NCBI GenBank assembly: GCA_963831685.1
Contig: CAWHRJ010000014.1
Coordinates: forward strand, 94,612-158,611
Source of the DNA: an uncultured Pseudomonadota bacterium
GTDB taxonomy: Bacteria; Myxococcota_A; Polyangia; Fen-1088
Direction of reading: 5' to 3'
Length of the DNA stretch: 64,000 bases
Part shown: piece after piece, positions 1 to 64,000 of the stretch
Layout of the letters: every line of letters starts with the position of its first letter
Position numbering within the stretch: position 1 is the first letter of the stretch
Notes under the pieces: generated by a model
Told to the model about the DNA's origin: nothing
Databases searched by the model: none
The model's input: the letters and a program-made list of their open reading frames with translations, nothing else
Program-made: the position numbers and the translations under genes

Positions 1-6
1 TTTCCG

Positions 7-399
7 ATGGAGCTGGTCGACACGAACGTCCTCGGCGAGCTCTCGCGGAAGCGCCCGCATCCTGGCGTGTTGGCCTGGGCTGCGACGGTTCGACGGGTCG
101 CCCTCAGTGTCATCACCGTCGAGGAGGTACTTTTCGGCCTGGCCCGGCATCCGATCGAACGGGTTGGGACCTGGTTCAATCAATTCCTGGCGCGCCACTG
201 TGAGGTTCTCGACATCACCAAGCCGATCGCCGTTCTGGCCGGTACCCTGCGCCGCCAGCTGGCGTCCCGGGGGCAGGTGCGTACCCAGGCGGACATCCTG
301 ATCGCCGCCACGGCGGCGCACCATGGCCTCACGCTGGTCACGCGCAACGTCCGCGATTTCGACGGGTGCGGTGTCCAGGTCCTCGACCCGTTCAGATAG
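7..399 (+). CDS. vapC: PIN-domain ribonuclease toxin, VapC/FitB family (type II TA toxin)
   Basis: 130-aa ORF starting MELVDTNVLGEL. Conserved acidic D/E positions and a C-terminal TRNVRDF motif are typical of FitB-like VapC PIN nucleases. The cognate antitoxin would lie upstream, outside the window. Confidence 0.65.
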   Translation: MELVDTNVLGELSRKRPHPGVLAWAATVRRVALSVITVEEVLFGLARHPIERVGTWFNQFLARHCEVLDITKPIAVLAGTLRRQLASRGQVRTQADILIAATAAHHGLTLVTRNVRDFDGCGVQVLDPFR

Positions 400-473
400 G
401 CGCGGCGCGAGGTCGACGGGCCGGACCCTGACCCTTTCCGGTGGTCCCCCGATGTGTCAGGCTGATAAAGGCC

Positions 474-830
474 ATGGCTGGCGGCCACTCACTGATGCTC
501 GAGACCTTGCTTCGCCGCTCGGAGGCGGCGAAGCGGGAGGCAGCCGCGCATGCTGCCGCCGTTCGCGCCGAGGTCGTCGCCATCGTTCGCGATCGGTTAC
601 CGACCGGCGGGCGGGCTTGGCTCATCGGATCGCTGGCGTGGGGGGAGTTCGGCGTGCGCAGCGACGTGGATTTGGTGTTCGACGGCGTCGACACGCATCA
701 CTTGATGGAGATCGAGAGCGCGGTCGCGCGGGCGGCCGACGCGCCGGTCGACGTCCTTCGGCTGGGCGATCTGCCCGCCTCGTTCCAGGCCAGAGTAGAG
801 CTGGAAGGGTTGGTGATCCGTGGTCCGTGA
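474..830 (+). CDS. Minimal nucleotidyltransferase (MNT) antitoxin of an MNT-HEPN toxin-antitoxin pair
   Basis: GSLAWGEFGVRSDVDLVF matches the GS-x(9-13)-DxD nucleotidyltransferase-fold motif. ATG at 474, inside an ORF that opens with GTG at 441. Overlaps the downstream HEPN gene by 11 nt. Confidence 0.65.
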   Translation: MAGGHSLMLETLLRRSEAAKREAAAHAAAVRAEVVAIVRDRLPTGGRAWLIGSLAWGEFGVRSDVDLVFDGVDTHHLMEIESAVARAADAPVDVLRLGDLPASFQARVELEGLVIRGP

Positions 831-1341
831 CCCGGGCGTCTTGGTCCGGATGCGACGTCTGCAAGCAGAGATCGCGGTCGACGCTGCGGCTCTGAAGGAT
901 CGGGAGCGAGAGGCCCGCGATCTGACCATCCGGTGGGACGCGGTTGGATCGATCGGTAGACCTGAGTTAGCCCTGCTCGCCGTCAACTTGCACGCTTGGT
1001 ACACGGCGCTCGAATCCTTGCTCGAGCGGGTGGCGCGTCTCCTGGATCAGTCGGTTCCCACCGGATCATCTTGGCATAGCGATCTGATCGACCAAATGCG
1101 GATCGACCTTCCGGGCCTCCGGTCGGCGCTCGTCCCGGCAGACACCGTTGCGTCGCTTTACGAGCTCCGGAAGTTCCGCCACTTTTTTCGAAACGCCTAC
1201 GCACTGGATCTCGATCTCGCGAAGGTCCGGGCGCGCGTACGCGATCTCGAAACCGTCGCGCCTTCGGTGATCGAAACGCTCGATCGCTTCGCCGCCGAGC
1301 TGACTGTGGCGATTCAGGAGCTGATAGACGTCAGCCGCTGA
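820..1341 (+). CDS. HEPN-domain protein (toxin partner of the MNT antitoxin)
   Basis: 173 aa, all-alpha. The R-x4-H HEPN motif is present as RKFRHFFRNAY. Sits immediately downstream of and overlapping the MNT gene, in the canonical MNT-HEPN order. Confidence 0.6.
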   Translation: MVRDPGVLVRMRRLQAEIAVDAAALKDREREARDLTIRWDAVGSIGRPELALLAVNLHAWYTALESLLERVARLLDQSVPTGSSWHSDLIDQMRIDLPGLRSALVPADTVASLYELRKFRHFFRNAYALDLDLAKVRARVRDLETVAPSVIETLDRFAAELTVAIQELIDVSR

Positions 1342-3964
1342 CGCGGAGCATGTCGTTGAGGACGCCGGCCGCGGTGACGGCCGGTCCGGCGCCGGGGCCG
1401 GTGATGACCAGCGGGTTCTTGCGGTAGCGCGAGGTGGTGAAGGCGACCTGGTTGTCGGTCCCCTTGAGGCCATAGAACGGGCTCGCGCGGTCGACGACGC
1501 GCAGGCTGACGGAGATGCGCTCCCTGGTGACGGAGGCGACGTAGCGAAGGGTGGCGCCCTTGGCCTTGGCGGCGGCGGCGCGGCGCGACCAGTCGGCGTC
1601 GAGGTCGCCGAGCCGCGCGATGAACGCTGCCGGCGGCAGCGACTTCATTGCCACCGGGACCAGCGACTCGACGGCGACGTCGTCGGGCTCTCCGGCGAAG
1701 GCCAGCAGGCGGCCCAGGATCAGCGCCTTGCGGCCGACGTCGATGCCCGACAGATCGTCGCGCGGATCGGGCTCGGTGTAGCCGAGCTCCATCGCCCGGC
1801 GGATCGCCGCCGAGAACGAGCGCCCCTTCTCCACCTCGGTCAGCACGAAGCCGAGCGTCCCCGAGAGGCAGCCTTCGATCTTGAGGACGCGGTCGCCCGA
1901 CTCGACCAGCTTGCGGTGGGTGTCGAAGATCGGCAGCCCGGCCCCGACGGTCGCCTCGGTCAGCAGGCGCCGGCCGGCGCTCGCGGCCAGCGCGGCCAGC
2001 GCCTCGCTCTCGGCGCGCGGGCCGGAGATCGGCCGCTTGTTGGCGAGCACGACGTCCATCCCGGCGCCCAGCGCCTGGCGGATGAGCGGCGTGCTCTCGT
2101 CGGCGGTGACGTCGACCAGGATCGGATCGCCGAGGGCGTGCTCGGCCAGCGCCGCCAGCGCCTCGGCCGGCGCCGCCAGGCGGCCGCCCGGCCCGTCGGC
2201 CACCGACTTGCCCGCCAGCTTGGCCGCCGATAGCGCGGCGATCGTGCGCGGGGGCAGGCCGTTCGGATCGAACACGAAGCCGCGCCGGTCGATCGCCGCC
2301 ACCAGCCGCAGCTTGGACGAGACCTTCGACGGCATGTTCGACGACACCTTCGCCGTCCTGGCCGACGCCCGGGCCCCTTGCCCCTGGGCCATGATCTTGG
2401 CCAGCGCGCGGCCGATCTGTCCGAAGCCGAGCAGCACGGCGTCGGTGTGTGCGGCCCGCGTCGCCGCGCCGCCGCCGATCTTCGACAGCTGAAAGGCGCC
2501 GTGCACCGCGCGCTGCGCGGCGCCAGCGTCCTTGGCCGCCACCACGAACGAGATGTTCAGCTCCGAGGAACCCTGCGCGATGGCGACGATGTTGATCTTC
2601 GCCTCGGCCAGCGCCGAGAAGACGCGCGCCGCGATCCCGAGATGCCCGTGCATGCCGAGGCCGACCACCGCCACCGTCGCCAGGCCCGAGTGCGCCTCGA
2701 CGCCGTCGATCTCGCCGCGCGCGATCTGATCGCGGAACTCCTCCGTCAGCCGGTGGCGCGCGCGCCGTGCGGCCCCCTCGGGGACCGAGAAGCAGATCGA
2801 CTGCTCCGATGACGACTGCGAGATGAGCGAGACGCTGATCCCCTCGCGGTGCAGCGCCTCGAACGTGCGCGCCGCGATCCCCGGCACGCCCAGCATTCCG
2901 TTCCCGGCGACGGTGAGCAGCGCCTGCCCGCCGACCGCCGAGAGCGCCTTGACCGGGTAGCGGTCGAGCGTGTGGCGGGCCGAGATCTCGGTGCCGGCGG
3001 CGGTGGCGTCGGCAAACGGGCGGACGAACACCGGGATGGCGCGCCCGGCGACCGGGATGAGCGCGCGCGGATGCAGCACCTTGGCGCCGAAGTAAGCGAG
3101 CTCCGCCGCCTCGCGCACGTGCAGCTGCGGGATGACGCGCGCGTCGGGCACCACGCGCGGGTCGGCGGTGAGCAGCCCGGGAACGTCCTTCCAGAGCGAG
3201 ACCTCGCGGGCCGACAGCGCGCGCCCGAGCAGCGTGGCGGTCAGATCGGTACCGCCGCGCCCGAGCGTCGCGACGCCGACTGCCCGCCGGTCGTCGCCGT
3301 GCGCGTGGTGGTGCGCGTGGTCGCCGTCCTTCTCCTCGACGTTGGCCGCGCCGATGAACCCGGGGACGACCGGAATGATCCCCGCCGCGCAGAGCGGGCG
3401 CAGCACCTTGCGCGCGGCCATGTCGGTCAGCATCAGGTTGGGCGAGGCGCTGCCGAACGGACCGTCGGTGAAGACGATCTCGGTCGCGTCGACGTAACGC
3501 CCGCGCAGGCCGCCGGCGGAGAGCGCCGCGGCCAGGAGACGCGCCGACAGTCGCTCGCCGCGGCTGACGATGAAGTCGCGCGTTCGCGCGGTCAGCTCCT
3601 TGAGCACCGCCAGGCTGGAGAGCAGCCGCTCGAGCTCGTCCATCGAGCGCGCGATCTCGCCGGCGGTCTCCTTGGTCCCGCGCGCGGCGGCGCCGCTCAG
3701 GATGCCGAGGTAGCGCGCGCGCAGCGCGGCGACCTCCTTGGCGCCGCTCTCGCCGTCGCCGGCCGCCGCCCGCGTCGCCAGCCCCAGCAGCGTGTCGGTC
3801 ACCCCCGCGGGGGCCGACACGACGACCACGCGCGGCTGGTTCCGCGTCCTGACGATCTCCACCACCCGCCGGAACGCCGCCGCGTCCGCCAGCGACGCGC
3901 CGCCGAACTTGTGAATCTCGATGCCCAGCTTGCGCGCGTTCGGGAAGACCTTCTTCGGGCTCAT
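1331..3964 (-). CDS. thrA: Bifunctional aspartokinase / homoserine dehydrogenase
   Basis: N-terminal aspartokinase with the KFGGASL glycine loop, two ACT regions, and a C-terminal NAD-binding homoserine dehydrogenase (GFGQIGRAL, LANKRPISG). The start was placed at the internal ATG giving MSPKKVFPN. The longer ORF (1331..4117) extends upstream into non-homologous sequence. Confidence 0.85.
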   Translation of the reverse strand: MSPKKVFPNARKLGIEIHKFGGASLADAAAFRRVVEIVRTRNQPRVVVVSAPAGVTDTLLGLATRAAAGDGESGAKEVAALRARYLGILSGAAARGTKETAGEIARSMDELERLLSSLAVLKELTARTRDFIVSRGERLSARLLAAALSAGGLRGRYVDATEIVFTDGPFGSASPNLMLTDMAARKVLRPLCAAGIIPVVPGFIGAANVEEKDGDHAHHHAHGDDRRAVGVATLGRGGTDLTATLLGRALSAREVSLWKDVPGLLTADPRVVPDARVIPQLHVREAAELAYFGAKVLHPRALIPVAGRAIPVFVRPFADATAAGTEISARHTLDRYPVKALSAVGGQALLTVAGNGMLGVPGIAARTFEALHREGISVSLISQSSSEQSICFSVPEGAARRARHRLTEEFRDQIARGEIDGVEAHSGLATVAVVGLGMHGHLGIAARVFSALAEAKINIVAIAQGSSELNISFVVAAKDAGAAQRAVHGAFQLSKIGGGAATRAAHTDAVLLGFGQIGRALAKIMAQGQGARASARTAKVSSNMPSKVSSKLRLVAAIDRRGFVFDPNGLPPRTIAALSAAKLAGKSVADGPGGRLAAPAEALAALAEHALGDPILVDVTADESTPLIRQALGAGMDVVLANKRPISGPRAESEALAALAASAGRRLLTEATVGAGLPIFDTHRKLVESGDRVLKIEGCLSGTLGFVLTEVEKGRSFSAAIRRAMELGYTEPDPRDDLSGIDVGRKALILGRLLAFAGEPDDVAVESLVPVAMKSLPPAAFIARLGDLDADWSRRAAAAKAKGATLRYVASVTRERISVSLRVVDRASPFYGLKGTDNQVAFTTSRYRKNPLVITGPGAGPAVTAAGVLNDMLRVSG

Positions 3965-3992
3965 CTCGAGGGGAAGATGTATCAGGATCGCG

Positions 3993-4032
3993 CCGGGTTC
4001 GGAACCCGTCGCGGGTTCCGTCCCGGGTTCCG
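3993..4032. promoter_or_regulatory. Direct repeats of GGGTTC(C/G)G plus a CGGGTTCGGAACCCG palindrome in the thrA/thrC divergent intergenic region
   Basis: Three copies of GGGTTCCG/GGGTTCGG at 3995, 4013 and 4025, inside the 76-bp divergent promoter region. Candidate regulator-binding array. Confidence 0.3.
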
Positions 4033-4040
4033 GGTAAGAT

Positions 4041-5378
4041 ATGTTCCTCCCAATGTCCCGCTCCAGCTTCCGCTGCATCAACGGCTGCCACGGCGAGTAC
4101 GCCCTCGACGAGATCATCTACAAGTGCCCGAAATGCGGAGACCTCCTGGAGGTGGTCCACGACATGGAGGCGCTCAAGGCCCGCAGCGCCGCCGCCTGGA
4201 TCAAGCTCTTCGACGAGCGCTACCTGCGCACCACCTGGCCGTACGGGTCGGGCGTCTGGGGGAAGAAGGAGTGGGTCCAGCCGCACATCCGCGACGAGAA
4301 CGTCGTTTCGATGCTCGAGGGGGGCACCAATCTCCTGTGGGCCGAACGCTACGGGCGCGAGCTCGGCGTCGGGGATCTGTGGGTCAAGCAGTGCGGCGTC
4401 TCGCACACCGGCTCGTTCAAGGACCTCGGGATGACGGTGCTGGTCTCGACCGTCAAGCAGATGATCGCCGACGGCAAGCCGCTGCGCGCCGTCGCCTGCG
4501 CCTCGACCGGCGACACCTCGGCGGCGCTGGCCGCCTACGCCGCGGCCGCCGGCATCCGCGCGATGGTGATCCTCCCGCGCGGCAAGGTCTCGACCGCGCA
4601 GCTGGTTCAGCCGCTGGCCAACGGCGCGGTCGTTCTGGCGGTGGACGGCGACTTCGACGACTGCATGGCGATGGTCAAGCGGCTGGCCGAGGAAGAGGGC
4701 GTCTACCTGGCCAACAGCATGAACAGCCTGCGGATCGAGGGGCAGAAGACCGTGGCCGTCGAGATGGTGCAGCAGTTCGACTGGGAGGTCCCCGACTGGG
4801 TGATCATTCCGGGAGGCAACCTCGGCAACGTGAGCGCGCTCGGCGCGGGGTTTCTCATGATGAAGGAGCTGGGGCTCATCCAGAAGCTGCCGCGCATCTG
4901 CGTCGCCCAGGCCCAGGCGGCCAACCCGCTCTACCGCGCCTACAAAGACGGGTGGGACAAGTTCAAGGCGATGACCGCGCAGCCGACGCTCGCCTCGGCC
5001 ATCCAGATCGGCAACCCAGTCAGCGTGAAGAAGGCGATCCGGACGATCGAGAAGTTCGAGGGCGTCGTCGAGGAGGCGAGCGAGGCCGAGCTGGCCGACG
5101 CCGCCGCGCGCGCCGACCGGACGGGGCTCTTCAACTGCCCGCACACCGGCGTGGCGCTGGCGGCCCTGGAGAAGCTGATCGCGCGGCGCGAGATCAAGGC
5201 GACCGACCGCGCCGTGGTGGTCAGCACCGCCAACGGCCTCAAGTTCACCGACTTCAAGGTCCAGTACCACGACGGGAAGCTGCCCGCCGTCCCGAACCCC
5301 CGCTACGCCAATCAGCCCGTCTTGCTGCCGAACGACTACGTCGCCGTCCGCGACGAGGTCCGCCGGCGGCTGGACTGA
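4041..5378 (+). CDS. thrC: Threonine synthase with an N-terminal zinc-ribbon extension
   Basis: 445 aa. N-terminal C-x2-C...C-x2-C ribbon. PLP-fold with the SFKDLG lysine motif. Strong family-level match to ThrC. Confidence 0.9.
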
Positions 5379-5434
5379 GCCCCGGTTGGTCGGCGCCCAT
5401 CGGGCACGGCCCGGTCGGCGAGCGCTCCGATCCG

Positions 5435-5866
5435 CTACGAGGCGAGGACGTTGCGCCAGCGCAGCTTGGGGAAGCGGGCGAATCCGCCATCGGCAGTCCA
5501 CCACTCGCATCCATGCTCGATAGCGAGGGCGGCGAGGTACGCGTCGGTCGTGTCCGGCCCGTGGCTGCCGGTCGAGATGACCAAATCACGAAACAGGCGG
5601 AAGTGCCGCGGTCCCGGCAGGACGTTGACCGCGTTTGGGTGCTCCCGGATCGCTTCCACGAATTCGAACGCGCGCTCCACGGTCGCGGGTTTCTTCCAGA
5701 CGCGCGGGTTGGTGGCGATGCGAACGACTGCCGCCAGCACCAGCTCGGAGCACGCGAAGCTGCGGCCACCATCGAGTAGCTCTTCGACCAGGTCTCGGCA
5801 GATCCGGTGATGCGGGGACTCGGCCATACCCGCGCCCAGGATGACGTTGACGTCGCAGAGAACCAT
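5435..5866 (-). CDS. vapC: PIN-domain toxin VapC
   Basis: 143 aa. N-terminal MVLCDVNVIL and conserved acidic residues of the PIN fold. Lies directly downstream of a small antitoxin-like ORF with a 9-bp gap. Confidence 0.75.
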   Translation of the reverse strand: MVLCDVNVILGAGMAESPHHRICRDLVEELLDGGRSFACSELVLAAVVRIATNPRVWKKPATVERAFEFVEAIREHPNAVNVLPGPRHFRLFRDLVISTGSHGPDTTDAYLAALAIEHGCEWWTADGGFARFPKLRWRNVLAS

Positions 5867-5875
5867 CGCGCCTGT

Positions 5876-6106
5876 TCACCGCTCGAGCAGATCGCTGGTG
5901 TCGGTGAGATCGATGCCAGGGCGCGGCGCTCCGCCATCCATCGTCGGCAAGCGGAACGGTTTCCTCGGTTTTTCTGGGGACGATTCCGCCGCCAGATAGT
6001 GCCGCAGGCTGTCTTCGACCAAGCCGGCCAGGCTCATCCGCCTTCGCGCCGCAAGCTGCTTGGCTTCGACCAGAACGTGGTCGGCGATGTCCAGCGTGGT
6101 TCTCAT
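5876..6106 (-). CDS. vapB: VapB-family antitoxin
   Basis: 76 aa starting [19 protein letters not shown], typical of VapB antitoxins. Sits immediately upstream of the PIN gene. Confidence 0.7.
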
Positions 6107-6258
6107 GCATAAATATGACTCTTAAATATGTCTCCAGTCAACCGGCGGCGAAGCCGGGCGGCATCGGGCCCCGCAGCGCGTACCAGTTACCCCTGGACGT
6201 GGAACGCCTACAGCGTGCTACAGTGAGCCGTTTGGCAATATTCCCGGAAGTCGCGGAC

Positions 6259-9200
6259 ATGAAAGAGCAACTCGGCCCAGCGCGTCAAGGTTTGTATGAC
6301 CCTCAGCACGAGCACGACTCCTGCGGAGTCGGCTTCGTCGTCGATCTGAAGGGACGCAAGTCGCGGAAGATCGTCCAGGACGGCATCCAGATCCTGCTCA
6401 ATCTGGAACACCGCGGTGCCTGTGGCGCGGAGAAGAACACCGGCGACGGTGCCGGCATTCTCATCCAGATTCCGCACACGTTCCTGGCCACCGCCTGCGC
6501 GGAGGCCAAGGGACGGATCACGCTTCCGTCGGCCGGCCAGTACGGCGTCGGCATGGTTTTCCTGCCCAGTGATCCCGGCAGCCGCGCCGCCTGCGAGCAC
6601 CTGTTCGAGAAGGTGGTCCGCGACGAGGGTCAGCGGGTGCTCGGCTGGCGCGAGGTCCCGGTCGACAGCCGGATGCTGGGGCCGACCGCGCGGCGGTCGC
6701 AGCCGGTCATCAAGCAGCTGTTCGTCGCCCGACAGGCATCTATCAAGGAGGACGACGCCTTCGAGCGGAAGCTGTACGTCATCCGCCGGCGCGCGCGCCA
6801 CGCCGTCCGCCGGCTGGAGATCCCCGAGAAGGCCAGCTTCTACATCGCCAGCTTCTCGTCGCGGACGATCGTCTACAAGGGGATGCTCAACTGCGACCAG
6901 CTGACCGCGTTCTACCTCGACCTGCAGGACGAGCGGGTCGAGTCGGCGCTGGCGCTGGTCCACTCGCGCTTCTCGACCAACACCTTCCCAAACTGGTCGC
7001 GCGCGCATCCCTATCGGATGGTCGCGCACAACGGCGAGATCAACACGCTGCGCGGCAACGTCAACTGGATGCACGCGCGCGAGAGCATGTTCGCCTCGAA
7101 GCTGTTCGGCGACGACTTGCAGAAGTGCATCCCGGTCATCGATACCGAGGGGTCGGACTCGGGGATGTTCGACAACGCCCTCGAGCTGCTCGTTCTCGCC
7201 GGGCGGTCGCTGCCGCACGCCATGATGATGATGATCCCCGAGCCGTGGTCGAACCACGAGTCGATGCCGCGCGCCCGCAAGGACTTCTACGAGTTCCACG
7301 GCTGCCTGATGGAGCCCTGGGACGGCCCGGCGTCGGTGGCCTTCACCGACGGGATCCGGATCGGCGCCACGCTCGACCGCAACGGCCTGCGCCCCTCGCG
7401 CTACTACGTCACGAAGGACGACGTCGTGGTGATGGCGTCGGAGGTCGGCGTGCTCGACATCCCGCCCGAGCGCATCCTCGAGAAGGGGCGCCTGCAGCCG
7501 GGGCGCATGTTCCTGGTCGATACCTCCGAGGGACGGATCATCGGCGACGACGAGATCAAGGACCAGATGGCCGCCGCCGCACCGTACGGCCAGTGGCTGA
7601 AGGAGAACCTGATCTCGCTCGCCGAGCTGCCGCCGCCGCCGTCGGTGATCGAGCCCGACCACGAGACGGTGCTGCGCCGCCAGGAGGCGTTCGGCTACAC
7701 GACGGAGGACCTCAAGGTGCTGGTGGCGCCGATGGCCATCGACGGCGTCGAGCCCAACGGCTCGATGGGGACCGACACGCCGCTGGCGGTGCTGTCGAAC
7801 AAGCCGCAGCTGCTCTACAGCTATTTCAAGCAGCTGTTCGCGCAGGTGACCAACCCGCCCGTCGACGCCATCCGCGAAGAGATCATCATGGCGGTCGACA
7901 CCGCGATCGGCCCCGAGGGGAACCTGCTCGAGCCGACGCCGGCCTCGGCGCGCCAGATCGGGCTGCCCACGCCGGTGCTCCGCAACGAGGAGCTCGAGAA
8001 GCTGCGCAACCTCGACGGTGGCGCCCAGGCGCACGGCTTCAAGAGCATCACGCTGCCGGCGCTCTACGACGTGGCGGCCGGCGGCGCGGGCCTGCGCGCG
8101 GGGATCGAGACGCTGCGCGCGGCGGCCAGCCGGGCCATCGCCGACGGGAACAACATCGTCATTCTTTCCGACCGCGGCCATGACCGCACGCGGGCGCCGA
8201 TTCCGGCGTTGCTGGCGGTCGCGTCAGTTCAACACCACCTCTTGCGCGAAGGGTCGCGCACGCGCGTCGGCCTGGTGATGGAGAGCGGCGAGCCGCGCGA
8301 GGTACACCACTTCGCGCTGCTGCTCGGCTACGGCGCGAGCGCCATCAACCCGTACCTGGCCTTCGAGTCGCTGCACGACATGGCCAAGACGGGCCTTCTG
8401 CCGGGCGACCCCGAAAAGGCCGAGCTGAAGTACGTCAAGGCCGTCGGCAAGGGGATCGTGAAGGTCTGCTCGAAGATGGGGATCTCGACCATCCAGAGCT
8501 ATCACGGGGCGCAGGTGTTCGAGGCGATCGGCTTGAACCAGCCGTTCATCGACGAGTACTTCACCTGGACCGCCTCGCGCGTCGAGGGGATCGGCATCGA
8601 CGAAGTCGCCGACGAGGTCCGCCAGCGACACCTGCGCGCCTTTCCCGAGCGCCCGCTCCCCGAGGACAGCCTGGATCCGGGCGGCCAGTACCAGTACCGC
8701 CGCAACGGCGAGTTTCACCTCTTCAACCCGGAGAGCATCCACAAGCTGCAGCTCGCCTGCCGCACCGGCGACTTCAAGGTGTTCAAGGAGTACTCGCGCC
8801 TCATCGACGATCAGTCGCGGCACCTCTGTACGCTGCGCGGTCTGATGGACATCACGTCGACGCGCAAGCCGGTGCCGATCGAAGAGGTGGAGCCGATCGA
8901 GGCGATTCTCAAGCGGTTCAAGACCGGCGCCATGTCGTACGGATCGATCAGCAAGGAGGCGCACGAGACGCTGGCGATCGCGATGAACCGCATCGGCGGC
9001 AAGAGCAATACGGGCGAGGGGGGTGAGGACCCCGCGCGCTTCGTCCCCGACGCCAACGGCGACTCGCGCCGGAGCCGGATCAAGCAGGTCGCCTCCGGCC
9101 GCTTCGGCGTCACCAGCAACTACCTGGTCAACGCCGACGAGATTCAGATCAAGATGGCCCAGGGCGCGAAGCCGGGCGAGGGCGGGCAGCTCCCCGGCAA

Positions 9201-10885
9201 GAAGGTCTATCCCTGGATCGCCAAGGTCCGCTACTCGACGCCGGGCGTGGGCCTGATTTCGCCGCCGCCCCACCACGACATCTACTCGATCGAGGATCTG
9301 GCGCAGCTGATTCACGACCTCAAGAACGCCAACCCGCGCGCGCGCATCAGCGTGAAGCTGGTGGCCGAGGTCGGCGTCGGGACCATCGCGGCCGGCGTCG
9401 CCAAGGCGCACGCCGATCTGGTGCTCATCAGCGGGCACGACGGCGGGACGGGCGCGTCGCCGCTCACCAGCCTCAAGCACGCCGGTGTCCCCTGGGAGCT
9501 CGGCCTGGCCGAGGCGCACCAGGTGCTGGTGCTCAACAACCTGCGCAGCCGGATCGTCGTCGAGACCGACGGGCAGCTCAAGACGGGCCGCGACGTGGTC
9601 ATCGGCGCGCTGCTTGGGCGCGGAGGAGTTCGGTTTCTCGACCGCGCCGCTGGTCGCCGTCGGTTGCGTCATGATGCGGGTCTGTCACCTCAACACCTGC
9701 CCGGTGGGCGTGGCGACGCAGGACCCCAAGCTGCGCAAGAAGTTCACCGGCAAGCCCGAGCACGTCGGTCAACTTCATGCGCTTCATCGCGCAGGAGGTG
9801 CGCGAGCTCATGGCGCAGCTCGGCTTCCGCACGATGAACGAGATGATCGGCCACACCGAGCACCTCGAGATGAAGCCGGCCGTCGACCACTGGAAGGCGC
9901 GCGGGCTCGACTTCTCGAAGATCCTCTACCAGCCGCACGCGGGCCCCGAGGTCGGGCGCTACAGGACGCTCGACCAGGATCACGCCCTCGAGCAGTCGCT
10001 GGACATGACGCACCATCCTGCCGCTCTGCGAGCCGGCCATCGCGCGCGGCGAGAAGGTCGTCGCCGACCTGCCGATTCGCAACGTCAACCGCGTCGTCGG
10101 CACGATCACCGGCAGCGAGGTGACGCGCAAGTACGGCCCGGACGGCCTGCCCGCCGACACGATCAAGCTCAAGTTCCACGGCTCGGCCGGCCAGAGCTTC
10201 GGCGGCGTTCATCCCGCGCGGCATGACGCTGACGCTGGAGGGCGACGCCAACGACTACGTCGGCAAGGGTCTGTCGGGCGGCACGGTCGTCGTCTATCCG
10301 CCGAAGGAAGCCACCTTCGTCGCCGAGGAGAACATCCTCATCGGCAACGTCGCGCTCTACGGCGCGACGAGCGGCGAGGCCTTCTTCCGCGGCGTCGCCG
10401 GCGAACGGTTCGCCGTGCGCAACAGCGGCGCCGCGCCGGTCGTCGAGGGCGTGGGCGACCACGGCTGCGAGTACATGACCGGCGGCCGCGTCGTCATCCT
10501 CGGCGGCCACGGGCCGCAACTTCGCGGCCGGCATGTCGGGCGGCGTCGCCTACGTCCTCGACGAGAGCGCAGACCTTCGCCACGCACTGCAACAAGGAGA
10601 TGGTCGGCCTCGGCAAGCTCAAGTGAGGATCCCGAGGAGGCCAAGCTGGTCCACGGGCTCATCCTGCGCCACGCGCGAGCGACACGGGCAGCAAGCGCGC
10701 CGCGGAGATCGGCGCCAACTGGAAGCAGGTGCTGCCGTTCTTCGTGCGCGTGATGCCCAACGACTACAAGCGCGTGCTCGAAGCGCAGAAGAAGATGCTC
10801 GAGACCGGTCTCTCGCAGGAGGAGGCCGAGATGGCCGCCTTCGAGCTGAACTCACAGGACACTCGCGCGCCTCGGTGGCAAGTAG
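6259..10885 (+). CDS. gltB: Glutamate synthase large subunit; intact for about 1120 codons, then interrupted by at least 6 frameshifts in the C-terminal third
   Basis: N-terminal amidotransferase ([16 protein letters not shown], catalytic Cys after the initiator region), FMN and Fe-S regions, and a C-terminal GXGXG beta-helix. From about 9610 onward the homology continues in alternating frames (ORFs 9485.., 9777.., 10120.., 10223..). Expected end is ...LGGK* at 10883-10885. The start was placed at ATG 6259 ([11 protein letters not shown]...). Confidence 0.75.
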
Positions 10886-10902
10886 AAGAGAAGACATTTC
10901 GA

Positions 10903-12395
10903 ATGGGAAAGCTGACCGGCTTCATGGAGTACGAGCGGCAGCAGCCGCCGGATCGCAGATCCGCAAGCTGCGCGTGCGCGACTGGAACGAGTTCCACGAC
11001 CACCTCCCCGAGACGACGCTGCAAGGAGCAAGGGCGCGCGCTGCATGGACTGCGGCGTTCCCTTCTGTCACACGGGGACGGTGCTGGCGGGCGGCGCCTC
11101 GGGCTGCCCGATCAACAACCTGATCCCGGAGTGGAACGACCTCGTCTACCGCGGCCAGTGGCGCGAGGCGCTCACGCGGCTGCACAAGACCAACAACTTC
11201 CCCGAGTTCACCGGGCGCGTCTGTCCGGCGCCCTGCGAGGGCTCGTGCGTGCTCGGCATCAACGAGCCGGCGGTCACCATCAAGAGCATCGAGTTCGCCA
11301 TCATCGACAAGGGCTTCGAAGAGGGGTGGGTCGTTGCCGAGCCGCCGCTCGAAGCGCACCGGCAAGACGGTCGCCGTCGTCGGCTCGGGCCCGGCCGGGC
11401 TCGCCTGCGCGGCGCAGCTCAACCGCGCCGGCCACACGGTGACGGTGTTCGAGCGCGACGACCGCATCGGCGGCCTGCTGATGTACGGCATCCCGCCCAT
11501 GAAGCTGGAGAAGCACGTCGTCGACCGGCGCGTCAAGCTGCTCGCCGAGGAGGGCGTCGAAGTTCGTGACCGAACGCGTGGATCGGCAAGAACTACCCGA
11601 CGGAGAAGCTGCGCACCTGGCTTCGACGCCATCGTCCTCGCGGGCGGCGCCACGCGGCGCGCGACCTGCCCGGTCGAGGGGCGCAATCTCTCGGGCGTCC
11701 ACTTCGCCATGGAGTTCCTGCTCAAGAGCTGCAAGAGCCTGCTCGACAGCAACTTCGCCGACGGCCAGTACATCGGCGCCAAGGGCAAGAACGTCATCGT
11801 CATCGGCGGCGGCGACACCGGCACCGACTGCGTCGGCACGTCGCTGCGCCACGGGTGCAAGAGCCTGGTGCAGTTCGAGATCCTGCCGCGCCCGCCGACG
11901 CTGCGCGCCGCGGACAACCCCTGGCCGCAGTGGCCGCGCGTCTACAAGATCGACTACGGGCAGGAGGAAGCGGCGGCCTTGTTCGGCGCCGACCCACGCA
12001 CGTACGTGACGGTGACCAAGGGCCTGGTCGGTGACTCCGCCGGCAACGTGAAGGAGCTGCACACCGTCGAGGTCGAGTGGGTGAAGAACGGCGACGGCCG
12101 GCTCAACATGAAGGAGAAGCCCGGGACCGAACGCGCCTGGCCGGCGGAGCTGGTGCTGCTGGCGATGGGCTTCGTCGGTCCCGAGAAGGCGGGCCTGCTC
12201 GGCGACTTGGGCGTCGCGCTCGATCCGCGCGGCAACGTCGCCGTCGACGGTGAGAAGGCGACCAGCGTCCCCGGCGTGTTCGCCGCCGGCGACATGTCGC
12301 GCGGCCAGTCGCTGATCGTCTGGGCCATTGCTGAAGGTCGCGCCGCCGCACAGGGCGTCGACCGCTACTTGATGGGCGAGACGTTACTGCCGTAG
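10903..12395 (+). CDS. gltD: Glutamate synthase small (NADPH) subunit; multiple frameshifts
   Basis: Starts [12 protein letters not shown], the conserved GltD N-terminus. Fe-S Cys cluster (CPAPCEGSC) and FAD/NAD GXGXXG motifs ([21 protein letters not shown]) are present. Homology jumps between three frames (ORFs 10729.., 11045.., 11334.., 11566..). Confidence 0.75.
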
Positions 12396-12695
12396 CGCCA
12401 CTCACGCTTCTTGGAAGGGCGCGCGGGCGCGGGCCCATCGAGCTGCTGGCCGCCCACCGATGCCGTGACCAGGGGACGGCGCTCCGAATCGAGCGCGCAA
12501 TCAAGCGGTTGTCTCGCTCCGAAAAACTGGAAGCGGCGGCCGACGGACGACGCTGGGCGGCGATCGCTCGCCGCGCCCGCACGCAGACACACCTCAGGCG
12601 ATAGCGCCCGACATGTGGCTGTTAATCCTCCCGATTTGTTTCGGTCTTATCATTTGTGCGCGCAACGGGAATTTACCAGCGCTATCGTGCGCAGC

Positions 12696-15500
12696 ATGAA
12701 GCTCTCCCGTTGCTTAGGTGTATCGGCGGTCGTTTTGGGGCTCATCGTCGGCGGATGCGCTGGTGTGAAGCAGATGCCCGGCGGCACCGGCAGCGGCGGC
12801 AGTGGCAACGGCAAGGGCGGGAGCAACGGCAGCGGCGGTAGCCACGGGAACATCGACGCATCGGTCGACCTCCCGTCGACGATCGGCACGACGTGCGGCA
12901 ACGGCCAGCTCGACGACGGCGAGAAGTGCGACGACGGCAACAAGAACGGCGGCGACGGCTGCACGCCGCTGTGCCAGATCGAGAACGGCTGGATCTGCCC
13001 CGACGGCCCCGGGAACCCCTGCAAGCGCAACGCGATCTGCGGCGACGGAAAGCTGACGCCGCCCGAGGCGTGCGACGACGGGAACATGACCAACGGCGAC
13101 GGCTGCTCGAGCGATTGCAAGATGATCGAGACCGGCTGGCGCTGCCCGGTGCCCGGAAGGGCCTGCATCCCGATCTGCGGCGACAACGTGATCGAGGGGA
13201 GCGAGACCTGCGACGACGGGAACACGACCGCCGGCGACGGTTGCTCGCCGACCTGTCAGGCGGAGCCCGGCGCCAGCTGCCCGACGAGCAACAACAAACC
13301 CACCAACGGAAAATGCACCATTGCCGTCTGCGGCGACGGCATGGTGGGCGCCGGCGAGTCCTGTGACTGCGGCACCGATCCGACGAAGCTCCCCTCGGGC
13401 TGCACCGGACCCAACGGCCTCTTCAACGGCGACGGGACCGGCTGCTCGAAGACCTGCACTCAAGAACCGAAGTGCCGCGACTCCTCGGGCAAGACGGGCG
13501 CCTGCTCGACGACCTGCGGGAACGGCAACATCGAGCCGGGCGAGGAGTGCGACGACGGCAACGGGGTCAGCGGCGATGGCTGCTCGAGCAGCTGCAAGAA
13601 GGAGGACGGCTTCAGCTGCGAGACCAAGCAGAAGTCGGACGCTCAGGACTGCGTGCAAGGCCTCAATCAAGGCGAGCAGTGCCTCGAGCTGCCGGTCAAG
13701 TACCGCGACTTCAAGAACGAGAGCGTCTCCGGCGGTCATCCCGACTTCTTCTTCTATGGCGCCTCGATCCCGAACCCGATCACGGTCAACTCGATCACCC
13801 ACGGGAGCATCTCGTTCAAGCAGCGCTACTGCGTCCCCAACTCGGCGGGCCCCGCGCGCAAGAACGACTCGACCGCCCGCTGCTGGGATCTGGCCCAGGC
13901 GAACCTGGACGCGAACGGCCGGCCGGCCTTCAACAGCTCGCGCACGGGCGGTACGACCTGCGACTGCCAGTTCACCGACTGGAGCCACAACGGCGGCAGC
14001 AACAACATCGTCCCCGGTTACGGCGACGCGACCTCGGCGGGGCGTCCGCTCAGCGGCATCGCGTACGTCAACTCGGGCAACGCCCTCGGCTCCCCCTGGT
14101 ACCAGGGCCCGGCGCCCGTCGTGAGCGGCACCGGGACCACGTTCGGCCAGTGGTGGGCCGACGGGACATACGAAAGTGATGGGTCGACGGCCAACAAGCA
14201 CGCCATCGGCATCCTCGAGCTCGGCCCGGTGACAGGCGGCACGGCGACGAACCTCTACCGGTTCTCGAGCGCGCCGCACAGCGTGTGGGGTGGCTTCTAC
14301 CCGCTCGATCCGACCGCCAACAACTTCCCGATCTACTCGCTGACCGGCAGCTCCAGCGGGCCGGGGACGGTGAAGACGTCGGCGGCGGCCTGGTCCGAGC
14401 CGCTGCTCTGCAACATCTGGCCGTACTGGTACAGCTCGTCTGGGTTCGGCGCGGGCAACGGCTGCATGGCCACCCAGTACGTCTTCGCGCCCGCCTATGG
14501 CCCCACCATCACCTCCGATCCGGGGGCCTGGTTCGGGATGAACATCAACGGCGGCAACATCACGAACGCGCAGGGCTGGTACCACGACTCGTGGTTCTCC
14601 GTCGAGGCGCGCTACCTGTTCGCCTTCACCGGGGCGTTCGACCTGCAGTTCTTCGGCGACGACGACACGTTCGTGTTCGTCAACGGCGTCCTGATGATCG
14701 ACCTCGGCGGCGTCCACCAGCGGCTGCCGGGCAAGGTGCACGTGAACGCCGACGGCAGCGCCACGACCCAGGAGGGCGGCAACATCTACATGGCCTGCTC
14801 GGGCTCGACGAACTGCCCGGTGATCCCGGCCGGCTCCCAGGTGGGCGACATCGTCCCCTGCACCGGCGCCGATCCGGTGACCAACGTGAAGTTCAACTCG
14901 ACCTGCAAGAGCGGCACGACCTGTGACTGCCGGACGCGCACCTTCACGGCGGGCCAGACAGGTCTGACGCCGCCCACGGCGGCGAACGCGCCGGCCAACA
15001 CCTACGAGATCGCGGTGTTCACCCGGGACGGCCACCCGACGGAGTCGAACTTCCAGCTGACTCTGAGCGGATTCGGTACGAACCAGACGCAGTGCGGTCC
15101 CACCTGCGGCGACGGGGTCAAGACCGGCGGCGAGGAGTGCGACTGTGGCAATTCGGGCACGACGGGGCAGGACGCCTCCTGCAACGGCATGAACAACGAC
15201 GACAACGCCTACAACGGCTGCACGACCTCGTGCACCTACGGACCGTTCTGCGGTGACGGCACGACAAACGGCCCCGAGCAGTGCGACGACGGCAACAACA
15301 ACGGGGTGCCGTACACGCAAAAGTGCAACAGCGGCGGCTGCAGCGCGACCTGCACGTACCCGAGCTGCTGCGGCGACGGCGTCGTCGACGCCGATGAGGG
15401 CGAGCAGTGCGATCTGGGCAACAACAACGGACCGAACTCGGCCTGTTCGACCACCTGCCAGCTTCAGATCTGCATCGAGAACTGCAACAAGGGCGGCTAG
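12696..15500 (+). CDS. Large secreted lipoprotein with multiple Myxococcales Cys-rich repeats and a PA14-like domain
   Basis: Lipoprotein signal MKLSRCLGVSAVVLGLIVGGC. At least 8 repeats of the CGDG.-x-GE.CDDGN..GDGCS..C type at both ends. Central FTGAFDLQFFGDDDTFVFVNGVLMIDLGGVHQ matches a PA14 signature. Start chosen at the internal ATG preceded by an AT-rich leader. Confidence 0.8.
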   Translation: MKLSRCLGVSAVVLGLIVGGCAGVKQMPGGTGSGGSGNGKGGSNGSGGSHGNIDASVDLPSTIGTTCGNGQLDDGEKCDDGNKNGGDGCTPLCQIENGWICPDGPGNPCKRNAICGDGKLTPPEACDDGNMTNGDGCSSDCKMIETGWRCPVPGRACIPICGDNVIEGSETCDDGNTTAGDGCSPTCQAEPGASCPTSNNKPTNGKCTIAVCGDGMVGAGESCDCGTDPTKLPSGCTGPNGLFNGDGTGCSKTCTQEPKCRDSSGKTGACSTTCGNGNIEPGEECDDGNGVSGDGCSSSCKKEDGFSCETKQKSDAQDCVQGLNQGEQCLELPVKYRDFKNESVSGGHPDFFFYGASIPNPITVNSITHGSISFKQRYCVPNSAGPARKNDSTARCWDLAQANLDANGRPAFNSSRTGGTTCDCQFTDWSHNGGSNNIVPGYGDATSAGRPLSGIAYVNSGNALGSPWYQGPAPVVSGTGTTFGQWWADGTYESDGSTANKHAIGILELGPVTGGTATNLYRFSSAPHSVWGGFYPLDPTANNFPIYSLTGSSSGPGTVKTSAAAWSEPLLCNIWPYWYSSSGFGAGNGCMATQYVFAPAYGPTITSDPGAWFGMNINGGNITNAQGWYHDSWFSVEARYLFAFTGAFDLQFFGDDDTFVFVNGVLMIDLGGVHQRLPGKVHVNADGSATTQEGGNIYMACSGSTNCPVIPAGSQVGDIVPCTGADPVTNVKFNSTCKSGTTCDCRTRTFTAGQTGLTPPTAANAPANTYEIAVFTRDGHPTESNFQLTLSGFGTNQTQCGPTCGDGVKTGGEECDCGNSGTTGQDASCNGMNNDDNAYNGCTTSCTYGPFCGDGTTNGPEQCDDGNNNGVPYTQKCNSGGCSATCTYPSCCGDGVVDADEGEQCDLGNNNGPNSACSTTCQLQICIENCNKGG

Positions 15501-15584
15501 CGGGGCGTTGCCGCCCGGAGGCGGCCTAGTCCCCCGGGCCAGCTGATTTTTTGACGCCCGGGCCGGGGGGCCGACAATGGGCGG

Positions 15585-16401
15585 GTGACGGTCTCACCGG
15601 CCCTTTCTCTAGCCTCGACCGCGGGAGCACGACGGCCCGAGGCCTTCGACCTCAAGGGGACGATGGCCTCCTTCACGGTGCTGCGGCTGCGCAGCACCGA
15701 CGTCGAGCTGTGCGAGCGGCAGCTGCGGGTCAAGACCGCGCAGCTCCCCAGCCTGTTTCTCGACGCGCCGGTGCTGCGTCAATCTGGGCGCGCTGGGCGA
15801 GGAAGCCGCCTCGCTGCCGTTCGCCGAGCTGGTGCGCGCGATGCGCGCCTGCAAGCTGGTCCCGGTCGCGGCGGCCAACGTCCCCGACGAGCTGCGCGGC
15901 GCCGTCTCGGAGGCGGGCCTGGGCCTCTGGCGGGCGCCCCTCGGGGGACGCCCCCGCGCCGCCCCCGAGCCTGACGCCGAAACGCCGGCGCCGGAGCCGG
16001 CGTCCGAGCTGGCGACGCCGGTCACAGCGCCGGTCACAGCACCGGTCTTGGCGCCCGTCGCGCGCGCGCCGTTCGCCGGGCCGATGGTGGTGACGAAGCC
16101 GGTGCGCGGCGGTCAGGTCATTCACGCGCGCGACAACGATCTCGTCATCCTGGCGCCGGTGAACCCGGGCGCGCAGGTGATCGCCGACGGCCACCTGCAC
16201 GTCTACGCGCCCCTCCGTGGCCGCGCGGTGGCGGGTGCGTCGGGGCTGCCGGGCGCGCGAATCTTCTGCCAAAAGCTGGAGGCCGAGCTGGTGGCGGTCG
16301 CCGGCGCCTACGTCATGGCCGACGAGATCCCCGCCGAGCTTCGCGGCCGCCCGGCGCAGGTCTTTCTCGAGGACGGCCAGTGCCGGATCGTTCCGCTTTG
16401 A
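15585..16401 (+). CDS. minC: Septum site-determining protein MinC (one frameshift near 15785)
   Basis: N-terminal FDLKGTMASFTVLRL matches the MinC N-domain. C-terminal beta-helix (LVILAPVNPGAQVIADGHLHVYAPLRGRAVAG...ARIFCQKLEAELVAVAG). The two halves are in different frames (ORFs 15585.. and 15832..). GTG start. Confidence 0.8.
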
Positions 16402-16406
16402 AGATG

Positions 16407-16445
16407 GGAACCCTGAGAGGGTTCCCAAGCCCTCCCGCGAGGAGC
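16407..16445. repeat. Structured repeat element copy A (hairpin GGGAACCCT-GAG-AGGGTTCCC, then GCCCTCCCGCGA, then a second hairpin)
   Basis: A near-identical element occurs at 39961-39999. Lies in the minC-minD intergenic region. Confidence 0.5.
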
Positions 16446-16561
16446 TCCGACGGGCGAAGCCCGTCTCCGCTCACGCGCCGTAGAAACTGACACAAAAAAT
16501 TTGGCGTCGGCGCGGAACGCCCGTTGAATGGAACCAGGCAGAAGTATCAAGGAGGCAGCCC

Positions 16562-17380
16562 TTGTCGAACGTGTCCAAAGTCGTCGTCGTCACCTCCGGT
16601 AAGGGAGGGGTCGGCAAGACCACCACCAGCGCGAACATCGCGACCGGCATCGCCCAGCAGGGGAAGAAGACCGTCGCCATCGACTTCGACGTCGGGCTGC
16701 GAAACCTGGATCTCGTGATGGGGTGCGAGCGGCGGGTGGTCTACGACTTCGTCAACGTCATCCGGAACGAGGCCAAGCTGCACCAGGCCCTCATCCGCGA
16801 CAAGAGGGTGGAGAACCTGTACGTGCTGCCGGCCTCGCAGACGCGCGACAAGGACGCCCTCGACGCCGAGGGGGTCGGCCGCGTCATCGACGAGCTCAAG
16901 CAGGCTGGGTTCGAGTACATCATCTGCGACTCGCCGGCGGGCATCGAGAAGGGTGCGCAGATGGCGATGTACTTCGCCGACGAGGCGATCGTCGTCACCA
17001 ACCCCGAGGTCTCGTCGGTGCGCGACTCCAATCGCGTGCTCGGGCTCCTCGCCGCCAAGACCAGCCGCGCCGAGCAGGGCGGGCCGGGCATCCGCACCCA
17101 CCTCCTGCTCACCCGCTACTCGCCGATGATGGTGAAGCGCGGCGAGATGCTGAGCGTGGGCGACGTGCTCGAGCTGCTCGGGATCCCGCTGCTGGGCGTG
17201 ATCCCCGAGTCGAAGGCGGTGCTGCAGTCGTCGAACAAGGGCGCGCCCGCCATCCTCGATGAGACGACCGACGTGGCGCAGGCCTACCTCGACGTGGTCT
17301 ACCGCTACCTCGGCCAGGAGCGGGAGCATCGGTTCATCGAAGAAGAAAAGCGCGGCTTCTTCGGCCGCCTGTTCGGCTAA
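16562..17380 (+). CDS. minD: Septum site-determining ATPase MinD
   Basis: Deviant Walker A (VVTSGKGGVGKTT), full-length ParA/MinD family. An AAGGAGG Shine-Dalgarno sequence lies upstream of the TTG start. Confidence 0.9.
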   Translation: MSNVSKVVVVTSGKGGVGKTTTSANIATGIAQQGKKTVAIDFDVGLRNLDLVMGCERRVVYDFVNVIRNEAKLHQALIRDKRVENLYVLPASQTRDKDALDAEGVGRVIDELKQAGFEYIICDSPAGIEKGAQMAMYFADEAIVVTNPEVSSVRDSNRVLGLLAAKTSRAEQGGPGIRTHLLLTRYSPMMVKRGEMLSVGDVLELLGIPLLGVIPESKAVLQSSNKGAPAILDETTDVAQAYLDVVYRYLGQEREHRFIEEEKRGFFGRLFG

Positions 17381-17400
17381 CTGTCCGAAGGAGAGTCCAC

Positions 17401-17700
17401 ATGGCGTTCCTCGACTACTTCCGGAGGGCTCCCAAGAGCGCGTCGCTGGCCAAGGATCGGCTGTCGATCATCGTCGCGCGCGAGCGTGCGACCACGCGCG
17501 GCGGCGCCGACTACCTGCCCCAGCTACAGCAGGAGCTGCTGGCCGTCATCGCCCGCTACGAGAACATCGATCTCTCGAACGTGACCGTCAACCTGGACAA
17601 GAGCGGCGGTTGCGAGGTGCTCGAGCTCAACATCCAGATCCCCGACGGCCCGCCGCCGACCCCGCCGCGCCCGTCGCCGCCCGCGCTCGCGCAGTCGTAG
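17401..17700 (+). CDS. minE: Cell division topological specificity factor MinE
   Basis: 99 aa, N-terminal MAFLDYFRR. Conserved MinE core (ERLSIIVAR, LQQELLAVIARY). Directly follows minD. Confidence 0.85.
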   Translation: MAFLDYFRRAPKSASLAKDRLSIIVARERATTRGGADYLPQLQQELLAVIARYENIDLSNVTVNLDKSGGCEVLELNIQIPDGPPPTPPRPSPPALAQS

Positions 17701-17729
17701 CCAGCAAGCCCCCTCGCTTCGACGGCGCG

Positions 17730-17758
17730 TTGACGCCGCTGGAGGCCCCGGTTATCGT
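17730..17758 (+). promoter_or_regulatory. Candidate sigma-70-type promoter (TTGACG-N17-TATCGT) upstream of the MFS permease gene
   Basis: A -35 TTGACG at 17730-17735, a 17-bp spacer and a -10 TATCGT at 17753-17758, about 40 bp upstream of the ATG at 17799. Confidence 0.3.
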
Positions 17759-17798
17759 TCCCAACCCCGCGCTTTCTGCGCGTGCGTGAAGGGAAACA

Positions 17799-19118
17799 AT
17801 GGCCGGATCCGCCCCCGTCGCCCCGCTCGATCGCGTCACCGCGCCCTCGGCCGGTCAGGGGAAGAACTACAACGCCCCGCTGGCGGTGCTGACCACCCTC
17901 TTCTTCATGTGGGGGTTCCTCACCTGCCTGAACGACATCATCATCCCGCACCTCAAGGCGGTGTTCGAGCTGAACTACGCCAAGGCGATGCTGATCCAGT
18001 TCGCCTTCTTCACCGCCTACTTCGTCGTGTCGCTGCCGTCCGGTAAGATCGTCACCCGCCTCGGCTACAAGAACGGGATCCTGATCGGCCTCGGCACGAT
18101 GACCGTGGGCTGCCTGCTGTTCTACCCGGCGGCCGGCGTGCGCTCGTACAACCTGTTCCTGCTCGCGCTGTTCGTGCTGGCCTCGGGGATCACGCTGCTG
18201 CAGGTGGCGGCGAACCCGTTCGTGGCGGTGCTGGGGAAGCCCGAGACGGCGTCGTCGCGCCTCACGCTGACCCAGGCGTTCAACTCACTGGGGACGACGA
18301 TCGCACCGCTGTTCGGTTCCCTCTTGATCCTGTCGACCGCCGCCAAGTCGTCGGCCCAGATCGCCCAGATGAGCCCCTCGGCGGCCGACGCGTACCGTCT
18401 GGCCGAGGCGTCGTCGGTGCAGCACCCGTATCTCCTTTTGGCAGGGGCGCTCGTGCTGCTGGCCGTCGCCATCGCGGCGTTCAAGCTTCCCCGGATCGAG
18501 GACGTCACGCCGGCCGCCGACGCCGGTGCCGGCTCGGATCGCAAGAGCGCCTGGAGCTATCGCCATTTGGTGCTGGGTGCCGTGGCGATCTTCGTCTACG
18601 TCGGCGGCGAGGTCGCCATCGGCAGCTTCCTGGTCAACTACTTCAAGGAGCCGTCGATCGGCGGCCTGACCGAATCGGCGGGCGCCAGGCTGGTGTCTTT
18701 CTACTGGGGCGGCGCGATGGTGGGCCGGTTCATCGGAACCATGACCTTGCGCATATGGAAGCCGGCCAAGGTGCTGACGATTCACGCCGTCGTCACGGTC
18801 GGGCTGGTCTTGCTCTCCATGGCCACGCACGGATCGCTCGCCATGTGGTCGATCATCGCAGTGGGGTTTTTCAACTCGATCATGTTCCCGACGATCTTCA
18901 CGCTGGCCATCGAGGGGCTCGGCAAGCACACCAGCCAGGGCTCCGGCATCCTCTGCATGGCGATCGTCGGCGGCGCGATCATCCCGGTCGTGCAGGGCGC
19001 CCTGGCCGACGCGATCGGCATTCACTACGGCTTCGTCGTCGCGGCGGCCTGCTACGTCTACATCGCCTGGTACGGCCTGACCTTTCGGGCGCCCGAGAAG
19101 CCCAAGCTCGTCGCCTGA
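17799..19118 (+). CDS. MFS sugar:H+ symporter, FucP/GluP family
   Basis: 439 aa, 12 predicted TM segments. The N-terminal region ([19 protein letters not shown]) is characteristic of L-fucose/glucose-galactose permeases. Confidence 0.8.
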
Positions 19119-19158
19119 GCGGCGGGCCACGCGGGCGGCGTGGTATAAGCGCCTCGCT

Positions 19159-20823
19159 GTGAGACGAAGCGACGCGCTGCTGAAGGGGATCAACCGCGCT
19201 CCGGCGCGGGCCATGTTGAAGGCGACCGGGCTCAAGGACGCCGATCTCGACAAGCCGCTCATCGCGGTGGCCAACACCTGGACCGACGCCACGCCGTGCA
19301 ACATGCACCTGCGCGAGCTGGCGGTTCACGTCAAGGAGGGGATCCGCGCCGCCGGTGGGACGCCGATCGAGTTCAACACCGTCGTCGTCTCCGACGGCAT
19401 CAGCATGGGGACCGAGGGGATGCGCGCCTCGCTCGTCTCGCGCGAGGTGATCGCCGATTCGATCGAGCTGGCGGTGCGCGGCGCGATGTGCGACGGCGTG
19501 GTTGCGCTCTCGGGCTGCGACAAGACGATCCCCGGGACGATGATGGCGCTGGCGCGGCTCGACGTGCCGGGTCTGATGCTCTACGGCGGGTCGATCATGC
19601 CGGGCAAGTTCCACGGCAAGGATGTGACGATCCAGGAGGTGTTCGAGGCGGTCGGCGCCTGCGCCGCCGGGCGGATCACCGAGAGCGAATTGCGGGCGCT
19701 CGAGGACGTGGCTTGCCCGGGCGCCGGCGCCTGCGGCGGCCAGTTCACCGCCAACACGATGTCGATGGCGGGCGAGATGCTGGGGATCTCGCCGATGGGG
19801 CTCAACGACATCCCGGCCGTTGATCCACGCAAGAACGCGGCGGCGGTGCGCGCGGGCGAGATCGTCATGCGCCTCGTCGCCGAGGACCTGCGGCCCAGCA
19901 AGATCCTCACCCGGGTGGCGTTCGAGAACGCCATCACGGCGGTCGCCACGACGGCGGGCTCGACCAACGCCGTCCTGCACCTGATGGCGCTGGCCAGGGA
20001 GGCGGGCGTGGCGCTCACGCTCGAGGACTTCGACGCCATCTCGGCGCGCACGCCCACCCTCGCCGATCTCAAGCCGGGCGGGCGTTTCTTCGCCGTCGAT
20101 CTCGACCGCGCCGGCGGCGTGCGCCTGGTGGCCAAGCGGCTGCTCGACGCGGGACTGCTCAAGGACAACCCGACCGTCAACAGCACCGGCATCGTCGCCG
20201 AGGCGAACAAGGCGGAGGAGACGCCGGGGCAGGAGGTCGTGCGCCCGGTGGGCAAGCCGGTCAGCCCGCGCGGCGGCTTCGCCATCATGCGCGGCTCGCT
20301 GTCGCCCGAGGGGTCGGTGGTCAAGCTGGCGGGTCACGATCGCCGCCAGCACCAGGGCCCGGCGCGGGTGTTCGACTCCGAGGAGGCCTGCTTCGCTGCC
20401 GTGCAGCGGCGCGAGATCAAGGCCGGCGACGTGGTCATCATCCGCTACGAGGGTCCCAAGGGCGGGCCCGGGATGCGCGAGATGCTGGCCGTGACCGGCG
20501 CCCTGGTCGGGCAGAAGCTGGACGACAGCGTCGTGCTGCTCACCGACGGGCGGTTCTCCGGCGCCACGCACGGCTTCATGGTCGGCCACGTGGCGCCCGA
20601 GGCGCAGGTGGGCGGGCCCGTCGCCTTCGTGCGCGACGGCGACACGATCACCCTCGACGTCGACAAGCGGACGATCGACATCGACTTCGACCTCGAGGCG
20701 CGCAAGCGCGAGAGCGGCTGGAAGGCGCCGGCACCGCGGTTCCGCACGGGGGTGATGGCCAAGTACGCCGCCGCCGTCTCCTCGGCGGCCGAAGGCGCCG
20801 TCACGCTCCCGGTCTTGCGCTAA
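19159..20823 (+). CDS. ilvD: Dihydroxy-acid dehydratase
   Basis: 554 aa. Contains CDKTIPG and the other Fe-S ligand Cys. Full-length IlvD/EDD family match. Confidence 0.9.
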
Positions 20824-20913
20824 GCGGGCGCTCTCACGATTCGCCACATCTGCGGGCCGCAAACATCCGCGGATTCAAGTGGCTGCGGCCCGCGTAGGGC
20901 AACATCCGCGAAC

Positions 20914-21654
<741 letters not shown>

Positions 21655-21860
21655 GTCCCGTTGTCGGGCGCAGAGCGCGGCGGGTTGCGTGGTGTGAGGC
21701 CGGACGACCGCTGCGACGCGCCGCTCGCGTGACTTGATTCGGCGGAGGTGCGGTCGGCGGGACGCCGATGGGTTGGGCGCGGCGGCGCGCGGACGGCTCG
21801 ACCTTGATTGCGCGGATGTTGGTGCCGCCCACGATGTGACGATTCGTGAGAAGCGGGGCG

Positions 21861-22916
21861 CTAGCCGGGCAGCCGCCCAGCGCCGCTGCCGGCGACGACC
21901 ATCAGCACGGTGAGGCCGATCGCCAGCGCCAGGTAGGTCGCCAGCACCGGGCGATCGCCGATGTCCGGCGCGTTCCCCTTGCCCGCGGCGCGGAAGGTCG
22001 CTGCGATCGCCAGGATGTAGAGCAGCCCGTCGGCCCGCGACAGCGCGATCGCCCAGAGCGCGCCGGCGACGACGCCGCGCTGGCCGCGCGACAACGCGGA
22101 GAACCCGCGCCCGCCGTCGAGCTGCCAGACGGGAATCAGGTTGAAGAGGTTGATCCAGGCGCCGAGGCGCGCGATCGCGAACAGCAGCTGGTTGTGAAGC
22201 GCCGCCCCCAGCGCCAGCGCCGCGATCGCCGCCGCCGCGCCCCAGACTGGTCCCGCCAGGCCTGTACGCGCGTCTTCGGCGGGGGTGGCCGGGTTCTGCT
22301 TGAGCCGCACCAGGGCGCCGAAGCCGGGGATGAACATCGGCGCGGTGGCCGGGATGCCGTAACGGCGGAGCATCACGACGTGACCCATCTCGTGGACGTA
22401 GATCGAGAAGATGAGGCCCAGCGCGAACTTCCAGCCGTAGAAAGACGTGTAGACCCACAGAGCGATGGCCATCGAGAGGAAGGTCTTCGCCTGCGTCAGA
22501 CCGACCAGCAGCGCCTTCCCCTTGCCGAGCAGGAGAAAGATCCCCCACTTGAACTTGGCGAGGAGCACGCCGATGGTGCCGACCCCGGCCGCCGCCTTCG
22601 AGCGCGGCGAGCCCTTCGCCTTCGAGCGGGCGGCGCCTGGGTTTCCGGCCGTGACCTGGGCGCTCAGAGCCTGGACCTTGGCGAGGATCTGCGCGTGCTG
22701 GGTCGACTGCGCGGGCAAAAACTCCAGCATCCGGCGCCAGACTTCCAGTGCGCGCGGTCCGTCCCCTTGGCGCTCGGCCGCCTCCGCATCGGCCGCGAGC
22801 TGCTTGAGCTCGGCGGCGTGAACCAGCCTGCCGCAATTCGGGCAGGCGAGCAGCGCCCCGGCGATCTGGGCGCCGCACTCTGTGCAGACGCGCGGAGCCG
22901 ATCCCGCGGCCGTCAC
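21861..22916 (-). CDS. M50-family (site-2-protease-like) zinc metalloprotease with an N-terminal zinc ribbon
   Basis: HEMGH zinc motif within TM helices. N-terminal CTECG...CPNCG ribbon. GTG start overlaps the upstream gene's stop (GTGA). Confidence 0.6.
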   Translation of the reverse strand: MTAAGSAPRVCTECGAQIAGALLACPNCGRLVHAAELKQLAADAEAAERQGDGPRALEVWRRMLEFLPAQSTQHAQILAKVQALSAQVTAGNPGAARSKAKGSPRSKAAAGVGTIGVLLAKFKWGIFLLLGKGKALLVGLTQAKTFLSMAIALWVYTSFYGWKFALGLIFSIYVHEMGHVVMLRRYGIPATAPMFIPGFGALVRLKQNPATPAEDARTGLAGPVWGAAAAIAALALGAALHNQLLFAIARLGAWINLFNLIPVWQLDGGRGFSALSRGQRGVVAGALWAIALSRADGLLYILAIAATFRAAGKGNAPDIGDRPVLATYLALAIGLTVLMVVAGSGAGRLPG

Positions 22917-23698
22917 GGGTTGGCGCCGGGCGGGCCGCCGGGCGTCGCGATGAGCGGCGAGGCCGCCGGACCGAACCGGAAGGGCCCGGACAGCGGCACG
23001 CGCCGGTTGATCTTCCAGGCCTCGTAGAGCCCGATGCCGATGATGATGATCCCCATGATGTTGCTGGCGCCGCCCATGAACGGGGCGATGAACGCCAGCC
23101 CCAGAAGCAGCCCCAGCGCCGCTGCGACAGAACCGGCGCCTGGCTTCTCCGCGCCCGTGGCGGTCTGGCTGTCGCCGGCGGGCGGGTCGTCCTGCGGCGC
23201 TCCCGTCGAACCGGGCGCCGTTGCCGTCACCGCGGTCTTGTTCGTGTCGCCCGCCTCGAGGGACGCCTTGAGGACCAGCGGGACGTAGGCGCCGGTGATC
23301 GACACGTAGGTGAGCACCATGGCCAGCGCCTGATAGCGCCAGCCGCCGAGGCCGCGCCCCCCGCGCTTGACCGCGACACCGACGAAGAGGCCGACGCCGA
23401 TCGCCAGCAGGCCGAACTCGTGGCCGGTAACCTTGATGATCGCGTACCAGACGATCGTCCCCAGCAGCGCCGCGCCGATGCCGAAGAGCAACGCGCGGCC
23501 GAACGCGCCGCGCCCCTCCTTCGAGCCAGAGAGCGCGGTCGCGCAGGAGCGGCAGATGACGGCGCGGGCGATCTCGAAGTACTCGTCGCTGATCGCTCGC
23601 TTGCAGATCCGACAGCTGCGCGCCTCGCTCGGCGCGGCCAGGTCGACCTTGTCGAACTGCATCCCCCCGGCGCCGCCCGACCCGTCTGCGCTCATCAC
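22913..23698 (-). CDS. Membrane protein with an N-terminal cytoplasmic zinc ribbon (anti-sigma-like architecture), function unknown
   Basis: 261 aa. CRIC-x17-CRSC near the N-terminus, then at least 4 TM helices. Stop overlaps the start of the M50 protease gene. Confidence 0.5.
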   Translation of the reverse strand: MMSADGSGGAGGMQFDKVDLAAPSEARSCRICKRAISDEYFEIARAVICRSCATALSGSKEGRGAFGRALLFGIGAALLGTIVWYAIIKVTGHEFGLLAIGVGLFVGVAVKRGGRGLGGWRYQALAMVLTYVSITGAYVPLVLKASLEAGDTNKTAVTATAPGSTGAPQDDPPAGDSQTATGAEKPGAGSVAAALGLLLGLAFIAPFMGGASNIMGIIIIGIGLYEAWKINRRVPLSGPFRFGPAASPLIATPGGPPGANP

Positions 23699-23704
23699 GT
23701 GAGT

Positions 23705-24651
23705 CTAGCGCCAACCGATTGGCGGCATCAAATGGCGGTGGCGCGCGGCGGCGGCGCGCGGAACGACTCCCACAGCGCCTGCACCAGCGGCGAGCCGAGC
23801 TTCCGGCGCTGGGTGCAGACGCCGACCCGAAACTCCCCCAGCGCGTCGCCGCCGTCGTCGGCGTCGAGGATACGAACCTTGGAGGCGAGCGGGCTCTCCT
23901 CGAGGACGATGCGTGGCACGATGCCGACGCCGCATCCGAGGCTGACGAGCGCCAGGATTGCTTCGCTGCCGGGCAGCTCGCCGTAGACGGGGGGCGCGAC
24001 GCGGCGCCGGCGGAACCAGCGATCGGCGCTCTCGCGCGCGAGGCCCGACGGCGGGCAGGACGAAGGGCAGCTCGGCCCAGGGAATCGAACGCCCGTGGGT
24101 GAGGCGCTCGACCTCGCAGGCGGCGCGTGGGCGCGACGAAGACGAGCGGCGTGTGCAGGAGGACGCGCGCCGACGAGCGCCCGCGGGACGCGCGCCGGGA
24201 TCGCCGCGACGGTGACGTCGACGCGACCCTCGGTCGAGCATCTCGAGCGCGTCGGCGGCGTAGCCGGTCTCGAGCTGGACGTGGATGTCGGGGTGGCGCT
24301 GCCGGAACCCGGAGAGCAGCTCGGGCAGGAAGCTCTGGCAGGCCGTCACCGAGGCGAAGATCGACGATCGTGCCGGTGCAGCGCTTCGCGGCGGCCGCGC
24401 GAGATCGCCGCTGCAGCCGCTCCCAGCGATCGAGCGTCTCGCGCGCGTGCGCGGCGAAGCGCGCGTCCCTTCGGGCGTCAGGCGCACGATGCGCCGATCG
24501 CGCTCGAGGAGCGGCCAGCCGGCTTCGCGCTCGAGGCGCTGGATCGGCGCGCGACAGCGTCGACGGGCTGACGTGGCACTCGCGGCTGGTCCGCAGAAAG
24601 TGCAGGGTGCGCGAAAGATGCAGGAAGAGACCGCAGGGCGTCGTAGTCCAT
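23705..24651 (-). CDS. ilvY: LysR-family transcriptional regulator, IlvY-like, divergent from ilvC; several frameshifts
   Basis: N-terminal HTH (FLHLSRTLHFLRTSRECHVSPSTLSR) and substrate-domain segments (IFASVTACQSFLPELLSGFRQRHPDIHVQLETGYAADALEML) are present but spread over 2-3 frames. Length is not a multiple of 3. Confidence 0.6.
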
Positions 24652-24691
24652 CGGAGCCCGCTAGTATTGCAGAATCGCAACACAGAGTTGA

Positions 24692-26261
<1,570 letters not shown>

Positions 26262-26302
26262 CGGGCGCCAACCGCCCGACGAGGCGCGAGCGACGCGATA
26301 CG

Positions 26303-26336
26303 GCGCGGCCAGAAAATGGCCGCGCCGTTCGTTTTT
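26303..26336 (+). terminator. Candidate Rho-independent terminator downstream of ilvC
   Basis: GC-rich 8-bp stem GCGCGGCC/GGCCGCGC with loop AGAAAAT, followed within 6 nt by TTTTT. Confidence 0.45.
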
Positions 26337-26538
26337 CGCGGCGGAACGATGCCGGGAACATGGCGCAGGTTTCGCCGTTGTGAAGTGACGGTAAACATTC
26401 GCGCGAAAGGTTGCGCGAGGGTGTTTTGCAGCTCAACATTCGCGCAGTCGGGCCGATGAGCGGTTCGATGGCAAAACTGAAAACTGAAGATGGGGCCGAG
26501 GCAAAGGCCGAGGCAAAGGAAAGGGAGACAGGAAGATC

Positions 26539-27141
26539 ATGAGAAGCGTGGTGACGGGGTTGATGATGTTGGCTGGGGCGGTGGTTCGCGACAAGGGACA
26601 CGGGTTCGACGATTTCGGGTGGCGGCGGGAGGTGCAGCGGGCGCGCGAAGCGCAAGAGGCCGACGCGGCGACGTCGGGCCCCCGCGCGGGCGACGGCGAG
26701 GCCGTCGTGGTGGCCGGGCCGCCGATCGGGACCTACGGTCCCTCGAGCGGCGCGCTGATGAGCGTTGCGGGGACCGAAGAGGCCGCCGCGGCCCCGGGCG
26801 ACTGGGACGTCGCGTGCGAGCGCGAGGCCGGCGACCGGCTGGTGTTCGATCGCAGCTCGCTGCGGGAGCTGGGCGGCGCGACGCTGTTCCGCTGGGCGCC
26901 GACCGGCGGCGTCGTGCCGGCGAGCGACGACACGATCTACACGGCGGTCGCCGACTGCCGCGCCAAGAGCATCGAAGCGAGCTGGCCCGGCAAGCGGAGC
27001 GAGACCCGCGCCGGCACCTGCGGCCGCCACCTGGTCGACGCGGTCTGCGCGGCGCGCAGCGCGGTCAAGACCCCGGGCCACGCGCCGGACAGGCTCGGGC
27101 GGGTGCGCGGCGGCGCGCCGAACGCCAGCGCGACGCCGTAG
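26539..27141 (+). CDS. Hypothetical secreted protein
   Basis: 200-aa ORF with a plausible signal peptide (MRSVVTGLMMLAGAVV) and a purine-rich ribosome-binding region upstream. Coding call is weak in this GC-rich context. Confidence 0.3.
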   Translation: MRSVVTGLMMLAGAVVRDKGHGFDDFGWRREVQRAREAQEADAATSGPRAGDGEAVVVAGPPIGTYGPSSGALMSVAGTEEAAAAPGDWDVACEREAGDRLVFDRSSLRELGGATLFRWAPTGGVVPASDDTIYTAVADCRAKSIEASWPGKRSETRAGTCGRHLVDAVCAARSAVKTPGHAPDRLGRVRGGAPNASATP

Positions 27142-27232
27142 GGGCGAGACGCCGCAACTCGTAAAGGACGACGCCGGGGCCTTTCCCGGCGCAGTCCGTC
27201 GCGGGCGCCTCGCCATGCGCTATCCTCCGCGC

Positions 27233-27772
27233 ATGACGGATCTGGTGCTCACGCTGCTGGGGCCCGATCGGCCGGGGCTCGTCGAGCTGGTGGCCGGGGT
27301 GATCGCGGCGCACGGCGGGAACTGGCTGGAGAGCCGCATGAGCCACCTCTGCGGCAAGTTCGCGGGGATCCTGCGGGCGGAGCTGCCGGCCGACCGCGTG
27401 GCCGCGGCGACGGCGGCGCTCGCGGCGCTGGAGACGCGCGGGCTCAAGGTGATCGTCGAGACGGCGGCGCGGGCGGAGGCGGCGCCCGCCGAGCGGAGCA
27501 TGGATCTGGATCTGGTGGGGCTCGATCGGCCGGGGATCGTCCGGGAGATCTCGCAGCTGCTGGCCAGCAACGGCGTCAACGTCGAGGAGCTGACGACCGA
27601 ACGGGTGAGCGCGCCGATGTCCGCGGAGATGCTGTTCGAGGCGCACGCCCACGTGCGCGTCGCGCCGGCCACCGACGTCGCCAAGCTGCGGGCCGAGCTG
27701 GAGCGGCTGGCGAGCGATCTGGTCGTCGAGGTCAAGCTGACGCCGGCCGAGCCGGACCGGCGCCGGCGCTAG
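27233..27772 (+). CDS. Tandem ACT-domain regulatory protein (GcvR-like)
   Basis: Two ACT repeats (LVLTLLGPDRPGLV...; LDLVGLDRPGIVREISQLL). About 179 aa. GcvR/UPF0237-like architecture. Confidence 0.55.
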   Translation: MTDLVLTLLGPDRPGLVELVAGVIAAHGGNWLESRMSHLCGKFAGILRAELPADRVAAATAALAALETRGLKVIVETAARAEAAPAERSMDLDLVGLDRPGIVREISQLLASNGVNVEELTTERVSAPMSAEMLFEAHAHVRVAPATDVAKLRAELERLASDLVVEVKLTPAEPDRRRR

Positions 27773-27776
27773 CGCG

Positions 27777-28385
27777 ATGTCGTCGACGCGGCTCCTGGTC
27801 CTGGGCGCGGTGAGGATCTTCCAGCCGGTGCACGGCTACGACGTGCGGCGCGAGCTGCTCTCCTGGCGCGTCGACCAGTGGGCCAACGTCGCGCCAGGCT
27901 CGATCTACAACGCGCTCAAGACGCTGACGAAAGAGAAGTTCCTCAAGGTGGTCGGCACCGGGCAGATCGGTGGGCGCCCGGAGCGGACGCAGTACAGCCT
28001 GACCGCCGGCGGCGAGAAGGAGTATCAGACGCTGGTGCGCGCCACCTGGTGGAAGGTGACGCCGCCGCTCGACGATCTGATGCCGGCGCTCTGCTTCATG
28101 CCCAGCCTCAGCGCGGAGGAGCTGACCGCGGCGCTCGAGCACCGGATCGGCGCGCTCGAAGGGGCGCTCAAGCACCTCGAGTTCTCGCGCAAGGAGATCC
28201 ATCCGCCCGAGACGCCCGAGCACGTCAAGGAGCTCTACGATCGGATGCACGCCATCCTGAGCGCCGAGATCCCCTGGGCCCGGACGCTCATGGGACGCCT
28301 CGGGCGGGGGACGTACGAGGTCGGGAAATCGGCCGCGCTGTCGCGTCCGGGACGGGGCCATCGCAAGCGCGAAAAATCTTGTTGA
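27777..28385 (+). CDS. PadR-family transcriptional regulator
   Basis: Winged-helix PadR signature (HGYDV...SIYNALKTLTKEKFL...GGRPERTQYSLT) with a C-terminal coiled-coil extension. Confidence 0.75.
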   Translation: MSSTRLLVLGAVRIFQPVHGYDVRRELLSWRVDQWANVAPGSIYNALKTLTKEKFLKVVGTGQIGGRPERTQYSLTAGGEKEYQTLVRATWWKVTPPLDDLMPALCFMPSLSAEELTAALEHRIGALEGALKHLEFSRKEIHPPETPEHVKELYDRMHAILSAEIPWARTLMGRLGRGTYEVGKSAALSRPGRGHRKREKSC

Positions 28386-28410
28386 CCCGATATAGTCAAG
28401 TTTGAATAAT
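28382..28410 (+). promoter_or_regulatory. Strong sigma-70-like promoter (TTGACC-N17-AATAAT) with an embedded palindrome TTGAC-N9-GTCAA, a candidate PadR operator
   Basis: Near-consensus -35/-10 with a 17-bp spacer in an unusually AT-rich patch. An inverted repeat TTGACccgatataGTCAA overlaps the -35. Lies between padR and the ABC ATPase remnant. Confidence 0.45.
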
Positions 28411-28447
28411 CGCGGTGGATCAAGTGGCGGGCGAGGCGAAACAGACG

Positions 28448-28789
28448 ATGGTCGAGGCGCGCGGGCTCGCGCGTACGTTCCAGACGCGCACCGGGCCGGT
28501 CGCGGCCGTGGCGGGGGTCGACTTCTCGATCGCCACGGGCGAGATCGTCGGTTTTCTCGGACCGAACGGCGCCGGTAAGAGCACCACCCAGCGGATGCTC
28601 TCGACGCTGCTGGCGCCGACCGCCGGCGAGGCGACGGTGGCGGGTCGCGATCTGCGGCGTGATGCTCCCAATGTCGCTCGCGCCGCGCTGCTCTATCTGC
28701 TCTCGCGGATCAATCCCTTCAGCCACGTCGTCGACGGGGCGCGGGCCGCGGTGCGCGGCACGCGCCCCTTTCACCGGGAGAGCGCCTGA
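28448..28789 (+). pseudogene. ABC transporter ATP-binding protein remnant (N-terminal Walker A only), fused to a permease-like C-terminal tail
   Basis: GPNGAGKST Walker A and Q-loop are present, but the ORF ends after about 115 aa with no signature, Walker B or H-loop. The tail ...LYLLSRINPFSHVVDGAR resembles the end of an ABC-2 permease. Suggests an internal deletion. Confidence 0.5.
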
Positions 28790-28812
28790 AAATGAAACAG
28801 GCGCGGCGGGCT

Positions 28813-29670
28813 CTACTTCAGGACCTGCGAGTCGCCGGGCTTGAGCTCGACGACCTTGGCGCTGCTCTTCGCCTTCTTGAGGGCGTCGCGCAGCTGGTCA
28901 GGCGTCCCGGCCAGCGCGGGGAACGTCCCGAAGTGCATCGGGATGACGGTCTTGACCTTGAGCAGCTTGGCCGCCAGCGCGGCGCCCGCCGGGTCCATCG
29001 TGAAGACGCCGCCGATGGGGAGCATGGCGATCGTCGGGTGGTAGCGCTCGGCGATCAGCGACATGCCGGAGAACACGTCGGTGTCGCCGGCGTGATAGAT
29101 GGTCGGACCCTTGGCGATCTCGATGACGAAGCCCATCGCCGGTCCGCTGTACTTGGGTCCCGCCTTGTCCTGACCGAAGCCCCCCGAGTGCACCGCCTCC
29201 ACGAGGTGGATGGTGGCGTCCTTGACGGCGGTGGTGCCGCCGATGTTCATCCCCTCGCTGTTCGGCGCGCCGATCAGGCTGGCCAGCTCGTAGGAGGTGA
29301 TCAGCTTGGCGCCGGTCTTCTTGGCCAGATCGGCGGCGTTGCCGACGTGGTCGAAGTGCCCGTGGGTCACCAGGATGGCGTCCAGGGTTTTCGGATGATC
29401 GATCTTCGGCGCGTTCGGGTTGTCGAGCCAGGGATCGATGGCGATGGTGGCCCCGGCCGGCGTGGTGATGATCCAGGCGGCATGTCCCCACCAGGTCGCG
29501 GTGGTGACGCCCGCGGCCGCAGCGGCGGGCGCGGGCGCGGCGGCCGGTTTGGCGGCAGCCGGAGCGGGGGCCGGAGTGGGCGCGGGCGGCTTGTCGGCGG
29601 CGGCGGCGGCGGAAGAAACGACGATGGCGAGCGAAATTACGCTGGCGAACGGGAACAAAACCTTCCTCAT
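28813..29670 (-). CDS. Secreted metallo-beta-lactamase-fold hydrolase
   Basis: Signal peptide plus an Ala/Pro-rich linker. THGHFDHVG zinc motif. Downstream His/Asp ligands. Confidence 0.75.
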   Translation of the reverse strand: MRKVLFPFASVISLAIVVSSAAAAADKPPAPTPAPAPAAAKPAAAPAPAAAAAGVTTATWWGHAAWIITTPAGATIAIDPWLDNPNAPKIDHPKTLDAILVTHGHFDHVGNAADLAKKTGAKLITSYELASLIGAPNSEGMNIGGTTAVKDATIHLVEAVHSGGFGQDKAGPKYSGPAMGFVIEIAKGPTIYHAGDTDVFSGMSLIAERYHPTIAMLPIGGVFTMDPAGAALAAKLLKVKTVIPMHFGTFPALAGTPDQLRDALKKAKSSAKVVELKPGDSQVLK

Positions 29671-29746
29671 GTGGTCTCTCCTGGCGTCAGGGTGAAGAGC
29701 GCCGCAAATGTAAACGATTGCCGTCGGATTGAAACACCTTTGCGCC

Positions 29747-29775
29747 TTGACAGGGCGGGAGTCGTCGATTATTGC
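29747..29775 (+). promoter_or_regulatory. Candidate sigma-70 promoter (TTGACA-N17-TATTGC) for the ABC/FtsX/LolA-like operon
   Basis: Consensus -35 TTGACA at 29747-52, a 17-bp spacer and -10 TATTGC, about 60 bp upstream of the first ATG (29838). A GGAAAGGA Shine-Dalgarno sequence is present. Confidence 0.35.
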
Positions 29776-29837
29776 CGCGGGGTCGACGGAGCCCCGTCCG
29801 AGGCAGTCAACCCGACGGGACAGCTGGAAAGGACGTC

Positions 29838-30563
29838 ATGAAGGCCATCGTTTCGGTTCGTGATGCGGTCAAGAACTACACACTCGGCAACGTCGTCGTG
29901 CCGGCGCTCCGGGGCGTCACCCTCGACGTCACGGCGGGCGACTTCATCTCCATCGCCGGACCGTCGGGGAGCGGCAAGACGACGCTGCTCAATCTGATCG
30001 GCTGCGTCGACACGCCGACGTCAGGCACCGTCGAGGTGGCCGGCAAGGACACGCGCCAGCTCTCGGAGCGCGCCTTGACCGATCTGCGGCTGCGCACGAT
30101 CGGATTCATCTTCCAGAGCTTCAACTTGGTCTCGGTGTTGACGGTGTTCCAGAACATCGAGCTGCCGCTCCTCTTGCAGCGCGAGCTCTCGGGACCTGAA
30201 CGCAAGACGCGCGTCCTCGGTCTGCTGGAGAAGGTGGGGATCCGTGACTACACCAACCACCGGCCCAGCGAGCTGTCGGGCGGACAGCGCCAGCGCGTGG
30301 CGATCGCGCGCGCTCTCGTGACTCGACCCCAGTTGGTGCTGGCCGACGAGCCGACCGCCAACCTCGATTCGGTGACCGGGCAAAACATCCTGGACATCAT
30401 GAAAGAGCTCAATCGCACCGAGAAGACGACCTTCATCTTCTCGACGCACGATCAACACGTGATGGCCAACGCCAACTCGATCGTGCGGCTGGCCGACGGC
30501 AAGTTCGTCGACCGGATTTCCCCCGCCGCCGCGGCCTCGCTGCCGCACGGAGCACAGGTGTGA
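29838..30563 (+). CDS. ABC transporter ATP-binding protein, LolD/MacB-type
   Basis: Walker A GPSGSGKTT, LSGGQRQRVAIARAL signature, Walker B LVLADEPT. About 240 aa. Confidence 0.85.
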   Translation: MKAIVSVRDAVKNYTLGNVVVPALRGVTLDVTAGDFISIAGPSGSGKTTLLNLIGCVDTPTSGTVEVAGKDTRQLSERALTDLRLRTIGFIFQSFNLVSVLTVFQNIELPLLLQRELSGPERKTRVLGLLEKVGIRDYTNHRPSELSGGQRQRVAIARALVTRPQLVLADEPTANLDSVTGQNILDIMKELNRTEKTTFIFSTHDQHVMANANSIVRLADGKFVDRISPAAAASLPHGAQV

Positions 30564-32725
30564 GGGGCTGGTTCGCCACCCTGGGGGTGGTCGCGCAGAT
30601 GGCCTTTCGGAATCTGTTCGCCAGCCGCCTCAAGACCGTCATCGTCGGCGGGATCATCTTCTTCGGCGGGATGCTGGTGGTGACCGGCAACTCGCTGCTC
30701 GACAGCGTGGTCGCCTCGATGAGCCGCAGCGTGATCGGCAGCGTGGCCGGCCACATCCAGGTCTACAACGCCAAGTCCAAGGATCCGTTGGAGGTGATGG
30801 GGCGGATGATGATGGGCGATCCCGACCTCACCCAGCTCGACGACTTCTCCAAGGTGCGCGCCTCGCTGCTCAAGGTGCCGAACGTCAAGTCGGTCGTCCC
30901 GATGGGAATCAGCGGCGCGCTGGTCACCTCGGGGAACACCATCGATCTGGCGCTCGAGAAGCTGCGCAACGCGGTCAAGGCCGAGCGCGACGCGAAGACC
31001 GACGCCGAGCGGGCCCGCGCGAAGGCGGAAGTCGCCAGCGAGAAGGGTCACGTCCGCCAGATCGTCTCGGTGCTGCAGGGGGATCTCAAGAACGCCAAGG
31101 CGGTGCTCGACGAGAAGGCGATCGATCCGGCGGATGCCGCGGCGGTCACCCGCGCGGCGTCGGACCAGTTCTGGCAGGACTTCGACAAGGATCCCTTCAA
31201 TTCCCTGGAGTTCCTGGAGAACCGGATCGCCAGCCAGGCGGCGGATGCCGATCTGCTGTTTCTCAACTACGTCGGCACCGACTTCCAGGCGTTCCAGAAG
31301 TCCTTCGACCGCATGAAGATCGTCGAGGGGACGATGGTCCCGCCGGGCAAGCGCGGCTTCCTTTTCGCCAAGCAAGTCTACGAGGATCAGCTCAAGCTCA
31401 AGGCCGCGCGCCGGCTCGACAAGATCAAGGAGGGGGTCGACTCGCAGGGGGAGACGATCGCCACCGATCCCGATCTGAAGCGCATGGTGCGCGAGAACAC
31501 CTCGCAGGTGCGTGAGATCCTGCTGCAGCTCGACGCGCAGAAGACGACCGACTTCCGGGCCAAGCTCCAGCGCGAGCTCGGCAGCCAGGAGACCGACGTC
31601 GGCAAGCTTCTGGTCAATTTTTTCCAGACCGACGACCAGAACTTCCACCAGCGCTACGACTTCTTCTACAAGGAGCTGGCGCCGTCGTTGGAGCTCTATC
31701 GCGTGCGGATCGGCGACGTGCTCACCATCAAGGCCTTCACCCGTTCGGGCTACGTGCAGTCGGTGAACGTCCCCGTCTACGGCACCTTCCAGTTCCAGGG
31801 GCTGGAGAAGTCGACGCTGGCGGGCGCGCTCAACCTGATGGACATGGTGTCGTTCCGCGAGCTGTACGGCTTCATGAGCGGCGAGAAGCTGGCCGAGATC
31901 CAGGCATTGCAAAAAGAGGCCGGCGCCCACGACATCAGCCGCGAGAACGCGGAGGCCGAGCTGTTCGGCAAGACGGACACCACTGCGGCCCCCGAGGCGA
32001 AGGCGCCGCGCCACATCGAGGCGACGACCACGCCGGGCGTCTCCGCGGTGACGCACGACCTCGGCGAGTCGCTGGGCGGCAAGCTGCAGCGCGAGGAGGC
32101 GCGCAGCCGGGTCTTCCCGCCGGGCGAGGTCGAGCAGGGCGTGGTCCTCAACGCCGCCGTGATCGTCAAGGACCCCAAGAAGATCAAGGAGACCATCGCG
32201 GCGATCGAGGCGCAGGGGGCGCGGGACGGGCTGACGCTCAAGGCGATCGACTGGCAGCAGGCCGCGGGTCTCATCGGCCAGTTCGTCAACGTCATCCGGA
32301 TGGTGCTCTACGTGGCGATCCTGATCATCTTCATCATCGCGCTGGTCATCATCAACAACGCGCTGGTGATGGCCACGCTGGAACGGGTGAAGGAGATCGG
32401 CACGCTGCGCGCGATCGGGGCGCAGCGGCGCTTCATCCTGGCCATGCTGGTCGTCGAATCGATCGTCGTCGGCGTCATCTTCGGCGGCCTCGGCGCCGGG
32501 CTGGGCGCGCTGATCGTCACCATCGTCGGCAAGATCGGCATTCCGGCCAAGTCCGACATCTGGTTCTTCTTCTTCTCGGGGCCGCGCCTCTACCCCTTCA
32601 TCGGCACCAGCAACGTGATCGCGGCGTTCGTGATCGTGCTGCTGGTCAGCGCCTTTTCCAGCTTCTACCCGGCCTGGATCGCCATGCGGGTCACCCCGCG
32701 CCAGGCGATGGCGGAGGAGGAATAG
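30560..32725 (+). CDS. ABC transporter permease, FtsX/MacB-LolC family, with an unusually large (about 480 aa) periplasmic domain
   Basis: N-terminal TM1, a long soluble insert, and a C-terminal 3-TM FtsX module (IRMVLYVAILIIFIIAL...). GTG start overlaps the ATPase stop (GTGA). Confidence 0.8.
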   Translation: MRGWFATLGVVAQMAFRNLFASRLKTVIVGGIIFFGGMLVVTGNSLLDSVVASMSRSVIGSVAGHIQVYNAKSKDPLEVMGRMMMGDPDLTQLDDFSKVRASLLKVPNVKSVVPMGISGALVTSGNTIDLALEKLRNAVKAERDAKTDAERARAKAEVASEKGHVRQIVSVLQGDLKNAKAVLDEKAIDPADAAAVTRAASDQFWQDFDKDPFNSLEFLENRIASQAADADLLFLNYVGTDFQAFQKSFDRMKIVEGTMVPPGKRGFLFAKQVYEDQLKLKAARRLDKIKEGVDSQGETIATDPDLKRMVRENTSQVREILLQLDAQKTTDFRAKLQRELGSQETDVGKLLVNFFQTDDQNFHQRYDFFYKELAPSLELYRVRIGDVLTIKAFTRSGYVQSVNVPVYGTFQFQGLEKSTLAGALNLMDMVSFRELYGFMSGEKLAEIQALQKEAGAHDISRENAEAELFGKTDTTAAPEAKAPRHIEATTTPGVSAVTHDLGESLGGKLQREEARSRVFPPGEVEQGVVLNAAVIVKDPKKIKETIAAIEAQGARDGLTLKAIDWQQAAGLIGQFVNVIRMVLYVAILIIFIIALVIINNALVMATLERVKEIGTLRAIGAQRRFILAMLVVESIVVGVIFGGLGAGLGALIVTIVGKIGIPAKSDIWFFFFSGPRLYPFIGTSNVIAAFVIVLLVSAFSSFYPAWIAMRVTPRQAMAEEE

Positions 32726-32727
32726 CC

Positions 32728-34059
32728 ATGCCCAGCCACGTCGGTTCCAAGCTCTTCGTCGACCTGACGATCGCCTTCCGCAACCTGGTGCAGCACCAAC
32801 GGCGCACGCTCTTTCTCGGCTTGGCGATCGCCGCGGTGACGGCGCTGCTGGTGCTGCTCAACGGTCTTTCGACCGGCGTGCGCGAAACGATGATCGACAC
32901 CGCCACGACGCTCTCGACCGGCCACGTCAACGTGGGCGGCTTCTACAAGGTGACGGCCGGACAGGCGGCGCCGGTGGTGACCGACTACAAGAAGGTTCTG
33001 GAGGTGGTCAAGAAGGCGGTCCCCGAGATGGCCTACGCCGTCCAGCGCGGGCGCGGCTGGGCCAAGGTCGTCTCCGACACCGGGTCGATGCAGCTCGGCA
33101 TCACCGGGATCGACGTCAAGAGCGAGCCCAAGTTTGCCTCCGTGCTGCAGCTGGTGAGCGGAAAGCTCGACGATCTTCAGCAGCCGGGGACGATTCTCCT
33201 CTTCGACAACCAGTCGGACAAGCTGGGGGTCAAGGTGGGCGACGCCATCACGATCTCGGCCCCCACCACGCGCGGCACCAACAACACCATCGACGTAAGG
33301 GTGGTGGCGATCGCGCACAGCCTGGGGCTGCTCAGCAGCTGGAACGCGTTCATCCCGATCGAGAGCCTGCGCGCGCTCTACCAGCTCAATCAGGACTCGA
33401 CGGGCGTCATCCAGATCATGCTCCACCGAAAGGACTTCGATCGCATCCCGGCGATCGCCGCCCGGCTGCGACAGTCGCTCGGGGAGGCCGGGTATCGGAT
33501 GATGGAGCCCGACCCGCGCGCGTTCTGGATGAAGTTCCAGTCGGTCTCGCGCGAAGACTGGACAGGACAGAAGCTGGACGTGACGAACTGGGAAGACGAG
33601 ATCTCGTTCATGACCTGGACGCTGAAGGCGTTGCAGGGGCTGTCGGCGGTGCTGATCGTCATCTTGGTCGCCATCATCATCATCGGCATCATGAACACCA
33701 TGTGGATCGCCATCCGCGAGCGCACCCGCGAGATCGGGACGTTGCGGGCCATCGGCATGCACCGGCGCGAGGTGCTCTGGATGTTCCTGCTCGAGTCGAT
33801 CATGCTCGGCTTCGGAGCGACGGTCGCCGGCGTGATTGCCGGCGCCGCCATCGCCGCGGGGCTCAACGCGGCGCACGTCCCCGTGCCGACCGGGCTGCAG
33901 TTCTTCCTGATGTCGCCGCACCTCCACCTCGCGGTGCACGCTTCCCTGCTCGTGCAGTCCGTCTTGATCATCACCCTCGTCACGGCGGTGGCTGCGCTCT
34001 ACCCCTCGATGAAGGCGGCGCGGCTGCAGCCGGTCGACGCCATGTCCCACTTCGGATGA
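32728..34059 (+). CDS. ABC transporter permease, FtsX/LolE-like
   Basis: 443 aa. TM1, a periplasmic domain of about 230 aa, and a C-terminal FtsX 3-TM module. Starts 3 bp after the previous stop. Confidence 0.8.
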   Translation: MPSHVGSKLFVDLTIAFRNLVQHQRRTLFLGLAIAAVTALLVLLNGLSTGVRETMIDTATTLSTGHVNVGGFYKVTAGQAAPVVTDYKKVLEVVKKAVPEMAYAVQRGRGWAKVVSDTGSMQLGITGIDVKSEPKFASVLQLVSGKLDDLQQPGTILLFDNQSDKLGVKVGDAITISAPTTRGTNNTIDVRVVAIAHSLGLLSSWNAFIPIESLRALYQLNQDSTGVIQIMLHRKDFDRIPAIAARLRQSLGEAGYRMMEPDPRAFWMKFQSVSREDWTGQKLDVTNWEDEISFMTWTLKALQGLSAVLIVILVAIIIIGIMNTMWIAIRERTREIGTLRAIGMHRREVLWMFLLESIMLGFGATVAGVIAGAAIAAGLNAAHVPVPTGLQFFLMSPHLHLAVHASLLVQSVLIITLVTAVAALYPSMKAARLQPVDAMSHFG

Positions 34060-34877
34060 AAACGACCATGACCCAGCAAACGCGACGATGGACCCTGGCA
34101 GTGCTCGCCGCCGCGACGCTCAACCTGACACCCGGCTTCGGGACGCGGGGCCGCGCCTACGCTGCGCTCACCAACCAGCAGATGGTCGACCTCCTCAAGC
34201 TGGTCGACGATCGCCAGAAGAACAACGGCGACTGGCGGGCGCAGGCGTATCTCGAACAGAAGGAGAAGGACAAGGTCGACACCGTCTACGAGACGGAGTA
34301 CTTCCGGCGCTCCTCGGATCAGAAGTTCATGATCCTGTTCACCAAGCCCAAGTCGTCGGCGGGGCAGGGCTACCTGCGCATCGACAAGAACCTCTGGTTC
34401 TACGACCCGTCGGTGGGCAAGTGGGAGCGGCGGACCGAGCGCGAGCGGATCGGCGGCACGAATTCACGTCGGTCGGACTTCGACGAGTCGCGGCTGGCCG
34501 AGGAGTACGACCCCACCGACGAGGGGGAAGAGAAGCTGGGCGTCTACACGGCGCAGAAGCTGAAGCTGACCGGCAAGCCGGGACAGGACCTGGCCTTCCC
34601 CGTCATCCACATCTGGATCGACAAGGAGAGCAAGAACATCCTCAAGCGCCAGGAGTACGCGCTGTCGGGGCGGCTCCTGCGGACCTCGTACTACACGAAG
34701 TGGAAGAAGATCTGGAGCCCCTCGAAGAAAGGCGACACCTGGTATCCCGAGGAGATCCGCTTCTACGACGAGGTCGAGAAGGCCAACCAGACGCTGGTGC
34801 TGATCAAGTCGGTCGATCCGAACCCGCTGCCGCAGAACCTCTTCACCAAGGCCTGGCTCGAGAGCAAGAGTAGATGA
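34056..34877 (+). CDS. Outer-membrane lipoprotein-sorting protein-like (LolA-fold) periplasmic protein
   Basis: Signal peptide. Conserved LolA-like core (...FMILFTKPKSSAGQGYLRIDKNLWFYDPSVGKWERR...), about 270 aa. ATG overlaps the upstream stop (ATGA). Confidence 0.7.
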   Translation: MKTTMTQQTRRWTLAVLAAATLNLTPGFGTRGRAYAALTNQQMVDLLKLVDDRQKNNGDWRAQAYLEQKEKDKVDTVYETEYFRRSSDQKFMILFTKPKSSAGQGYLRIDKNLWFYDPSVGKWERRTERERIGGTNSRRSDFDESRLAEEYDPTDEGEEKLGVYTAQKLKLTGKPGQDLAFPVIHIWIDKESKNILKRQEYALSGRLLRTSYYTKWKKIWSPSKKGDTWYPEEIRFYDEVEKANQTLVLIKSVDPNPLPQNLFTKAWLESKSR

Positions 34878-36475
34878 CGACGATCGGGCGGATGGTCGTC
34901 GCCGCCGCGCTGATTGCCGCGACGGCGGCGTCGGCGCGGGCCGAGGATCGCCCGAGCGAGCAGGACATCTTCGGCGGCGGTGCCGCGACGCCGAGCCCGA
35001 CGCCGGCTCCCGCCGCGCCGGCTGCCGCGCCCGAGACAGCGCCGTCGTCGTCGCCCCCCGCCGGTCCTCCCGCGGCCGGTCCTCCCGCGAGCGCCGCAGG
35101 CGGCGGCACGGCGCGCGACCAGGAGCTCTTGGGCGGCACCGGCGATGCCAAGTTCCTCTCCGACTACGTCGCGCCCGAGAACCCGCTGCAGATCGGCGGT
35201 CAACTCTACCTGCGCATGCAATCGACCGCCTACGGCGGCCAGGCCCCCGCCGAGTGGTCGCTGTCGGCGCCCAGCCTCCTCGACCTCTACCTCGACGCGC
35301 GCCCCAACCCGCGCGTGCGCGCCTTCATCCTGGGACGGATGAGCTACGACCCGACGCTGCCGCTCAGCACGCCCACCCTCAACGCGGGTATGAGCACCGC
35401 GACGTCCGGCGGCGCGCTGGCGGCCGGGAACCCGACCGGCTTCTCCACCTTCAGCACCGGTCGCGGGCCGAACACGTTGCTCGATCAGATGTGGATCCGG
35501 TTCGACATCTTCGAGAAGGTGTTCGTGACCGCCGGCAAGCAGCACGTGCGCTGGGGGACCGGACACTTCTGGCAGCCGACCGACTATCTGCACCAGCAGA
35601 AGCGCAACCCCCTCGACGTCTTCGACGCCCGCCCCGGGGCGACGATGTTGAAGGTGAACATCCCCTGGGAGGAGAAGGGGTGGAACTTCTACGGGTTCGC
35701 CATCGCCGAGGATCCCAACGCCCCAACCCCGACGGTCGGCGACGTGGCGGGCGCCTTTCGTGTCGAGGCGGTCATCGCCGGCGTCGAGGTCGGCGCCGAC
35801 ACCTATCTGCGGCGTCACCAGAATCCCCGCATCGGCCTCGATTTCTCGACGGGGATCTGGGACCTGGACGTGTACGGCGACGTCGCCTTCCGCCCGGGCA
35901 CCGACTTCCTGCACGACTTCCCGCAGTACGGCGACTTCTACGCCTTCGACGGCTACGAGACGCAGGCGGTGGGCGGAGTCAGCTACTCGCACAAGTACAA
36001 CGACAACGACGTCTGGACCCTGGGCGCGGAGTACTTCTACAACCACCCCGGCTATACGGGGACTGGGGCCCCAGTGCAGGTGATCCAGGACGCGCTCGCC
36101 AGCAAGAGCCCGGCGGTCATGGCCGACCCGTTCGCCGTGCTCCCGTTCTTCTACTTCGGCCAGCAATATGCCGCGGTCTACCTGAACCTCCCAGCGCCCT
36201 ACTCGTGGAACTACACCAACTTCACGCTCTCGACGCTGGGCAATCTCTCGGACCGGTCGTTCATCACCCGGGTCGATTACTCGGTCACGGTGCTCACCCA
36301 CCTCACCGTCCAGGCATTCGCGGGCGTGCACTACGGGAGCATCGGCGGCGAGTTCCGGCTCTCGCTGCCGCCGCTGGTCGCCGGCGAGATCCCCGGACTC
36401 TCGCCGGCCCAGCTTGCGACGTTCACCAACTACCCGGTCTTCGACCTGGGCGCTGCGCTCCTCATCAAGCTCTGA
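34874..36475 (+). CDS. Putative outer-membrane protein (signal peptide, Pro/Ala-rich linker, beta-rich C-terminal domain)
   Basis: Cleavable signal ...AASARA. Low-complexity PAPAAPAAAPE linker. About 400 aa rich in alternating aromatic/hydrophobic residues and Gly. Translationally coupled to the LolA-like gene (ATGA overlap). Confidence 0.55.
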   Translation: MTTIGRMVVAAALIAATAASARAEDRPSEQDIFGGGAATPSPTPAPAAPAAAPETAPSSSPPAGPPAAGPPASAAGGGTARDQELLGGTGDAKFLSDYVAPENPLQIGGQLYLRMQSTAYGGQAPAEWSLSAPSLLDLYLDARPNPRVRAFILGRMSYDPTLPLSTPTLNAGMSTATSGGALAAGNPTGFSTFSTGRGPNTLLDQMWIRFDIFEKVFVTAGKQHVRWGTGHFWQPTDYLHQQKRNPLDVFDARPGATMLKVNIPWEEKGWNFYGFAIAEDPNAPTPTVGDVAGAFRVEAVIAGVEVGADTYLRRHQNPRIGLDFSTGIWDLDVYGDVAFRPGTDFLHDFPQYGDFYAFDGYETQAVGGVSYSHKYNDNDVWTLGAEYFYNHPGYTGTGAPVQVIQDALASKSPAVMADPFAVLPFFYFGQQYAAVYLNLPAPYSWNYTNFTLSTLGNLSDRSFITRVDYSVTVLTHLTVQAFAGVHYGSIGGEFRLSLPPLVAGEIPGLSPAQLATFTNYPVFDLGAALLIKL

Positions 36476-36492
36476 CGCCGAGCTCCACGCGC

Positions 36493-37893
36493 TCAGTTGT
36501 TGTTGTCGTCGTCGTCGTCGTCGCGCTTCTGGCCCTGCAGTTTTTTCGGGCGCGGGATCTTGTAGAGATCGAGCTTGTTCACGAACGTCCGCCGCGGCAT
36601 GCGGAGCAGCTCGGCGGCCCGGCTCTGGTTTCCGGCGCAGGCCTCCAGGGCGGCGATGATCTTCTCGCGCTCGCTCGGCGCCGCCATCTTCTGCGTGTCC
36701 ACCCGCGGCGGGGGCGTCGAGCCCGAAGGCGGCGCGGGTGTCGGCGCCAGCTTCTCGAGCGGGAGGTGCTCGGGTCCGATGATCGGGCCCGTGCTCAGCA
36801 GGACCGCCCGCTCGACGACGTTCTTGAGCTCGCGGATGTTCCCCGGCCAGGCGTAGGCCTCGAGGAGCTCCATGAGCGGCGGTGGCAGCACCGGCGGTGG
36901 GCGGCCGAGGTCGCGGCAGATCTGGCGGGCGAACGTCTCGGCGAGGTAGGGGATCTCGACGACCCGCGTGCGGAGCGGCGGAATGGTCAGCGTCATGCCG
37001 TTGAGCCGGAAGTAGAGGTCCTGGCGAAACGAGCCGCGGCCCACCTCGGCCTCGAGCTCCCGGTTGGTGGCCGCGATGAAGCGGACGTCGATGCGGCGCG
37101 GGCGCACGCTGCCGAGCCTCGTCACCTCGCGCGTCTCGATCACCCGCAGCAGCTTCGCCTGCGTGGCCAGCGGCAGCTCGCCCACCTCGTCGAGGAACAG
37201 CGTCCCGCCGGCCGCCGTCTCCAGCAGGCCGGGCTTGGCCGCCACCGCGCCCGTGAAGGCGCCGCGCTCGTGACCAAAGAGCTCGCTCTCGAGCAGCGTC
37301 TCCGACAGGGCCGCGCAGTTGAGGCAGACGTAGGGGCCGTCGCGGCGGGGCGAAGCGCGGTGGACCGTCTCGGCCAGCAGCTCCTTCCCGACGCCCGTCT
37401 CGCCGGCGACGAGGACGTTGATCGTTCCGGCCGCGGCGCGCTCGGCCAGCGCCATCACCTTCTTCATCGCCTCGGCGCGTGGCGCGGGCGTCTCGCTCGG
37501 AAGCCCGGTGTCGCGCAGCGTCTCGGGGCGCATCTCCTCGACCGGCGCCGTGCGGCGCTGAACGATCAGCACGCACGCGCCGATCTGCACCGTGTCGCCG
37601 ATCCGGATCGGGACCCGCTCGCCGCGCTGGATCGGCTGGTCCTTGATCCGGGTGCCGTTGACGCTTCCCAGGTCCTCCAGCGCCATCGCTTCGCCGACGT
37701 GCAGGCAGGCGTGCGCGCGCGAGGCGAGCGGATCGTCGATCCGCACGGCGTTGGTCTCCCCGCGGCCGATGGTCAGCGAACCCGTGGCGGGGAGGTTGTA
37801 GGTTGCGTAAGAGTCGCGACCCACCACCAGCAGGAAGGCGCTGGCCGCATCCTCCTCGTTCTGGGCCGCGACGATGGTGGTCCTTCCGCGCAT
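36493..37893 (-). CDS. Sigma-54-dependent transcriptional activator with an N-terminal FHA domain and C-terminal Fis-type HTH
   Basis: FHA motifs (GR...VRIDD...SRAHA). AAA+ sigma-54 interaction region ([22 protein letters not shown]). C-terminal HTH. Ends in an Asp/Asn homopolymer (DDDDDDNNN) encoded by a GTC/GTT microsatellite. Confidence 0.85.
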
Positions 37894-37941
37894 CGCCTCC
37901 GGCAGTATGTCGATCCGCGCCCCCGCTGAGCAAGAGGCACT

Positions 37942-37969
37942 TGCGCAAGTTGTGCAACGGCTGCGCAAC
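37942..37969. promoter_or_regulatory. Three direct repeats TG(C/T)GCAA(C) at 10-bp phasing (37942, 37952, 37962) in the divergent region between the sigma-54 activator and the ECF sigma gene
   Basis: TTGCGCAAGTTGTGCAACGGCTGCGCAAC. The first copy is part of the palindrome TTGCGCAA. The helical phasing suggests a regulator-binding site. Confidence 0.35.
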
Positions 37970-38045
37970 TCGCGCCGTCGAAACCCATGGTCTCAAGTAA
38001 TTTCAGTAGGTTAGCCACGGCACAGCGGTTGCTAAATAGGAGGGC

Positions 38046-38543
38046 ATGCATACCGAAGAAATGGTCTCTCGCTACGAAGCGGTCCTCTACGCCCGGGCCA
38101 TGCGCCTCCTGCGCACCCGCTCGGACGCCCTCGATCTGGTGCAGGACACCTACGAGCGGGCGCTGCGCGGCAAGGCGAGCTTCACGCCCGGGACCAACCT
38201 GCGGCACTGGCTGATGACGATCATGTACAACCTGTTCCTCGATCGCTGCCGGCGCACGTCGCGCGAGCCACGCTCCTTCTCCATCGACGATCATGAGGTC
38301 GCCAGCCCCGAGCCTTACGTGCCCGAGGACTGGGAGGCGATCACCAAGGAGCAGATCCACGCGGCGCTGGCCGATCTCGAGCGGCCGTTCCGCGAGGTCT
38401 ACGAGCTGCGGCTCCTCGAGAACTGCAGCTACGACGAGATCGCCGACAAGCTGACCATCCCGCGGTCGACGGTCGGCACGCGTCTCATGCGCGCCCGCCA
38501 CAAGCTCCGCCAGACCCTGCGCGCCACAGTGGCCTCGAGCTGA
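38046..38543 (+). CDS. ECF-family RNA polymerase sigma factor
   Basis: Sigma-70 region 2 (DLVQDTYERAL...HWLMTIMYNLFLD) and region 4 (YELRLLENCSYDEIADKLTIPRSTVGTRLMRARHKL). 165 aa. Confidence 0.8.
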   Translation: MHTEEMVSRYEAVLYARAMRLLRTRSDALDLVQDTYERALRGKASFTPGTNLRHWLMTIMYNLFLDRCRRTSREPRSFSIDDHEVASPEPYVPEDWEAITKEQIHAALADLERPFREVYELRLLENCSYDEIADKLTIPRSTVGTRLMRARHKLRQTLRATVASS

Positions 38544-38563
38544 CCGAAGCGATCGCGTAGGGC

Positions 38564-39940
38564 TCAAAGCCGGTCGCCGTCGGCGTCGTAGACGACCGGC
38601 GGCGGGAGGCCGAGATCGCGCAGGCCCGGTTCGATGGCGGCGCGGTCACCGACGATCACGATGCAGGCGGCATCCGGGTCGATGTAGCGCGCCGCGAGGG
38701 TGCGCAGGTCATCCGCCGTGGTCTGTTCCAGCGCGGCCACGAAGCGGCGCGACTCGTCGAGCGGCAGCCCGTAGAGGCCGATGTCGCCGAAGCCGGCGGC
38801 GATGCCCCCGGTCGTCGCCAGCCCTTCGGCGACGCGCATGAGCAGGGTGGCGCGCGCCTTGGCGTGCTCATCGGCGGTGACCGGGCGCTCGCGCAGGCCG
38901 GCGAGCTCGCCCAGCATCTCGCGGACGGCCGGCGCGGTCGATTCGGCGAACACCGCGGCGCGCGCCGCGAAGCTGCCGGGGCGGCGTAGAAAGGCGAAGC
39001 TCGACGACGCGCCGTAGGTGAAGCCGTTCTTCTCGCGCAGGTTGAAGTTGAGCCGGCTGGTGAAGCTGCCGCCCAGGATGGCGTTCAACATCGCCAGCCC
39101 CGGGCGATCGGGCGAGCGGCGATCGGTCCCCGGCGCCACCAGCCTCACGACGCTCTGGGGGGCGCCCGGGCGATCGACGATCGCCAGGCGCGGGCGCGCC
39201 GGCCAGGCGGGCGGCGCCGGCGGCTCGGGGGCCGGCGCGCCGGTCCAGTCGCCGAGCGCCGTCTCGAGGCGTGCGCGCAGGCTGGCCCCGTCGAAGTCGC
39301 CCGCCACCACGAGAAACGCATTGTTCGGGCGCCAATGGGCCTGGTGAAACGCCCGGACGTCGGCCAGGGTGAGCCGCTCGAGCGTTCGGGTGAACCCCTC
39401 GACCGGCCGGCCGTAGGGGTGCGCGTCGCCGAACAGCAGGCGATCGGAGACGATGCTGACCACCGCTTCCGGTTGATCGCGGCGCTGCTCGGTGGCGGTC
39501 TTGCGATCGGCCAGCACGCGCTCCCAGTCCGATTCGGCGAGCCGCGGGCGGCACAGCACGTCGCCCGCGATGTCGAGCGCCGCGAAGAAGGTCTCGCGCG
39601 GCGCCTGCACCGACAGCTGCGAGCCGTCCCGGCCGCTCCCCAGCCACAGGTCGGCGCCCAGGCGCTCGAGCTCGTCGGCCAGCGCGAGCGCGTCACGCGT
39701 CCCCGCCCCCTCGTCGAGCATCTCGGCCGTCAGCGAGGCGAGCCCCGACAGCTCGGGTGCGTCGTCGCCGGCGCCGCTGCGGATCATGAGCGCCGCCGAC
39801 ACGATCGGCGCCACCTCGCGCCGGACGGTCACCACCTCGAGGCCGCTCGCCAGCGTAAACCGTTCGGTGGGTGGGATCGAGACGCTCGGCAGCGGCCCGA
39901 CGGCCGGCGCCTCCTTCATCGTCTCGGGCGCCTCGATCAC
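38564..39940 (-). CDS. M16-family peptidase, non-catalytic (no HxxEH) subunit-like
   Basis: Pitrilysin-fold homology across the full length. Lacks the inverted zinc motif. Start codon overlaps the upstream paralogue's stop (GTGA). Confidence 0.7.
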   Translation of the reverse strand: MIEAPETMKEAPAVGPLPSVSIPPTERFTLASGLEVVTVRREVAPIVSAALMIRSGAGDDAPELSGLASLTAEMLDEGAGTRDALALADELERLGADLWLGSGRDGSQLSVQAPRETFFAALDIAGDVLCRPRLAESDWERVLADRKTATEQRRDQPEAVVSIVSDRLLFGDAHPYGRPVEGFTRTLERLTLADVRAFHQAHWRPNNAFLVVAGDFDGASLRARLETALGDWTGAPAPEPPAPPAWPARPRLAIVDRPGAPQSVVRLVAPGTDRRSPDRPGLAMLNAILGGSFTSRLNFNLREKNGFTYGASSSFAFLRRPGSFAARAAVFAESTAPAVREMLGELAGLRERPVTADEHAKARATLLMRVAEGLATTGGIAAGFGDIGLYGLPLDESRRFVAALEQTTADDLRTLAARYIDPDAACIVIVGDRAAIEPGLRDLGLPPPVVYDADGDRL

Positions 39941-41286
39941 GCGCTCACCGGTTCAAGTCCGGGAACCCTCGAAGGGTTCCCGGGCCCTCCCGCGATGGAC
40001 TCCGCCGGGCTGAGCCCGGCTGCGTCCGCGCGTTCCGGAAGCGTCCGCAGCACGAGCCGCTTTCCCCCGAGGGCGCGCGCGAAGGCGTCGCGCACCGACG
40101 CGCAGGTGGCGGCGGTGTAGCGGGCGACGTCGCGCTGCACGCCGTCCGGATCGCCGAGCAGGTTCTGATAGTGGTTGAGGAGATCGGCCCGCGTCTGCAG
40201 GTGGTCGAGGCTCTTGTAGAAATCGGCCAGGTGCGTGTTGCGGGCGCGCGCGAGCTCCGCCTCGGTCGGCCCCTCGGCGGCGAAGCGGGCCATCTCCGCG
40301 TCGACCGCCGTGCCGATCTCGGCGAGGTCATGGTTTGGCTTGGCGGTGGCGCCGACGTGGAAGAGGCTGCCGAGCATCTGCGACCCCTGGTAGGCGAAGA
40401 CGTCCTGGGCGATGCGGCGCTCGAACACCAGCGCCTTGTAGAGGCGGCTCGACTTGCCGCCCCCCAGCACGTGCGCCGCCATATCCAGATCGGCGTCGCC
40501 GGGGGCGAACAGCGCCGGCGTGTGCCAGGCGAGCCGCAGCCGCGGCAGCTGCACCCGATCGGTCGTCGAGATCTCGATGTCGGCGGCCAGGCGCGGCGCG
40601 GGCGGCGGCGGGCGCCGTTCCGGCGGATCGCGACGCGGCTGCCAGCCGAAGTAGCGATCGATCATCTCGCGCGCGGCGGCCGGGTCGAAGTCGCCCGCCA
40701 CGACCAGGCTGGTGTTCGAGGGCCGGTAGAAGCGATCGAAGAAGGCGCGCACGTCCTCCACGGTGGCCGCTTCGAGGTCCTCGTGCGAGCCGATGGTCGG
40801 CCAGTGGTACGGGTGGTCCGCGGGGTACATCGCGTCCGGGATCGCCAGCTCGGCCCGCCCGTAGGGTCGGTTTTCGTAGGATTGCCGCCGCTCGTTCTGA
40901 ACGACCTTGAGCTGCTTCTCCAGCTCTTCCGCCGTGATGACGTCGGGGAGGGTGGCCAGCCGATCGGCCTCCAGCCAGAGAAACGTCTCGAGCAGATTGC
41001 GGGGGCCGATCTCGTAGTAGTTCGTCCGGTCGTTGCTGGTGGTGCCGTTGTTGTGGCCGCCCCAGCTCTCCATGATCTCGTCGAACGCCGGGTAGGGGGC
41101 GTGGCGCGAGCCCATGAACATGAGGTGCTCGAAGAGGTGCGCGAACCCCGTCCGCCCGGGCACCTCGTCTTTCGAGCCGACGTGGTACCAGAGATCGACG
41201 GCCACGAGCGGGCTCGAACGGTCCGTGTGAAAAATCACCTGGAGGCCGTTCGCCAGCGTGTACGATTCGAACTCGATTTTGAGCAT
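39937..41286 (-). CDS. M16-family zinc peptidase (pitrilysin-like), catalytic
   Basis: Inverted zinc motif HLFEHLMF (HxxEH) and a downstream Glu ligand region. Start placed at MLKIEFESYTLANG. The last 30 or so codons are encoded by a repeated structured element (39961-39999). Confidence 0.75.
   Translation of the reverse strand: MLKIEFESYTLANGLQVIFHTDRSSPLVAVDLWYHVGSKDEVPGRTGFAHLFEHLMFMGSRHAPYPAFDEIMESWGGHNNGTTSNDRTNYYEIGPRNLLETFLWLEADRLATLPDVITAEELEKQLKVVQNERRQSYENRPYGRAELAIPDAMYPADHPYHWPTIGSHEDLEAATVEDVRAFFDRFYRPSNTSLVVAGDFDPAAAREMIDRYFGWQPRRDPPERRPPPPAPRLAADIEISTTDRVQLPRLRLAWHTPALFAPGDADLDMAAHVLGGGKSSRLYKALVFERRIAQDVFAYQGSQMLGSLFHVGATAKPNHDLAEIGTAVDAEMARFAAEGPTEAELARARNTHLADFYKSLDHLQTRADLLNHYQNLLGDPDGVQRDVARYTAATCASVRDAFARALGGKRLVLRTLPERADAAGLSPAESIAGGPGNPSRVPGLEPVSA
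39961..39999. repeat. Structured repeat element copy B (hairpin CCCGGGAACCCT-CGAA-AGGGTTCCCGGG, then GCCCTCCCGCGA, then a second hairpin)
   Basis: Second copy of the element seen at 16407-16445. Preceded by a tRNA T-arm-like GGTTCAAGTCC. Confidence 0.5.
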
Positions 41287-41325
41287 CGGCGCGGGGGCGA
41301 GGCGCGCGCATAATGGCACGAATCG

Positions 41326-42852
41326 ATGCGCGCCTCGCCTTTAAAGCGCGCCCTTGCGACCCACGGCGCCGGCGCCGCGACGGTAGCGCTGCTCGTTGCG
41401 TTCCTCGTTGTGTTGGTTCCGCTCGGGGGCGAGGCGCGCGCCAACAATGGCGTTCCTGGATCGCTGGGGGTCCTGTTGCCGCTCGACAAACCCCAGGAGA
41501 TCGGGCTGGCGACGACCTTCGGGCTCATCCTTTCGGACGACGGCGGGACGACCTGGAACTGGACCTGCGAGCAGGCCGCCACCTCGATGGCCGACGTCTA
41601 TGTGGTCGGGCCGCCGCCCCTCGATCGCTTCTTCGCCCGATCGCGATCGCTCGGAACCGGGCTCGGGTATTCCGACGACGAGTCGTGCGGCTGGCGGTCG
41701 TCGGGCGGCGCGCTCGCCGGCCTCACGATCTCCGACTTCTTTCCCGACGCGTCGGATCCGATGCACGTGCTCGCGGCGGCGGCGCCGCCGGTCGACGGGG
41801 GGGGGACCGGGGCCGTCTCGGTCTTCGCCTCGACCGATGGCGGCACGACCTTCGGCGCGACGCCGCTCTACACCGCCGCCGCCGGCGCGGCGATCGTCGG
41901 CATCGAGATCGCGCGCGGCGATCCGCGGATCATCTACCTCACCACCTACACCGTCGGCAGCGCCGGTTACGACCCGGTGCTGATGCGCTCCGTCGACGGC
42001 GGCGGCAGCTGGACGTCGACCGATCTGCTGGCGCCGCTCGGCCCGGCCGTCGTGCGGATCCTGGCTGTTGATCAGGCCGACGCCAACGTGGTCTACCTGC
42101 GCGCCACCGGCTCTATCAGCGAGACGCTGGCCGTGACCCGCGACGGCGGAATGACATTCGCCACGCCGCTCATCATCGCCAACGGCGCGGTCAGCGCGTT
42201 CGCTCGCCTGGCGAGCGGCACGGTCCTGGTCGGCGCGCTCGTCAACTTCGCGGGGGACGGCGGCGGCACCATGGGCGCGGGGTATCGCTCCACCGACGGC
42301 GGGAGGAGCTTCCAGACCTGGACGCTCCAGCCGCAACCCCACCTGGTCGGCCTCGGCGAGCGCGTCGTGAACGGACAGTCGACGCTCTATCTGTCGGGCA
42401 AGAACTACAGCGACGGGTGGGCACTGGCGGCGTCGACCGACGAAGGGGCCACCGTGACGTCGGTGATGCGCTACGACCAGGTGGCCGGGATCAGGGCGTG
42501 CGTCCAGCAGATCTGCCGCGACACCTGCAACTACGAGGAGCAGCAGGCGATCTGGGATCCGGGCGTCTGCACCGCCGGCGACGCCGGGGCGCCCGACGCG
42601 GGACCGCCGGGACCTCCGGCCAGCTCCGGATGCCACTGCGCGGCCGGTGGCGGGGGCGGCGTGGGCAGCCCCGGCTGGACCGCCTGGCTGTTGATTGGCG
42701 CCACATTTTGCCGGCGCGGCCGGCGGCCCGGGCGACGCGCCCCCGTTGACCCCCACTCGTCCGACGGTGGTTCGCCTCGACAGTGGAGGATCCGCGGTGT
42801 AAATTCCCCCCCTCTTTGTACACGGCGTTTCCGTGCAAGGCTGGGCCCATAG
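41326..42852 (+). CDS. Secreted BNR/sialidase-like repeat protein with a MYXO-CTERM-like tail; 3' end uncertain
   Basis: At least 4 BNR-type motifs (STDGGTTF, SVDGGGSW, TRDGGMTF, STDGGRSF). C-terminal Cys-Gly-rich segment, a hydrophobic helix, then an Arg cluster (GCHCAAGGGGGVG...WLLIGATFCRRGRR), typical of the MYXO-CTERM sorting signal. The ORF reads through into the tRNA gene, so the true stop is probably earlier (around 42735) and lost to a frame error. Confidence 0.6.
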   Translation: MRASPLKRALATHGAGAATVALLVAFLVVLVPLGGEARANNGVPGSLGVLLPLDKPQEIGLATTFGLILSDDGGTTWNWTCEQAATSMADVYVVGPPPLDRFFARSRSLGTGLGYSDDESCGWRSSGGALAGLTISDFFPDASDPMHVLAAAAPPVDGGGTGAVSVFASTDGGTTFGATPLYTAAAGAAIVGIEIARGDPRIIYLTTYTVGSAGYDPVLMRSVDGGGSWTSTDLLAPLGPAVVRILAVDQADANVVYLRATGSISETLAVTRDGGMTFATPLIIANGAVSAFARLASGTVLVGALVNFAGDGGGTMGAGYRSTDGGRSFQTWTLQPQPHLVGLGERVVNGQSTLYLSGKNYSDGWALAASTDEGATVTSVMRYDQVAGIRACVQQICRDTCNYEEQQAIWDPGVCTAGDAGAPDAGPPGPPASSGCHCAAGGGGGVGSPGWTAWLLIGATFCRRGRRPGRRAPVDPHSSDGGSPRQWRIRGVNSPPLCTRRFRARLGP

Positions 42853-42915
42853 CTCAGCGGTCAGAGCTGGCGGCTCATAACCGCCTGGTCCCTGGTTCGA
42901 ATCCAGGTGGGCCCA
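42843..42915 (+). tRNA. tRNA with anticodon CAU (elongator Met or lysidine-modified Ile2)
   Basis: Cloverleaf: acceptor GGGCCCA/UGGGCCC, D-arm GCUC/GAGC, anticodon stem GGCGG/CCGCC with loop CUCAUAA, T-arm CCUGG-UUCGAAU-CCAGG. The G1-C72 pair argues against an initiator. CCA is not encoded. Confidence 0.9.
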
Positions 42916-42969
42916 CGCTCGACGCGTCGGCGACGTCGGTGATACGGCTGTCCCATACGGAGGAAGGCA

Positions 42970-43725
42970 TTGCGCGATCAGCTTAAGCGACTGGAAGAGC
43001 TACAGACACACGACGCGAAGATTCAGGAGCTCGAGAACACGCTCAAGGCCATCCCGGCGAAGCTCGCGGCCACGCAGAACGACCTGGCCCGCGTCGAGGG
43101 GCTGCTGGCCACCGAGCGGCAAGCGCTCGGCGAGACCGAACGGTACTACGCCGAGCAGAAGGGGCTCCTCACCGACGACGAGGTCCAGGTCGCGGGCGCC
43201 AAGCACAAGCTGACGCAGGCCAAGAACTCGAAGGAGTACATGGCGGCGCAGCGCGAGATCGAGCAGCGCCGCGAGAGCCTGGCCACGCGCGAGGGCGAGA
43301 TCGCCAAGCTGGTCGAGGCGGTCGACGCCAAGAAGAAGCTGCTCTCCGACCGGGCCGCCGACGTGCAGGCGCTCCGGGAGTCGATCGCCAAGGACGACGA
43401 GGCCGCCAAGGCGCGCATGGCCGAGATCGAGGCGAAGATCGCCGAGCTGCGCGCCGAGCGCGACAAGCTGGCGGCCGCGGTCAAGCCCGAGGTGCTCAAG
43501 CGCTACGGCACCATCCGCATGCGCCGCGGCCTGGCCGTCGTCAGCGTGCGCAACGGGACCTGCCAGGGCTGCAACATGAACATCCCGCCGCAGCTCTACA
43601 TCATCCTGCAGCGCGGCCAGACGATCGAGACCTGCCCGTCCTGTCATCGGATCATCTACTGGGAAGATCTGATGAAGGACGACAAGGGTGGCGGGACATC
43701 GCCGACCAGCCCCGCGGTCGGTTGA
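42970..43725 (+). CDS. C4 zinc-ribbon domain protein (COG1579/DUF164) with a long coiled coil
   Basis: About 200 aa coiled coil, then a CQGC...CPSC ribbon. TTG start with a GGAGGAAGG Shine-Dalgarno sequence. Commonly encoded next to rnpB. Confidence 0.75.
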   Translation: MRDQLKRLEELQTHDAKIQELENTLKAIPAKLAATQNDLARVEGLLATERQALGETERYYAEQKGLLTDDEVQVAGAKHKLTQAKNSKEYMAAQREIEQRRESLATREGEIAKLVEAVDAKKKLLSDRAADVQALRESIAKDDEAAKARMAEIEAKIAELRAERDKLAAAVKPEVLKRYGTIRMRRGLAVVSVRNGTCQGCNMNIPPQLYIILQRGQTIETCPSCHRIIYWEDLMKDDKGGGTSPTSPAVG

Positions 43726-43744
43726 ACCGCGGTATAGTTTCCCA

Positions 43745-44140
43745 GCTTCTCGCTCGAGCCGGTGAGGTGGTCGCGGCGGGCCCTTCGGGCGCCCGTCGAG
43801 GAAAGTCCGGGCTCCGCAGGGCAGGGTGCTGGCTAACGGCCAGTCGGGGTGACTCGAAGGACAGTGCAACAGAAAATAGACCGCCGGTTCGCAAGGGCCG
43901 GTAAGGGTGAAACGGCGCGGTAAGAGCGCACCGCCCCCTCGGTGACGAGGGGGGCACGGCAAACCCCACCTGGAGCAAGACCAGTCCGAGATCGCGGGGC
44001 AACCCGCCGGCGTGGCCCGCGTCGATTCGATCTCGAGTTGGTCGCACGAGCCGTCCGGCAACGGGCGGCCCAGAGGAATGACCACCACCGGCGGCAACGC
44101 CGGGACAGAACCCGGCTTACGGCCGGCTCGAGCGAGAGGC
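43745..44140 (+). ncRNA. rnpB: RNase P RNA, bacterial type A
   Basis: Universal P4 strands GAGGAAAGUCCGGGCUCC and ACAGAACCCGGCUUA. Conserved GGUAACGCC-like, AGUGCAACAGAAA, GGUAAGGGUGAAA and GGUAAGAGCGCACC modules. A P1 helix pairs 43747-43763 with 44121-44137. Confidence 0.85.
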
Positions 44141-44249
44141 ATTTTCAGGTCCGACATGAATGTCGCGGTTGTCGACCGCGGGGCGTGCCAGGCTCCGCGG
44201 ATCCCCTGGGTTTGCCGGAGCGGAACGTCAATTGCTTCTCTTCCGCACC

Positions 44250-45899
44250 ATGGCGAGAGTGTCGAGTCTGGGAAGGGGAGCGGCTCTGAGGCTGCCGGCG
44301 GCCGTCGTCGCGGTTCTCGGCGCGGCGAGCGCCTGTTCGAGCGGTCAGATCGGATCGGCCGACCAGAGGCAATCCGGCGGCACGAGCGGCGCCACCGGAG
44401 GCCAATCCGGGGGCGGTCGGGGCGGCGGAACCGTGGACGGCTCGGGTGGAACCGTGGCCGGCACCGGCGGAACCCCTGTCGTCGGGGGATCGGGGGGCCA
44501 CGAAGGTTTTGGGGGCACTCAGGGGAACTGCCAGGGCAGCGGTGGTGGAGCCGTCGTGGATCCCTTCCCCGCGAGCAGCAGCGGCGGGGCCGGGACGGGC
44601 GGCCTCTGTTGCAACGCGCCCACGAACTGCCTCGAGGGTCTGTGCGGCAACGGAGTGCGCGACACCTGCACCGCATCATCCGGCCCCGGTACTTGTCCCT
44701 CCTATTCCTCTTACGAGGTGTGCGACGGCAATGATCTCGGCGGACAGACGTGCACCAGTCTGGGGTACGGCTCGGGCGTGCTCGCCTGTTCGGACACCTG
44801 CTTCTCGTGGGACACGACCGGCTGCTATACCTGTGCGGCCGGCTCGCCAGTGGTCGCTCGCTGCAACGTCGTGCCCACCGTATCCACCGGTATCTCGATG
44901 GCGGCGACGGACACAGAAACGGCTCTGGCCTGGGTCGAGGGACGCGACTACGGAGCGCTGGACATCGGGTTCGCTCGGCTGTCGTCGGCGCTGGACGTGA
45001 TTTCCACTGGAAGTATCGCCGACGCAGCGCTCGCCGCCGCTCAGCCGGGCGACAATCCGAGCGTGAAGATCGCCGCGTTGCCGTCGGGATGGTTGGTGCT
45101 GGCGGCCACCGGTTCCTCGATCTCTCTGTACACCCTCGACGGCGCCGGCGACGTGGTGGCGCGCAGCGCTCTCGACCCAATGTCCGGCGGTTTCGGGATC
45201 TCCTCCCCGATCCTCGTCTCCCAGCCGAACGGCGGGCCACTGGTGATCTGGCAAGTGATCAGTACGTACGCTGCAGTCGTGTCGGCAGACGGGCTCTCCG
45301 TGACGACGCCGATCGAGGTTCCCGTCAATTCCTACGACGGCGGCGGATCGCTCCCGAGTCTTGCGAGCGCCACTCTTGCCGCCGGCAAATTCCAGGCGGT
45401 CTTCAACGAGAACTGCGCCGCTGGTCCGTGCCTCGAAATCGTGAGCATCGCTCCCAACGGCACGGTCGCCGGATCATTTCAGCCGCCCGGTGTGGCCGCT
45501 CCCTGGGGAGCCCAGCTCGTATCGGGGGCAGACGATCTTCGACTCTTGTACGTAGCGGATTGCGGAACGACGCTGACCAATCCTTGTCTCATGTGGCAAC
45601 GCATGAGCGCGACGGGCGCAGCGCTATCGCCTCCGGTCCTCATCGATGGCTCCTCCACGTCTGGTCTTCCAAATTCGGCCGTCGCCCTGGGCGCCGACAG
45701 CTATCTCGCGTCCGATTCGGCGAATTGGTCGTCGACGCTGGTACACCTCGCGTCCGACGGCTCCATCGCCGGGGGCCCCAGCCTGATCGCGCAAGGGGGT
45801 TCGGCCGGAACCGTCATGGTGCGCCAAGGGTCCAATCTCGTCGCCGGGTGGATCGATAACGGTCCCTCGCACATCGAGGTCGCGCGGCTGACGCCCTAG
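44250..45899 (+). CDS. Lipoprotein with a Gly-rich linker, one Myxococcales Cys-rich repeat and a large C-terminal domain of unknown function
   Basis: Lipobox LGAASAC. GGS/T low-complexity stretch. CGNGVRDTC...EVCDGNDLGGQTC repeat. Confidence 0.6.
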   Translation: MARVSSLGRGAALRLPAAVVAVLGAASACSSGQIGSADQRQSGGTSGATGGQSGGGRGGGTVDGSGGTVAGTGGTPVVGGSGGHEGFGGTQGNCQGSGGGAVVDPFPASSSGGAGTGGLCCNAPTNCLEGLCGNGVRDTCTASSGPGTCPSYSSYEVCDGNDLGGQTCTSLGYGSGVLACSDTCFSWDTTGCYTCAAGSPVVARCNVVPTVSTGISMAATDTETALAWVEGRDYGALDIGFARLSSALDVISTGSIADAALAAAQPGDNPSVKIAALPSGWLVLAATGSSISLYTLDGAGDVVARSALDPMSGGFGISSPILVSQPNGGPLVIWQVISTYAAVVSADGLSVTTPIEVPVNSYDGGGSLPSLASATLAAGKFQAVFNENCAAGPCLEIVSIAPNGTVAGSFQPPGVAAPWGAQLVSGADDLRLLYVADCGTTLTNPCLMWQRMSATGAALSPPVLIDGSSTSGLPNSAVALGADSYLASDSANWSSTLVHLASDGSIAGGPSLIAQGGSAGTVMVRQGSNLVAGWIDNGPSHIEVARLTP

Positions 45900-45945
45900 C
45901 GAAAGCCATTTTTACTGGCGGCTGGGATTCCTGTAAAATGAGGGC

Positions 45946-47010
45946 GTGGGCGCGCTCGGCAGCGGTGGGATCGGGGTGCGCTGGTTGGCGGGAGGGCTGG
46001 CGCTCGTCGCGCTCGCCTGCGGCGGGTCGGGCGGCAAGGGGGCCACGGGTGGGAGCGGTGGCTCGGGCGGTGGTGGCGGGTCCGCGCAGGTGGGGACCGT
46101 GGGCGGCTGCCAGATCTTCCCCGCCGACAACCCCTGGAACGAGGACGTCTCGGGGCTGCCGCTCAGTTCCATGAGCGCGACCTACATCGCCAACATGGCG
46201 CCCACGCGCGGGCTGCACCCCGACTGGGGTGACTTCGCCCTCGGCGACACCTACTACGGCATCCCGTTCTCGTCGGGCGCGGGCGCGCCGCCCCAGGTGA
46301 TGAACTTCGATGCCTACGCCGACGAGAGCGATCCCGACCCCTGCCCGAACGGCGGCGGGCAGTTCTGCTATCCGATCCCGCTCGACGCGCCGATCGAGGG
46401 GGGGCCGAACGCCGACACGGGCTCCGACCGGCACCTGCTCTACGTCGACACGGGGGGCGGCCCCGGCAACTGCACGCTCTACGAGCTCTACAACGCCCAG
46501 AACCCGTCGGGCGCGGGCGGATGGACTGCGGCGAACGGGGCCATCTTCCACCTCGGCTCGGACGCGCTGCGGCCCGACGGCTGGACCTCATCCGACGCGG
46601 CCGGGCTGCCAGTGCTGCCCGGGCTGGTCGGCTTCGACGAGGCGGTCAACAAGCAGGAGATCACGCACGCCATCCGCTTCACGATGGACAGCACGCAGCA
46701 GGGGTACATTCACCCGGCCACGCACGCGGCGGGGGACAACGACGCCGCGCTGCCGCCGATGGGGCTTCGCCTCCGGCTCAAGGCGTCGTTCGACACCAGC
46801 GCCTTCAGCGGGCCGACGCTGGCTATCCTCACAGCGCTCAAGAAGTACGGTCTCATCCTGGCCGACAACGGCAGCAACTGGTACCTGACCGGCGAGTCGA
46901 ACGACGGCTGGGACGCCTACATGGACGACCTGGTGTCTGGCTTCGGCAAGGTGACGGGCGGCGACTTCGAGGTGGTCGACACGGGATCCATCTCCACGGC
47001 GGGGCTCTAG
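45946..47010 (+). CDS. Hypothetical lipoprotein (possible carbohydrate-active or protease-like domain)
   Basis: Signal/lipobox ...LALVALAC, then a Gly-rich linker. Start uncertain: GTG at 45946 or GTG at 45976. Confidence 0.5.
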   Translation: MGALGSGGIGVRWLAGGLALVALACGGSGGKGATGGSGGSGGGGGSAQVGTVGGCQIFPADNPWNEDVSGLPLSSMSATYIANMAPTRGLHPDWGDFALGDTYYGIPFSSGAGAPPQVMNFDAYADESDPDPCPNGGGQFCYPIPLDAPIEGGPNADTGSDRHLLYVDTGGGPGNCTLYELYNAQNPSGAGGWTAANGAIFHLGSDALRPDGWTSSDAAGLPVLPGLVGFDEAVNKQEITHAIRFTMDSTQQGYIHPATHAAGDNDAALPPMGLRLRLKASFDTSAFSGPTLAILTALKKYGLILADNGSNWYLTGESNDGWDAYMDDLVSGFGKVTGGDFEVVDTGSISTAGL

Positions 47011-47069
47011 CGACGGTTGGGATCTCAGGGAACGGTTCTCCGGGTGGCTCGTCGATCCTGGTGGAGGTG

Positions 47070-47948
47070 ATGAGCATGGACGGCAAGCTTTGGACCGAGG
47101 CGCAGGCCATCGCGGCGCGGCACGAGCACGGCAACGCCGCCGAGGGCGAGGATCTCGCACAGGACCTGGCGGTCGCGGCACTGGAGCGCGGTGGCGCTGT
47201 CAGCCGGCCGGCGGCCTGGCTGGAGCGGGTCGGCCGGAACGCGGCCATCGACCGCTGGCGCGTCGAGGCGCGCCGCGCGGAGCTGGCGCCGGCGATCCAA
47301 CCGCCGGCGGCGCCGCTCGATCCCGAGGCGGCGCTGCTCGGGCGCGAGCGGCGGGGACTGGTGCGGAGGGCGCTGGCGGCGCTGCCGCGCCCACAGCGGA
47401 GGGCGGCGCTGGCGCGGTTCCACGCCGATCTGCCCTACGACGAGGTGGCGGTGCGGGTCGGCGCGCCGGCGATCACCGCTCGCACGCGGGTTCACCGCGC
47501 GCTCGCGAGCCTGCGGGCGCGGCTCGGCGCGCTGCGGGCCATGTTCCTCCTGCCCGGCGTCCCGATGAGCGCGCTCGGCGTCGTGTTCGTGGCCGCGGTG
47601 TCGCCGAGCCTGGCGCCCGTGCGGGCGCTCACGCTCGACGAGATGACGCTGGCGGCGGCGCCGGGCGGCGGGCGCCACTTCGCGCGGACGCGCGTCATCG
47701 CCGAGTCGCTCGTGCCGGCTGCGGCGACCAAGCGGCCGGCGCCGAAGATCGTGACCTCACCGGCCCCCGCGCCAGACGATCCGCCGCCGCCGCAGCGCAT
47801 GGTGTTCGGCGACGACCTCGTCGATGGCAGCGTCCTGGGCCCCGACGGCGAGATCATCCGGATGATGCCCCGCATCGCGGAACCCTCGTTGATCGAGATC
47901 CGGCAGCACTTCGTCCCCGAGATGGTGAAGAGCCTGGAAGATTTTTGA
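47070..47948 (+). CDS. ECF-type sigma factor with a C-terminal transmembrane extension (possible sigma/anti-sigma fusion)
   Basis: Sigma-70 region 2-like (AAWLERVGRNAAIDRWR) and region 4 (AALARFHADLPYDEVAVRVGAPAITARTRVHRALASLR), followed by a TM helix (MFLLPGVPMSALGVVFVAAV) and about 120 further aa. Confidence 0.55.
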   Translation: MSMDGKLWTEAQAIAARHEHGNAAEGEDLAQDLAVAALERGGAVSRPAAWLERVGRNAAIDRWRVEARRAELAPAIQPPAAPLDPEAALLGRERRGLVRRALAALPRPQRRAALARFHADLPYDEVAVRVGAPAITARTRVHRALASLRARLGALRAMFLLPGVPMSALGVVFVAAVSPSLAPVRALTLDEMTLAAAPGGGRHFARTRVIAESLVPAAATKRPAPKIVTSPAPAPDDPPPPQRMVFGDDLVDGSVLGPDGEIIRMMPRIAEPSLIEIRQHFVPEMVKSLEDF

Positions 47949-48030
47949 GTTGCCGGCGTTTCCTGGACCGGCGACGCTAGGGGCGCGGGCCCCCCCTGCG
48001 AAACAGCGTCGCCACCAAGAGGAGACTCGG

Positions 48031-49389
48031 ATGAGGAACATTTCGCGAGGGATCGGGCCGTTTGTCGCGCTGTGCGCGTCGCTCGGAGTGCTGGGGTGCG
48101 GATCGAGCGGGGGAGGAGGCCCGACCGATTCCGGCGTGCCGCTCTCGCCCGGCGGATCTGGCGCGTTCGGGATCGTGACCGTGGGCGGCAAGCAGAAGAT
48201 GTACCTGCCGCAGCCCTACACGTATTACACGACAGCGGGCGACGCGACGATTGCTGTCGTGGACGTCGGGGTGGCGGGCAACGGCGTCGCGGGCGCGCCG
48301 GCGCTCATCACCACGATCGATCTCGGAACAGTGGACGGCGTGACAGCGACGGGCGGGACGTCGTCGGTGGTCATCGGCGTCTCTACCCAGAACAACCGCA
48401 TCTACTTCATCGATCCGACGACGGACACGGTCACCAAGTCGATCACCCTCGACGCGACCTACGGCCAGTCGAGCTTCTCGGGCGGCGGTGGCTACGTGAC
48501 CGGCGTGGCGGTCGACGGCGACGCCGGCAAGGCCTACCTCTCCGTCTGGGACGGGTTCGCCATCGTCGACCTCGCCACCGAGACGATCACCGGGACGATC
48601 CCGGTCCCGCCGTCGGAGAACTTCGGCTTCGATTCGGCGAACCACCGGATCCTGGCGCCGTTCTACGAGTGCACCGGGTCGCTCTCGCCGACGACCTACC
48701 AACCTCCGCCGTTCTGCACCAGCTACACCGATCAGGCGGGCGACCCGATGACGGACGGCCTCAACATCATCGACCTCGCCGACAACAACACGGTCTACAC
48801 CTACCAGGATCCGACCGCGACCGATCCCGCCGAGCCTCTGGGACCCGAGCCCGACTCGGCGGCCGCGGATCCGACGAGCGGAAAGATCGTGGTTCCGTCG
48901 GAGGGACAGCTCTACGAGTACGTCGTCGACCTCTCCAAGGCGACGTTCGACAAGACGACGAAGACCGTCACCGCGCCGCACGTGACGATCGACGCCAACG
49001 GCGGGAACGAGATGACGGGGGTGGCGATTGAGCCCTCCTCGCACATCGCGTTCTTCGAGTCCGAGGGCGGCACCGACATGGGCGCGGCGAACCTCAGCAC
49101 CGCCACGGCGGCCATGTCGAAGTACGTCCACGCCGATCTCCCCGCCCTCCCCGACGTAACGACCTGGTTCAACATCTCCGACCCGCACGGCATCGCCGTG
49201 ACGACCGCGATGGCCGGCGGTCGCCCGGTCGGTTTCCTGGTGAACGACGCGTACCACTGGGTGGCGCGCGTCGATCTGCAGAAGCTGCTGTCGCTGCCGA
49301 CCACCGCCGATTCCTATGACCCGAGCCAGCTCGACGTGGCGGACGCCAGCGCCGCCGTCACCTTCCTCGACGCGACGACGAAGCCCTAG
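48031..49389 (+). CDS. Lipoprotein, beta-propeller-like repeat domain, function unknown
   Basis: Lipobox LGVLGC. AAGAGGAG Shine-Dalgarno sequence. Repeated ...YV.D.....I.V.D motifs. Confidence 0.6.
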   Translation: MRNISRGIGPFVALCASLGVLGCGSSGGGGPTDSGVPLSPGGSGAFGIVTVGGKQKMYLPQPYTYYTTAGDATIAVVDVGVAGNGVAGAPALITTIDLGTVDGVTATGGTSSVVIGVSTQNNRIYFIDPTTDTVTKSITLDATYGQSSFSGGGGYVTGVAVDGDAGKAYLSVWDGFAIVDLATETITGTIPVPPSENFGFDSANHRILAPFYECTGSLSPTTYQPPPFCTSYTDQAGDPMTDGLNIIDLADNNTVYTYQDPTATDPAEPLGPEPDSAAADPTSGKIVVPSEGQLYEYVVDLSKATFDKTTKTVTAPHVTIDANGGNEMTGVAIEPSSHIAFFESEGGTDMGAANLSTATAAMSKYVHADLPALPDVTTWFNISDPHGIAVTTAMAGGRPVGFLVNDAYHWVARVDLQKLLSLPTTADSYDPSQLDVADASAAVTFLDATTKP

Positions 49390-49394
49390 CGCGG

Positions 49395-49459
49395 TCAGGC
49401 GGCGGTCGTGGCGCGGCCGCGGCGGACGCCGAGGAGCGGCGCCAGGAACTGGCCGGTGT
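49395..49459. repeat. 65-bp exact direct repeat (copy 1) of the uvrA 3' terminus
   Basis: Identical to 50202-50266, which holds the last 21 codons plus the stop of uvrA. Together the copies bracket the vapBC cassette. Confidence 0.9.
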
Positions 49460-49492
49460 GCGGCTCGAAGACTTCCAGATTGCTCGGGGCCG

Positions 49493-49900
49493 TCAGGCGC
49501 GAGGCAGAACCTCGGCGCCGGTGAGTCCGAGGTGGTGGTCGGTGGACCAGACCTTGCGGATGCGGTGGCGATCCATGAAGCAGAGGCTCGACGCGTCGAC
49601 GTAGGTGAGCTTCGAGCCACGGAGGCGGTCAAGCATCTTTTCCACCTGCCCGTGGTGGGCTCGGTCGACCTCGAAGATTCGGAGACCGTCGAGGCTGTCG
49701 ATGAGGCCGCGAAAGTTGCGCGCGGCTTCTTCCCCCTCGCGGTGCAGAAACCAAGCGTAGGTTTCGCTGACGACCAGGTAGGAGGTACACCAGCGCGGCG
49801 TCCGTCCCCCGAACAGCACGATGGCCTGCGCGTGCCATTGATCGCGCGCCGCGAGGAGGGCCACGAAGATTCCCGAGTCCAGGAAGACCGCGTCGGTCAC
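49493..49900 (-). CDS. vapC: PIN-domain toxin VapC
   Basis: 135 aa starting MTDAVFLDSGIFVALL, with conserved PIN acidic residues. Start overlaps the upstream antitoxin stop (ATGA). Confidence 0.75.
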   Translation of the reverse strand: MTDAVFLDSGIFVALLAARDQWHAQAIVLFGGRTPRWCTSYLVVSETYAWFLHREGEEAARNFRGLIDSLDGLRIFEVDRAHHGQVEKMLDRLRGSKLTYVDASSLCFMDRHRIRKVWSTDHHLGLTGAEVLPRA

Positions 49901-50124
49901 GGCCGATCGCGCCCGTAGACGATCTCGTCGACGGACACGCTGTCTTCAGGGCGGCCTTCGACGATCCCGGCGTACTTCATCCAAGGCTTGTCGGTCGGCT
50001 CCCGCGCAATCATGTCCTCGAGGCTCTGCCGGCAGAGCTCGGCCAGCGAGATGCGCCGCCGTCGGGCAACTCGCTTGGCCTTGTCGTAAAGGTCGCGCTC
50101 GACCGAGATCTGCGTCCGAATCAT
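49897..50124 (-). CDS. vapB: Ribbon-helix-helix antitoxin (VapB/CopG-like)
   Basis: 75 aa starting MIRTQISVERDLYDKAKRVARRRRISLAELCRQSLEDMIAR, an RHH fold. Translationally coupled to vapC. Confidence 0.65.
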   Translation of the reverse strand: MIRTQISVERDLYDKAKRVARRRRISLAELCRQSLEDMIAREPTDKPWMKYAGIVEGRPEDSVSVDEIVYGRDRP

Positions 50125-50201
50125 GTTATCACCATACCACATGATGATAACATCGACCACCGACCGAACGAACGGGGGCCCGAGAACCGCGTGTCGGTCG
50201 T

Positions 50202-53129
<2,928 letters not shown>

Positions 53130-53286
53130 GAGGGGCCGGAGTCTAGCAGCCCGCGCACGCGCTGGGGCCGATGGCGGCCTGCCACCTACACGTCTGAAGC
53201 CGAACGCCGTCCGTAGTCACTAAGCCGGAGGGGCTCGAGCGTTCTCGACGAGCCCCCGTTCCATTCGTCATCAGCCGGAGGTGTTC

Positions 53287-54639
53287 ATGCGTTTTCGTGG
53301 ATTCGTCGCAGTCGTTGCCTTGTCGGTCATCCCGCTCGCTCTGGGATGCGCTCAATCGGAGATGGGTCCGGGGTCGGTAGGCACCGGAGGGACGACGACG
53401 TCGTCGACGGGCACCGGCGGTTCCGCGACCGGGCGCGGCGGCGCTTCGGCCACCGGCGGCTCTTCGGCGACCGGCGGCGCGCCGGCGACGGGCGGCGCGC
53501 CGGCCACTGGCGGTTCGACCGGCTCGACCGGCGCCGGCGGCGCGGTGGCGACCGGCGGCGTGGTGACGACGGGCGGTTCGACCGGCCAGGGCGGCGCGCC
53601 GACGACGGGCGGTTCGACCGGCCAGGGCGGCGCGGTGACGACGGGCGGTTCGACTGGACAGGCCGGCGCTCCGGCGACTGGCGGCCACGGCGGCGCTCCG
53701 GCGACAGGTGGCTCGACCAGCACGGGTGGCTCGTCCGCCACGGGCACCGGCGGCCACGTCTCGACCGGTGCGGCCGGCTCGTCCGCAGCGGGAACGGGCG
53801 GTCACGTTTCCGGCGGCACAGGCGGCTCGTCGACGGGTGCCGCGGGTCAGGGCTCGAGCGGCAGCGGCACGGCCGGAAGCACGTCGACCGGGACCGGCGG
53901 TAGCACGGCGACCGGCACTGGCGGCCAGACGACCACCGGCACCGGCGGCACCGGCGCGACCACCTCGACCGCGGCCGGGACGATCGTTCCGCTCTACACC
54001 GATCCGAGCGATCCCTCCTGGAACGCGATCATCACCGCCGCCGAGGCGCACCCGACCGTCCACGTCGTCGCCATCGTCAACCCGAGCGACGGCCCGGGCT
54101 CGTCGAAGAGCAGCGCCTACACGGCCGGCATCGCGGACCTACAGTCCGCCGGCATCAAGGTCATCGGCTACGTCGCCACCGGCTACGCCAGCCACAGCAT
54201 CGCCTCGATGGAGGCGGAGATGGACACCTGGAAGTCGTTCTACCCGACGCTGCAGGGGATCTTCTTCGACGAGCAGTCGAACTCCACCGGCGACGTCGCC
54301 CACTACCAGACGCTGTCGCAGTACGCGAAGAGCTTGGGGCTCAGCTACACCGTCGGCAACCCCGGGACCGGCGTCCCGACGGCCTACGTCGGCGCGGTCG
54401 ACACGATGCTGATCTACGAGAGCAACGGAATCCCGCCGATCTCCGATCTGTCGGCCTACTCGGCCTACGCGCCGTCGAACTTCGGCGTCATCCCCTACGC
54501 CGTCTCGTCGATGAGCTCGACGTTCGTCCAGCAGGCCCGGCAATACGTCGCGTACATCTACCTGACCAACGACGACCTGCCGAACCCCTGGGACAGCCTG
54601 ACGTCGTACTTCTCGCAGCTGCTCGGCGCGCTCGAATAG
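53287..54639 (+). CDS. Lipoprotein with a long Gly/Thr/Ser-rich linker and a C-terminal spherulin-4-like (GH135-like) domain
   Basis: Lipobox LALGC. About 220 aa of TGG(S/A) low complexity encoded by 39-bp tandem repeats. The C-terminal 200 aa (IVPLYTDPSDPSWNAI...VAIVNPSDGPG) resemble the spherulation-specific family 4 / Sph3-like fold. Confidence 0.65.
   Translation: MRFRGFVAVVALSVIPLALGCAQSEMGPGSVGTGGTTTSSTGTGGSATGRGGASATGGSSATGGAPATGGAPATGGSTGSTGAGGAVATGGVVTTGGSTGQGGAPTTGGSTGQGGAVTTGGSTGQAGAPATGGHGGAPATGGSTSTGGSSATGTGGHVSTGAAGSSAAGTGGHVSGGTGGSSTGAAGQGSSGSGTAGSTSTGTGGSTATGTGGQTTTGTGGTGATTSTAAGTIVPLYTDPSDPSWNAIITAAEAHPTVHVVAIVNPSDGPGSSKSSAYTAGIADLQSAGIKVIGYVATGYASHSIASMEAEMDTWKSFYPTLQGIFFDEQSNSTGDVAHYQTLSQYAKSLGLSYTVGNPGTGVPTAYVGAVDTMLIYESNGIPPISDLSAYSAYAPSNFGVIPYAVSSMSSTFVQQARQYVAYIYLTNDDLPNPWDSLTSYFSQLLGALE
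53567..53690. repeat. About three 39-bp in-frame tandem repeats (encoding TGGSTGQGGAP/VTT) in the lipoprotein linker
   Basis: Near-identical repeats of GGCGGTTCGACCGGCCAGGGCGGCGCG-CGACGACGGGC. Confidence 0.7.
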
Positions 54640-54750
54640 CGGCGGCGCCCGTGTCGGCCCCTCCCGGCCGGCGGCGATAGTTGACAGAGCCGTTGACAGA
54701 GGTCACCTCGGCTTGACACTTTGCGCCTCCACCCTGGGAGGGGCCCACAC

Positions 54751-55485
54751 ATGAGACGACGTCACCTGTTCACCGTTACGCTGATCGCCGCCGGTCTTTC
54801 GCTGGCGGCGCTCGCCGCGAGCGCCAAGACGAAGGAGAAGAAGGAGACCAAGGAGGATCCTGTCGCGCGCGGGCGCTATCTGGTCTCGTTCGCCGGTTGC
54901 AACGACTGCCACACCCCCTGGGCGTTCAACAAGGAGATGGGGATGCCGGTGCCGGACCACACCCGCTTTCTCTCGGGCAACCCGGTGGGCGCGCCGGAGC
55001 CGTCAGGCAAGGTCGATCCGAGGACCGATCTGGCGTTCATCGGCGCGACGTTCACTTCGTTCAAGCTGCCCTTCGGGAACGTCTACTCGGCGAACTTGAC
55101 GCCCGACAAGGAGACCGGCATCGGTAACTGGACCGAGGAGATGTTCCTCAACGTGTTCCACAAGGGAACGCACATGGGCGTCGAGGGGCGTCCGGTCCTG
55201 CCGCCGATGCCGTGGCAGGAGTACCGCAACATGACGGACGACGATCTCAAGGCGGTGTTCGCGTTCCTCAAGACCATCCCCGCGATCCACAACCCGGTCG
55301 CCGACCCCAAGGTCCCGAAGCCGGTGCTCGACGGCATGCTCAAGGTCCTGCCGGGCGAGATCGCGATGCTGGACGCGATGAAGGCCGGCAAGCCGATGCC
55401 GCCTGCGACCGCGGCCGCGCCGCCGGCTCCTGCGCCCGCCGCTCCGGCGGCCCCGGCGGCTCCTGTCGCTCCCGCCAAGAAGTAG
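54751..55485 (+). CDS. Periplasmic mono-haem c-type cytochrome
   Basis: Signal peptide, a single CNDCH haem-binding motif, a Met-rich region and a Pro/Ala-rich C-terminal tail. Confidence 0.7.
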   Translation: MRRRHLFTVTLIAAGLSLAALAASAKTKEKKETKEDPVARGRYLVSFAGCNDCHTPWAFNKEMGMPVPDHTRFLSGNPVGAPEPSGKVDPRTDLAFIGATFTSFKLPFGNVYSANLTPDKETGIGNWTEEMFLNVFHKGTHMGVEGRPVLPPMPWQEYRNMTDDDLKAVFAFLKTIPAIHNPVADPKVPKPVLDGMLKVLPGEIAMLDAMKAGKPMPPATAAAPPAPAPAAPAAPAAPVAPAKK

Positions 55486-55514
55486 CTCCTCCACCCGCCG
55501 CGGGCGGCGCGCGT

Positions 55515-56246
55515 TCAGAGCTTCATCGAGAGCTCGACGCGCGCCGTGCCGCCGTCGGTGACCTTGACGGTCGCGGTCGTGCGGACGCCGGCGCCGGTGC
55601 CGTCGGCCGGCTCGTGCCAGAGCTCGAGAACGTGATCGCCGGGCGGGACGCCCTTGATCGTGAAGCTGCCGTCGGCGCCGGTGACGGCGAAGTAGGGGTG
55701 GTCGAAGACGTAGATCCAGCCGTTCATCCAGGCGTGCCCCGCGTCGCACTGGAGCTTCATGAGCCCCGGCTTGCGCATCGGGACCGGGACCTTCTGCCCC
55801 TTGATCGGCATCGCCACGTTGAACACGGTCATGTCCGAGGCGTTGGCGTGGATGTTGTGCAGGATCGCGTCGTTGTTCATGAGCGAAAGCGGCGTCCCGA
55901 CGGTGAGCGCTTGGACATGCGGCGCGTAGCGGCACTGCTTCTGATCGAGCGCCGCGCCGGCCACCGGCGACGGTTTGCCGTCGAAGTGCGCGTCCTTGAC
56001 GAACACGACGACGTTGCGCAGGCAGCCCCCCTTGCCGACGACGACCGACTCATTGGGCGCGTCGTGGCCGCAGGTGGGGGCGTCCTTGGTGACGGCGTGG
56101 GGGGCGAGCTTGGGCGCCGGTCCATCGAGGTGAACGACCCCGCTGACCGTGCCGTTGGCGAAGGCGGGCGTTCCGCAGGCGAGCAGCGCCACGCCCGCTG
56201 CCAGCGCGGCGATAGGCCTAGCTGTTTCCCTTGGGCTCTTCGTCAT
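55515..56246 (-). CDS. Lipoprotein with a cupredoxin-like type-1 copper site and a carboxypeptidase-regulatory-like domain
   Basis: Lipobox LLAC. Candidate copper ligands H...C-DAG-H-AW-M (ILHNIH...QCDAGHAWM). C-terminal DGSFTIKGVPPGDHVLELW beta-sandwich. Confidence 0.5.
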   Translation of the reverse strand: MTKSPRETARPIAALAAGVALLACGTPAFANGTVSGVVHLDGPAPKLAPHAVTKDAPTCGHDAPNESVVVGKGGCLRNVVVFVKDAHFDGKPSPVAGAALDQKQCRYAPHVQALTVGTPLSLMNNDAILHNIHANASDMTVFNVAMPIKGQKVPVPMRKPGLMKLQCDAGHAWMNGWIYVFDHPYFAVTGADGSFTIKGVPPGDHVLELWHEPADGTGAGVRTTATVKVTDGGTARVELSMKL

Positions 56247-56652
56247 CGGAGAGATAAGCGAACGTGCGGACCAGGTTGACGATCTGCTCGCGCTGCTCGG
56301 CGGAGAGGTCGACGAACTGCACGCCCATGCCGGGATTGATGTTGTCGTAGCTCCCGGGTCGGAACGGGTTCACCCACATCACGCGCCCCTCGAGATCGAG
56401 CCGGGGGCCGCCGGGCGGCGCGAAGCTCAGGTTGAGCTTGGTTCCGGGTGGCTCGGGCGCGTTGGTCCGGATGAAGATCCCCATCGCGCTGATGTCGGTG
56501 ATGTACGCGAACAGGAAGTTGTCGGCGCTCTTGTAGTCGACCTCGATGTCGACGGTGACGCGGGTATGGACGCGGCGATCGCGCCCGCTGCTTCGCCGAT
56601 CGGAGGTGACCGTGACCTCACGCCTTCGCCGATCTTTCCCTCGCCGCGTCAT
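56218..56652 (-). CDS. PilZ-domain protein (putative c-di-GMP receptor)
   Basis: 144 aa. An Arg-rich RxxxR-type stretch (DRRRREVTVTSDRR...RDRRVHTR) followed by DISAMGIF (a D/NxSxxG-type motif) on a beta-barrel core. Sits 14 bp downstream of the GT-C glycosyltransferase gene. Confidence 0.65.
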   Translation of the reverse strand: MTRRGKDRRRREVTVTSDRRSSGRDRRVHTRVTVDIEVDYKSADNFLFAYITDISAMGIFIRTNAPEPPGTKLNLSFAPPGGPRLDLEGRVMWVNPFRPGSYDNINPGMGVQFVDLSAEQREQIVNLVRTFAYLSDDEEPKGNS

Positions 56653-56666
56653 CCTGGAAGCGCAGT

Positions 56667-58992
56667 CTACTTTATTTCGAGCTGGCCGATACGGACGCGA
56701 TCCTGGCCGTCGTTGGGGCCGTCGGTGATCTTGAGCCGCTTCCCCTCGCCGCCGGGCCAGAATCCCATGTAGACGACGTAGGTCCCGGCCGGCGTGGTCA
56801 TCAGCGGCACGTCGGTGTCGTAGTGGTCGTGGACGTACTCGCCCGGCAGCCAGTAGCTGGTGCCGAAGGCGTGGTTGACCGGATCGTGGTCGCCGATCAC
56901 CCGCGGCGCCGCCGGACCGTCGAAGTGGACGAAGATCTTGTAGCCGCCGGGCGGCTTGGCCTTCATGCGGAAGTAGAGGTCGAGCGGGATCTTCCCCGGG
57001 CGCCGCACCTCGGGCGGGAAGCTGGCGCCCACCAGCTCGATCGCGTTCTCGAACGTCGCCGCGAGAGGGATGCGCCAGGTCCAGGGGGGCTTGGCGTCGG
57101 CGGCGCCGGGGCGGCATCCAGACGTCTTTGAGCAACGGGTTCTGATCGCGCTCGCCCGGATCGAGCTGGTTGGTGAGGAGCAGGAAGCGCGACGACGATG
57201 CGTCGACGATGTAGTAGCCGAGCTGCGCCTGCTTGAACGCCGAATCGAGCGGCGCCAGCTCGCTGGCCGCCACCAGCGCGAACACCCGCTGCGGATCGCG
57301 CAAGAACGCGACGACCCGATCCTGGTTCGGCAGGTCGACCAGGTTCTCCTTGCTGTAGAAGGTCGACCCGTGCCCCTCGACGCGGTAGCGCCCGATCTTC
57401 TCGCCGTGCTTGGCGAACCTGGCGTACGACTCGAGCACCGGCTTGAACGACAGGTGCGTCGACAGCGCGGGCACGATCGCCTGCGACAGATAGAAGGCGA
57501 AGAAGATCGCGCAGGCGACCGCCCCCTGCAGACCGTAGCGCCCGAACACGGTCACGGCCCGCACGAGCCCCTGGCGCACGCGACCCCCGGGCGGCGCCTC
57601 CCGGGCGGGGACGCGGCCCAGCGCACGCGGCCGCACGGCCAGCCCGGCGTAGACACCCATCGCGGCCAGGAGCCCGATCGCCAGGATCAGCTCCCCCACC
57701 GCGATGTTCGTCGGCCAGTGCACCTTTTCAAATAGATGGACCGAGGCCAGGTCCTCGGGCGCGAGATAGAAGTCACGCGCGACGACCATCGTCCCGGTCG
57801 CCATCAGGAGACCGGCCACCGGCTCGGGCCGCAGCCCCTCCAGCGCCTCATCGAGAAAGGCGCCGATCGCCAGCGCGATGGCGGGGAGCGCCTCGTAGCG
57901 CGCCTGGCCGAGCACGATGTCCCGGTAGCTCGAGAGCGCGTAGCCCATTCCGGCGAAGAGGAGGAGGTAGAGCTCGACGAAAGCGAGTCGCGGGTTGGTG
58001 CGCGGCACGCCCGCCTCGTCGCCGTCGAGCCGGATGAGCGGCCGGGCCAGCGCGAAGACGGCCACCGCGCTCCAGGGGAAGAGGCCGAAGCCGAGCTCGC
58101 GCACCAGCGCCTCGAAGCTGTGCGCCGGCGCGCCGCTCTTCGGGACTCCCCCCACCAGCCAGGAGTACTTGCCCGCCACGACGTGGAAGAGGCCGCCCGC
58201 GAGCACCGCGACGCCGAGCACGGCGAGGATCGCCAGCGGGACGAAACCGCGCGCGCCCGGTCGCCAGGTGCTCGCGCCCAGCGTCCCCTCGGCCGCGATG
58301 TCGGGGCCGAGGCCTGGCTCGGCCAGTGGCGCCGTGCCGTCATCGATCGCGGCGGTCGGCAGGGCGCGTAGGCCGCGCCCAACCACCAGCGCCAAGGTCA
58401 GCGCCAAGAGCGGCAGCACCAGCCCCGACATCGCGCCCCCGGCCAGGAGACCAATGGCGAGCCCGACGACCCCAAGCACCAGATCGCGGACGCGGCGGCG
58501 GCCGTCGGGCGGCCAGGCGTAGCGCCCGAGCGCGCCCAGAACCAGCGCCAGCCCCGCGATGAGCGGCGCGTCCGAGGTCAGCTGTCGCGCCTCGAGCACG
58601 AACAGCGGCGTCGTTCCCAGCGCCAGCACGGCGAGCAGGCCGGCGCGCTTGCGCAGCAGACCCGCGCCCGCCCAGTAGATCGCCATCAGCGCAACGATCG
58701 CCGAGAGGGCGAAGAAGAGCCGGGCGCCCAGCTCGCTGGCGCCGAAGATGCGGATGCCGAGCGCCGCCATCGAGAGCTCGAGCGGCGGCCGCGCCGCGTA
58801 CTTCCCGGCGACGGTCGGATCGAACAGGCTGTCGGAGCGGGCGATGTCGCGCGCCTGCTCGGCGAGCTTCAGCTCGGAGGGGTCCCAGAAGCCCGAAGCG
58901 CCGAGCCGCGGCAGGCAGAGCGCCAGCGAGAACGCCAGCGCCCAGGCCCACATGGGGACGCGGCCGAGCGCCGCCCGCACGCGATCGATCAT
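56667..58992 (-). CDS. GT-C fold glycosyltransferase, family 39/83 (PMT/ArnT-like), with a C-terminal periplasmic domain; one frameshift near 57110
   Basis: N-terminal multi-TM domain with the conserved first periplasmic loop (GASGFWDPSELKLAEQARDI, DE-like motif), about 11 TM helices, then a soluble domain. The reading frame switches once (ORFs 56667..57032 and the 56218..59247 frame). Confidence 0.7.
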
Positions 58993-59011
58993 CGGCCCGC
59001 CATCGTCGACG

Positions 59012-60077
59012 TCACGCGCCGCCGGCGCCCGCCGTTCCGGCCCGACCGCCCGCCGCGCCCGCGGCGCCGGTCTGGTCCCCGGTGGCCCCCGCGGCGCCGG
59101 ACGCGCCGGCCGCCCCCGAAGCCCCCGCGGCGCCGGACGCACCGGCCGCGCCGCCAGCGCCAGCGGCGCCATGGCCGGCCGCGCCCGCCGCGCCGTTGCC
59201 CGCCGCGCCCGAGCTGCCGGCCGCGCCGCCGCCCTGGCCGCCGGCACCGGGCGGCGTCGGGCAATTCACGCCCGAGGCCACGCAGGTGCACTGCTGCGAG
59301 CCCTTGGCGAAGCGGATTCCGTCGTCGCAGGTGGAAGATTCCGCCGTACGGGTCGCAGTATCCGCCGCTGGCGCAGTCGCTGTTGGCGGTACAGGGGCTC
59401 CCGGCGACGAGAAGCGGCATGCAGGTGCCGGCCGCGCAGTACGAGTTGCTGTCACACGGCGCGGTGGCGCACGACGTTGGCGGGCTGCTGGTCCCCGCGG
59501 CGGTGCAGCTGGAGACGCCCGCGGTGTTCGTTGCGCAATAGAAGTTGGTCGAGCAGACGTCGCCGTTCTCGCTGCAGTGACCGGTGCCCGAGATGGTCGT
59601 GGACGTCGCACACAGATGGTGCGTCTGGTCGCAGATGACCGCTCCGTTGGTGGCTCCGGCGCAGTCGAACTGCGTCGTGCAGGTGTCCATGTCGACCATC
59701 CCCGGGCCCTGGAAGACGTACCCGCAGGCGAGGTCGATGCCGGCCTGCACGGCGGGCGTTATGATCGGGGTGCTGGCACCGTAGGCCGCGTTCAGCTTGT
59801 TGATGCAATCGTTGGTGTTGGCCGGGGTGTAGACCCGCAGGCTCGGCGCGGTGGTCGCCTTGGTCGCCAGCGCCTCGCACTGGCTCTGCTGGTAGGCGGT
59901 GCAGGTCGCTGTCGTGACGCCGCACGCCGTGGCGATCTGACAGACGGCGTTCGCGTAGTTCATGCAGAAGTCTGCGGTCGTAGAGGGTCCGCCGGAGCCG
60001 CCGCCGCTGCACCCGAGCGCGACCAACGGGAGCAGCACCGGGAACAGGGCCGTGCGCAACAACTTCGCTGGTTTCAT
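59012..60077 (-). CDS. Cys-rich lipoprotein with a Gly/Ala-rich C-terminal repeat tail; one frameshift near 59340
   Basis: Lipobox LVALGC. About 30 Cys in the first 230 aa. The C-terminal (GAAGAS)n tail is encoded by 18-bp tandem repeats at about 59090-59215. The two parts are in different frames. Confidence 0.5.
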
Positions 60078-60141
60078 CGCCTCGCCTCCAATGTTCAGAA
60101 GTGGAAAGAGGACGCAGTTTCACCTCGCAGCGTCGGGCGGG

Positions 60142-61101
60142 TCAAGCGTGCATCCGCACATGCAGTGTCTGCCCATGATCGAGGATGGCTAGGCGCCGGT
60201 CGCCGTCGGGGCGGCAGAGGCCCGCGTCGCGCGCCAGGTGCTGCAGCCAGGCGAGCGGCGCGTCGAGCCTTTCGTAGCTCAAAGGGAACGATCCGTAGCT
60301 GGTGGGGATGAGGAGCCGCGCCTTCAGGTCATCAAAGGCGTAGACCGCGTCGAGCGGCGACAGGTGCTCCTCGCGGAACGGGGCCGGCTCGTAGCCGGCG
60401 ATCGGCAGGAGGGCGACATCGGGGTGAAACCGGCGGCCGATCTCGGCGAAGCCCGAAAAGTAGCCGGTGTCGCCTGCCACGTAGGCGCTGGCCGAGGCCG
60501 ACCCTGCGAACGCGCGGACCAGGTAACCGCAGGCGCCGCGGCGAAGGTAGTCGCCGAGGCCGCGCGTCCCGGAGTGGCGCACCGGCACCGCGGTCACCTC
60601 GACGTCGCCTTTGCGATAGCTTGTTCCCGGGTCGAGCTCGACGACGTCGAAGCCGAGCCCGCGCACGAGGCTGGTGCAGCGCGGGGGGACGATCAGCGTC
60701 GCCTGGCGTCCGATCCGCAGGAGGCTCTGCTTCGAGAGGTGGTCGCGGTGGGCGTGCGTGATCAGCACCAGATCGACGTCCTCGAGATCCGCGGCTGCGA
60801 TGCCGGCCGCCTGGACCCGCCGAAGCCCGTAGAAGGAATTCTCCAGCAACGGGTCGCACAGCACCCGTACGCCGGGCGTCGTGATCATGACCGTGGCGTG
60901 GCCGACGAAGGTGATCGAGATCGTCCCCTGCGGCGGGCGCGGCACCGGCGCCGCCTCGACCGGTCGGGTTCCCCGTCCCAGCCGACCGGCCGCGGCCGTC
61001 AGAAAGCGCAACGAAAGCACGCTGGGCCAGACGCTTCGCGCCCGCTTGCGGTGCTCGAAATCGAGGACGCGCGCCCTTTCCGCGGCGGAGAGCGGAGCCA
61101 T
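60142..61101 (-). CDS. Metallo-beta-lactamase-fold hydrolase
   Basis: ITHAHRDH zinc motif plus downstream His/Asp ligands. About 319 aa from the internal ATG. Confidence 0.7.
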   Translation of the reverse strand: MAPLSAAERARVLDFEHRKRARSVWPSVLSLRFLTAAAGRLGRGTRPVEAAPVPRPPQGTISITFVGHATVMITTPGVRVLCDPLLENSFYGLRRVQAAGIAAADLEDVDLVLITHAHRDHLSKQSLLRIGRQATLIVPPRCTSLVRGLGFDVVELDPGTSYRKGDVEVTAVPVRHSGTRGLGDYLRRGACGYLVRAFAGSASASAYVAGDTGYFSGFAEIGRRFHPDVALLPIAGYEPAPFREEHLSPLDAVYAFDDLKARLLIPTSYGSFPLSYERLDAPLAWLQHLARDAGLCRPDGDRRLAILDHGQTLHVRMHA

Positions 61102-61179
61102 CGGCGTTTCGGTGCGCGTCACGGTCGGATAGTAGCGCCGGTCGCGCAGAACACGGTGTTTCGTGCTAAGTGACGGCGC

Positions 61180-62550
61180 GTGACCAGCGACGCGCAGGGG
61201 GCGCCCCAGGCGGCTTCGCAGGCCGGCCGGGTGGTGATTCTCGGGGGCGGGCTGACCGGCATCTCGACCGCCGTCCACCTGCGCGCACCCTGGGTCCTCT
61301 ACGAGCGCGAGGAGCGTCTGGGCGGGCACGCGCGCACCGACGCGCGCGACGGCTGGCGCTTCGACAAGACCGGTCACTGGCTGCATCTGCGCGATCCGGG
61401 CGTCAAGCAGCTGGTCGACGAGCTGCTCCCCGGTCAGATGACGCCGGTCGCGCGGCGCGCGCGGATCTTTTCGCACGGCGTTCTGACCCGCTATCCGTAC
61501 CAGGCCAACCTGCACGGCCTGCCGCCCGAGGTGATCAAGGAGTGTCTGCTGGGCGTGATCGAGGCCAAGGTCTCATCGGCGACGGCCGGTCACGCGGCGG
61601 CGCGGGCGGCGAACTTCGAGGAGTACTGCCTCGCGCACTTCGGCGCCGGGATCTCCAAGCACTTCATGATCCCCTACAACGAGAAGATCTGGGGCGTGCA
61701 CCCGCGCGAGATCACCGCCGAGTGGTGTTCGCGCTTCGTGCCGCTGCCGAACCTCGAGCAGGTGATCGCCGGCGCCGTCGGCGCGGGGCCGCCGGAGATG
61801 GGCTACAACCAGCACTTTCTCTACCCGAAGGCGGGCGGGATCGAGACCTTCACCCGCGCGCTCACGACGCGGATGGCGGGCGGTGAGGTGCACACGCGCA
61901 CGACGCCCGACAGCGTCGACTGGCGGCGGCGCGAGGTGGTGGTCGGCGGCGAGCGGGTCCCCTACCGCGCGCTGGTGGCCACGATTCCGCTCCCCGAGCT
62001 GCTCAAGCGGATGCCGGAGCTGCCGCCGGAGATCGCGCGCGAGGCGGCGCGCCTCCGCTGCACGACGCTGCGCTATCTGAACATCGGCGCGCGCGGCAAG
62101 CCGCGGGAGGACTGGCACTGGATCTACGTCCCGGAAAGGCGATATCCGTTCTACCGGGTGAACGTCTTCTCGACCGCGATGCCCAGCATGGCCCCGGACG
62201 GCTGCTCCTCGATCTGCGTGGAGATGGGCGACCGGGGACCGATCGGCGAGGCGGCCCGGCGCGACACGATGGCGGCGCTGGTCGCGGCGGGGGCGCTCGG
62301 CTCGGCGGAAGACGTGGTGTTCGCCGAAGAGAAGCAGATCGAATATGCCTACGTCGTGTTCGACCAGAACTACTACCAGGCCACGCGGACGATCTTTGGC
62401 TTTCTCGAGGCGAACGCCATTCACCCGCGCGGGCGTTACGGGGCCTGGACCTACAACGCGATGGAGGACTGCGTGCTGGCCGGCCGCGAGGTGGCGGCCC
62501 TCATCGACGGCAGGAGCTCGCCGGACGGCGGCGCGGGGCGCGCGGCGTGA
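61180..62550 (+). CDS. FAD-dependent enzyme of the UDP-galactopyranose mutase (Glf) family
   Basis: N-terminal FAD Rossmann ([10 protein letters not shown]). Blocks resembling UGM: [25 protein letters not shown], and a C-terminal [17 protein letters not shown] parallel to the RFGxWxY...D motif of Glf. Confidence 0.6.
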
Positions 62551-63260
62551 GCGCCGGGGCGCTGCACCTCTCGGTCGTCATCCCCGTCTACAACGAGGAG
62601 GGGATCCTGCGCGGCTCGGTGCTCGAGCTCGAGGAGAAGCTGCGGCGGTTCGGCTGGAGCTACGAGCTCCTGCTGTGCGAGAACGGCTCGCGCGATCGGA
62701 CCATCGAGATCGGCAGGGAGCTGGAGATCGAGCACCCGCAGGTCCGCATGCTCTCGGTCGGCGAGCCGAACTACGGCCTGGCGATGAGGCAGGGCATCCT
62801 CGAGGCGCGCGGGACGTTCGTCATCAGCGACGAGATCGATCTGCTCGACACCGAGTTCTACGCGCGGGCGATGGCCCTGCTCGAGCGGAGCGACACCGAT
62901 CTGGTGGTCGGGTCGAAGGCGATGGTTGGGTCGAACGACCAGCGGCCGCTGTTCCGGCGGGCCGCCACCCGTTTCTACAACGGCCTTCTGCGCGCGGTCT
63001 GCCATTACCCAGGCACCGACACGCACGGCCTCAAGGCGTTCCGGCGTGAGGCGCTGCTGGAGACGGCGCGCCGCTGCGTGCTCGATCGCGACGTCTTCGC
63101 CAGCGAGTTCGTCATCCGCGCCCACCGCGAGGGGAAGAAGGTCGTCGAGATCCCCTTCGCCGTCCGCGAGAAGCGCCCCCCCTCGATCCGCCTGCTCAAG
63201 CGCGTCCCTCACGTCGTCAAGAGCGTGGCCAAGCTGGCCCTCTCCGTCCGCCGCGGGTAG
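62547..63260 (+). CDS. GT2 family glycosyltransferase, Dpm1/GtrB-like polyprenyl-phosphate sugar synthase
   Basis: [11 protein letters not shown], the DXD region (ISDEID) and conserved GSKA...[10 protein letters not shown] blocks. 237 aa with no C-terminal TM. GTG start overlaps the upstream stop (GTGA). Confidence 0.75.
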
Positions 63261-63372
63261 CCCGCGCCGGCGGTGAGGCGGGGAATACACCGCCCACCCG
63301 TTCAGTGTTCGTTCGGCAGCTTGGGGCCCCCCTTTTCTCATTTTCGCCCCTCGATGTGTCGATGGCGGGGAG

Positions 63373-64000
63373 ATGCAAAAAAAGGCGCGCGGGGCTTCGC
63401 TGGTGGTGGCGGTGCTGGTGGCGGGGTGTGGGTCGGTGTCGAACAACCATCCGACGCCGGTGCTGGTGCCGGGGGGCGGGATCGGCGGCGGGGCGATCGA
63501 GGGCTACCTGAACGTCTACGTCATCGACACCGACACGAACGCGGGGATTTCCGGGGCGGCGGTCCAGGTGGCCGCGGGGTCGGCGTCGCCCTGCACGGTG
63601 CTGACCGACTCGACCGGCCTCGCGACGTTCGATCCCATGAGCTGCGCGGGCCTGCGCGGTGCGGTCACGCTCACCGCCTCCGCGACGGCGTACGCGCCCA
63701 GCACCTGGATCGGCGCCAACGGCGCCAACATGACGATCAACCTCCAGGCGACGACGCGCCCGATGCCTGACACGGCGATGGTGAGCGGCACGATCGCCGG
63801 GTGGGAGAGCCTGCCGGCGCCGGCCAGCGGTCACACGACCATTGCGCTCGTCGGCGCCTCGCAGACGCCCAATCTGGGCGATCTGGCGAACAACATCACG
63901 CAACCGATGCGCAACATTTCAATCGCGTCGACGGCCCTGACCACCTCGATTCCCGCCAACGCCTGCGTCAAGAACGCGCTGGTCGACGACTGCAACTGGC
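63373..64000 (+). CDS. Lipoprotein with a carboxypeptidase-regulatory-like domain (3' partial, runs off the window)
   Basis: MQKKARGASLVVAVLVAGC lipobox. Open frame to the window end. Not in the supplied ORF track because no stop is reached. Confidence 0.45.
   Translation, partial: MQKKARGASLVVAVLVAGCGSVSNNHPTPVLVPGGGIGGGAIEGYLNVYVIDTDTNAGISGAAVQVAAGSASPCTVLTDSTGLATFDPMSCAGLRGAVTLTASATAYAPSTWIGANGANMTINLQATTRPMPDTAMVSGTIAGWESLPAPASGHTTIALVGASQTPNLGDLANNITQPMRNISIASTALTTSIPANACVKNALVDDCNW

Follow-up and report, generated by a model that had tools for sequence, protein, structure and literature searches.

Gene organization of the locus

We analysed a 64-kb stretch of DNA from a soil myxobacterial genome, hereafter the window, in which the gene families named in the first-pass annotation were all found at positions 56218–63260 (Table 1). 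The GT-C glycosyltransferase gene lies on the opposite strand to a pair of genes encoding a flavoenzyme of the UDP-galactopyranose mutase (UGM) superfamily and a family 2 glycosyltransferase (GT2), and two genes separate the GT-C gene from this pair. The GTG start codon of the GT2 gene overlaps the TGA stop codon of the flavoenzyme gene as GTGA, an overlap of 4 bp, and GT2 is translationally coupled to the flavoenzyme, as had been annotated.

Table 1. Features of the mutase–GT2 and GT-C locus (positions within the window)
Feature	Position	Strand	Basis
PilZ-domain protein, 144 aa	56218..56652	-	Pfam PilZ E=1e-16; NCBIfam TIGR02266 E=2e-21
ArnT-like GT-C glycosyltransferase, 774 aa once corrected	56667..58992	-	Pfam PMT_2 E=5e-13
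Cys-rich lipoprotein with Gly/Ala/Ser-rich C-terminal tail	59012..60077	-	lipobox LVALGCSG; weak Myxo_Cys_RPT match
NAPE-PLD-like metallo-beta-lactamase-fold hydrolase, 319 aa	60142..61101	-	Pfam Lactamase_B_2 E=4e-26
Divergent intergenic region, 78 bp, between the minus-strand operon and the mutase–GT2 operon	61102..61179	.	sequence read; start codons confirmed
UGM-superfamily flavoenzyme, 456 aa, predicted nucleotide-sugar pyranose/furanose mutase	61180..62550	+	matches to solved UGMs
GT2, 237 aa, polyprenyl-phosphate glycosyltransferase type (ArnC/GtrB/DPM1-like), without TM helix	62547..63260	+	Pfam GT2

Conservation of the two gene groups

The mutase and GT2 genes are adjacent in 79/80 Myxococcota loci, which cover Polyangia, Haliangiales, Nannocystaceae, Myxococcaceae and Bradymonadales, and the pair also occurs in more distant relatives at 35–43% identity. 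The usual third partner, overlooked at first pass, is a CE4 deacetylase, encoded directly after GT2 in 29/65 loci and within 10 kb in 41/65. No CE4 gene was found in the 64-kb window, nor within 10 kb downstream in the closest relative (L004). An SDR epimerase gene lies near the pair in Myxococcaceae and in one other locus (L087). The Myxococcaceae operon comprises mutase, GT2, CE4, a PlsC-like acyltransferase and SDR genes with gaps of 11–95 nt, and its PlsC-type acyltransferase suggests a glycolipid product instead. In M. xanthus the orthologues are ABF89734.1 and its neighbours.

The NAPE-PLD-like hydrolase, GT-C and PilZ genes form a conserved trio of their own, separate from the mutase–GT2 pair. 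In most GT-C loci the hydrolase gene directly precedes those for GT-C and PilZ, PilZ follows GT-C in nearly all GT-C loci, and the hydrolase stays with GT-C and PilZ even where neither mutase nor GT2 is nearby. Specifically, a whole clade (9 loci with a full 10-kb flank) carries the trio with no mutase or GT2 gene within 10 kb. The Cys-rich lipoprotein is restricted to the closest clade of relatives. Conservation of the mutase–GT2 pair next to a GT-C gene had been proposed as a check; the pair itself is conserved, but the link to GT-C does not hold as a general rule. Of the 61 loci with flanks of sufficient length, 20 carry GT-C no more than 6 kb from the pair, and these belong to some Polyangia lineages only. 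In most lineages GT-C is not within 10 kb; in the most distant group (40–50% identity), none of 24 loci has it within that distance. Where GT-C does lie beside the pair, at least three arrangements occur: directly divergent (L041–L046), with the hydrolase (MBL) gene in between (L028–L033), and with the MBL and lipoprotein genes in between, as in the clade of the window. Six loci (L029, L031, L033, L041, L043 and L045) hold GT2, CE4 and GT-C together, with the flippase missing. We found no flippase of the GtrA or ArnE/F type, and a Wzx-like flippase gene is inserted in the cluster only in L006–L008.

Our leading reading of the locus, to which we assign a probability of roughly 0.35, is that of two back-to-back modules, in which furanose-donor synthesis on the plus strand feeds the ArnT-like GT-C operon on the minus strand. 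Above all other steps, we infer the hand-over of the donor from the first module to the second. A competitor that we rate as equally likely holds that the modules are independent and are neighbours through lineage-specific synteny; mutase and GT2 (with CE4) would then make a product of their own on the cytoplasmic side, for example a furanose glycolipid or a residue of an Und-PP-glycan, and GT-C would use another lipid-linked donor. Each module is indeed conserved without the other nearby, in many lineages the pair has unrelated housekeeping genes as neighbours, and the Myxococcaceae operon resembles acylated amino-sugar lipid synthesis. A mutase gene followed directly by that of its furanosyltransferase is also common in O-antigen clusters, which we count for independence. 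However, GT2 finds its best structural matches among polyprenyl-phosphate monosaccharide synthases, and in the Gtr, Arn and DPM systems the products of such enzymes normally feed GT-C enzymes. The adjacency of GT-C and the pair, moreover, outlasts several rearrangements and deep divergence of GT-C, down to about 32% identity, and other GT-C-like genes lie within 10 kb in Myxococcaceae and L066.

The ArnT-like GT-C and its operon

The GT-C protein, with about 10–13 hydrophobic segments, is ArnT-like. ArnT (5ezm) is its only match among solved sequences (E=0.0025), and the AF2 model of a 95% identical GT-C (P0418; pLDDT 76) has ArnT structures 5ezm and 5f15 as its only full-length PDB matches (E=3e-9, TMt 0.55–0.57). 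The first periplasmic loop carries an invariant WDPxE motif (W36-D37-P38-x-E40). The first-pass label was "GT39/ArnT-like", of which the ArnT half stands; PMT/GT39 was rejected as the nearest solved class because ArnT was matched instead. A 14-nt gap separates the GT-C stop codon from the PilZ gene that follows, and the two genes are co-operonic, as previously noted. The c-di-GMP binding motifs of PilZ are intact (RxxxR as R27-V-H-T-R31; DxSxxG as D53-I-S-A-M-G58), and DxSxxG is at least 90% conserved among 18 orthologues. Among solved proteins, the hydrolase comes closest to human NAPE-PLD (E=1e-20).

Two reading frames of this operon required correction. A 1009-aa ORF at 56218–59247 was rejected as a single gene, being a read-through of PilZ, an out-of-frame stretch and GT-C. 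The GC3 signal changes frame near 57050, within the GT-C gene, whose frame in the window is not intact and shows an apparent +1 frameshift at the C4 run 57108–57111. Removing one C from this run restores a 774-aa ORF that is collinear with intact homologues of 775–808 aa, one of them at 95% identity. Of the two lipoproteins proposed earlier, the Cys-rich one is borne out by its lipobox, whereas the "Gly/Ala-repeat" protein was rejected as a separate gene, being the frameshifted tail of the former. Here the apparent +1 frameshift is an extra A at about 59339–59340 (GGAATCT in the window versus GGATCT in homologues), and the Cys-rich domain and Gly/Ala/Ser-rich tail form one continuous ORF in five homologues.

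Both frameshifts are probably sequencing errors. The alternative is that they are real, the minus-strand operon is decaying and the GT-C-dependent pathway is inactive in this genome, to which the occurrence of two +1 frameshifts within 2.3 kb in adjacent genes (GT-C and lipoprotein) lends some weight. We consider decay unlikely, since each event inserts one base into a homopolymer run (CCCC and AA, respectively), GC3 codon bias is high on either side of each shift and the homologues are intact at up to 95% identity. Another long contig (L001) also shows similar gene splitting at the same locus, as is typical of error-prone assemblies.

GT2 resembles polyprenyl-phosphate glycosyltransferases

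By its AF2 model, which is of moderate confidence only (pLDDT 71), GT2 is of the polyprenyl-phosphate glycosyltransferase class, with ArnC, GtrB and DPMS as the closest full-length folds. These enzymes fill Foldseek ranks 1–18 (TMq 0.62–0.77, ~235 columns), in agreement with the Dpm1/GtrB-like label given at first pass. The GT2 profile aligns with ArnC over its full length, including the RRxxTxxxNGLLR...GTD.HG.KAFRR block, and opposite the D-A-D of ArnC it has an invariant E96-I97-D98, a conservative ExD variant of DxD. Helices are predicted in the model at 133–152 and 220–235, the first of which aligns with the interface-helix motif of ArnC; the two most amphipathic segments are 134–155 and 212–232, but they do not stand out statistically, the same hydrophobic moment being reached in 14% of shuffles. 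No TM helix was found in GT2 (maximum KD 19-mer score 0.97), whereas GtrB, ArnC and archaeal DPMS carry such helices at the C-terminus. Human DPM1 and mycobacterial PpgS/Ppm1 also have none, so that GT2 is not disqualified on this ground.

Polyprenyl phosphate is the predicted acceptor of GT2. A soluble phosphorylated acceptor, as used by glucosyl- and mannosyl-3-phosphoglycerate synthases, would instead yield a cytoplasmic small molecule. GpgS and MpgS are the second-best structural class (E about 1e-9, TMq 0.64–0.71), and such a product would suit both the missing TM helix and the lack of signal peptides in CE4 and the flavoenzyme. We judge it a poor prospect, as all top 18 matches rank above GpgS/MpgS, the ArnC alignment extends through the interface-helix motif, and soluble polyprenyl-phosphate GT2s of the DPM1 and PpgS type likewise do without TM helices.

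The flavoenzyme belongs to the UGM superfamily

Sequence comparison places the flavoenzyme in the UGM superfamily, with the eukaryote-type enzymes. As a single sequence it matches the solved UGMs of T. cruzi (E=5e-34) and A. fumigatus (AfUGM; E=1e-32), and its family profile matches eukaryote-type UGMs over the full length at 1e-83 to 1e-80. The next-best profile matches are PPOX (2.5e-14) and E. coli UGM (4e-14), and E-values favour UGMs over amine and protoporphyrinogen oxidases by ~70 orders of magnitude, upholding the first-pass family assignment. The kinship is visible only in comparison with solved structures. The profile proposed at first pass to confirm it, PF03275 (GLF), gave no match at E<=0.01, and Pfam assigns Amino_oxidase; TIGR00031 scored 20.9 bits (E=1.4e-4) against the Myxococcaceae orthologue of L076, with a cut-off of 303.75. 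PF03275 and TIGR00031 are models of the bacterial-type UGM clade.

The UDP-Galp contacts are also retained almost completely. The flavoenzyme has equivalents of AfUGM H63, Y104, Q107, F158, N163, W167, R182, N207, Y317, R327, Y419, R447 and Y453, most of which are invariant or nearly so among 29 family members. According to the roles listed for AfUGM (uracil-stacking, diphosphate-binding and FAD-contact; Table 3 of PMC3624792), the UDP contacts Y104, Q107, F158, R182, Y317, R327, Y419 and Y453 correspond to Y105, Q108, F162, R185, Y316, R326, Y391 and Y425, and the flavin contacts H63 and R447 to H66 and R419. The galactose contact N207 corresponds to N210, which is invariant in the family. 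Around the Galp contact N457 the flavoenzyme has a 2-residue deletion and reads Y-x-x-M-E-D; since this C-terminal YxxM[E/D] resembles bacterial UGMs, N457 has no clear equivalent. Taken from sequence, pyranose/furanose mutase activity is the predicted function.

A distant family member is located in a nucleotide-sugar cluster, and one source gives a Myxococcus orthologue the name WbyH, that of a predicted furanose mutase in Yersinia. JGI and NCBI annotate homologues as "protoporphyrinogen oxidase" or "FAD-dependent oxidoreductase". A redox role for the flavoenzyme, whether as amine, protoporphyrinogen or carotenoid-type oxidase, as these names, the Amino_oxidase assignment and the lacking PF03275 match would have it, is highly improbable, because oxidases match at 1e-14 or worse, mostly over the FAD-binding N-terminus, against 1e-83 over the full length for UGMs, the residues contacting the UDP diphosphate and uracil are kept, and the gene context always consists of glycosylation genes.

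Proposed pathway

The coupled mutase–GT2 pair beside an ArnT-like operon makes an undescribed lipid-linked furanose sugar pathway plausible. In the two-module reading, the flavoenzyme of the plus-strand module would contract the pyranose ring of a UDP-hexose to a furanose, UDP-Gal and UDP-GalNAc being possible substrates. The soluble ArnC/DPM1-type GT2 would load this sugar onto polyprenyl phosphate on the cytoplasmic side of the membrane. A cytoplasmic CE4, encoded after the pair in most relatives, may then de-N-acetylate the sugar on its carrier, comparable to ArnD in the Arn pathway. The CE4 partner suggests an N-acetylated sugar and a logic of the Arn/Lgm type rather than plain Galf; accordingly, the sugar may be an N-acetylhexosamine instead of galactose. 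The minus-strand module, comprising the NAPE-PLD-like hydrolase, Cys-rich lipoprotein, ArnT-like GT-C and PilZ, is the candidate user of this donor. Once the donor is flipped, GT-C would move the sugar to a periplasmic acceptor; lipid A, a different envelope glycan and the neighbouring lipoprotein are among the candidates, and PilZ may place the transfer under c-di-GMP control. The nature of the sugar and of its lipid and lipoprotein acceptors is inferred.

A bolder and decidedly more doubtful generalization is that Myxococcota and some distant bacteria make a polyprenyl-phosphate hexofuranose as an extracytoplasmic donor, either Galf or carrier-deacetylated GalNAcf, through a eukaryote-type UGM homologue firmly tied to a DPM1/ArnC-type synthase, and that Polyangia use it through a PilZ-gated ArnT-like GT-C acting on lipid A, an envelope glycan or the Cys-rich lipoprotein. 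If true, such a pathway would add a new class of lipid-linked furanose donor, and its GT-C would be the first under c-di-GMP control. In the literature searched, no polyprenyl-monophosphate Galf donor was described, which is consistent with the novelty claimed for such a donor at first pass. Taken as a whole, the first-pass interpretation is partly supported.

Comparison with known systems

The flavoenzyme shares about 28–30% full-length identity with the eukaryote-type UGMs of A. fumigatus and T. cruzi, along with the histidine loop and the uracil/diphosphate and FAD contacts, but it is shorter (about 435–456 versus about 480–510 aa) and its histidine loop reads TGH instead of GGH. WbyH of Yersinia, for which a CDP-sugar furanose mutase function is predicted, is likened to it by one source's name only; in Y. 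pseudotuberculosis, wbyH occurs in furanose-carrying O-antigen modules and is missing where the furanose form is missing.

There is precedent for lipid-linked furanose donors in the decaprenyl-phosphate arabinofuranose of Corynebacterineae and, in a Gram-negative bacterium, in the TfpW system for D-Araf on P. aeruginosa pilin. In both cases extracytoplasmic GT-C enzymes draw on a polyprenyl-monophosphate furanose. These donors are made from pRpp via DprE1/DprE2-type epimerisation on the lipid and require neither a UGM-type mutase nor a DPM1-type GT2, the two enzymes predicted at the present locus.

A DPM1/GtrB-class GT2 combined with a GT-C, as here, is also found in GtrA/GtrB/GtrC, CsbB/YfhO and PpgS/Rv3779. 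Mycobacterial PpgS, at about 240 aa, is also a soluble GT2, and its model matches the Myxococcaceae orthologue of L076 at E=1e-9. PpgS/Rv3779 places GalN on arabinogalactan, a route in which an N-acetylhexosamine ends as the free amine. Differences are that no GtrA-like partner was found here and that the nucleotide sugar would first pass through a furanose mutase; all NCBIfam scores are far under the family cut-offs.

The ArnC/ArnD/ArnT pathway, which adds L-Ara4N to lipid A, differs from the present locus in several respects. A UGM-type mutase stands in place of the ArnA/ArnB sugar-nucleotide steps, GT2 is missing the two TM helices of ArnC, the ArnE/F flippase is absent, PilZ and the NAPE-PLD-like hydrolase are attached to GT-C, and the modules are linked only at some loci. 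The CE4 partner shares ArnD's family (CE4/PF01522) but is not its orthologue, with only a partial match to PRK15394 (E=6e-5 to 0.014). On the other hand, the best structural matches of GT2 are ArnC, the only structural match of GT-C is ArnT, and the overall logic is alike: polyprenyl-phosphate loading, deacylation on the carrier, flipping and GT-C transfer. Amino-sugar systems related to Arn include LgmA/LgmC/LgmB of Bordetella and FlmF2/NaxD/FlmK of Francisella. The closest known logic is that of ArnC/ArnD/ArnT, or of Lgm, with a furanose mutase added.

Gene organization of the locus

The window has a G+C content of about 69%, and its nearest relatives are metagenome-assembled genomes of Polyangia (Myxococcota). 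We derived the gene order from codon-position GC3 profiles combined with ORF lists, which place a minus-strand operon back to back with a plus-strand module. The first-pass annotation is confirmed in part. All gene families that it named are present at the locus; its 1009-aa ORF arises spuriously because the DNA is GC-rich and poor in stop codons, and the coding frame shifts near position 57050. The flavoenzyme stop codon and the GT2 start codon overlap in the sequence GTGA.

Positions of genes and other features in the window and in related loci
Feature	Sequence	Position	Strand	Remark
Spherulin4 lipoprotein	window	53281-54639	+	between uvrA and PilZ gene
PilZ	window	56218-56652	-	
GT-C	window	56667-58992	-	frame broken
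GT-C C-terminal beta-sandwich	window	about 56667-57080	-	residues about 640-775
C4 run	window	57108-57111		in GT-C
Cys-rich lipoprotein	window	59012-60077	-	frame broken
Second +1 shift	window	about 59339-59340		in Cys-rich lipoprotein
Metallo-beta-lactamase-fold hydrolase	window	60142-61101	-	
78-bp divergent gap	window	61102-61179		
Flavoenzyme	window	61180-62550	+	
GT2	window	62547-63260	+	
Lipoprotein	window	63353 to beyond 64000	+	runs off window
Wzx-like flippase	L006	1036-2526		Polysacc_synt_3
Wzx-like flippase	L007	4634-6124		Polysacc_synt_3
Wzx-like flippase	L008	3352-4776		Polysacc_synt_3
Five-gene operon	L076	9992-14900		Myxococcaceae

The frames of the GT-C and the Cys-rich lipoprotein are each broken by a single-base homopolymer insertion (CCCC and AA, respectively), with codon bias kept on either side. 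Deletion of one C from the C4 run restores a GT-C of 774 aa, which is collinear with intact homologues (775-808 aa), including one at 95% identity. In the lipoprotein, GGAATCT in the window stands against GGATCT in relatives, and the shifted portion is a Gly/Ala/Ser-rich tail that is in frame in homologues. Both insertions look like sequencing errors; an error-prone (long-read) assembly is the probable source of the window, so that further ORFs in it may be affected.

Two other lipoproteins flank these genes. The one downstream of the GT2 is without a Pfam match, and few of the closest relatives keep it at this place (gene cluster c15 in six loci; tblastn matches in loci L001, L004, and L034). 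The other, kept in close relatives, lies outside 56218-63260; it combines a long Gly/Ser/Thr-rich linker with a Spherulin4 domain (PF12138, E=5e-44), and may be the Gly/Ala-repeat lipoprotein of the first-pass annotation.

The flavoenzyme groups with UDP-galactopyranose mutases

Pfam and public annotations label the flavoenzyme an amine or protoporphyrinogen oxidase. Its top matches among solved structures are eukaryote-type UDP-galactopyranose mutases (UGMs; E=5e-34 and 1e-32), and a 29-member family profile matches these mutases at 1e-83 to 1e-80, with protoporphyrinogen oxidase and E. coli UGM next at about 1e-14. The earlier placement with UGMs rather than oxidases is therefore upheld. The ligand contacts of Aspergillus fumigatus UGM (AfUGM) have been tabulated (PMC3624792): Y104, F158, and Q107 contact uracil, R182, Y317, R327, Y419, and Y453 the diphosphate, H63 and R447 the flavin, and N457 the Galp, with N163, W167, and N207 also listed. 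By alignment, the flavoenzyme has clear equivalents of all these residues other than N457, including R182 as R185, and most are invariant across the 29 family members. Around N457 the flavoenzyme is two residues shorter and resembles the bacterial UGM motif YxxM[D/E], so sugar specificity cannot be read there; for the same reason, we rejected an N457-to-Glu exchange as a hint of an amino sugar. A carotenoid-glycoside (staphyloxanthin-like) role was likewise discarded, since CrtI-type desaturases match the flavoenzyme only over the FAD-binding N-terminus. We conclude that the flavoenzyme is a predicted nucleotide-sugar pyranose/furanose mutase.

At E<1e-30, the number of clusters in the family exceeds 1000. 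A 33%-identical member (P0258, contig L084) lies in a nonulosonic-acid and methyltransferase sugar cluster, which suggests that the family serves various nucleotide-sugar pathways; the genes of this cluster encode a radical SAM protein, NeuB, a CMP-sugar transferase, several methyltransferases, WbqC, and PIG-L. One source names a Myxococcus orthologue WbyH, and the putative homology to Yersinia WbyH comes from this name. In Y. pseudotuberculosis, the wbyH product is a predicted mutase; the gene occurs in those modules whose side branches carry furanose sugars and is missing from those lacking the furanose form. A literature search for UGM in Myxococcus found nothing relevant. Public annotations label hundreds of homologues protoporphyrinogen oxidase; very likely, a UGM-type mutase family has here been systematically misannotated. 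FAD-dependent oxidoreductase is a further public label in use for homologues.

The predicted mutase is conserved with a GT2 and often a deacetylase

The coupled GT2 is a 237-aa protein without a transmembrane helix. Of the solved GT2s, ArnC alone aligns with the full length of a profile of 18 orthologues, and the alignment takes in the helix motif that follows the catalytic core; most others match over the N-terminal part only. Among structural matches of its AF2 model (pLDDT 71), ranks 1-18 are ArnC, GtrB, and dolichyl-phosphate mannose synthase, followed by GpgS and MpgS. These comparisons support, short of proof, polyprenyl phosphate as the predicted acceptor.

The comparison covered 83 loci, taken from named genomes and metagenomes. 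In 79 of the 80 that have enough flank, the GT2 comes next after the mutase gene, and the pair spans Polyangia, Haliangiales, Kofleriaceae, Nannocystaceae, Myxococcaceae (including M. xanthus), and Bradymonadales, extending to relatives at 35-43% identity. Clustering of neighbouring genes reveals a third partner missed by the first-pass annotation, a cytoplasmic CE4 (PF01522) deacetylase, located directly after the GT2 in 29/65 loci and within 10 kb in 41/65; in the group at 40-50% identity the counts are 22/29 directly after the GT2 and 24/29 anywhere downstream. The CE4 gene is absent from the 64-kb window, and its presence just past the window end is not supported, the closest relative (L004, 91% identity) having none within 10 kb downstream. 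Other multi-transmembrane partners sought near the pair are mostly unrelated transporters.

In Myxococcaceae, M. xanthus among them, five genes form an operon and encode the UGM-like protein, GT2, CE4 deacetylase, a PlsC-type acyltransferase, and an SDR epimerase (loci L063, L067, L068, L070, L071, L075, L076, L079, L082, and L083). A GT22 (Alg9-like) GT-C lies 7-9 kb upstream of it in L063, L070, L076, and L083. The DK1622 orthologue ABF89734.1 is annotated merely as a conserved hypothetical protein.

The GT-C belongs to a separate trio partly linked to the pair

ArnT is the only solved relative of the GT-C, by sequence as well as by fold (E=3e-9, TMt 0.55-0.57), and the WDPxE loop motif is invariant. 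The C-terminal beta-sandwich has a weak similarity to the lipid-binding Ig-like folds of NPC2, RhoGDI, and Der p 2 (Foldseek E=5e-3 to 4e-2, TMt 0.4-0.6) that may be generic to the fold. The PilZ protein encoded after the GT-C has the canonical c-di-GMP binding motifs, and the gene upstream encodes a NAPE-PLD-like hydrolase (E=1e-20 to human NAPE-PLD). When the scan is run in reverse, from the GT-C, the hydrolase, GT-C, and PilZ genes emerge as a conserved trio in their own right (loci L088-L167). The trio persists without mutase or GT2 nearby, the gene of lipid phosphodiesterase type being fixed to the GT-C.

At GT-C identities of at least 59% to that of the window, a mutase or GT2 adjoins the GT-C wherever flank is sufficient, except in L118; in a clade at 53-58% identity, neither occurs within 10 kb in the nine loci with full flank. 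Adjacency takes several arrangements and persists down to about 32% GT-C identity. Scanned from the mutase side, a GT-C lies within 6 kb in 20/61 loci and in 0/24 of the most distant group, so that the GT2/GT-C linkage proposed earlier holds in part of the relatives and not in the remotest. In three close relatives a Wzx-like flippase gene (Polysacc_synt_3, E=2e-44), absent from the window, lies between the hydrolase and UGM-like genes.

A candidate pathway for lipid-linked furanose

Most likely, the mutase would form a UDP-hexofuranose, from which the coupled GT2 would load the sugar onto polyprenyl phosphate; where present, CE4 would de-N-acetylate the carrier-bound sugar, which would flip across the membrane and be handed by the ArnT-like GT-C to a periplasmic acceptor. 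The earlier proposal of a lipid-linked furanose finds partial support: family and structural evidence speaks for the predicted mutase and GT2 steps, while the hand-over to the window's GT-C would follow from partial synteny alone. We give equal weight to the alternative that the modules are independent, with the pair producing either a glycolipid or something on the cytoplasmic face.

The literature searched yielded no description of a polyprenyl-monophosphate Galf donor (polyprenyl, undecaprenyl, or dolichyl phosphate). To our knowledge, all Galf incorporation proceeds from UDP-Galf in the cytoplasm or Golgi, and lipid-monophosphate donors of a furanose are established only for arabinofuranose, whose carriers are made by different chemistry. 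If the lipid-linked furanose pathway is correct, the module would be a second, independent route exporting furanose sugars, and the eukaryote-type UGM clade would be widespread in bacteria, hidden under oxidase and oxidoreductase annotations. Additionally, the tight PilZ/GT-C pairing suggests periplasmic glycosylation under second-messenger control, of which we know no described example. Two elements are new, the conserved mutase-GT2 module and the PilZ-GT-C pairing; every functional step is inferred. The idea is directly testable, since the orthologous operon (ABF89734.1 and neighbours) occurs in the genetically tractable M. xanthus. The nearest known logic is that of ArnC/ArnD/ArnT, or its Lgm and Flm amino-sugar variants, from which the proposed pathway differs by an added furanose mutase that would supply the nucleotide sugar.

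Follow-up and report, generated by a model that had tools for sequence, protein, structure and literature searches.

In the present study, we found that the genes of an ArnT-like GT-C glycosyltransferase and of a stand-alone PilZ protein are neighbours far beyond what chance would give, in 61 of 61 and 68 of 68 informative loci from two independent search directions. The original prediction had turned on whether the co-occurrence of PilZ and glycosyltransferase genes is conserved in related genomes, and these counts show that it is. Judged from the sequences, there is good support for the view that the two lineages, PilZ and GT-C, are functionally dedicated to each other, and the conserved adjacency suggests a new way for c-di-GMP to control cell-surface sugar chemistry. 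We propose that the pair may be a conserved two-gene module of Polyangia, in which a single-domain PilZ adaptor, dedicated to an ArnT-like GT-C enzyme, couples periplasmic glycosylation to c-di-GMP, a proposal to which we give about an even chance.

The locus and the reading frame of the GT-C gene

The pair lies in the window, by which we mean the whole stretch of 64,000 nucleotides (64 kb) of DNA that was analysed. The features around it are as follows.

55515..56246, minus strand: gene of a 243-aa secreted protein, with a 29-nt overlap with the PilZ 3' end; kept in the closest relatives only
56218..56652, minus strand: stand-alone PilZ gene, 144 aa (Pfam/TIGR profile scores, orthologue alignments A2/A3, AF2 model, closest PDB entries)
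56653..56666, minus strand: 14-nt spacer from the GT-C stop to the PilZ ATG (sequence)
56667..57109, minus strand: 3' part of the GT-C gene in the shifted frame, with a linker and the C-terminal beta-sandwich domain, predicted to be periplasmic (GC3 plot, translation, tblastn)
57105..57115, minus strand: frameshift site in the GT-C gene, 2 nt (GG) missing compared with the aligned relatives (blastn alignments)
57110..58992, minus strand: 5' part of the GT-C gene, with 13 predicted TM helices, the WDPxE loop and an alpha/beta domain predicted to be periplasmic (PMT_2 score, ArnT profile match, AF2/Foldseek)
59012..60077, minus strand: gene of a Cys-rich lipoprotein with a Gly/Ala/Ser-rich tail, directly upstream of the GT-C gene; kept in the closer clade only
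60142..61122, minus strand: gene of an MBL-fold hydrolase, 326 aa, the first of the same-strand run; upstream of the GT-C gene in a distant clade too (L080)
61180-62550, plus strand: FAD amine-oxidase-like gene, divergent from the GT-C run
62547-63260, plus strand: GT2 gene, 237 aa, paired with the FAD amine-oxidase-like gene; this pair was seen in the closer clade only

As originally predicted, the stand-alone PilZ gene lies 14 bp downstream of the GT-C gene on the same strand, counted from the true stop codon of the latter (56667-56669) to the ATG; the GT-C start is at 58992. A promoter/terminator scan found no promoter-like or terminator-like site in this spacer. Over the whole 64-kb window, a regex scan gave no GGDEF/EAL-type motif, nothing exceeded the Rfam thresholds for riboswitches and other regulatory RNAs, and no further PilZ of the same family was present.

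The GT-C gene had also been taken as a single intact open reading frame, and this was refuted: 56667-58992 is 2326 nt long, which is not divisible by 3, and a 2-nt gap lies at 57109/57110. The coding frame changes at that point in both the GC3 frame plot and the translation, and tblastn with the orthologue from L082 changes frame at the same site. In blastn alignments with relatives (L082, L027, L084, L010, L085, L001, L083 and L003; seven are displayed, L027 being identical to L082 and L003 to L083 at this site), the window lacks GG at 57105-57115, with GCCGCC--CCGGCG opposite GCCGCCGGCCGG in the relatives. Only the frame-corrected GT-C protein of 774 aa aligns end to end with the 775-aa homologues (95% identity, 100% coverage). 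The uncorrected sequence gives a read-through ORF of 1009 aa (56218-59247), which reaches the PilZ frame via approximately 150 codons of out-of-frame, Arg-rich sequence. As a 1009-aa fusion gene, this ORF was rejected by the GC3 plot, the homologues and the DNA alignments with their 2-nt gap.

Two other genes of the window change frame as well: the lipoprotein gene has one extra A at approximately 59339, and a gltD-like housekeeping gene is broken over several frames. Thus, the frameshift in the GT-C gene is most likely an assembly error. A whole-window scan for GC3 frame switches, which is noisy in that the two strands mirror each other, flagged the GT-C site and the gltD-like gene. Alternatively, the module might be decaying in this genome, with the GT-C gene and the upstream lipoprotein gene being true pseudogenes, or it might have become a GT-C(TM)-PilZ fusion by read-through; two frameshifts in adjacent genes of one operon, and a shifted GT-C frame that stays open up to the PilZ stop, could be taken in this sense. 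However, the split gltD-like gene points to an indel-prone assembly, the genes are intact in the relatives aligned at both sites, and read-through would exchange a strongly conserved domain for Arg-rich out-of-frame sequence. We regard decay or fusion as quite improbable, and between the two variants the read-through fusion is much less likely than the pseudogene.

Conservation of the gene pair

When the search started from the GT-C protein, PilZ was directly downstream on the same strand in 59 of the 61 informative species genomes and nearby on the opposite strand in two, and none of these related soil myxobacterial genomes was without it. When it started from PilZ, the GT-C gene was adjacent at all 68 informative metagenome loci, 61 times on the same strand and seven times in convergent orientation; in one subclade the PilZ gene is inverted and the pair is still kept. 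Furthermore, PilZ is adjacent to five other, more divergent GT-C proteins, which belong to more distant subfamilies and whose flanks are unrelated, and a generic PMT outgroup has no adjacent PilZ. The pair is maintained down to approximately 30% GT-C identity, and although the flanking genes change completely. The PilZ proteins of the pair are orthologues of a single lineage, share conserved motifs and are better conserved than the GT-C protein (for example, 61% versus 33% in L076). In orthologous loci, 1-95 nt usually separate the GT-C stop from the PilZ start, and many of these loci have a gap of 2 nt. From this pairing, conserved across genomes, subfamilies, changed flanks and an inverted PilZ gene, we draw the functional coupling of the two proteins. 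Natural PilZ-GT-C fusions were found neither among the top 120 word-index matches nor in the best 150 of 9370 profile matches, and the long proteins of the latter set were multi-PilZ, PilZ-Hsp70 and PilZ-DnaJ proteins. The lack of a fusion among these matches, like that of GGDEF/EAL-type motifs and regulatory RNAs in the window, speaks against control by PilZ.

The gene order might also have been inherited without any functional link, with PilZ taking part in an unrelated process, e.g. motility or polarity. Among the genomes examined, the pair has so far been seen only in uncultured Polyangia (Myxococcota), so that all of the loci come from one class, and PilZ paralogues are numerous in myxobacteria, with M. 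xanthus having 24; both points would suit simple inheritance. They stand against an adjacency that holds at every informative locus from both sides, persists at approximately 30% GT-C identity among unrelated flanks, outlasts the inversion of the PilZ gene and includes stop-start gaps down to 1-2 nt. Inheritance without function is thus highly improbable in our estimation, and we continue with a functional link between the two lineages.

Properties of the two proteins

The GT-C protein has an ArnT-like fold and is a member of the PMT_2-type GT-C superfamily. It scores 49 bits with PF13231 (PMT_2; cut-off, 26.1), and the profile of alignment A1 matches ArnT (5EZM, E 8e-7). The AF2 model is of only moderate confidence (pLDDT 70, pTM 0.66). 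Foldseek with this model finds ArnT 5F15/5EZM with an E-value of 1.5e-10 and a probability of 1.0. Accordingly, the earlier label of 'GT39/83-type' holds at the level of the superfamily, and its finer part does not. A GT39 protein O-mannosyltransferase was rejected as the identity of the protein, since PF02366 (PMT, GT39) gives 19.6 bits, below the cut-off of 22.7, although some homologues have a precomputed PF02366 match. ArnT proper was rejected, too, with 27.4 bits for the ArnT equivalog model NF009784 (lipid A Ara4N transferase), far below its cut-off of 567.

The acidic loop after TM1 reads W36-D37-P38-x-E40, in which D37-P38 is invariant even when the outgroup is included, W36 is nearly invariant and E40 is invariant in A1. 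It is aligned with ArnT P54-D55-E56, with E40 opposite E56, next to D55. A topology of 13 helices agrees with the positive-inside rule, as 13 (+2) K/R residues fall in the predicted inside short loops and 2 outside. The N-terminus is therefore predicted to be cytoplasmic, and the catalytic acidic loop and the two C-terminal domains, of which the beta-sandwich is conserved in all homologues, are predicted to be periplasmic. The cytoplasmic loop 205-249 (45 residues) has an invariant DDGT in the close clade and a pLDDT of 76-91. As a general docking site for PilZ it was rejected, because the L058/L061, L076 and ~860-aa clades have PilZ and no such loop. This is the only sizeable conserved cytoplasmic loop; thus, no docking site can be named on the GT-C protein.

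The 144-aa protein belongs to the PilZ family by both of the profiles applied, as had been anticipated: it scores 66.6 bits with Pfam PilZ (PF07238; gathering cut-off, 22.5) over residues 25-128, and 80.6 bits with TIGR02266, a myxobacterial paralogous PilZ-type family (curated NCBIfam cut-off, 68.7). Its orthologues, of which there are more than 1000, are named 'TIGR02266 family protein' by NCBI. The arginine switch and the second motif that the prediction had singled out for inspection are both present, as R27-V-H-T-R31 with R26 in front (RRVHTR) and as D53-I-S55-A-M-G58 (DISAMG), and RxxxR and [D/N]xSxxG are retained by every full-length orthologue in all clades. In alignment A3, the D, S and G of the latter are invariant; the clade with a GT-C protein of ~860 aa has NxSxxG. 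The N-terminus is Arg-rich and disordered and has three DRR motifs, and the tail carries an invariant acidic TFAYLSDD. The AF2 model, of moderate confidence (core pLDDT ~79-87, overall 64), is a six-stranded barrel (35-38, 49-52, 58-62, 72-78, 85-95 and 108-114) with a C-terminal helix (118-132), and its top Foldseek matches are all PilZ proteins.

Such uniform retention of the motifs suggests selection for ligand binding, and the protein most likely binds c-di-GMP via RRxxxR and DxSxxG. A further observation speaks against control by PilZ: its nearest solved relatives by sequence and fold, Xanthomonas XAC1133/XC1028 (28-30% identity), are non-binding. The alignment with XAC1133 begins only at residue 46, and PFVKSGG of XAC1133 stands opposite DISAMG. 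The class of non-binding xPilZ proteins (PA2960/XAC1133 type) was rejected for the PilZ protein of the window, in which both motifs are present. Of the 24 PilZ paralogues of M. xanthus, 14 are single-domain proteins, and deletion had a visible effect on motility or development in only four of 24 mutants. [quoted passage not shown] By analogy to XAC1133 and PlpA, the PilZ protein could be a c-di-GMP-independent partner of the GT-C enzyme, with a role in assembly, stability or localisation, and the identity of its closest solved relatives is in keeping with this. However, proteins of the XAC1133 type have lost both motifs (10.1101/814665), whereas every full-length orthologue of the PilZ protein in all clades has kept them, and we consider a ligand-independent role rather unlikely.

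Possible mechanism and relation to known systems

In the window's clade, a possible source of the donor is found near the pair. The 237-aa GT2 resembles synthases of polyprenyl-phosphate sugars (ArnC, DPMS, GtrB and PpgS), has no TM helices and is encoded 3.5 kb from the pair; thus, it is the likely source of a lipid-linked donor in this clade. In three-component systems of the GtrA/B/C type, a polyprenyl-phosphate GT2 and a flippase are encoded along with the GT-C enzyme. No flippase was identified with the GT-C gene here, and in the distant clades neither the GT2 nor a flippase gene lies beside it. No GT-2 synthase was found that forms one protein with PilZ or is always encoded beside it.

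The GT-C enzyme would most likely transfer a sugar from a polyprenyl-phosphate donor, made in the window's clade by the neighbouring GT2, onto an acceptor in the envelope. If c-di-GMP acts through PilZ, the ligand-bound PilZ protein, being cytoplasmic, would act at the cytoplasmic face of the GT-C enzyme, directly or via the step of donor supply, so that periplasmic glycosylation would track the cellular level of c-di-GMP. The GT-C active site lies across the membrane from PilZ, which is another observation against control by PilZ. With catalysis predicted in the periplasm and PilZ in the cytoplasm, gating of the BcsA style cannot apply, and PilZ would have to act by transmembrane allostery or by controlled recruitment. 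In its narrowest form, in which c-di-GMP-loaded PilZ docks on this face and switches periplasmic glycosyl transfer on or off, the idea is possible, but we hold it with more doubt than confidence. We infer the physical contact of PilZ with the GT-C enzyme, as well as the direction of regulation and the identities of donor and acceptor.

Another possibility is that PilZ senses c-di-GMP but targets a different step of the pathway (the GT2, a flippase or the export of the acceptor), the GT-C gene being only its genomic anchor. PilZ has topological access to cytoplasmic steps, and the GT2 near the pair lacks TM helices. However, the distant clades lose the GT2/oxidase pair from the neighbourhood and keep GT-C-PilZ, and invariable adjacency is seen for the GT-C gene only. 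We consider a target elsewhere in the pathway unlikely, and return to coupling with the GT-C enzyme.

Literature searches on PilZ with GT-C, mannosyltransferase, ArnT or TIGR02266, and on c-di-GMP with GT-C, returned no relevant paper. The 'ArnT' matches checked concerned Per/Arnt/Sim. We found no published precedent for the PilZ/GT-C pair; the known kind to which it belongs is PilZ-controlled glycan synthesis. To our knowledge, a partner has been named for only a minority of stand-alone PilZ proteins, and here the gene order points to a specific and unusual candidate. Furthermore, all c-di-GMP-controlled glycan enzymes known to us act in the cytoplasm, whereas GT-C enzymes act in the periplasm with lipid-linked donors; thus, the coupling, if real, demands signalling across the membrane and would broaden the envelope modifications under c-di-GMP control. 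The GT-C enzyme would then be the first glycosyltransferase of its kind controlled by a second messenger, in an ancient dedicated module of Polyangia, and c-di-GMP control, which is exerted on GT-2/GT-4 synthases in the cytoplasm, would also cover lipid-linked glycosylation in the periplasm.

The PilZ-gated exopolysaccharide synthases are BcsA, with a C-terminal PilZ domain, and Alg8, with the PilZ of Alg44. BcsA and Alg8 are processive GT-2 enzymes that use nucleotide sugars at a cytoplasmic active site, with PilZ beside it (the gating loop in BcsA). As in these systems, a PilZ with canonical motifs is genetically tied to a membrane glycosyltransferase, and we presume the same logic, from c-di-GMP level to surface glycan output. 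In contrast, the enzyme of the window is a GT-C protein with a predicted periplasmic active site and lipid-linked donor, and its PilZ is a separate 144-aa protein across the membrane; with the two on opposite sides, a mechanism of the BcsA/Alg8 type is impossible.

A parallel on the PilZ side is P. aeruginosa MapZ/PA4608, whose partner, CheR1, is a soluble methyltransferase not encoded beside MapZ. Both are stand-alone PilZ proteins in which the N-terminus is flexible and Arg-rich and a helix lies at the C-terminus, but the window's PilZ has as its candidate partner an integral membrane GT-C protein encoded immediately upstream, and the invariant acidic tail and the three DRR motifs are additional. 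In single-domain PilZ adaptors, the region of the flexible Arg-rich N-terminus and the C-terminal helix mediates partner binding (10.1101/814665). XAC1133/XC1028 (PA2960 type) are likewise small PilZ adaptors, and XAC1133 binds the PilB N-terminal domain and FimX without nucleotide; unlike them, the PilZ protein of the window retains both motifs, and its context is not that of a type IV pilus.

On the glycosyltransferase side, the enzyme resembles ArnT (GT83) in its fold, in the acidic loop that follows TM1 and in having a C-terminal domain in the periplasm, but it has an extra C-terminal beta-sandwich and is not an ArnT orthologue. The ArnC/DPMS-like GT2 nearby in the window's clade recalls ArnC/ArnT, GtrB/GtrC, PpgS/Rv3779 and Ppm1/Pmt; we know of no second-messenger receptor attached to any of the known lipid-linked periplasmic glycosylation systems. 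Mycobacterial AftD is a GT-C enzyme to whose cytoplasmic face ACP binds, a protein that is small, acidic and cytoplasmic; when ACP is lost, a loop at the periplasmic active site becomes reordered (10.1101/2019.12.22.885152). Although that partner is ACP and not a nucleotide receptor, and the enzyme is of another GT-C family without gene adjacency, the AftD-ACP precedent shows that the GT-C fold can be regulated across the membrane.

Gene order and reading frames

In the window (G+C about 69%), a run of tightly spaced minus-strand genes extends from 61122 to 55515, and a divergent gene pair, the members of which share a 4-nt overlap, precedes it:

61180-63260, plus strand: FAD amine-oxidase-like (PRK07208-like) gene and gene for a 237-aa GT2, divergent from the run
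60142-61122, minus strand: MBL-fold hydrolase (Lactamase_B_2/B_3, about 325 aa), run member upstream of the GT-C gene
59012-60077, minus strand: Cys-rich lipoprotein, C-terminal tail rich in Gly/Ala/Ser, next gene upstream of GT-C
56667-58992, minus strand: GT-C glycosyltransferase (PMT_2 profile)
56218-56652, minus strand: PilZ protein, 144 aa (Pfam PilZ and TIGR02266)
55515-56246, minus strand: secreted protein, 243 aa, last in the run

The genomes closest to the window are metagenome-assembled and carry the label Polyangia or Myxococcales. On the plus strand there are also a tRNA gene (42843-42915), a bacterial class A RNase P RNA (43755-44134, 271 bits) and a gene for a 1029-aa secreted protein (12411-15500) with many Cys-rich CGDG..E.CD.GN repeats, as is typical of repeat proteins in myxobacteria. 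The gene at 53281-54639 (plus strand) encodes a Spherulin4-like lipoprotein whose low-complexity linker spans about 200 aa and is rich in Gly, Thr, Ser and Ala; such a lipoprotein is also found near the GT-C/PilZ module in several relatives (loci L002, L004, L007, L012, L016 and L169). No other c-di-GMP element was found within the window.

The original prediction placed the PilZ gene 14 nt downstream of a membrane GT-C gene on the same strand, and missed a change of reading frame in the latter. A GC3 frame plot shows the switch at 57109/57110, tblastn with an orthologue splits the gene into two frames, and DNA alignments locate there two bases, GG, that are present in the relatives aligned at this site (seven shown) and absent from the window. 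The uncorrected sequence gives a 1009-aa open reading frame that passes through about 150 out-of-frame codons and then into the PilZ frame. After restoration, the GT-C protein has 774 aa and aligns over 100% of its length to homologues of about 775 aa (identity up to 95%), and its stop codon lies 14 nt ahead of the PilZ ATG, as had been proposed. The lipoprotein gene at 59012-60077 carries a second frameshift at about 59339, one extra A (window GGCGGAATCTTCC, GGCGGA-TCTTCC in five relatives), and a gltD-like gene for the glutamate synthase small subunit (10533-12395, plus strand) is broken across at least three or four frames. Such breaks point to an assembly prone to indels, so an artefact is the most likely cause of the GT-C frameshift, and a true pseudogene in this genome is much less likely. 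One of the gltD-like fragments ends in ...GWVVAEPP.

Properties of the two proteins

The predicted GT39/83-type label held in part: the protein matches the GT-C PMT_2-type profile (49 bits, cut-off 26.1), falls just under the threshold of the GT39 PMT profile, and is ruled out as an ArnT orthologue (27 bits, cut-off 567). Its AlphaFold2 model (pLDDT 70, pTM 0.66) nevertheless matches ArnT 5F15/5EZM (Foldseek, E 1.5e-10), which was also found by the sequence profile (E 8e-7). The profile alignment sets the family's conserved W36-D37-P38-x-E40 on the P54-D55-E56 loop of ArnT, and in this stretch D37-P38 is invariant in both alignments. Thirteen transmembrane helices with the N-terminus inside were predicted, in agreement with the positive-inside rule (K/R in short loops, 13 (+2) inside versus 2 outside); accordingly, the acidic loop, the alpha/beta domain and the C-terminal beta-sandwich are predicted to be periplasmic. 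The beta-sandwich resembles NPC2, GM2-activator, CARDB and the C-terminal domain of Wzt.

The stand-alone 144-aa protein is a PilZ protein, as predicted, with 66.6 bits for Pfam PilZ (cut-off 22.5) and 80.6 for TIGR02266, the myxobacterial paralogue model (cut-off 68.7). Both c-di-GMP motifs are present (R26-R27-V-H-T-R31 and D53-I-S-A-M-G58), and the predicted model comprises six strands, a C-terminal helix and disordered termini. The nearest solved relatives are the non-binding Xanthomonas proteins XAC1133/XC1028 (28-30% identity); unlike XAC1133, the window protein has both binding motifs. Next come the PilZ domains of Alg44, PA4608, MotI and YcgR, which bind c-di-GMP. Residues 1-31 (56560-56652) contain three spaced DRR motifs, D7RR, D18RR and D25RR, only the last of which belongs to the canonical switch; D7RR and D18RR, largely kept in most clades, may for example contribute further contacts to the nucleotide, or bind the membrane or a partner.

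Conservation of the gene pair

The expected conservation of the pairing in relatives was borne out. A GT-C-seeded scan of species-representative genomes gave 77 loci, all from uncultured Polyangia/Myxococcales, 61 of which were informative (GT-C 3' end plus at least 250 nt beyond). An orthologous PilZ gene directly follows GT-C on the same strand in 59 and lies nearby on the opposite strand in 2, and none of the 61 has GT-C without PilZ. A PilZ-seeded metagenome scan gave 80 loci, 68 of them informative: 61 have GT-C immediately before PilZ on the same strand, and 7 have the two genes adjoining but convergent. The organisms in which the pair was seen are uncultured. From the GT-C stop codon to the PilZ start codon there are usually 1-95 nt, and many loci have just 2 nt.

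Only in the closer clade is the pair joined by the GT2, oxidase, MBL and lipoprotein genes together; of these, one locus of a distant clade, L080, keeps only the MBL gene (6474-7451), upstream of GT-C. When the most divergent GT-C (33% identity) served as the query, the search extended to additional subfamilies with lengths of about 700 to 860 aa, and in 5/5 examined proteins PilZ is immediately downstream in unrelated contexts, one with two PilZ genes. In the clade of about 860 aa, two PilZ genes follow GT-C (6800-7647 in both L171 and L172), the first divergent with a long acidic tail and the second orthologous to the window protein, in the NxSxxG form. PilZ is missing from the neighbourhood of a generic PMT/PMT_2 protein of 560 aa, the outgroup, and the 150 best out of 9370 relatives include no PilZ-GT-C fusion.

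The PilZ partners belong to a single orthologous lineage (signature FLFAYITD[ILM]SAMGIF, NPGMG, LVRTFAYL), retain RxxxR and [D/N]xSxxG, and are better conserved than GT-C (61% versus 33% in L076, for example). In one subclade (L030, L054, L149, L155, L157, L159, L160, L161 and L165), PilZ is inverted, tail-to-tail with GT-C, so that co-transcription is lost and the neighbourhood retained; L030 has a gene for a G/S/T-rich lipoprotein in the interval. The adjacency has outlasted both the inversion of PilZ and the turnover of all neighbours, which favours a functional link over inherited gene order alone. The association is established at the level of genomes; any mechanism is still a proposal.

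A possible mechanism and its relation to known systems

In BcsA, the active site faces the cytoplasm, and the gating loop above it is moved by PilZ. Since PilZ is cytoplasmic and the catalytic elements of GT-C are placed in the periplasm, this mechanism cannot apply here. The best-supported reading of the pair is an adaptor model, every step of which we infer: c-di-GMP would order the Arg-rich N-terminal switch of PilZ, the C-terminal helix and invariant acidic tail (TFAYLSDD) would then engage the cytoplasmic face of GT-C, and this engagement would act across the membrane on the activity, assembly or localisation of GT-C or on its access to the donor. The strongest reading, direct c-di-GMP-dependent control of GT-C by PilZ, is a tentative proposal that we consider less likely than not. 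Influence across the membrane has precedent in the GT-C fold: AftD carries acyl carrier protein on its cytoplasmic face, and an active-site loop is reordered when this binding is disrupted (10.1101/2019.12.22.885152). The sole sizeable conserved cytoplasmic loop of GT-C in the close clade (205-249, DDGT) was considered as a docking site and rejected, being absent from other PilZ-paired clades, which leaves no candidate site for docking.

A polyprenyl-phosphate sugar is the probable donor; the neighbouring GT2, which is without transmembrane helices, resembles ArnC, DPMS, GtrB and PpgS. Candidate acceptors are the adjacent lipoproteins whose linkers are rich in Gly, Ser and Thr, and the Cys-rich lipoprotein (59012-60077) is a possible glycosylation substrate.

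None of the papers retrievable here describes a PilZ paired with a GT-C enzyme. The GT-C enzyme itself is ArnT-like. The divergent oxidase/GT2 pair, a redox enzyme together with a presumed polyprenyl-phosphate sugar synthase, is reminiscent of the DprE-type formation of modified lipid-linked donors. As a stand-alone adaptor, the PilZ protein is of the same type as MapZ, and in tying a PilZ receptor to an enzyme of surface-glycan synthesis the module follows the logic of BcsA and Alg44/Alg8.
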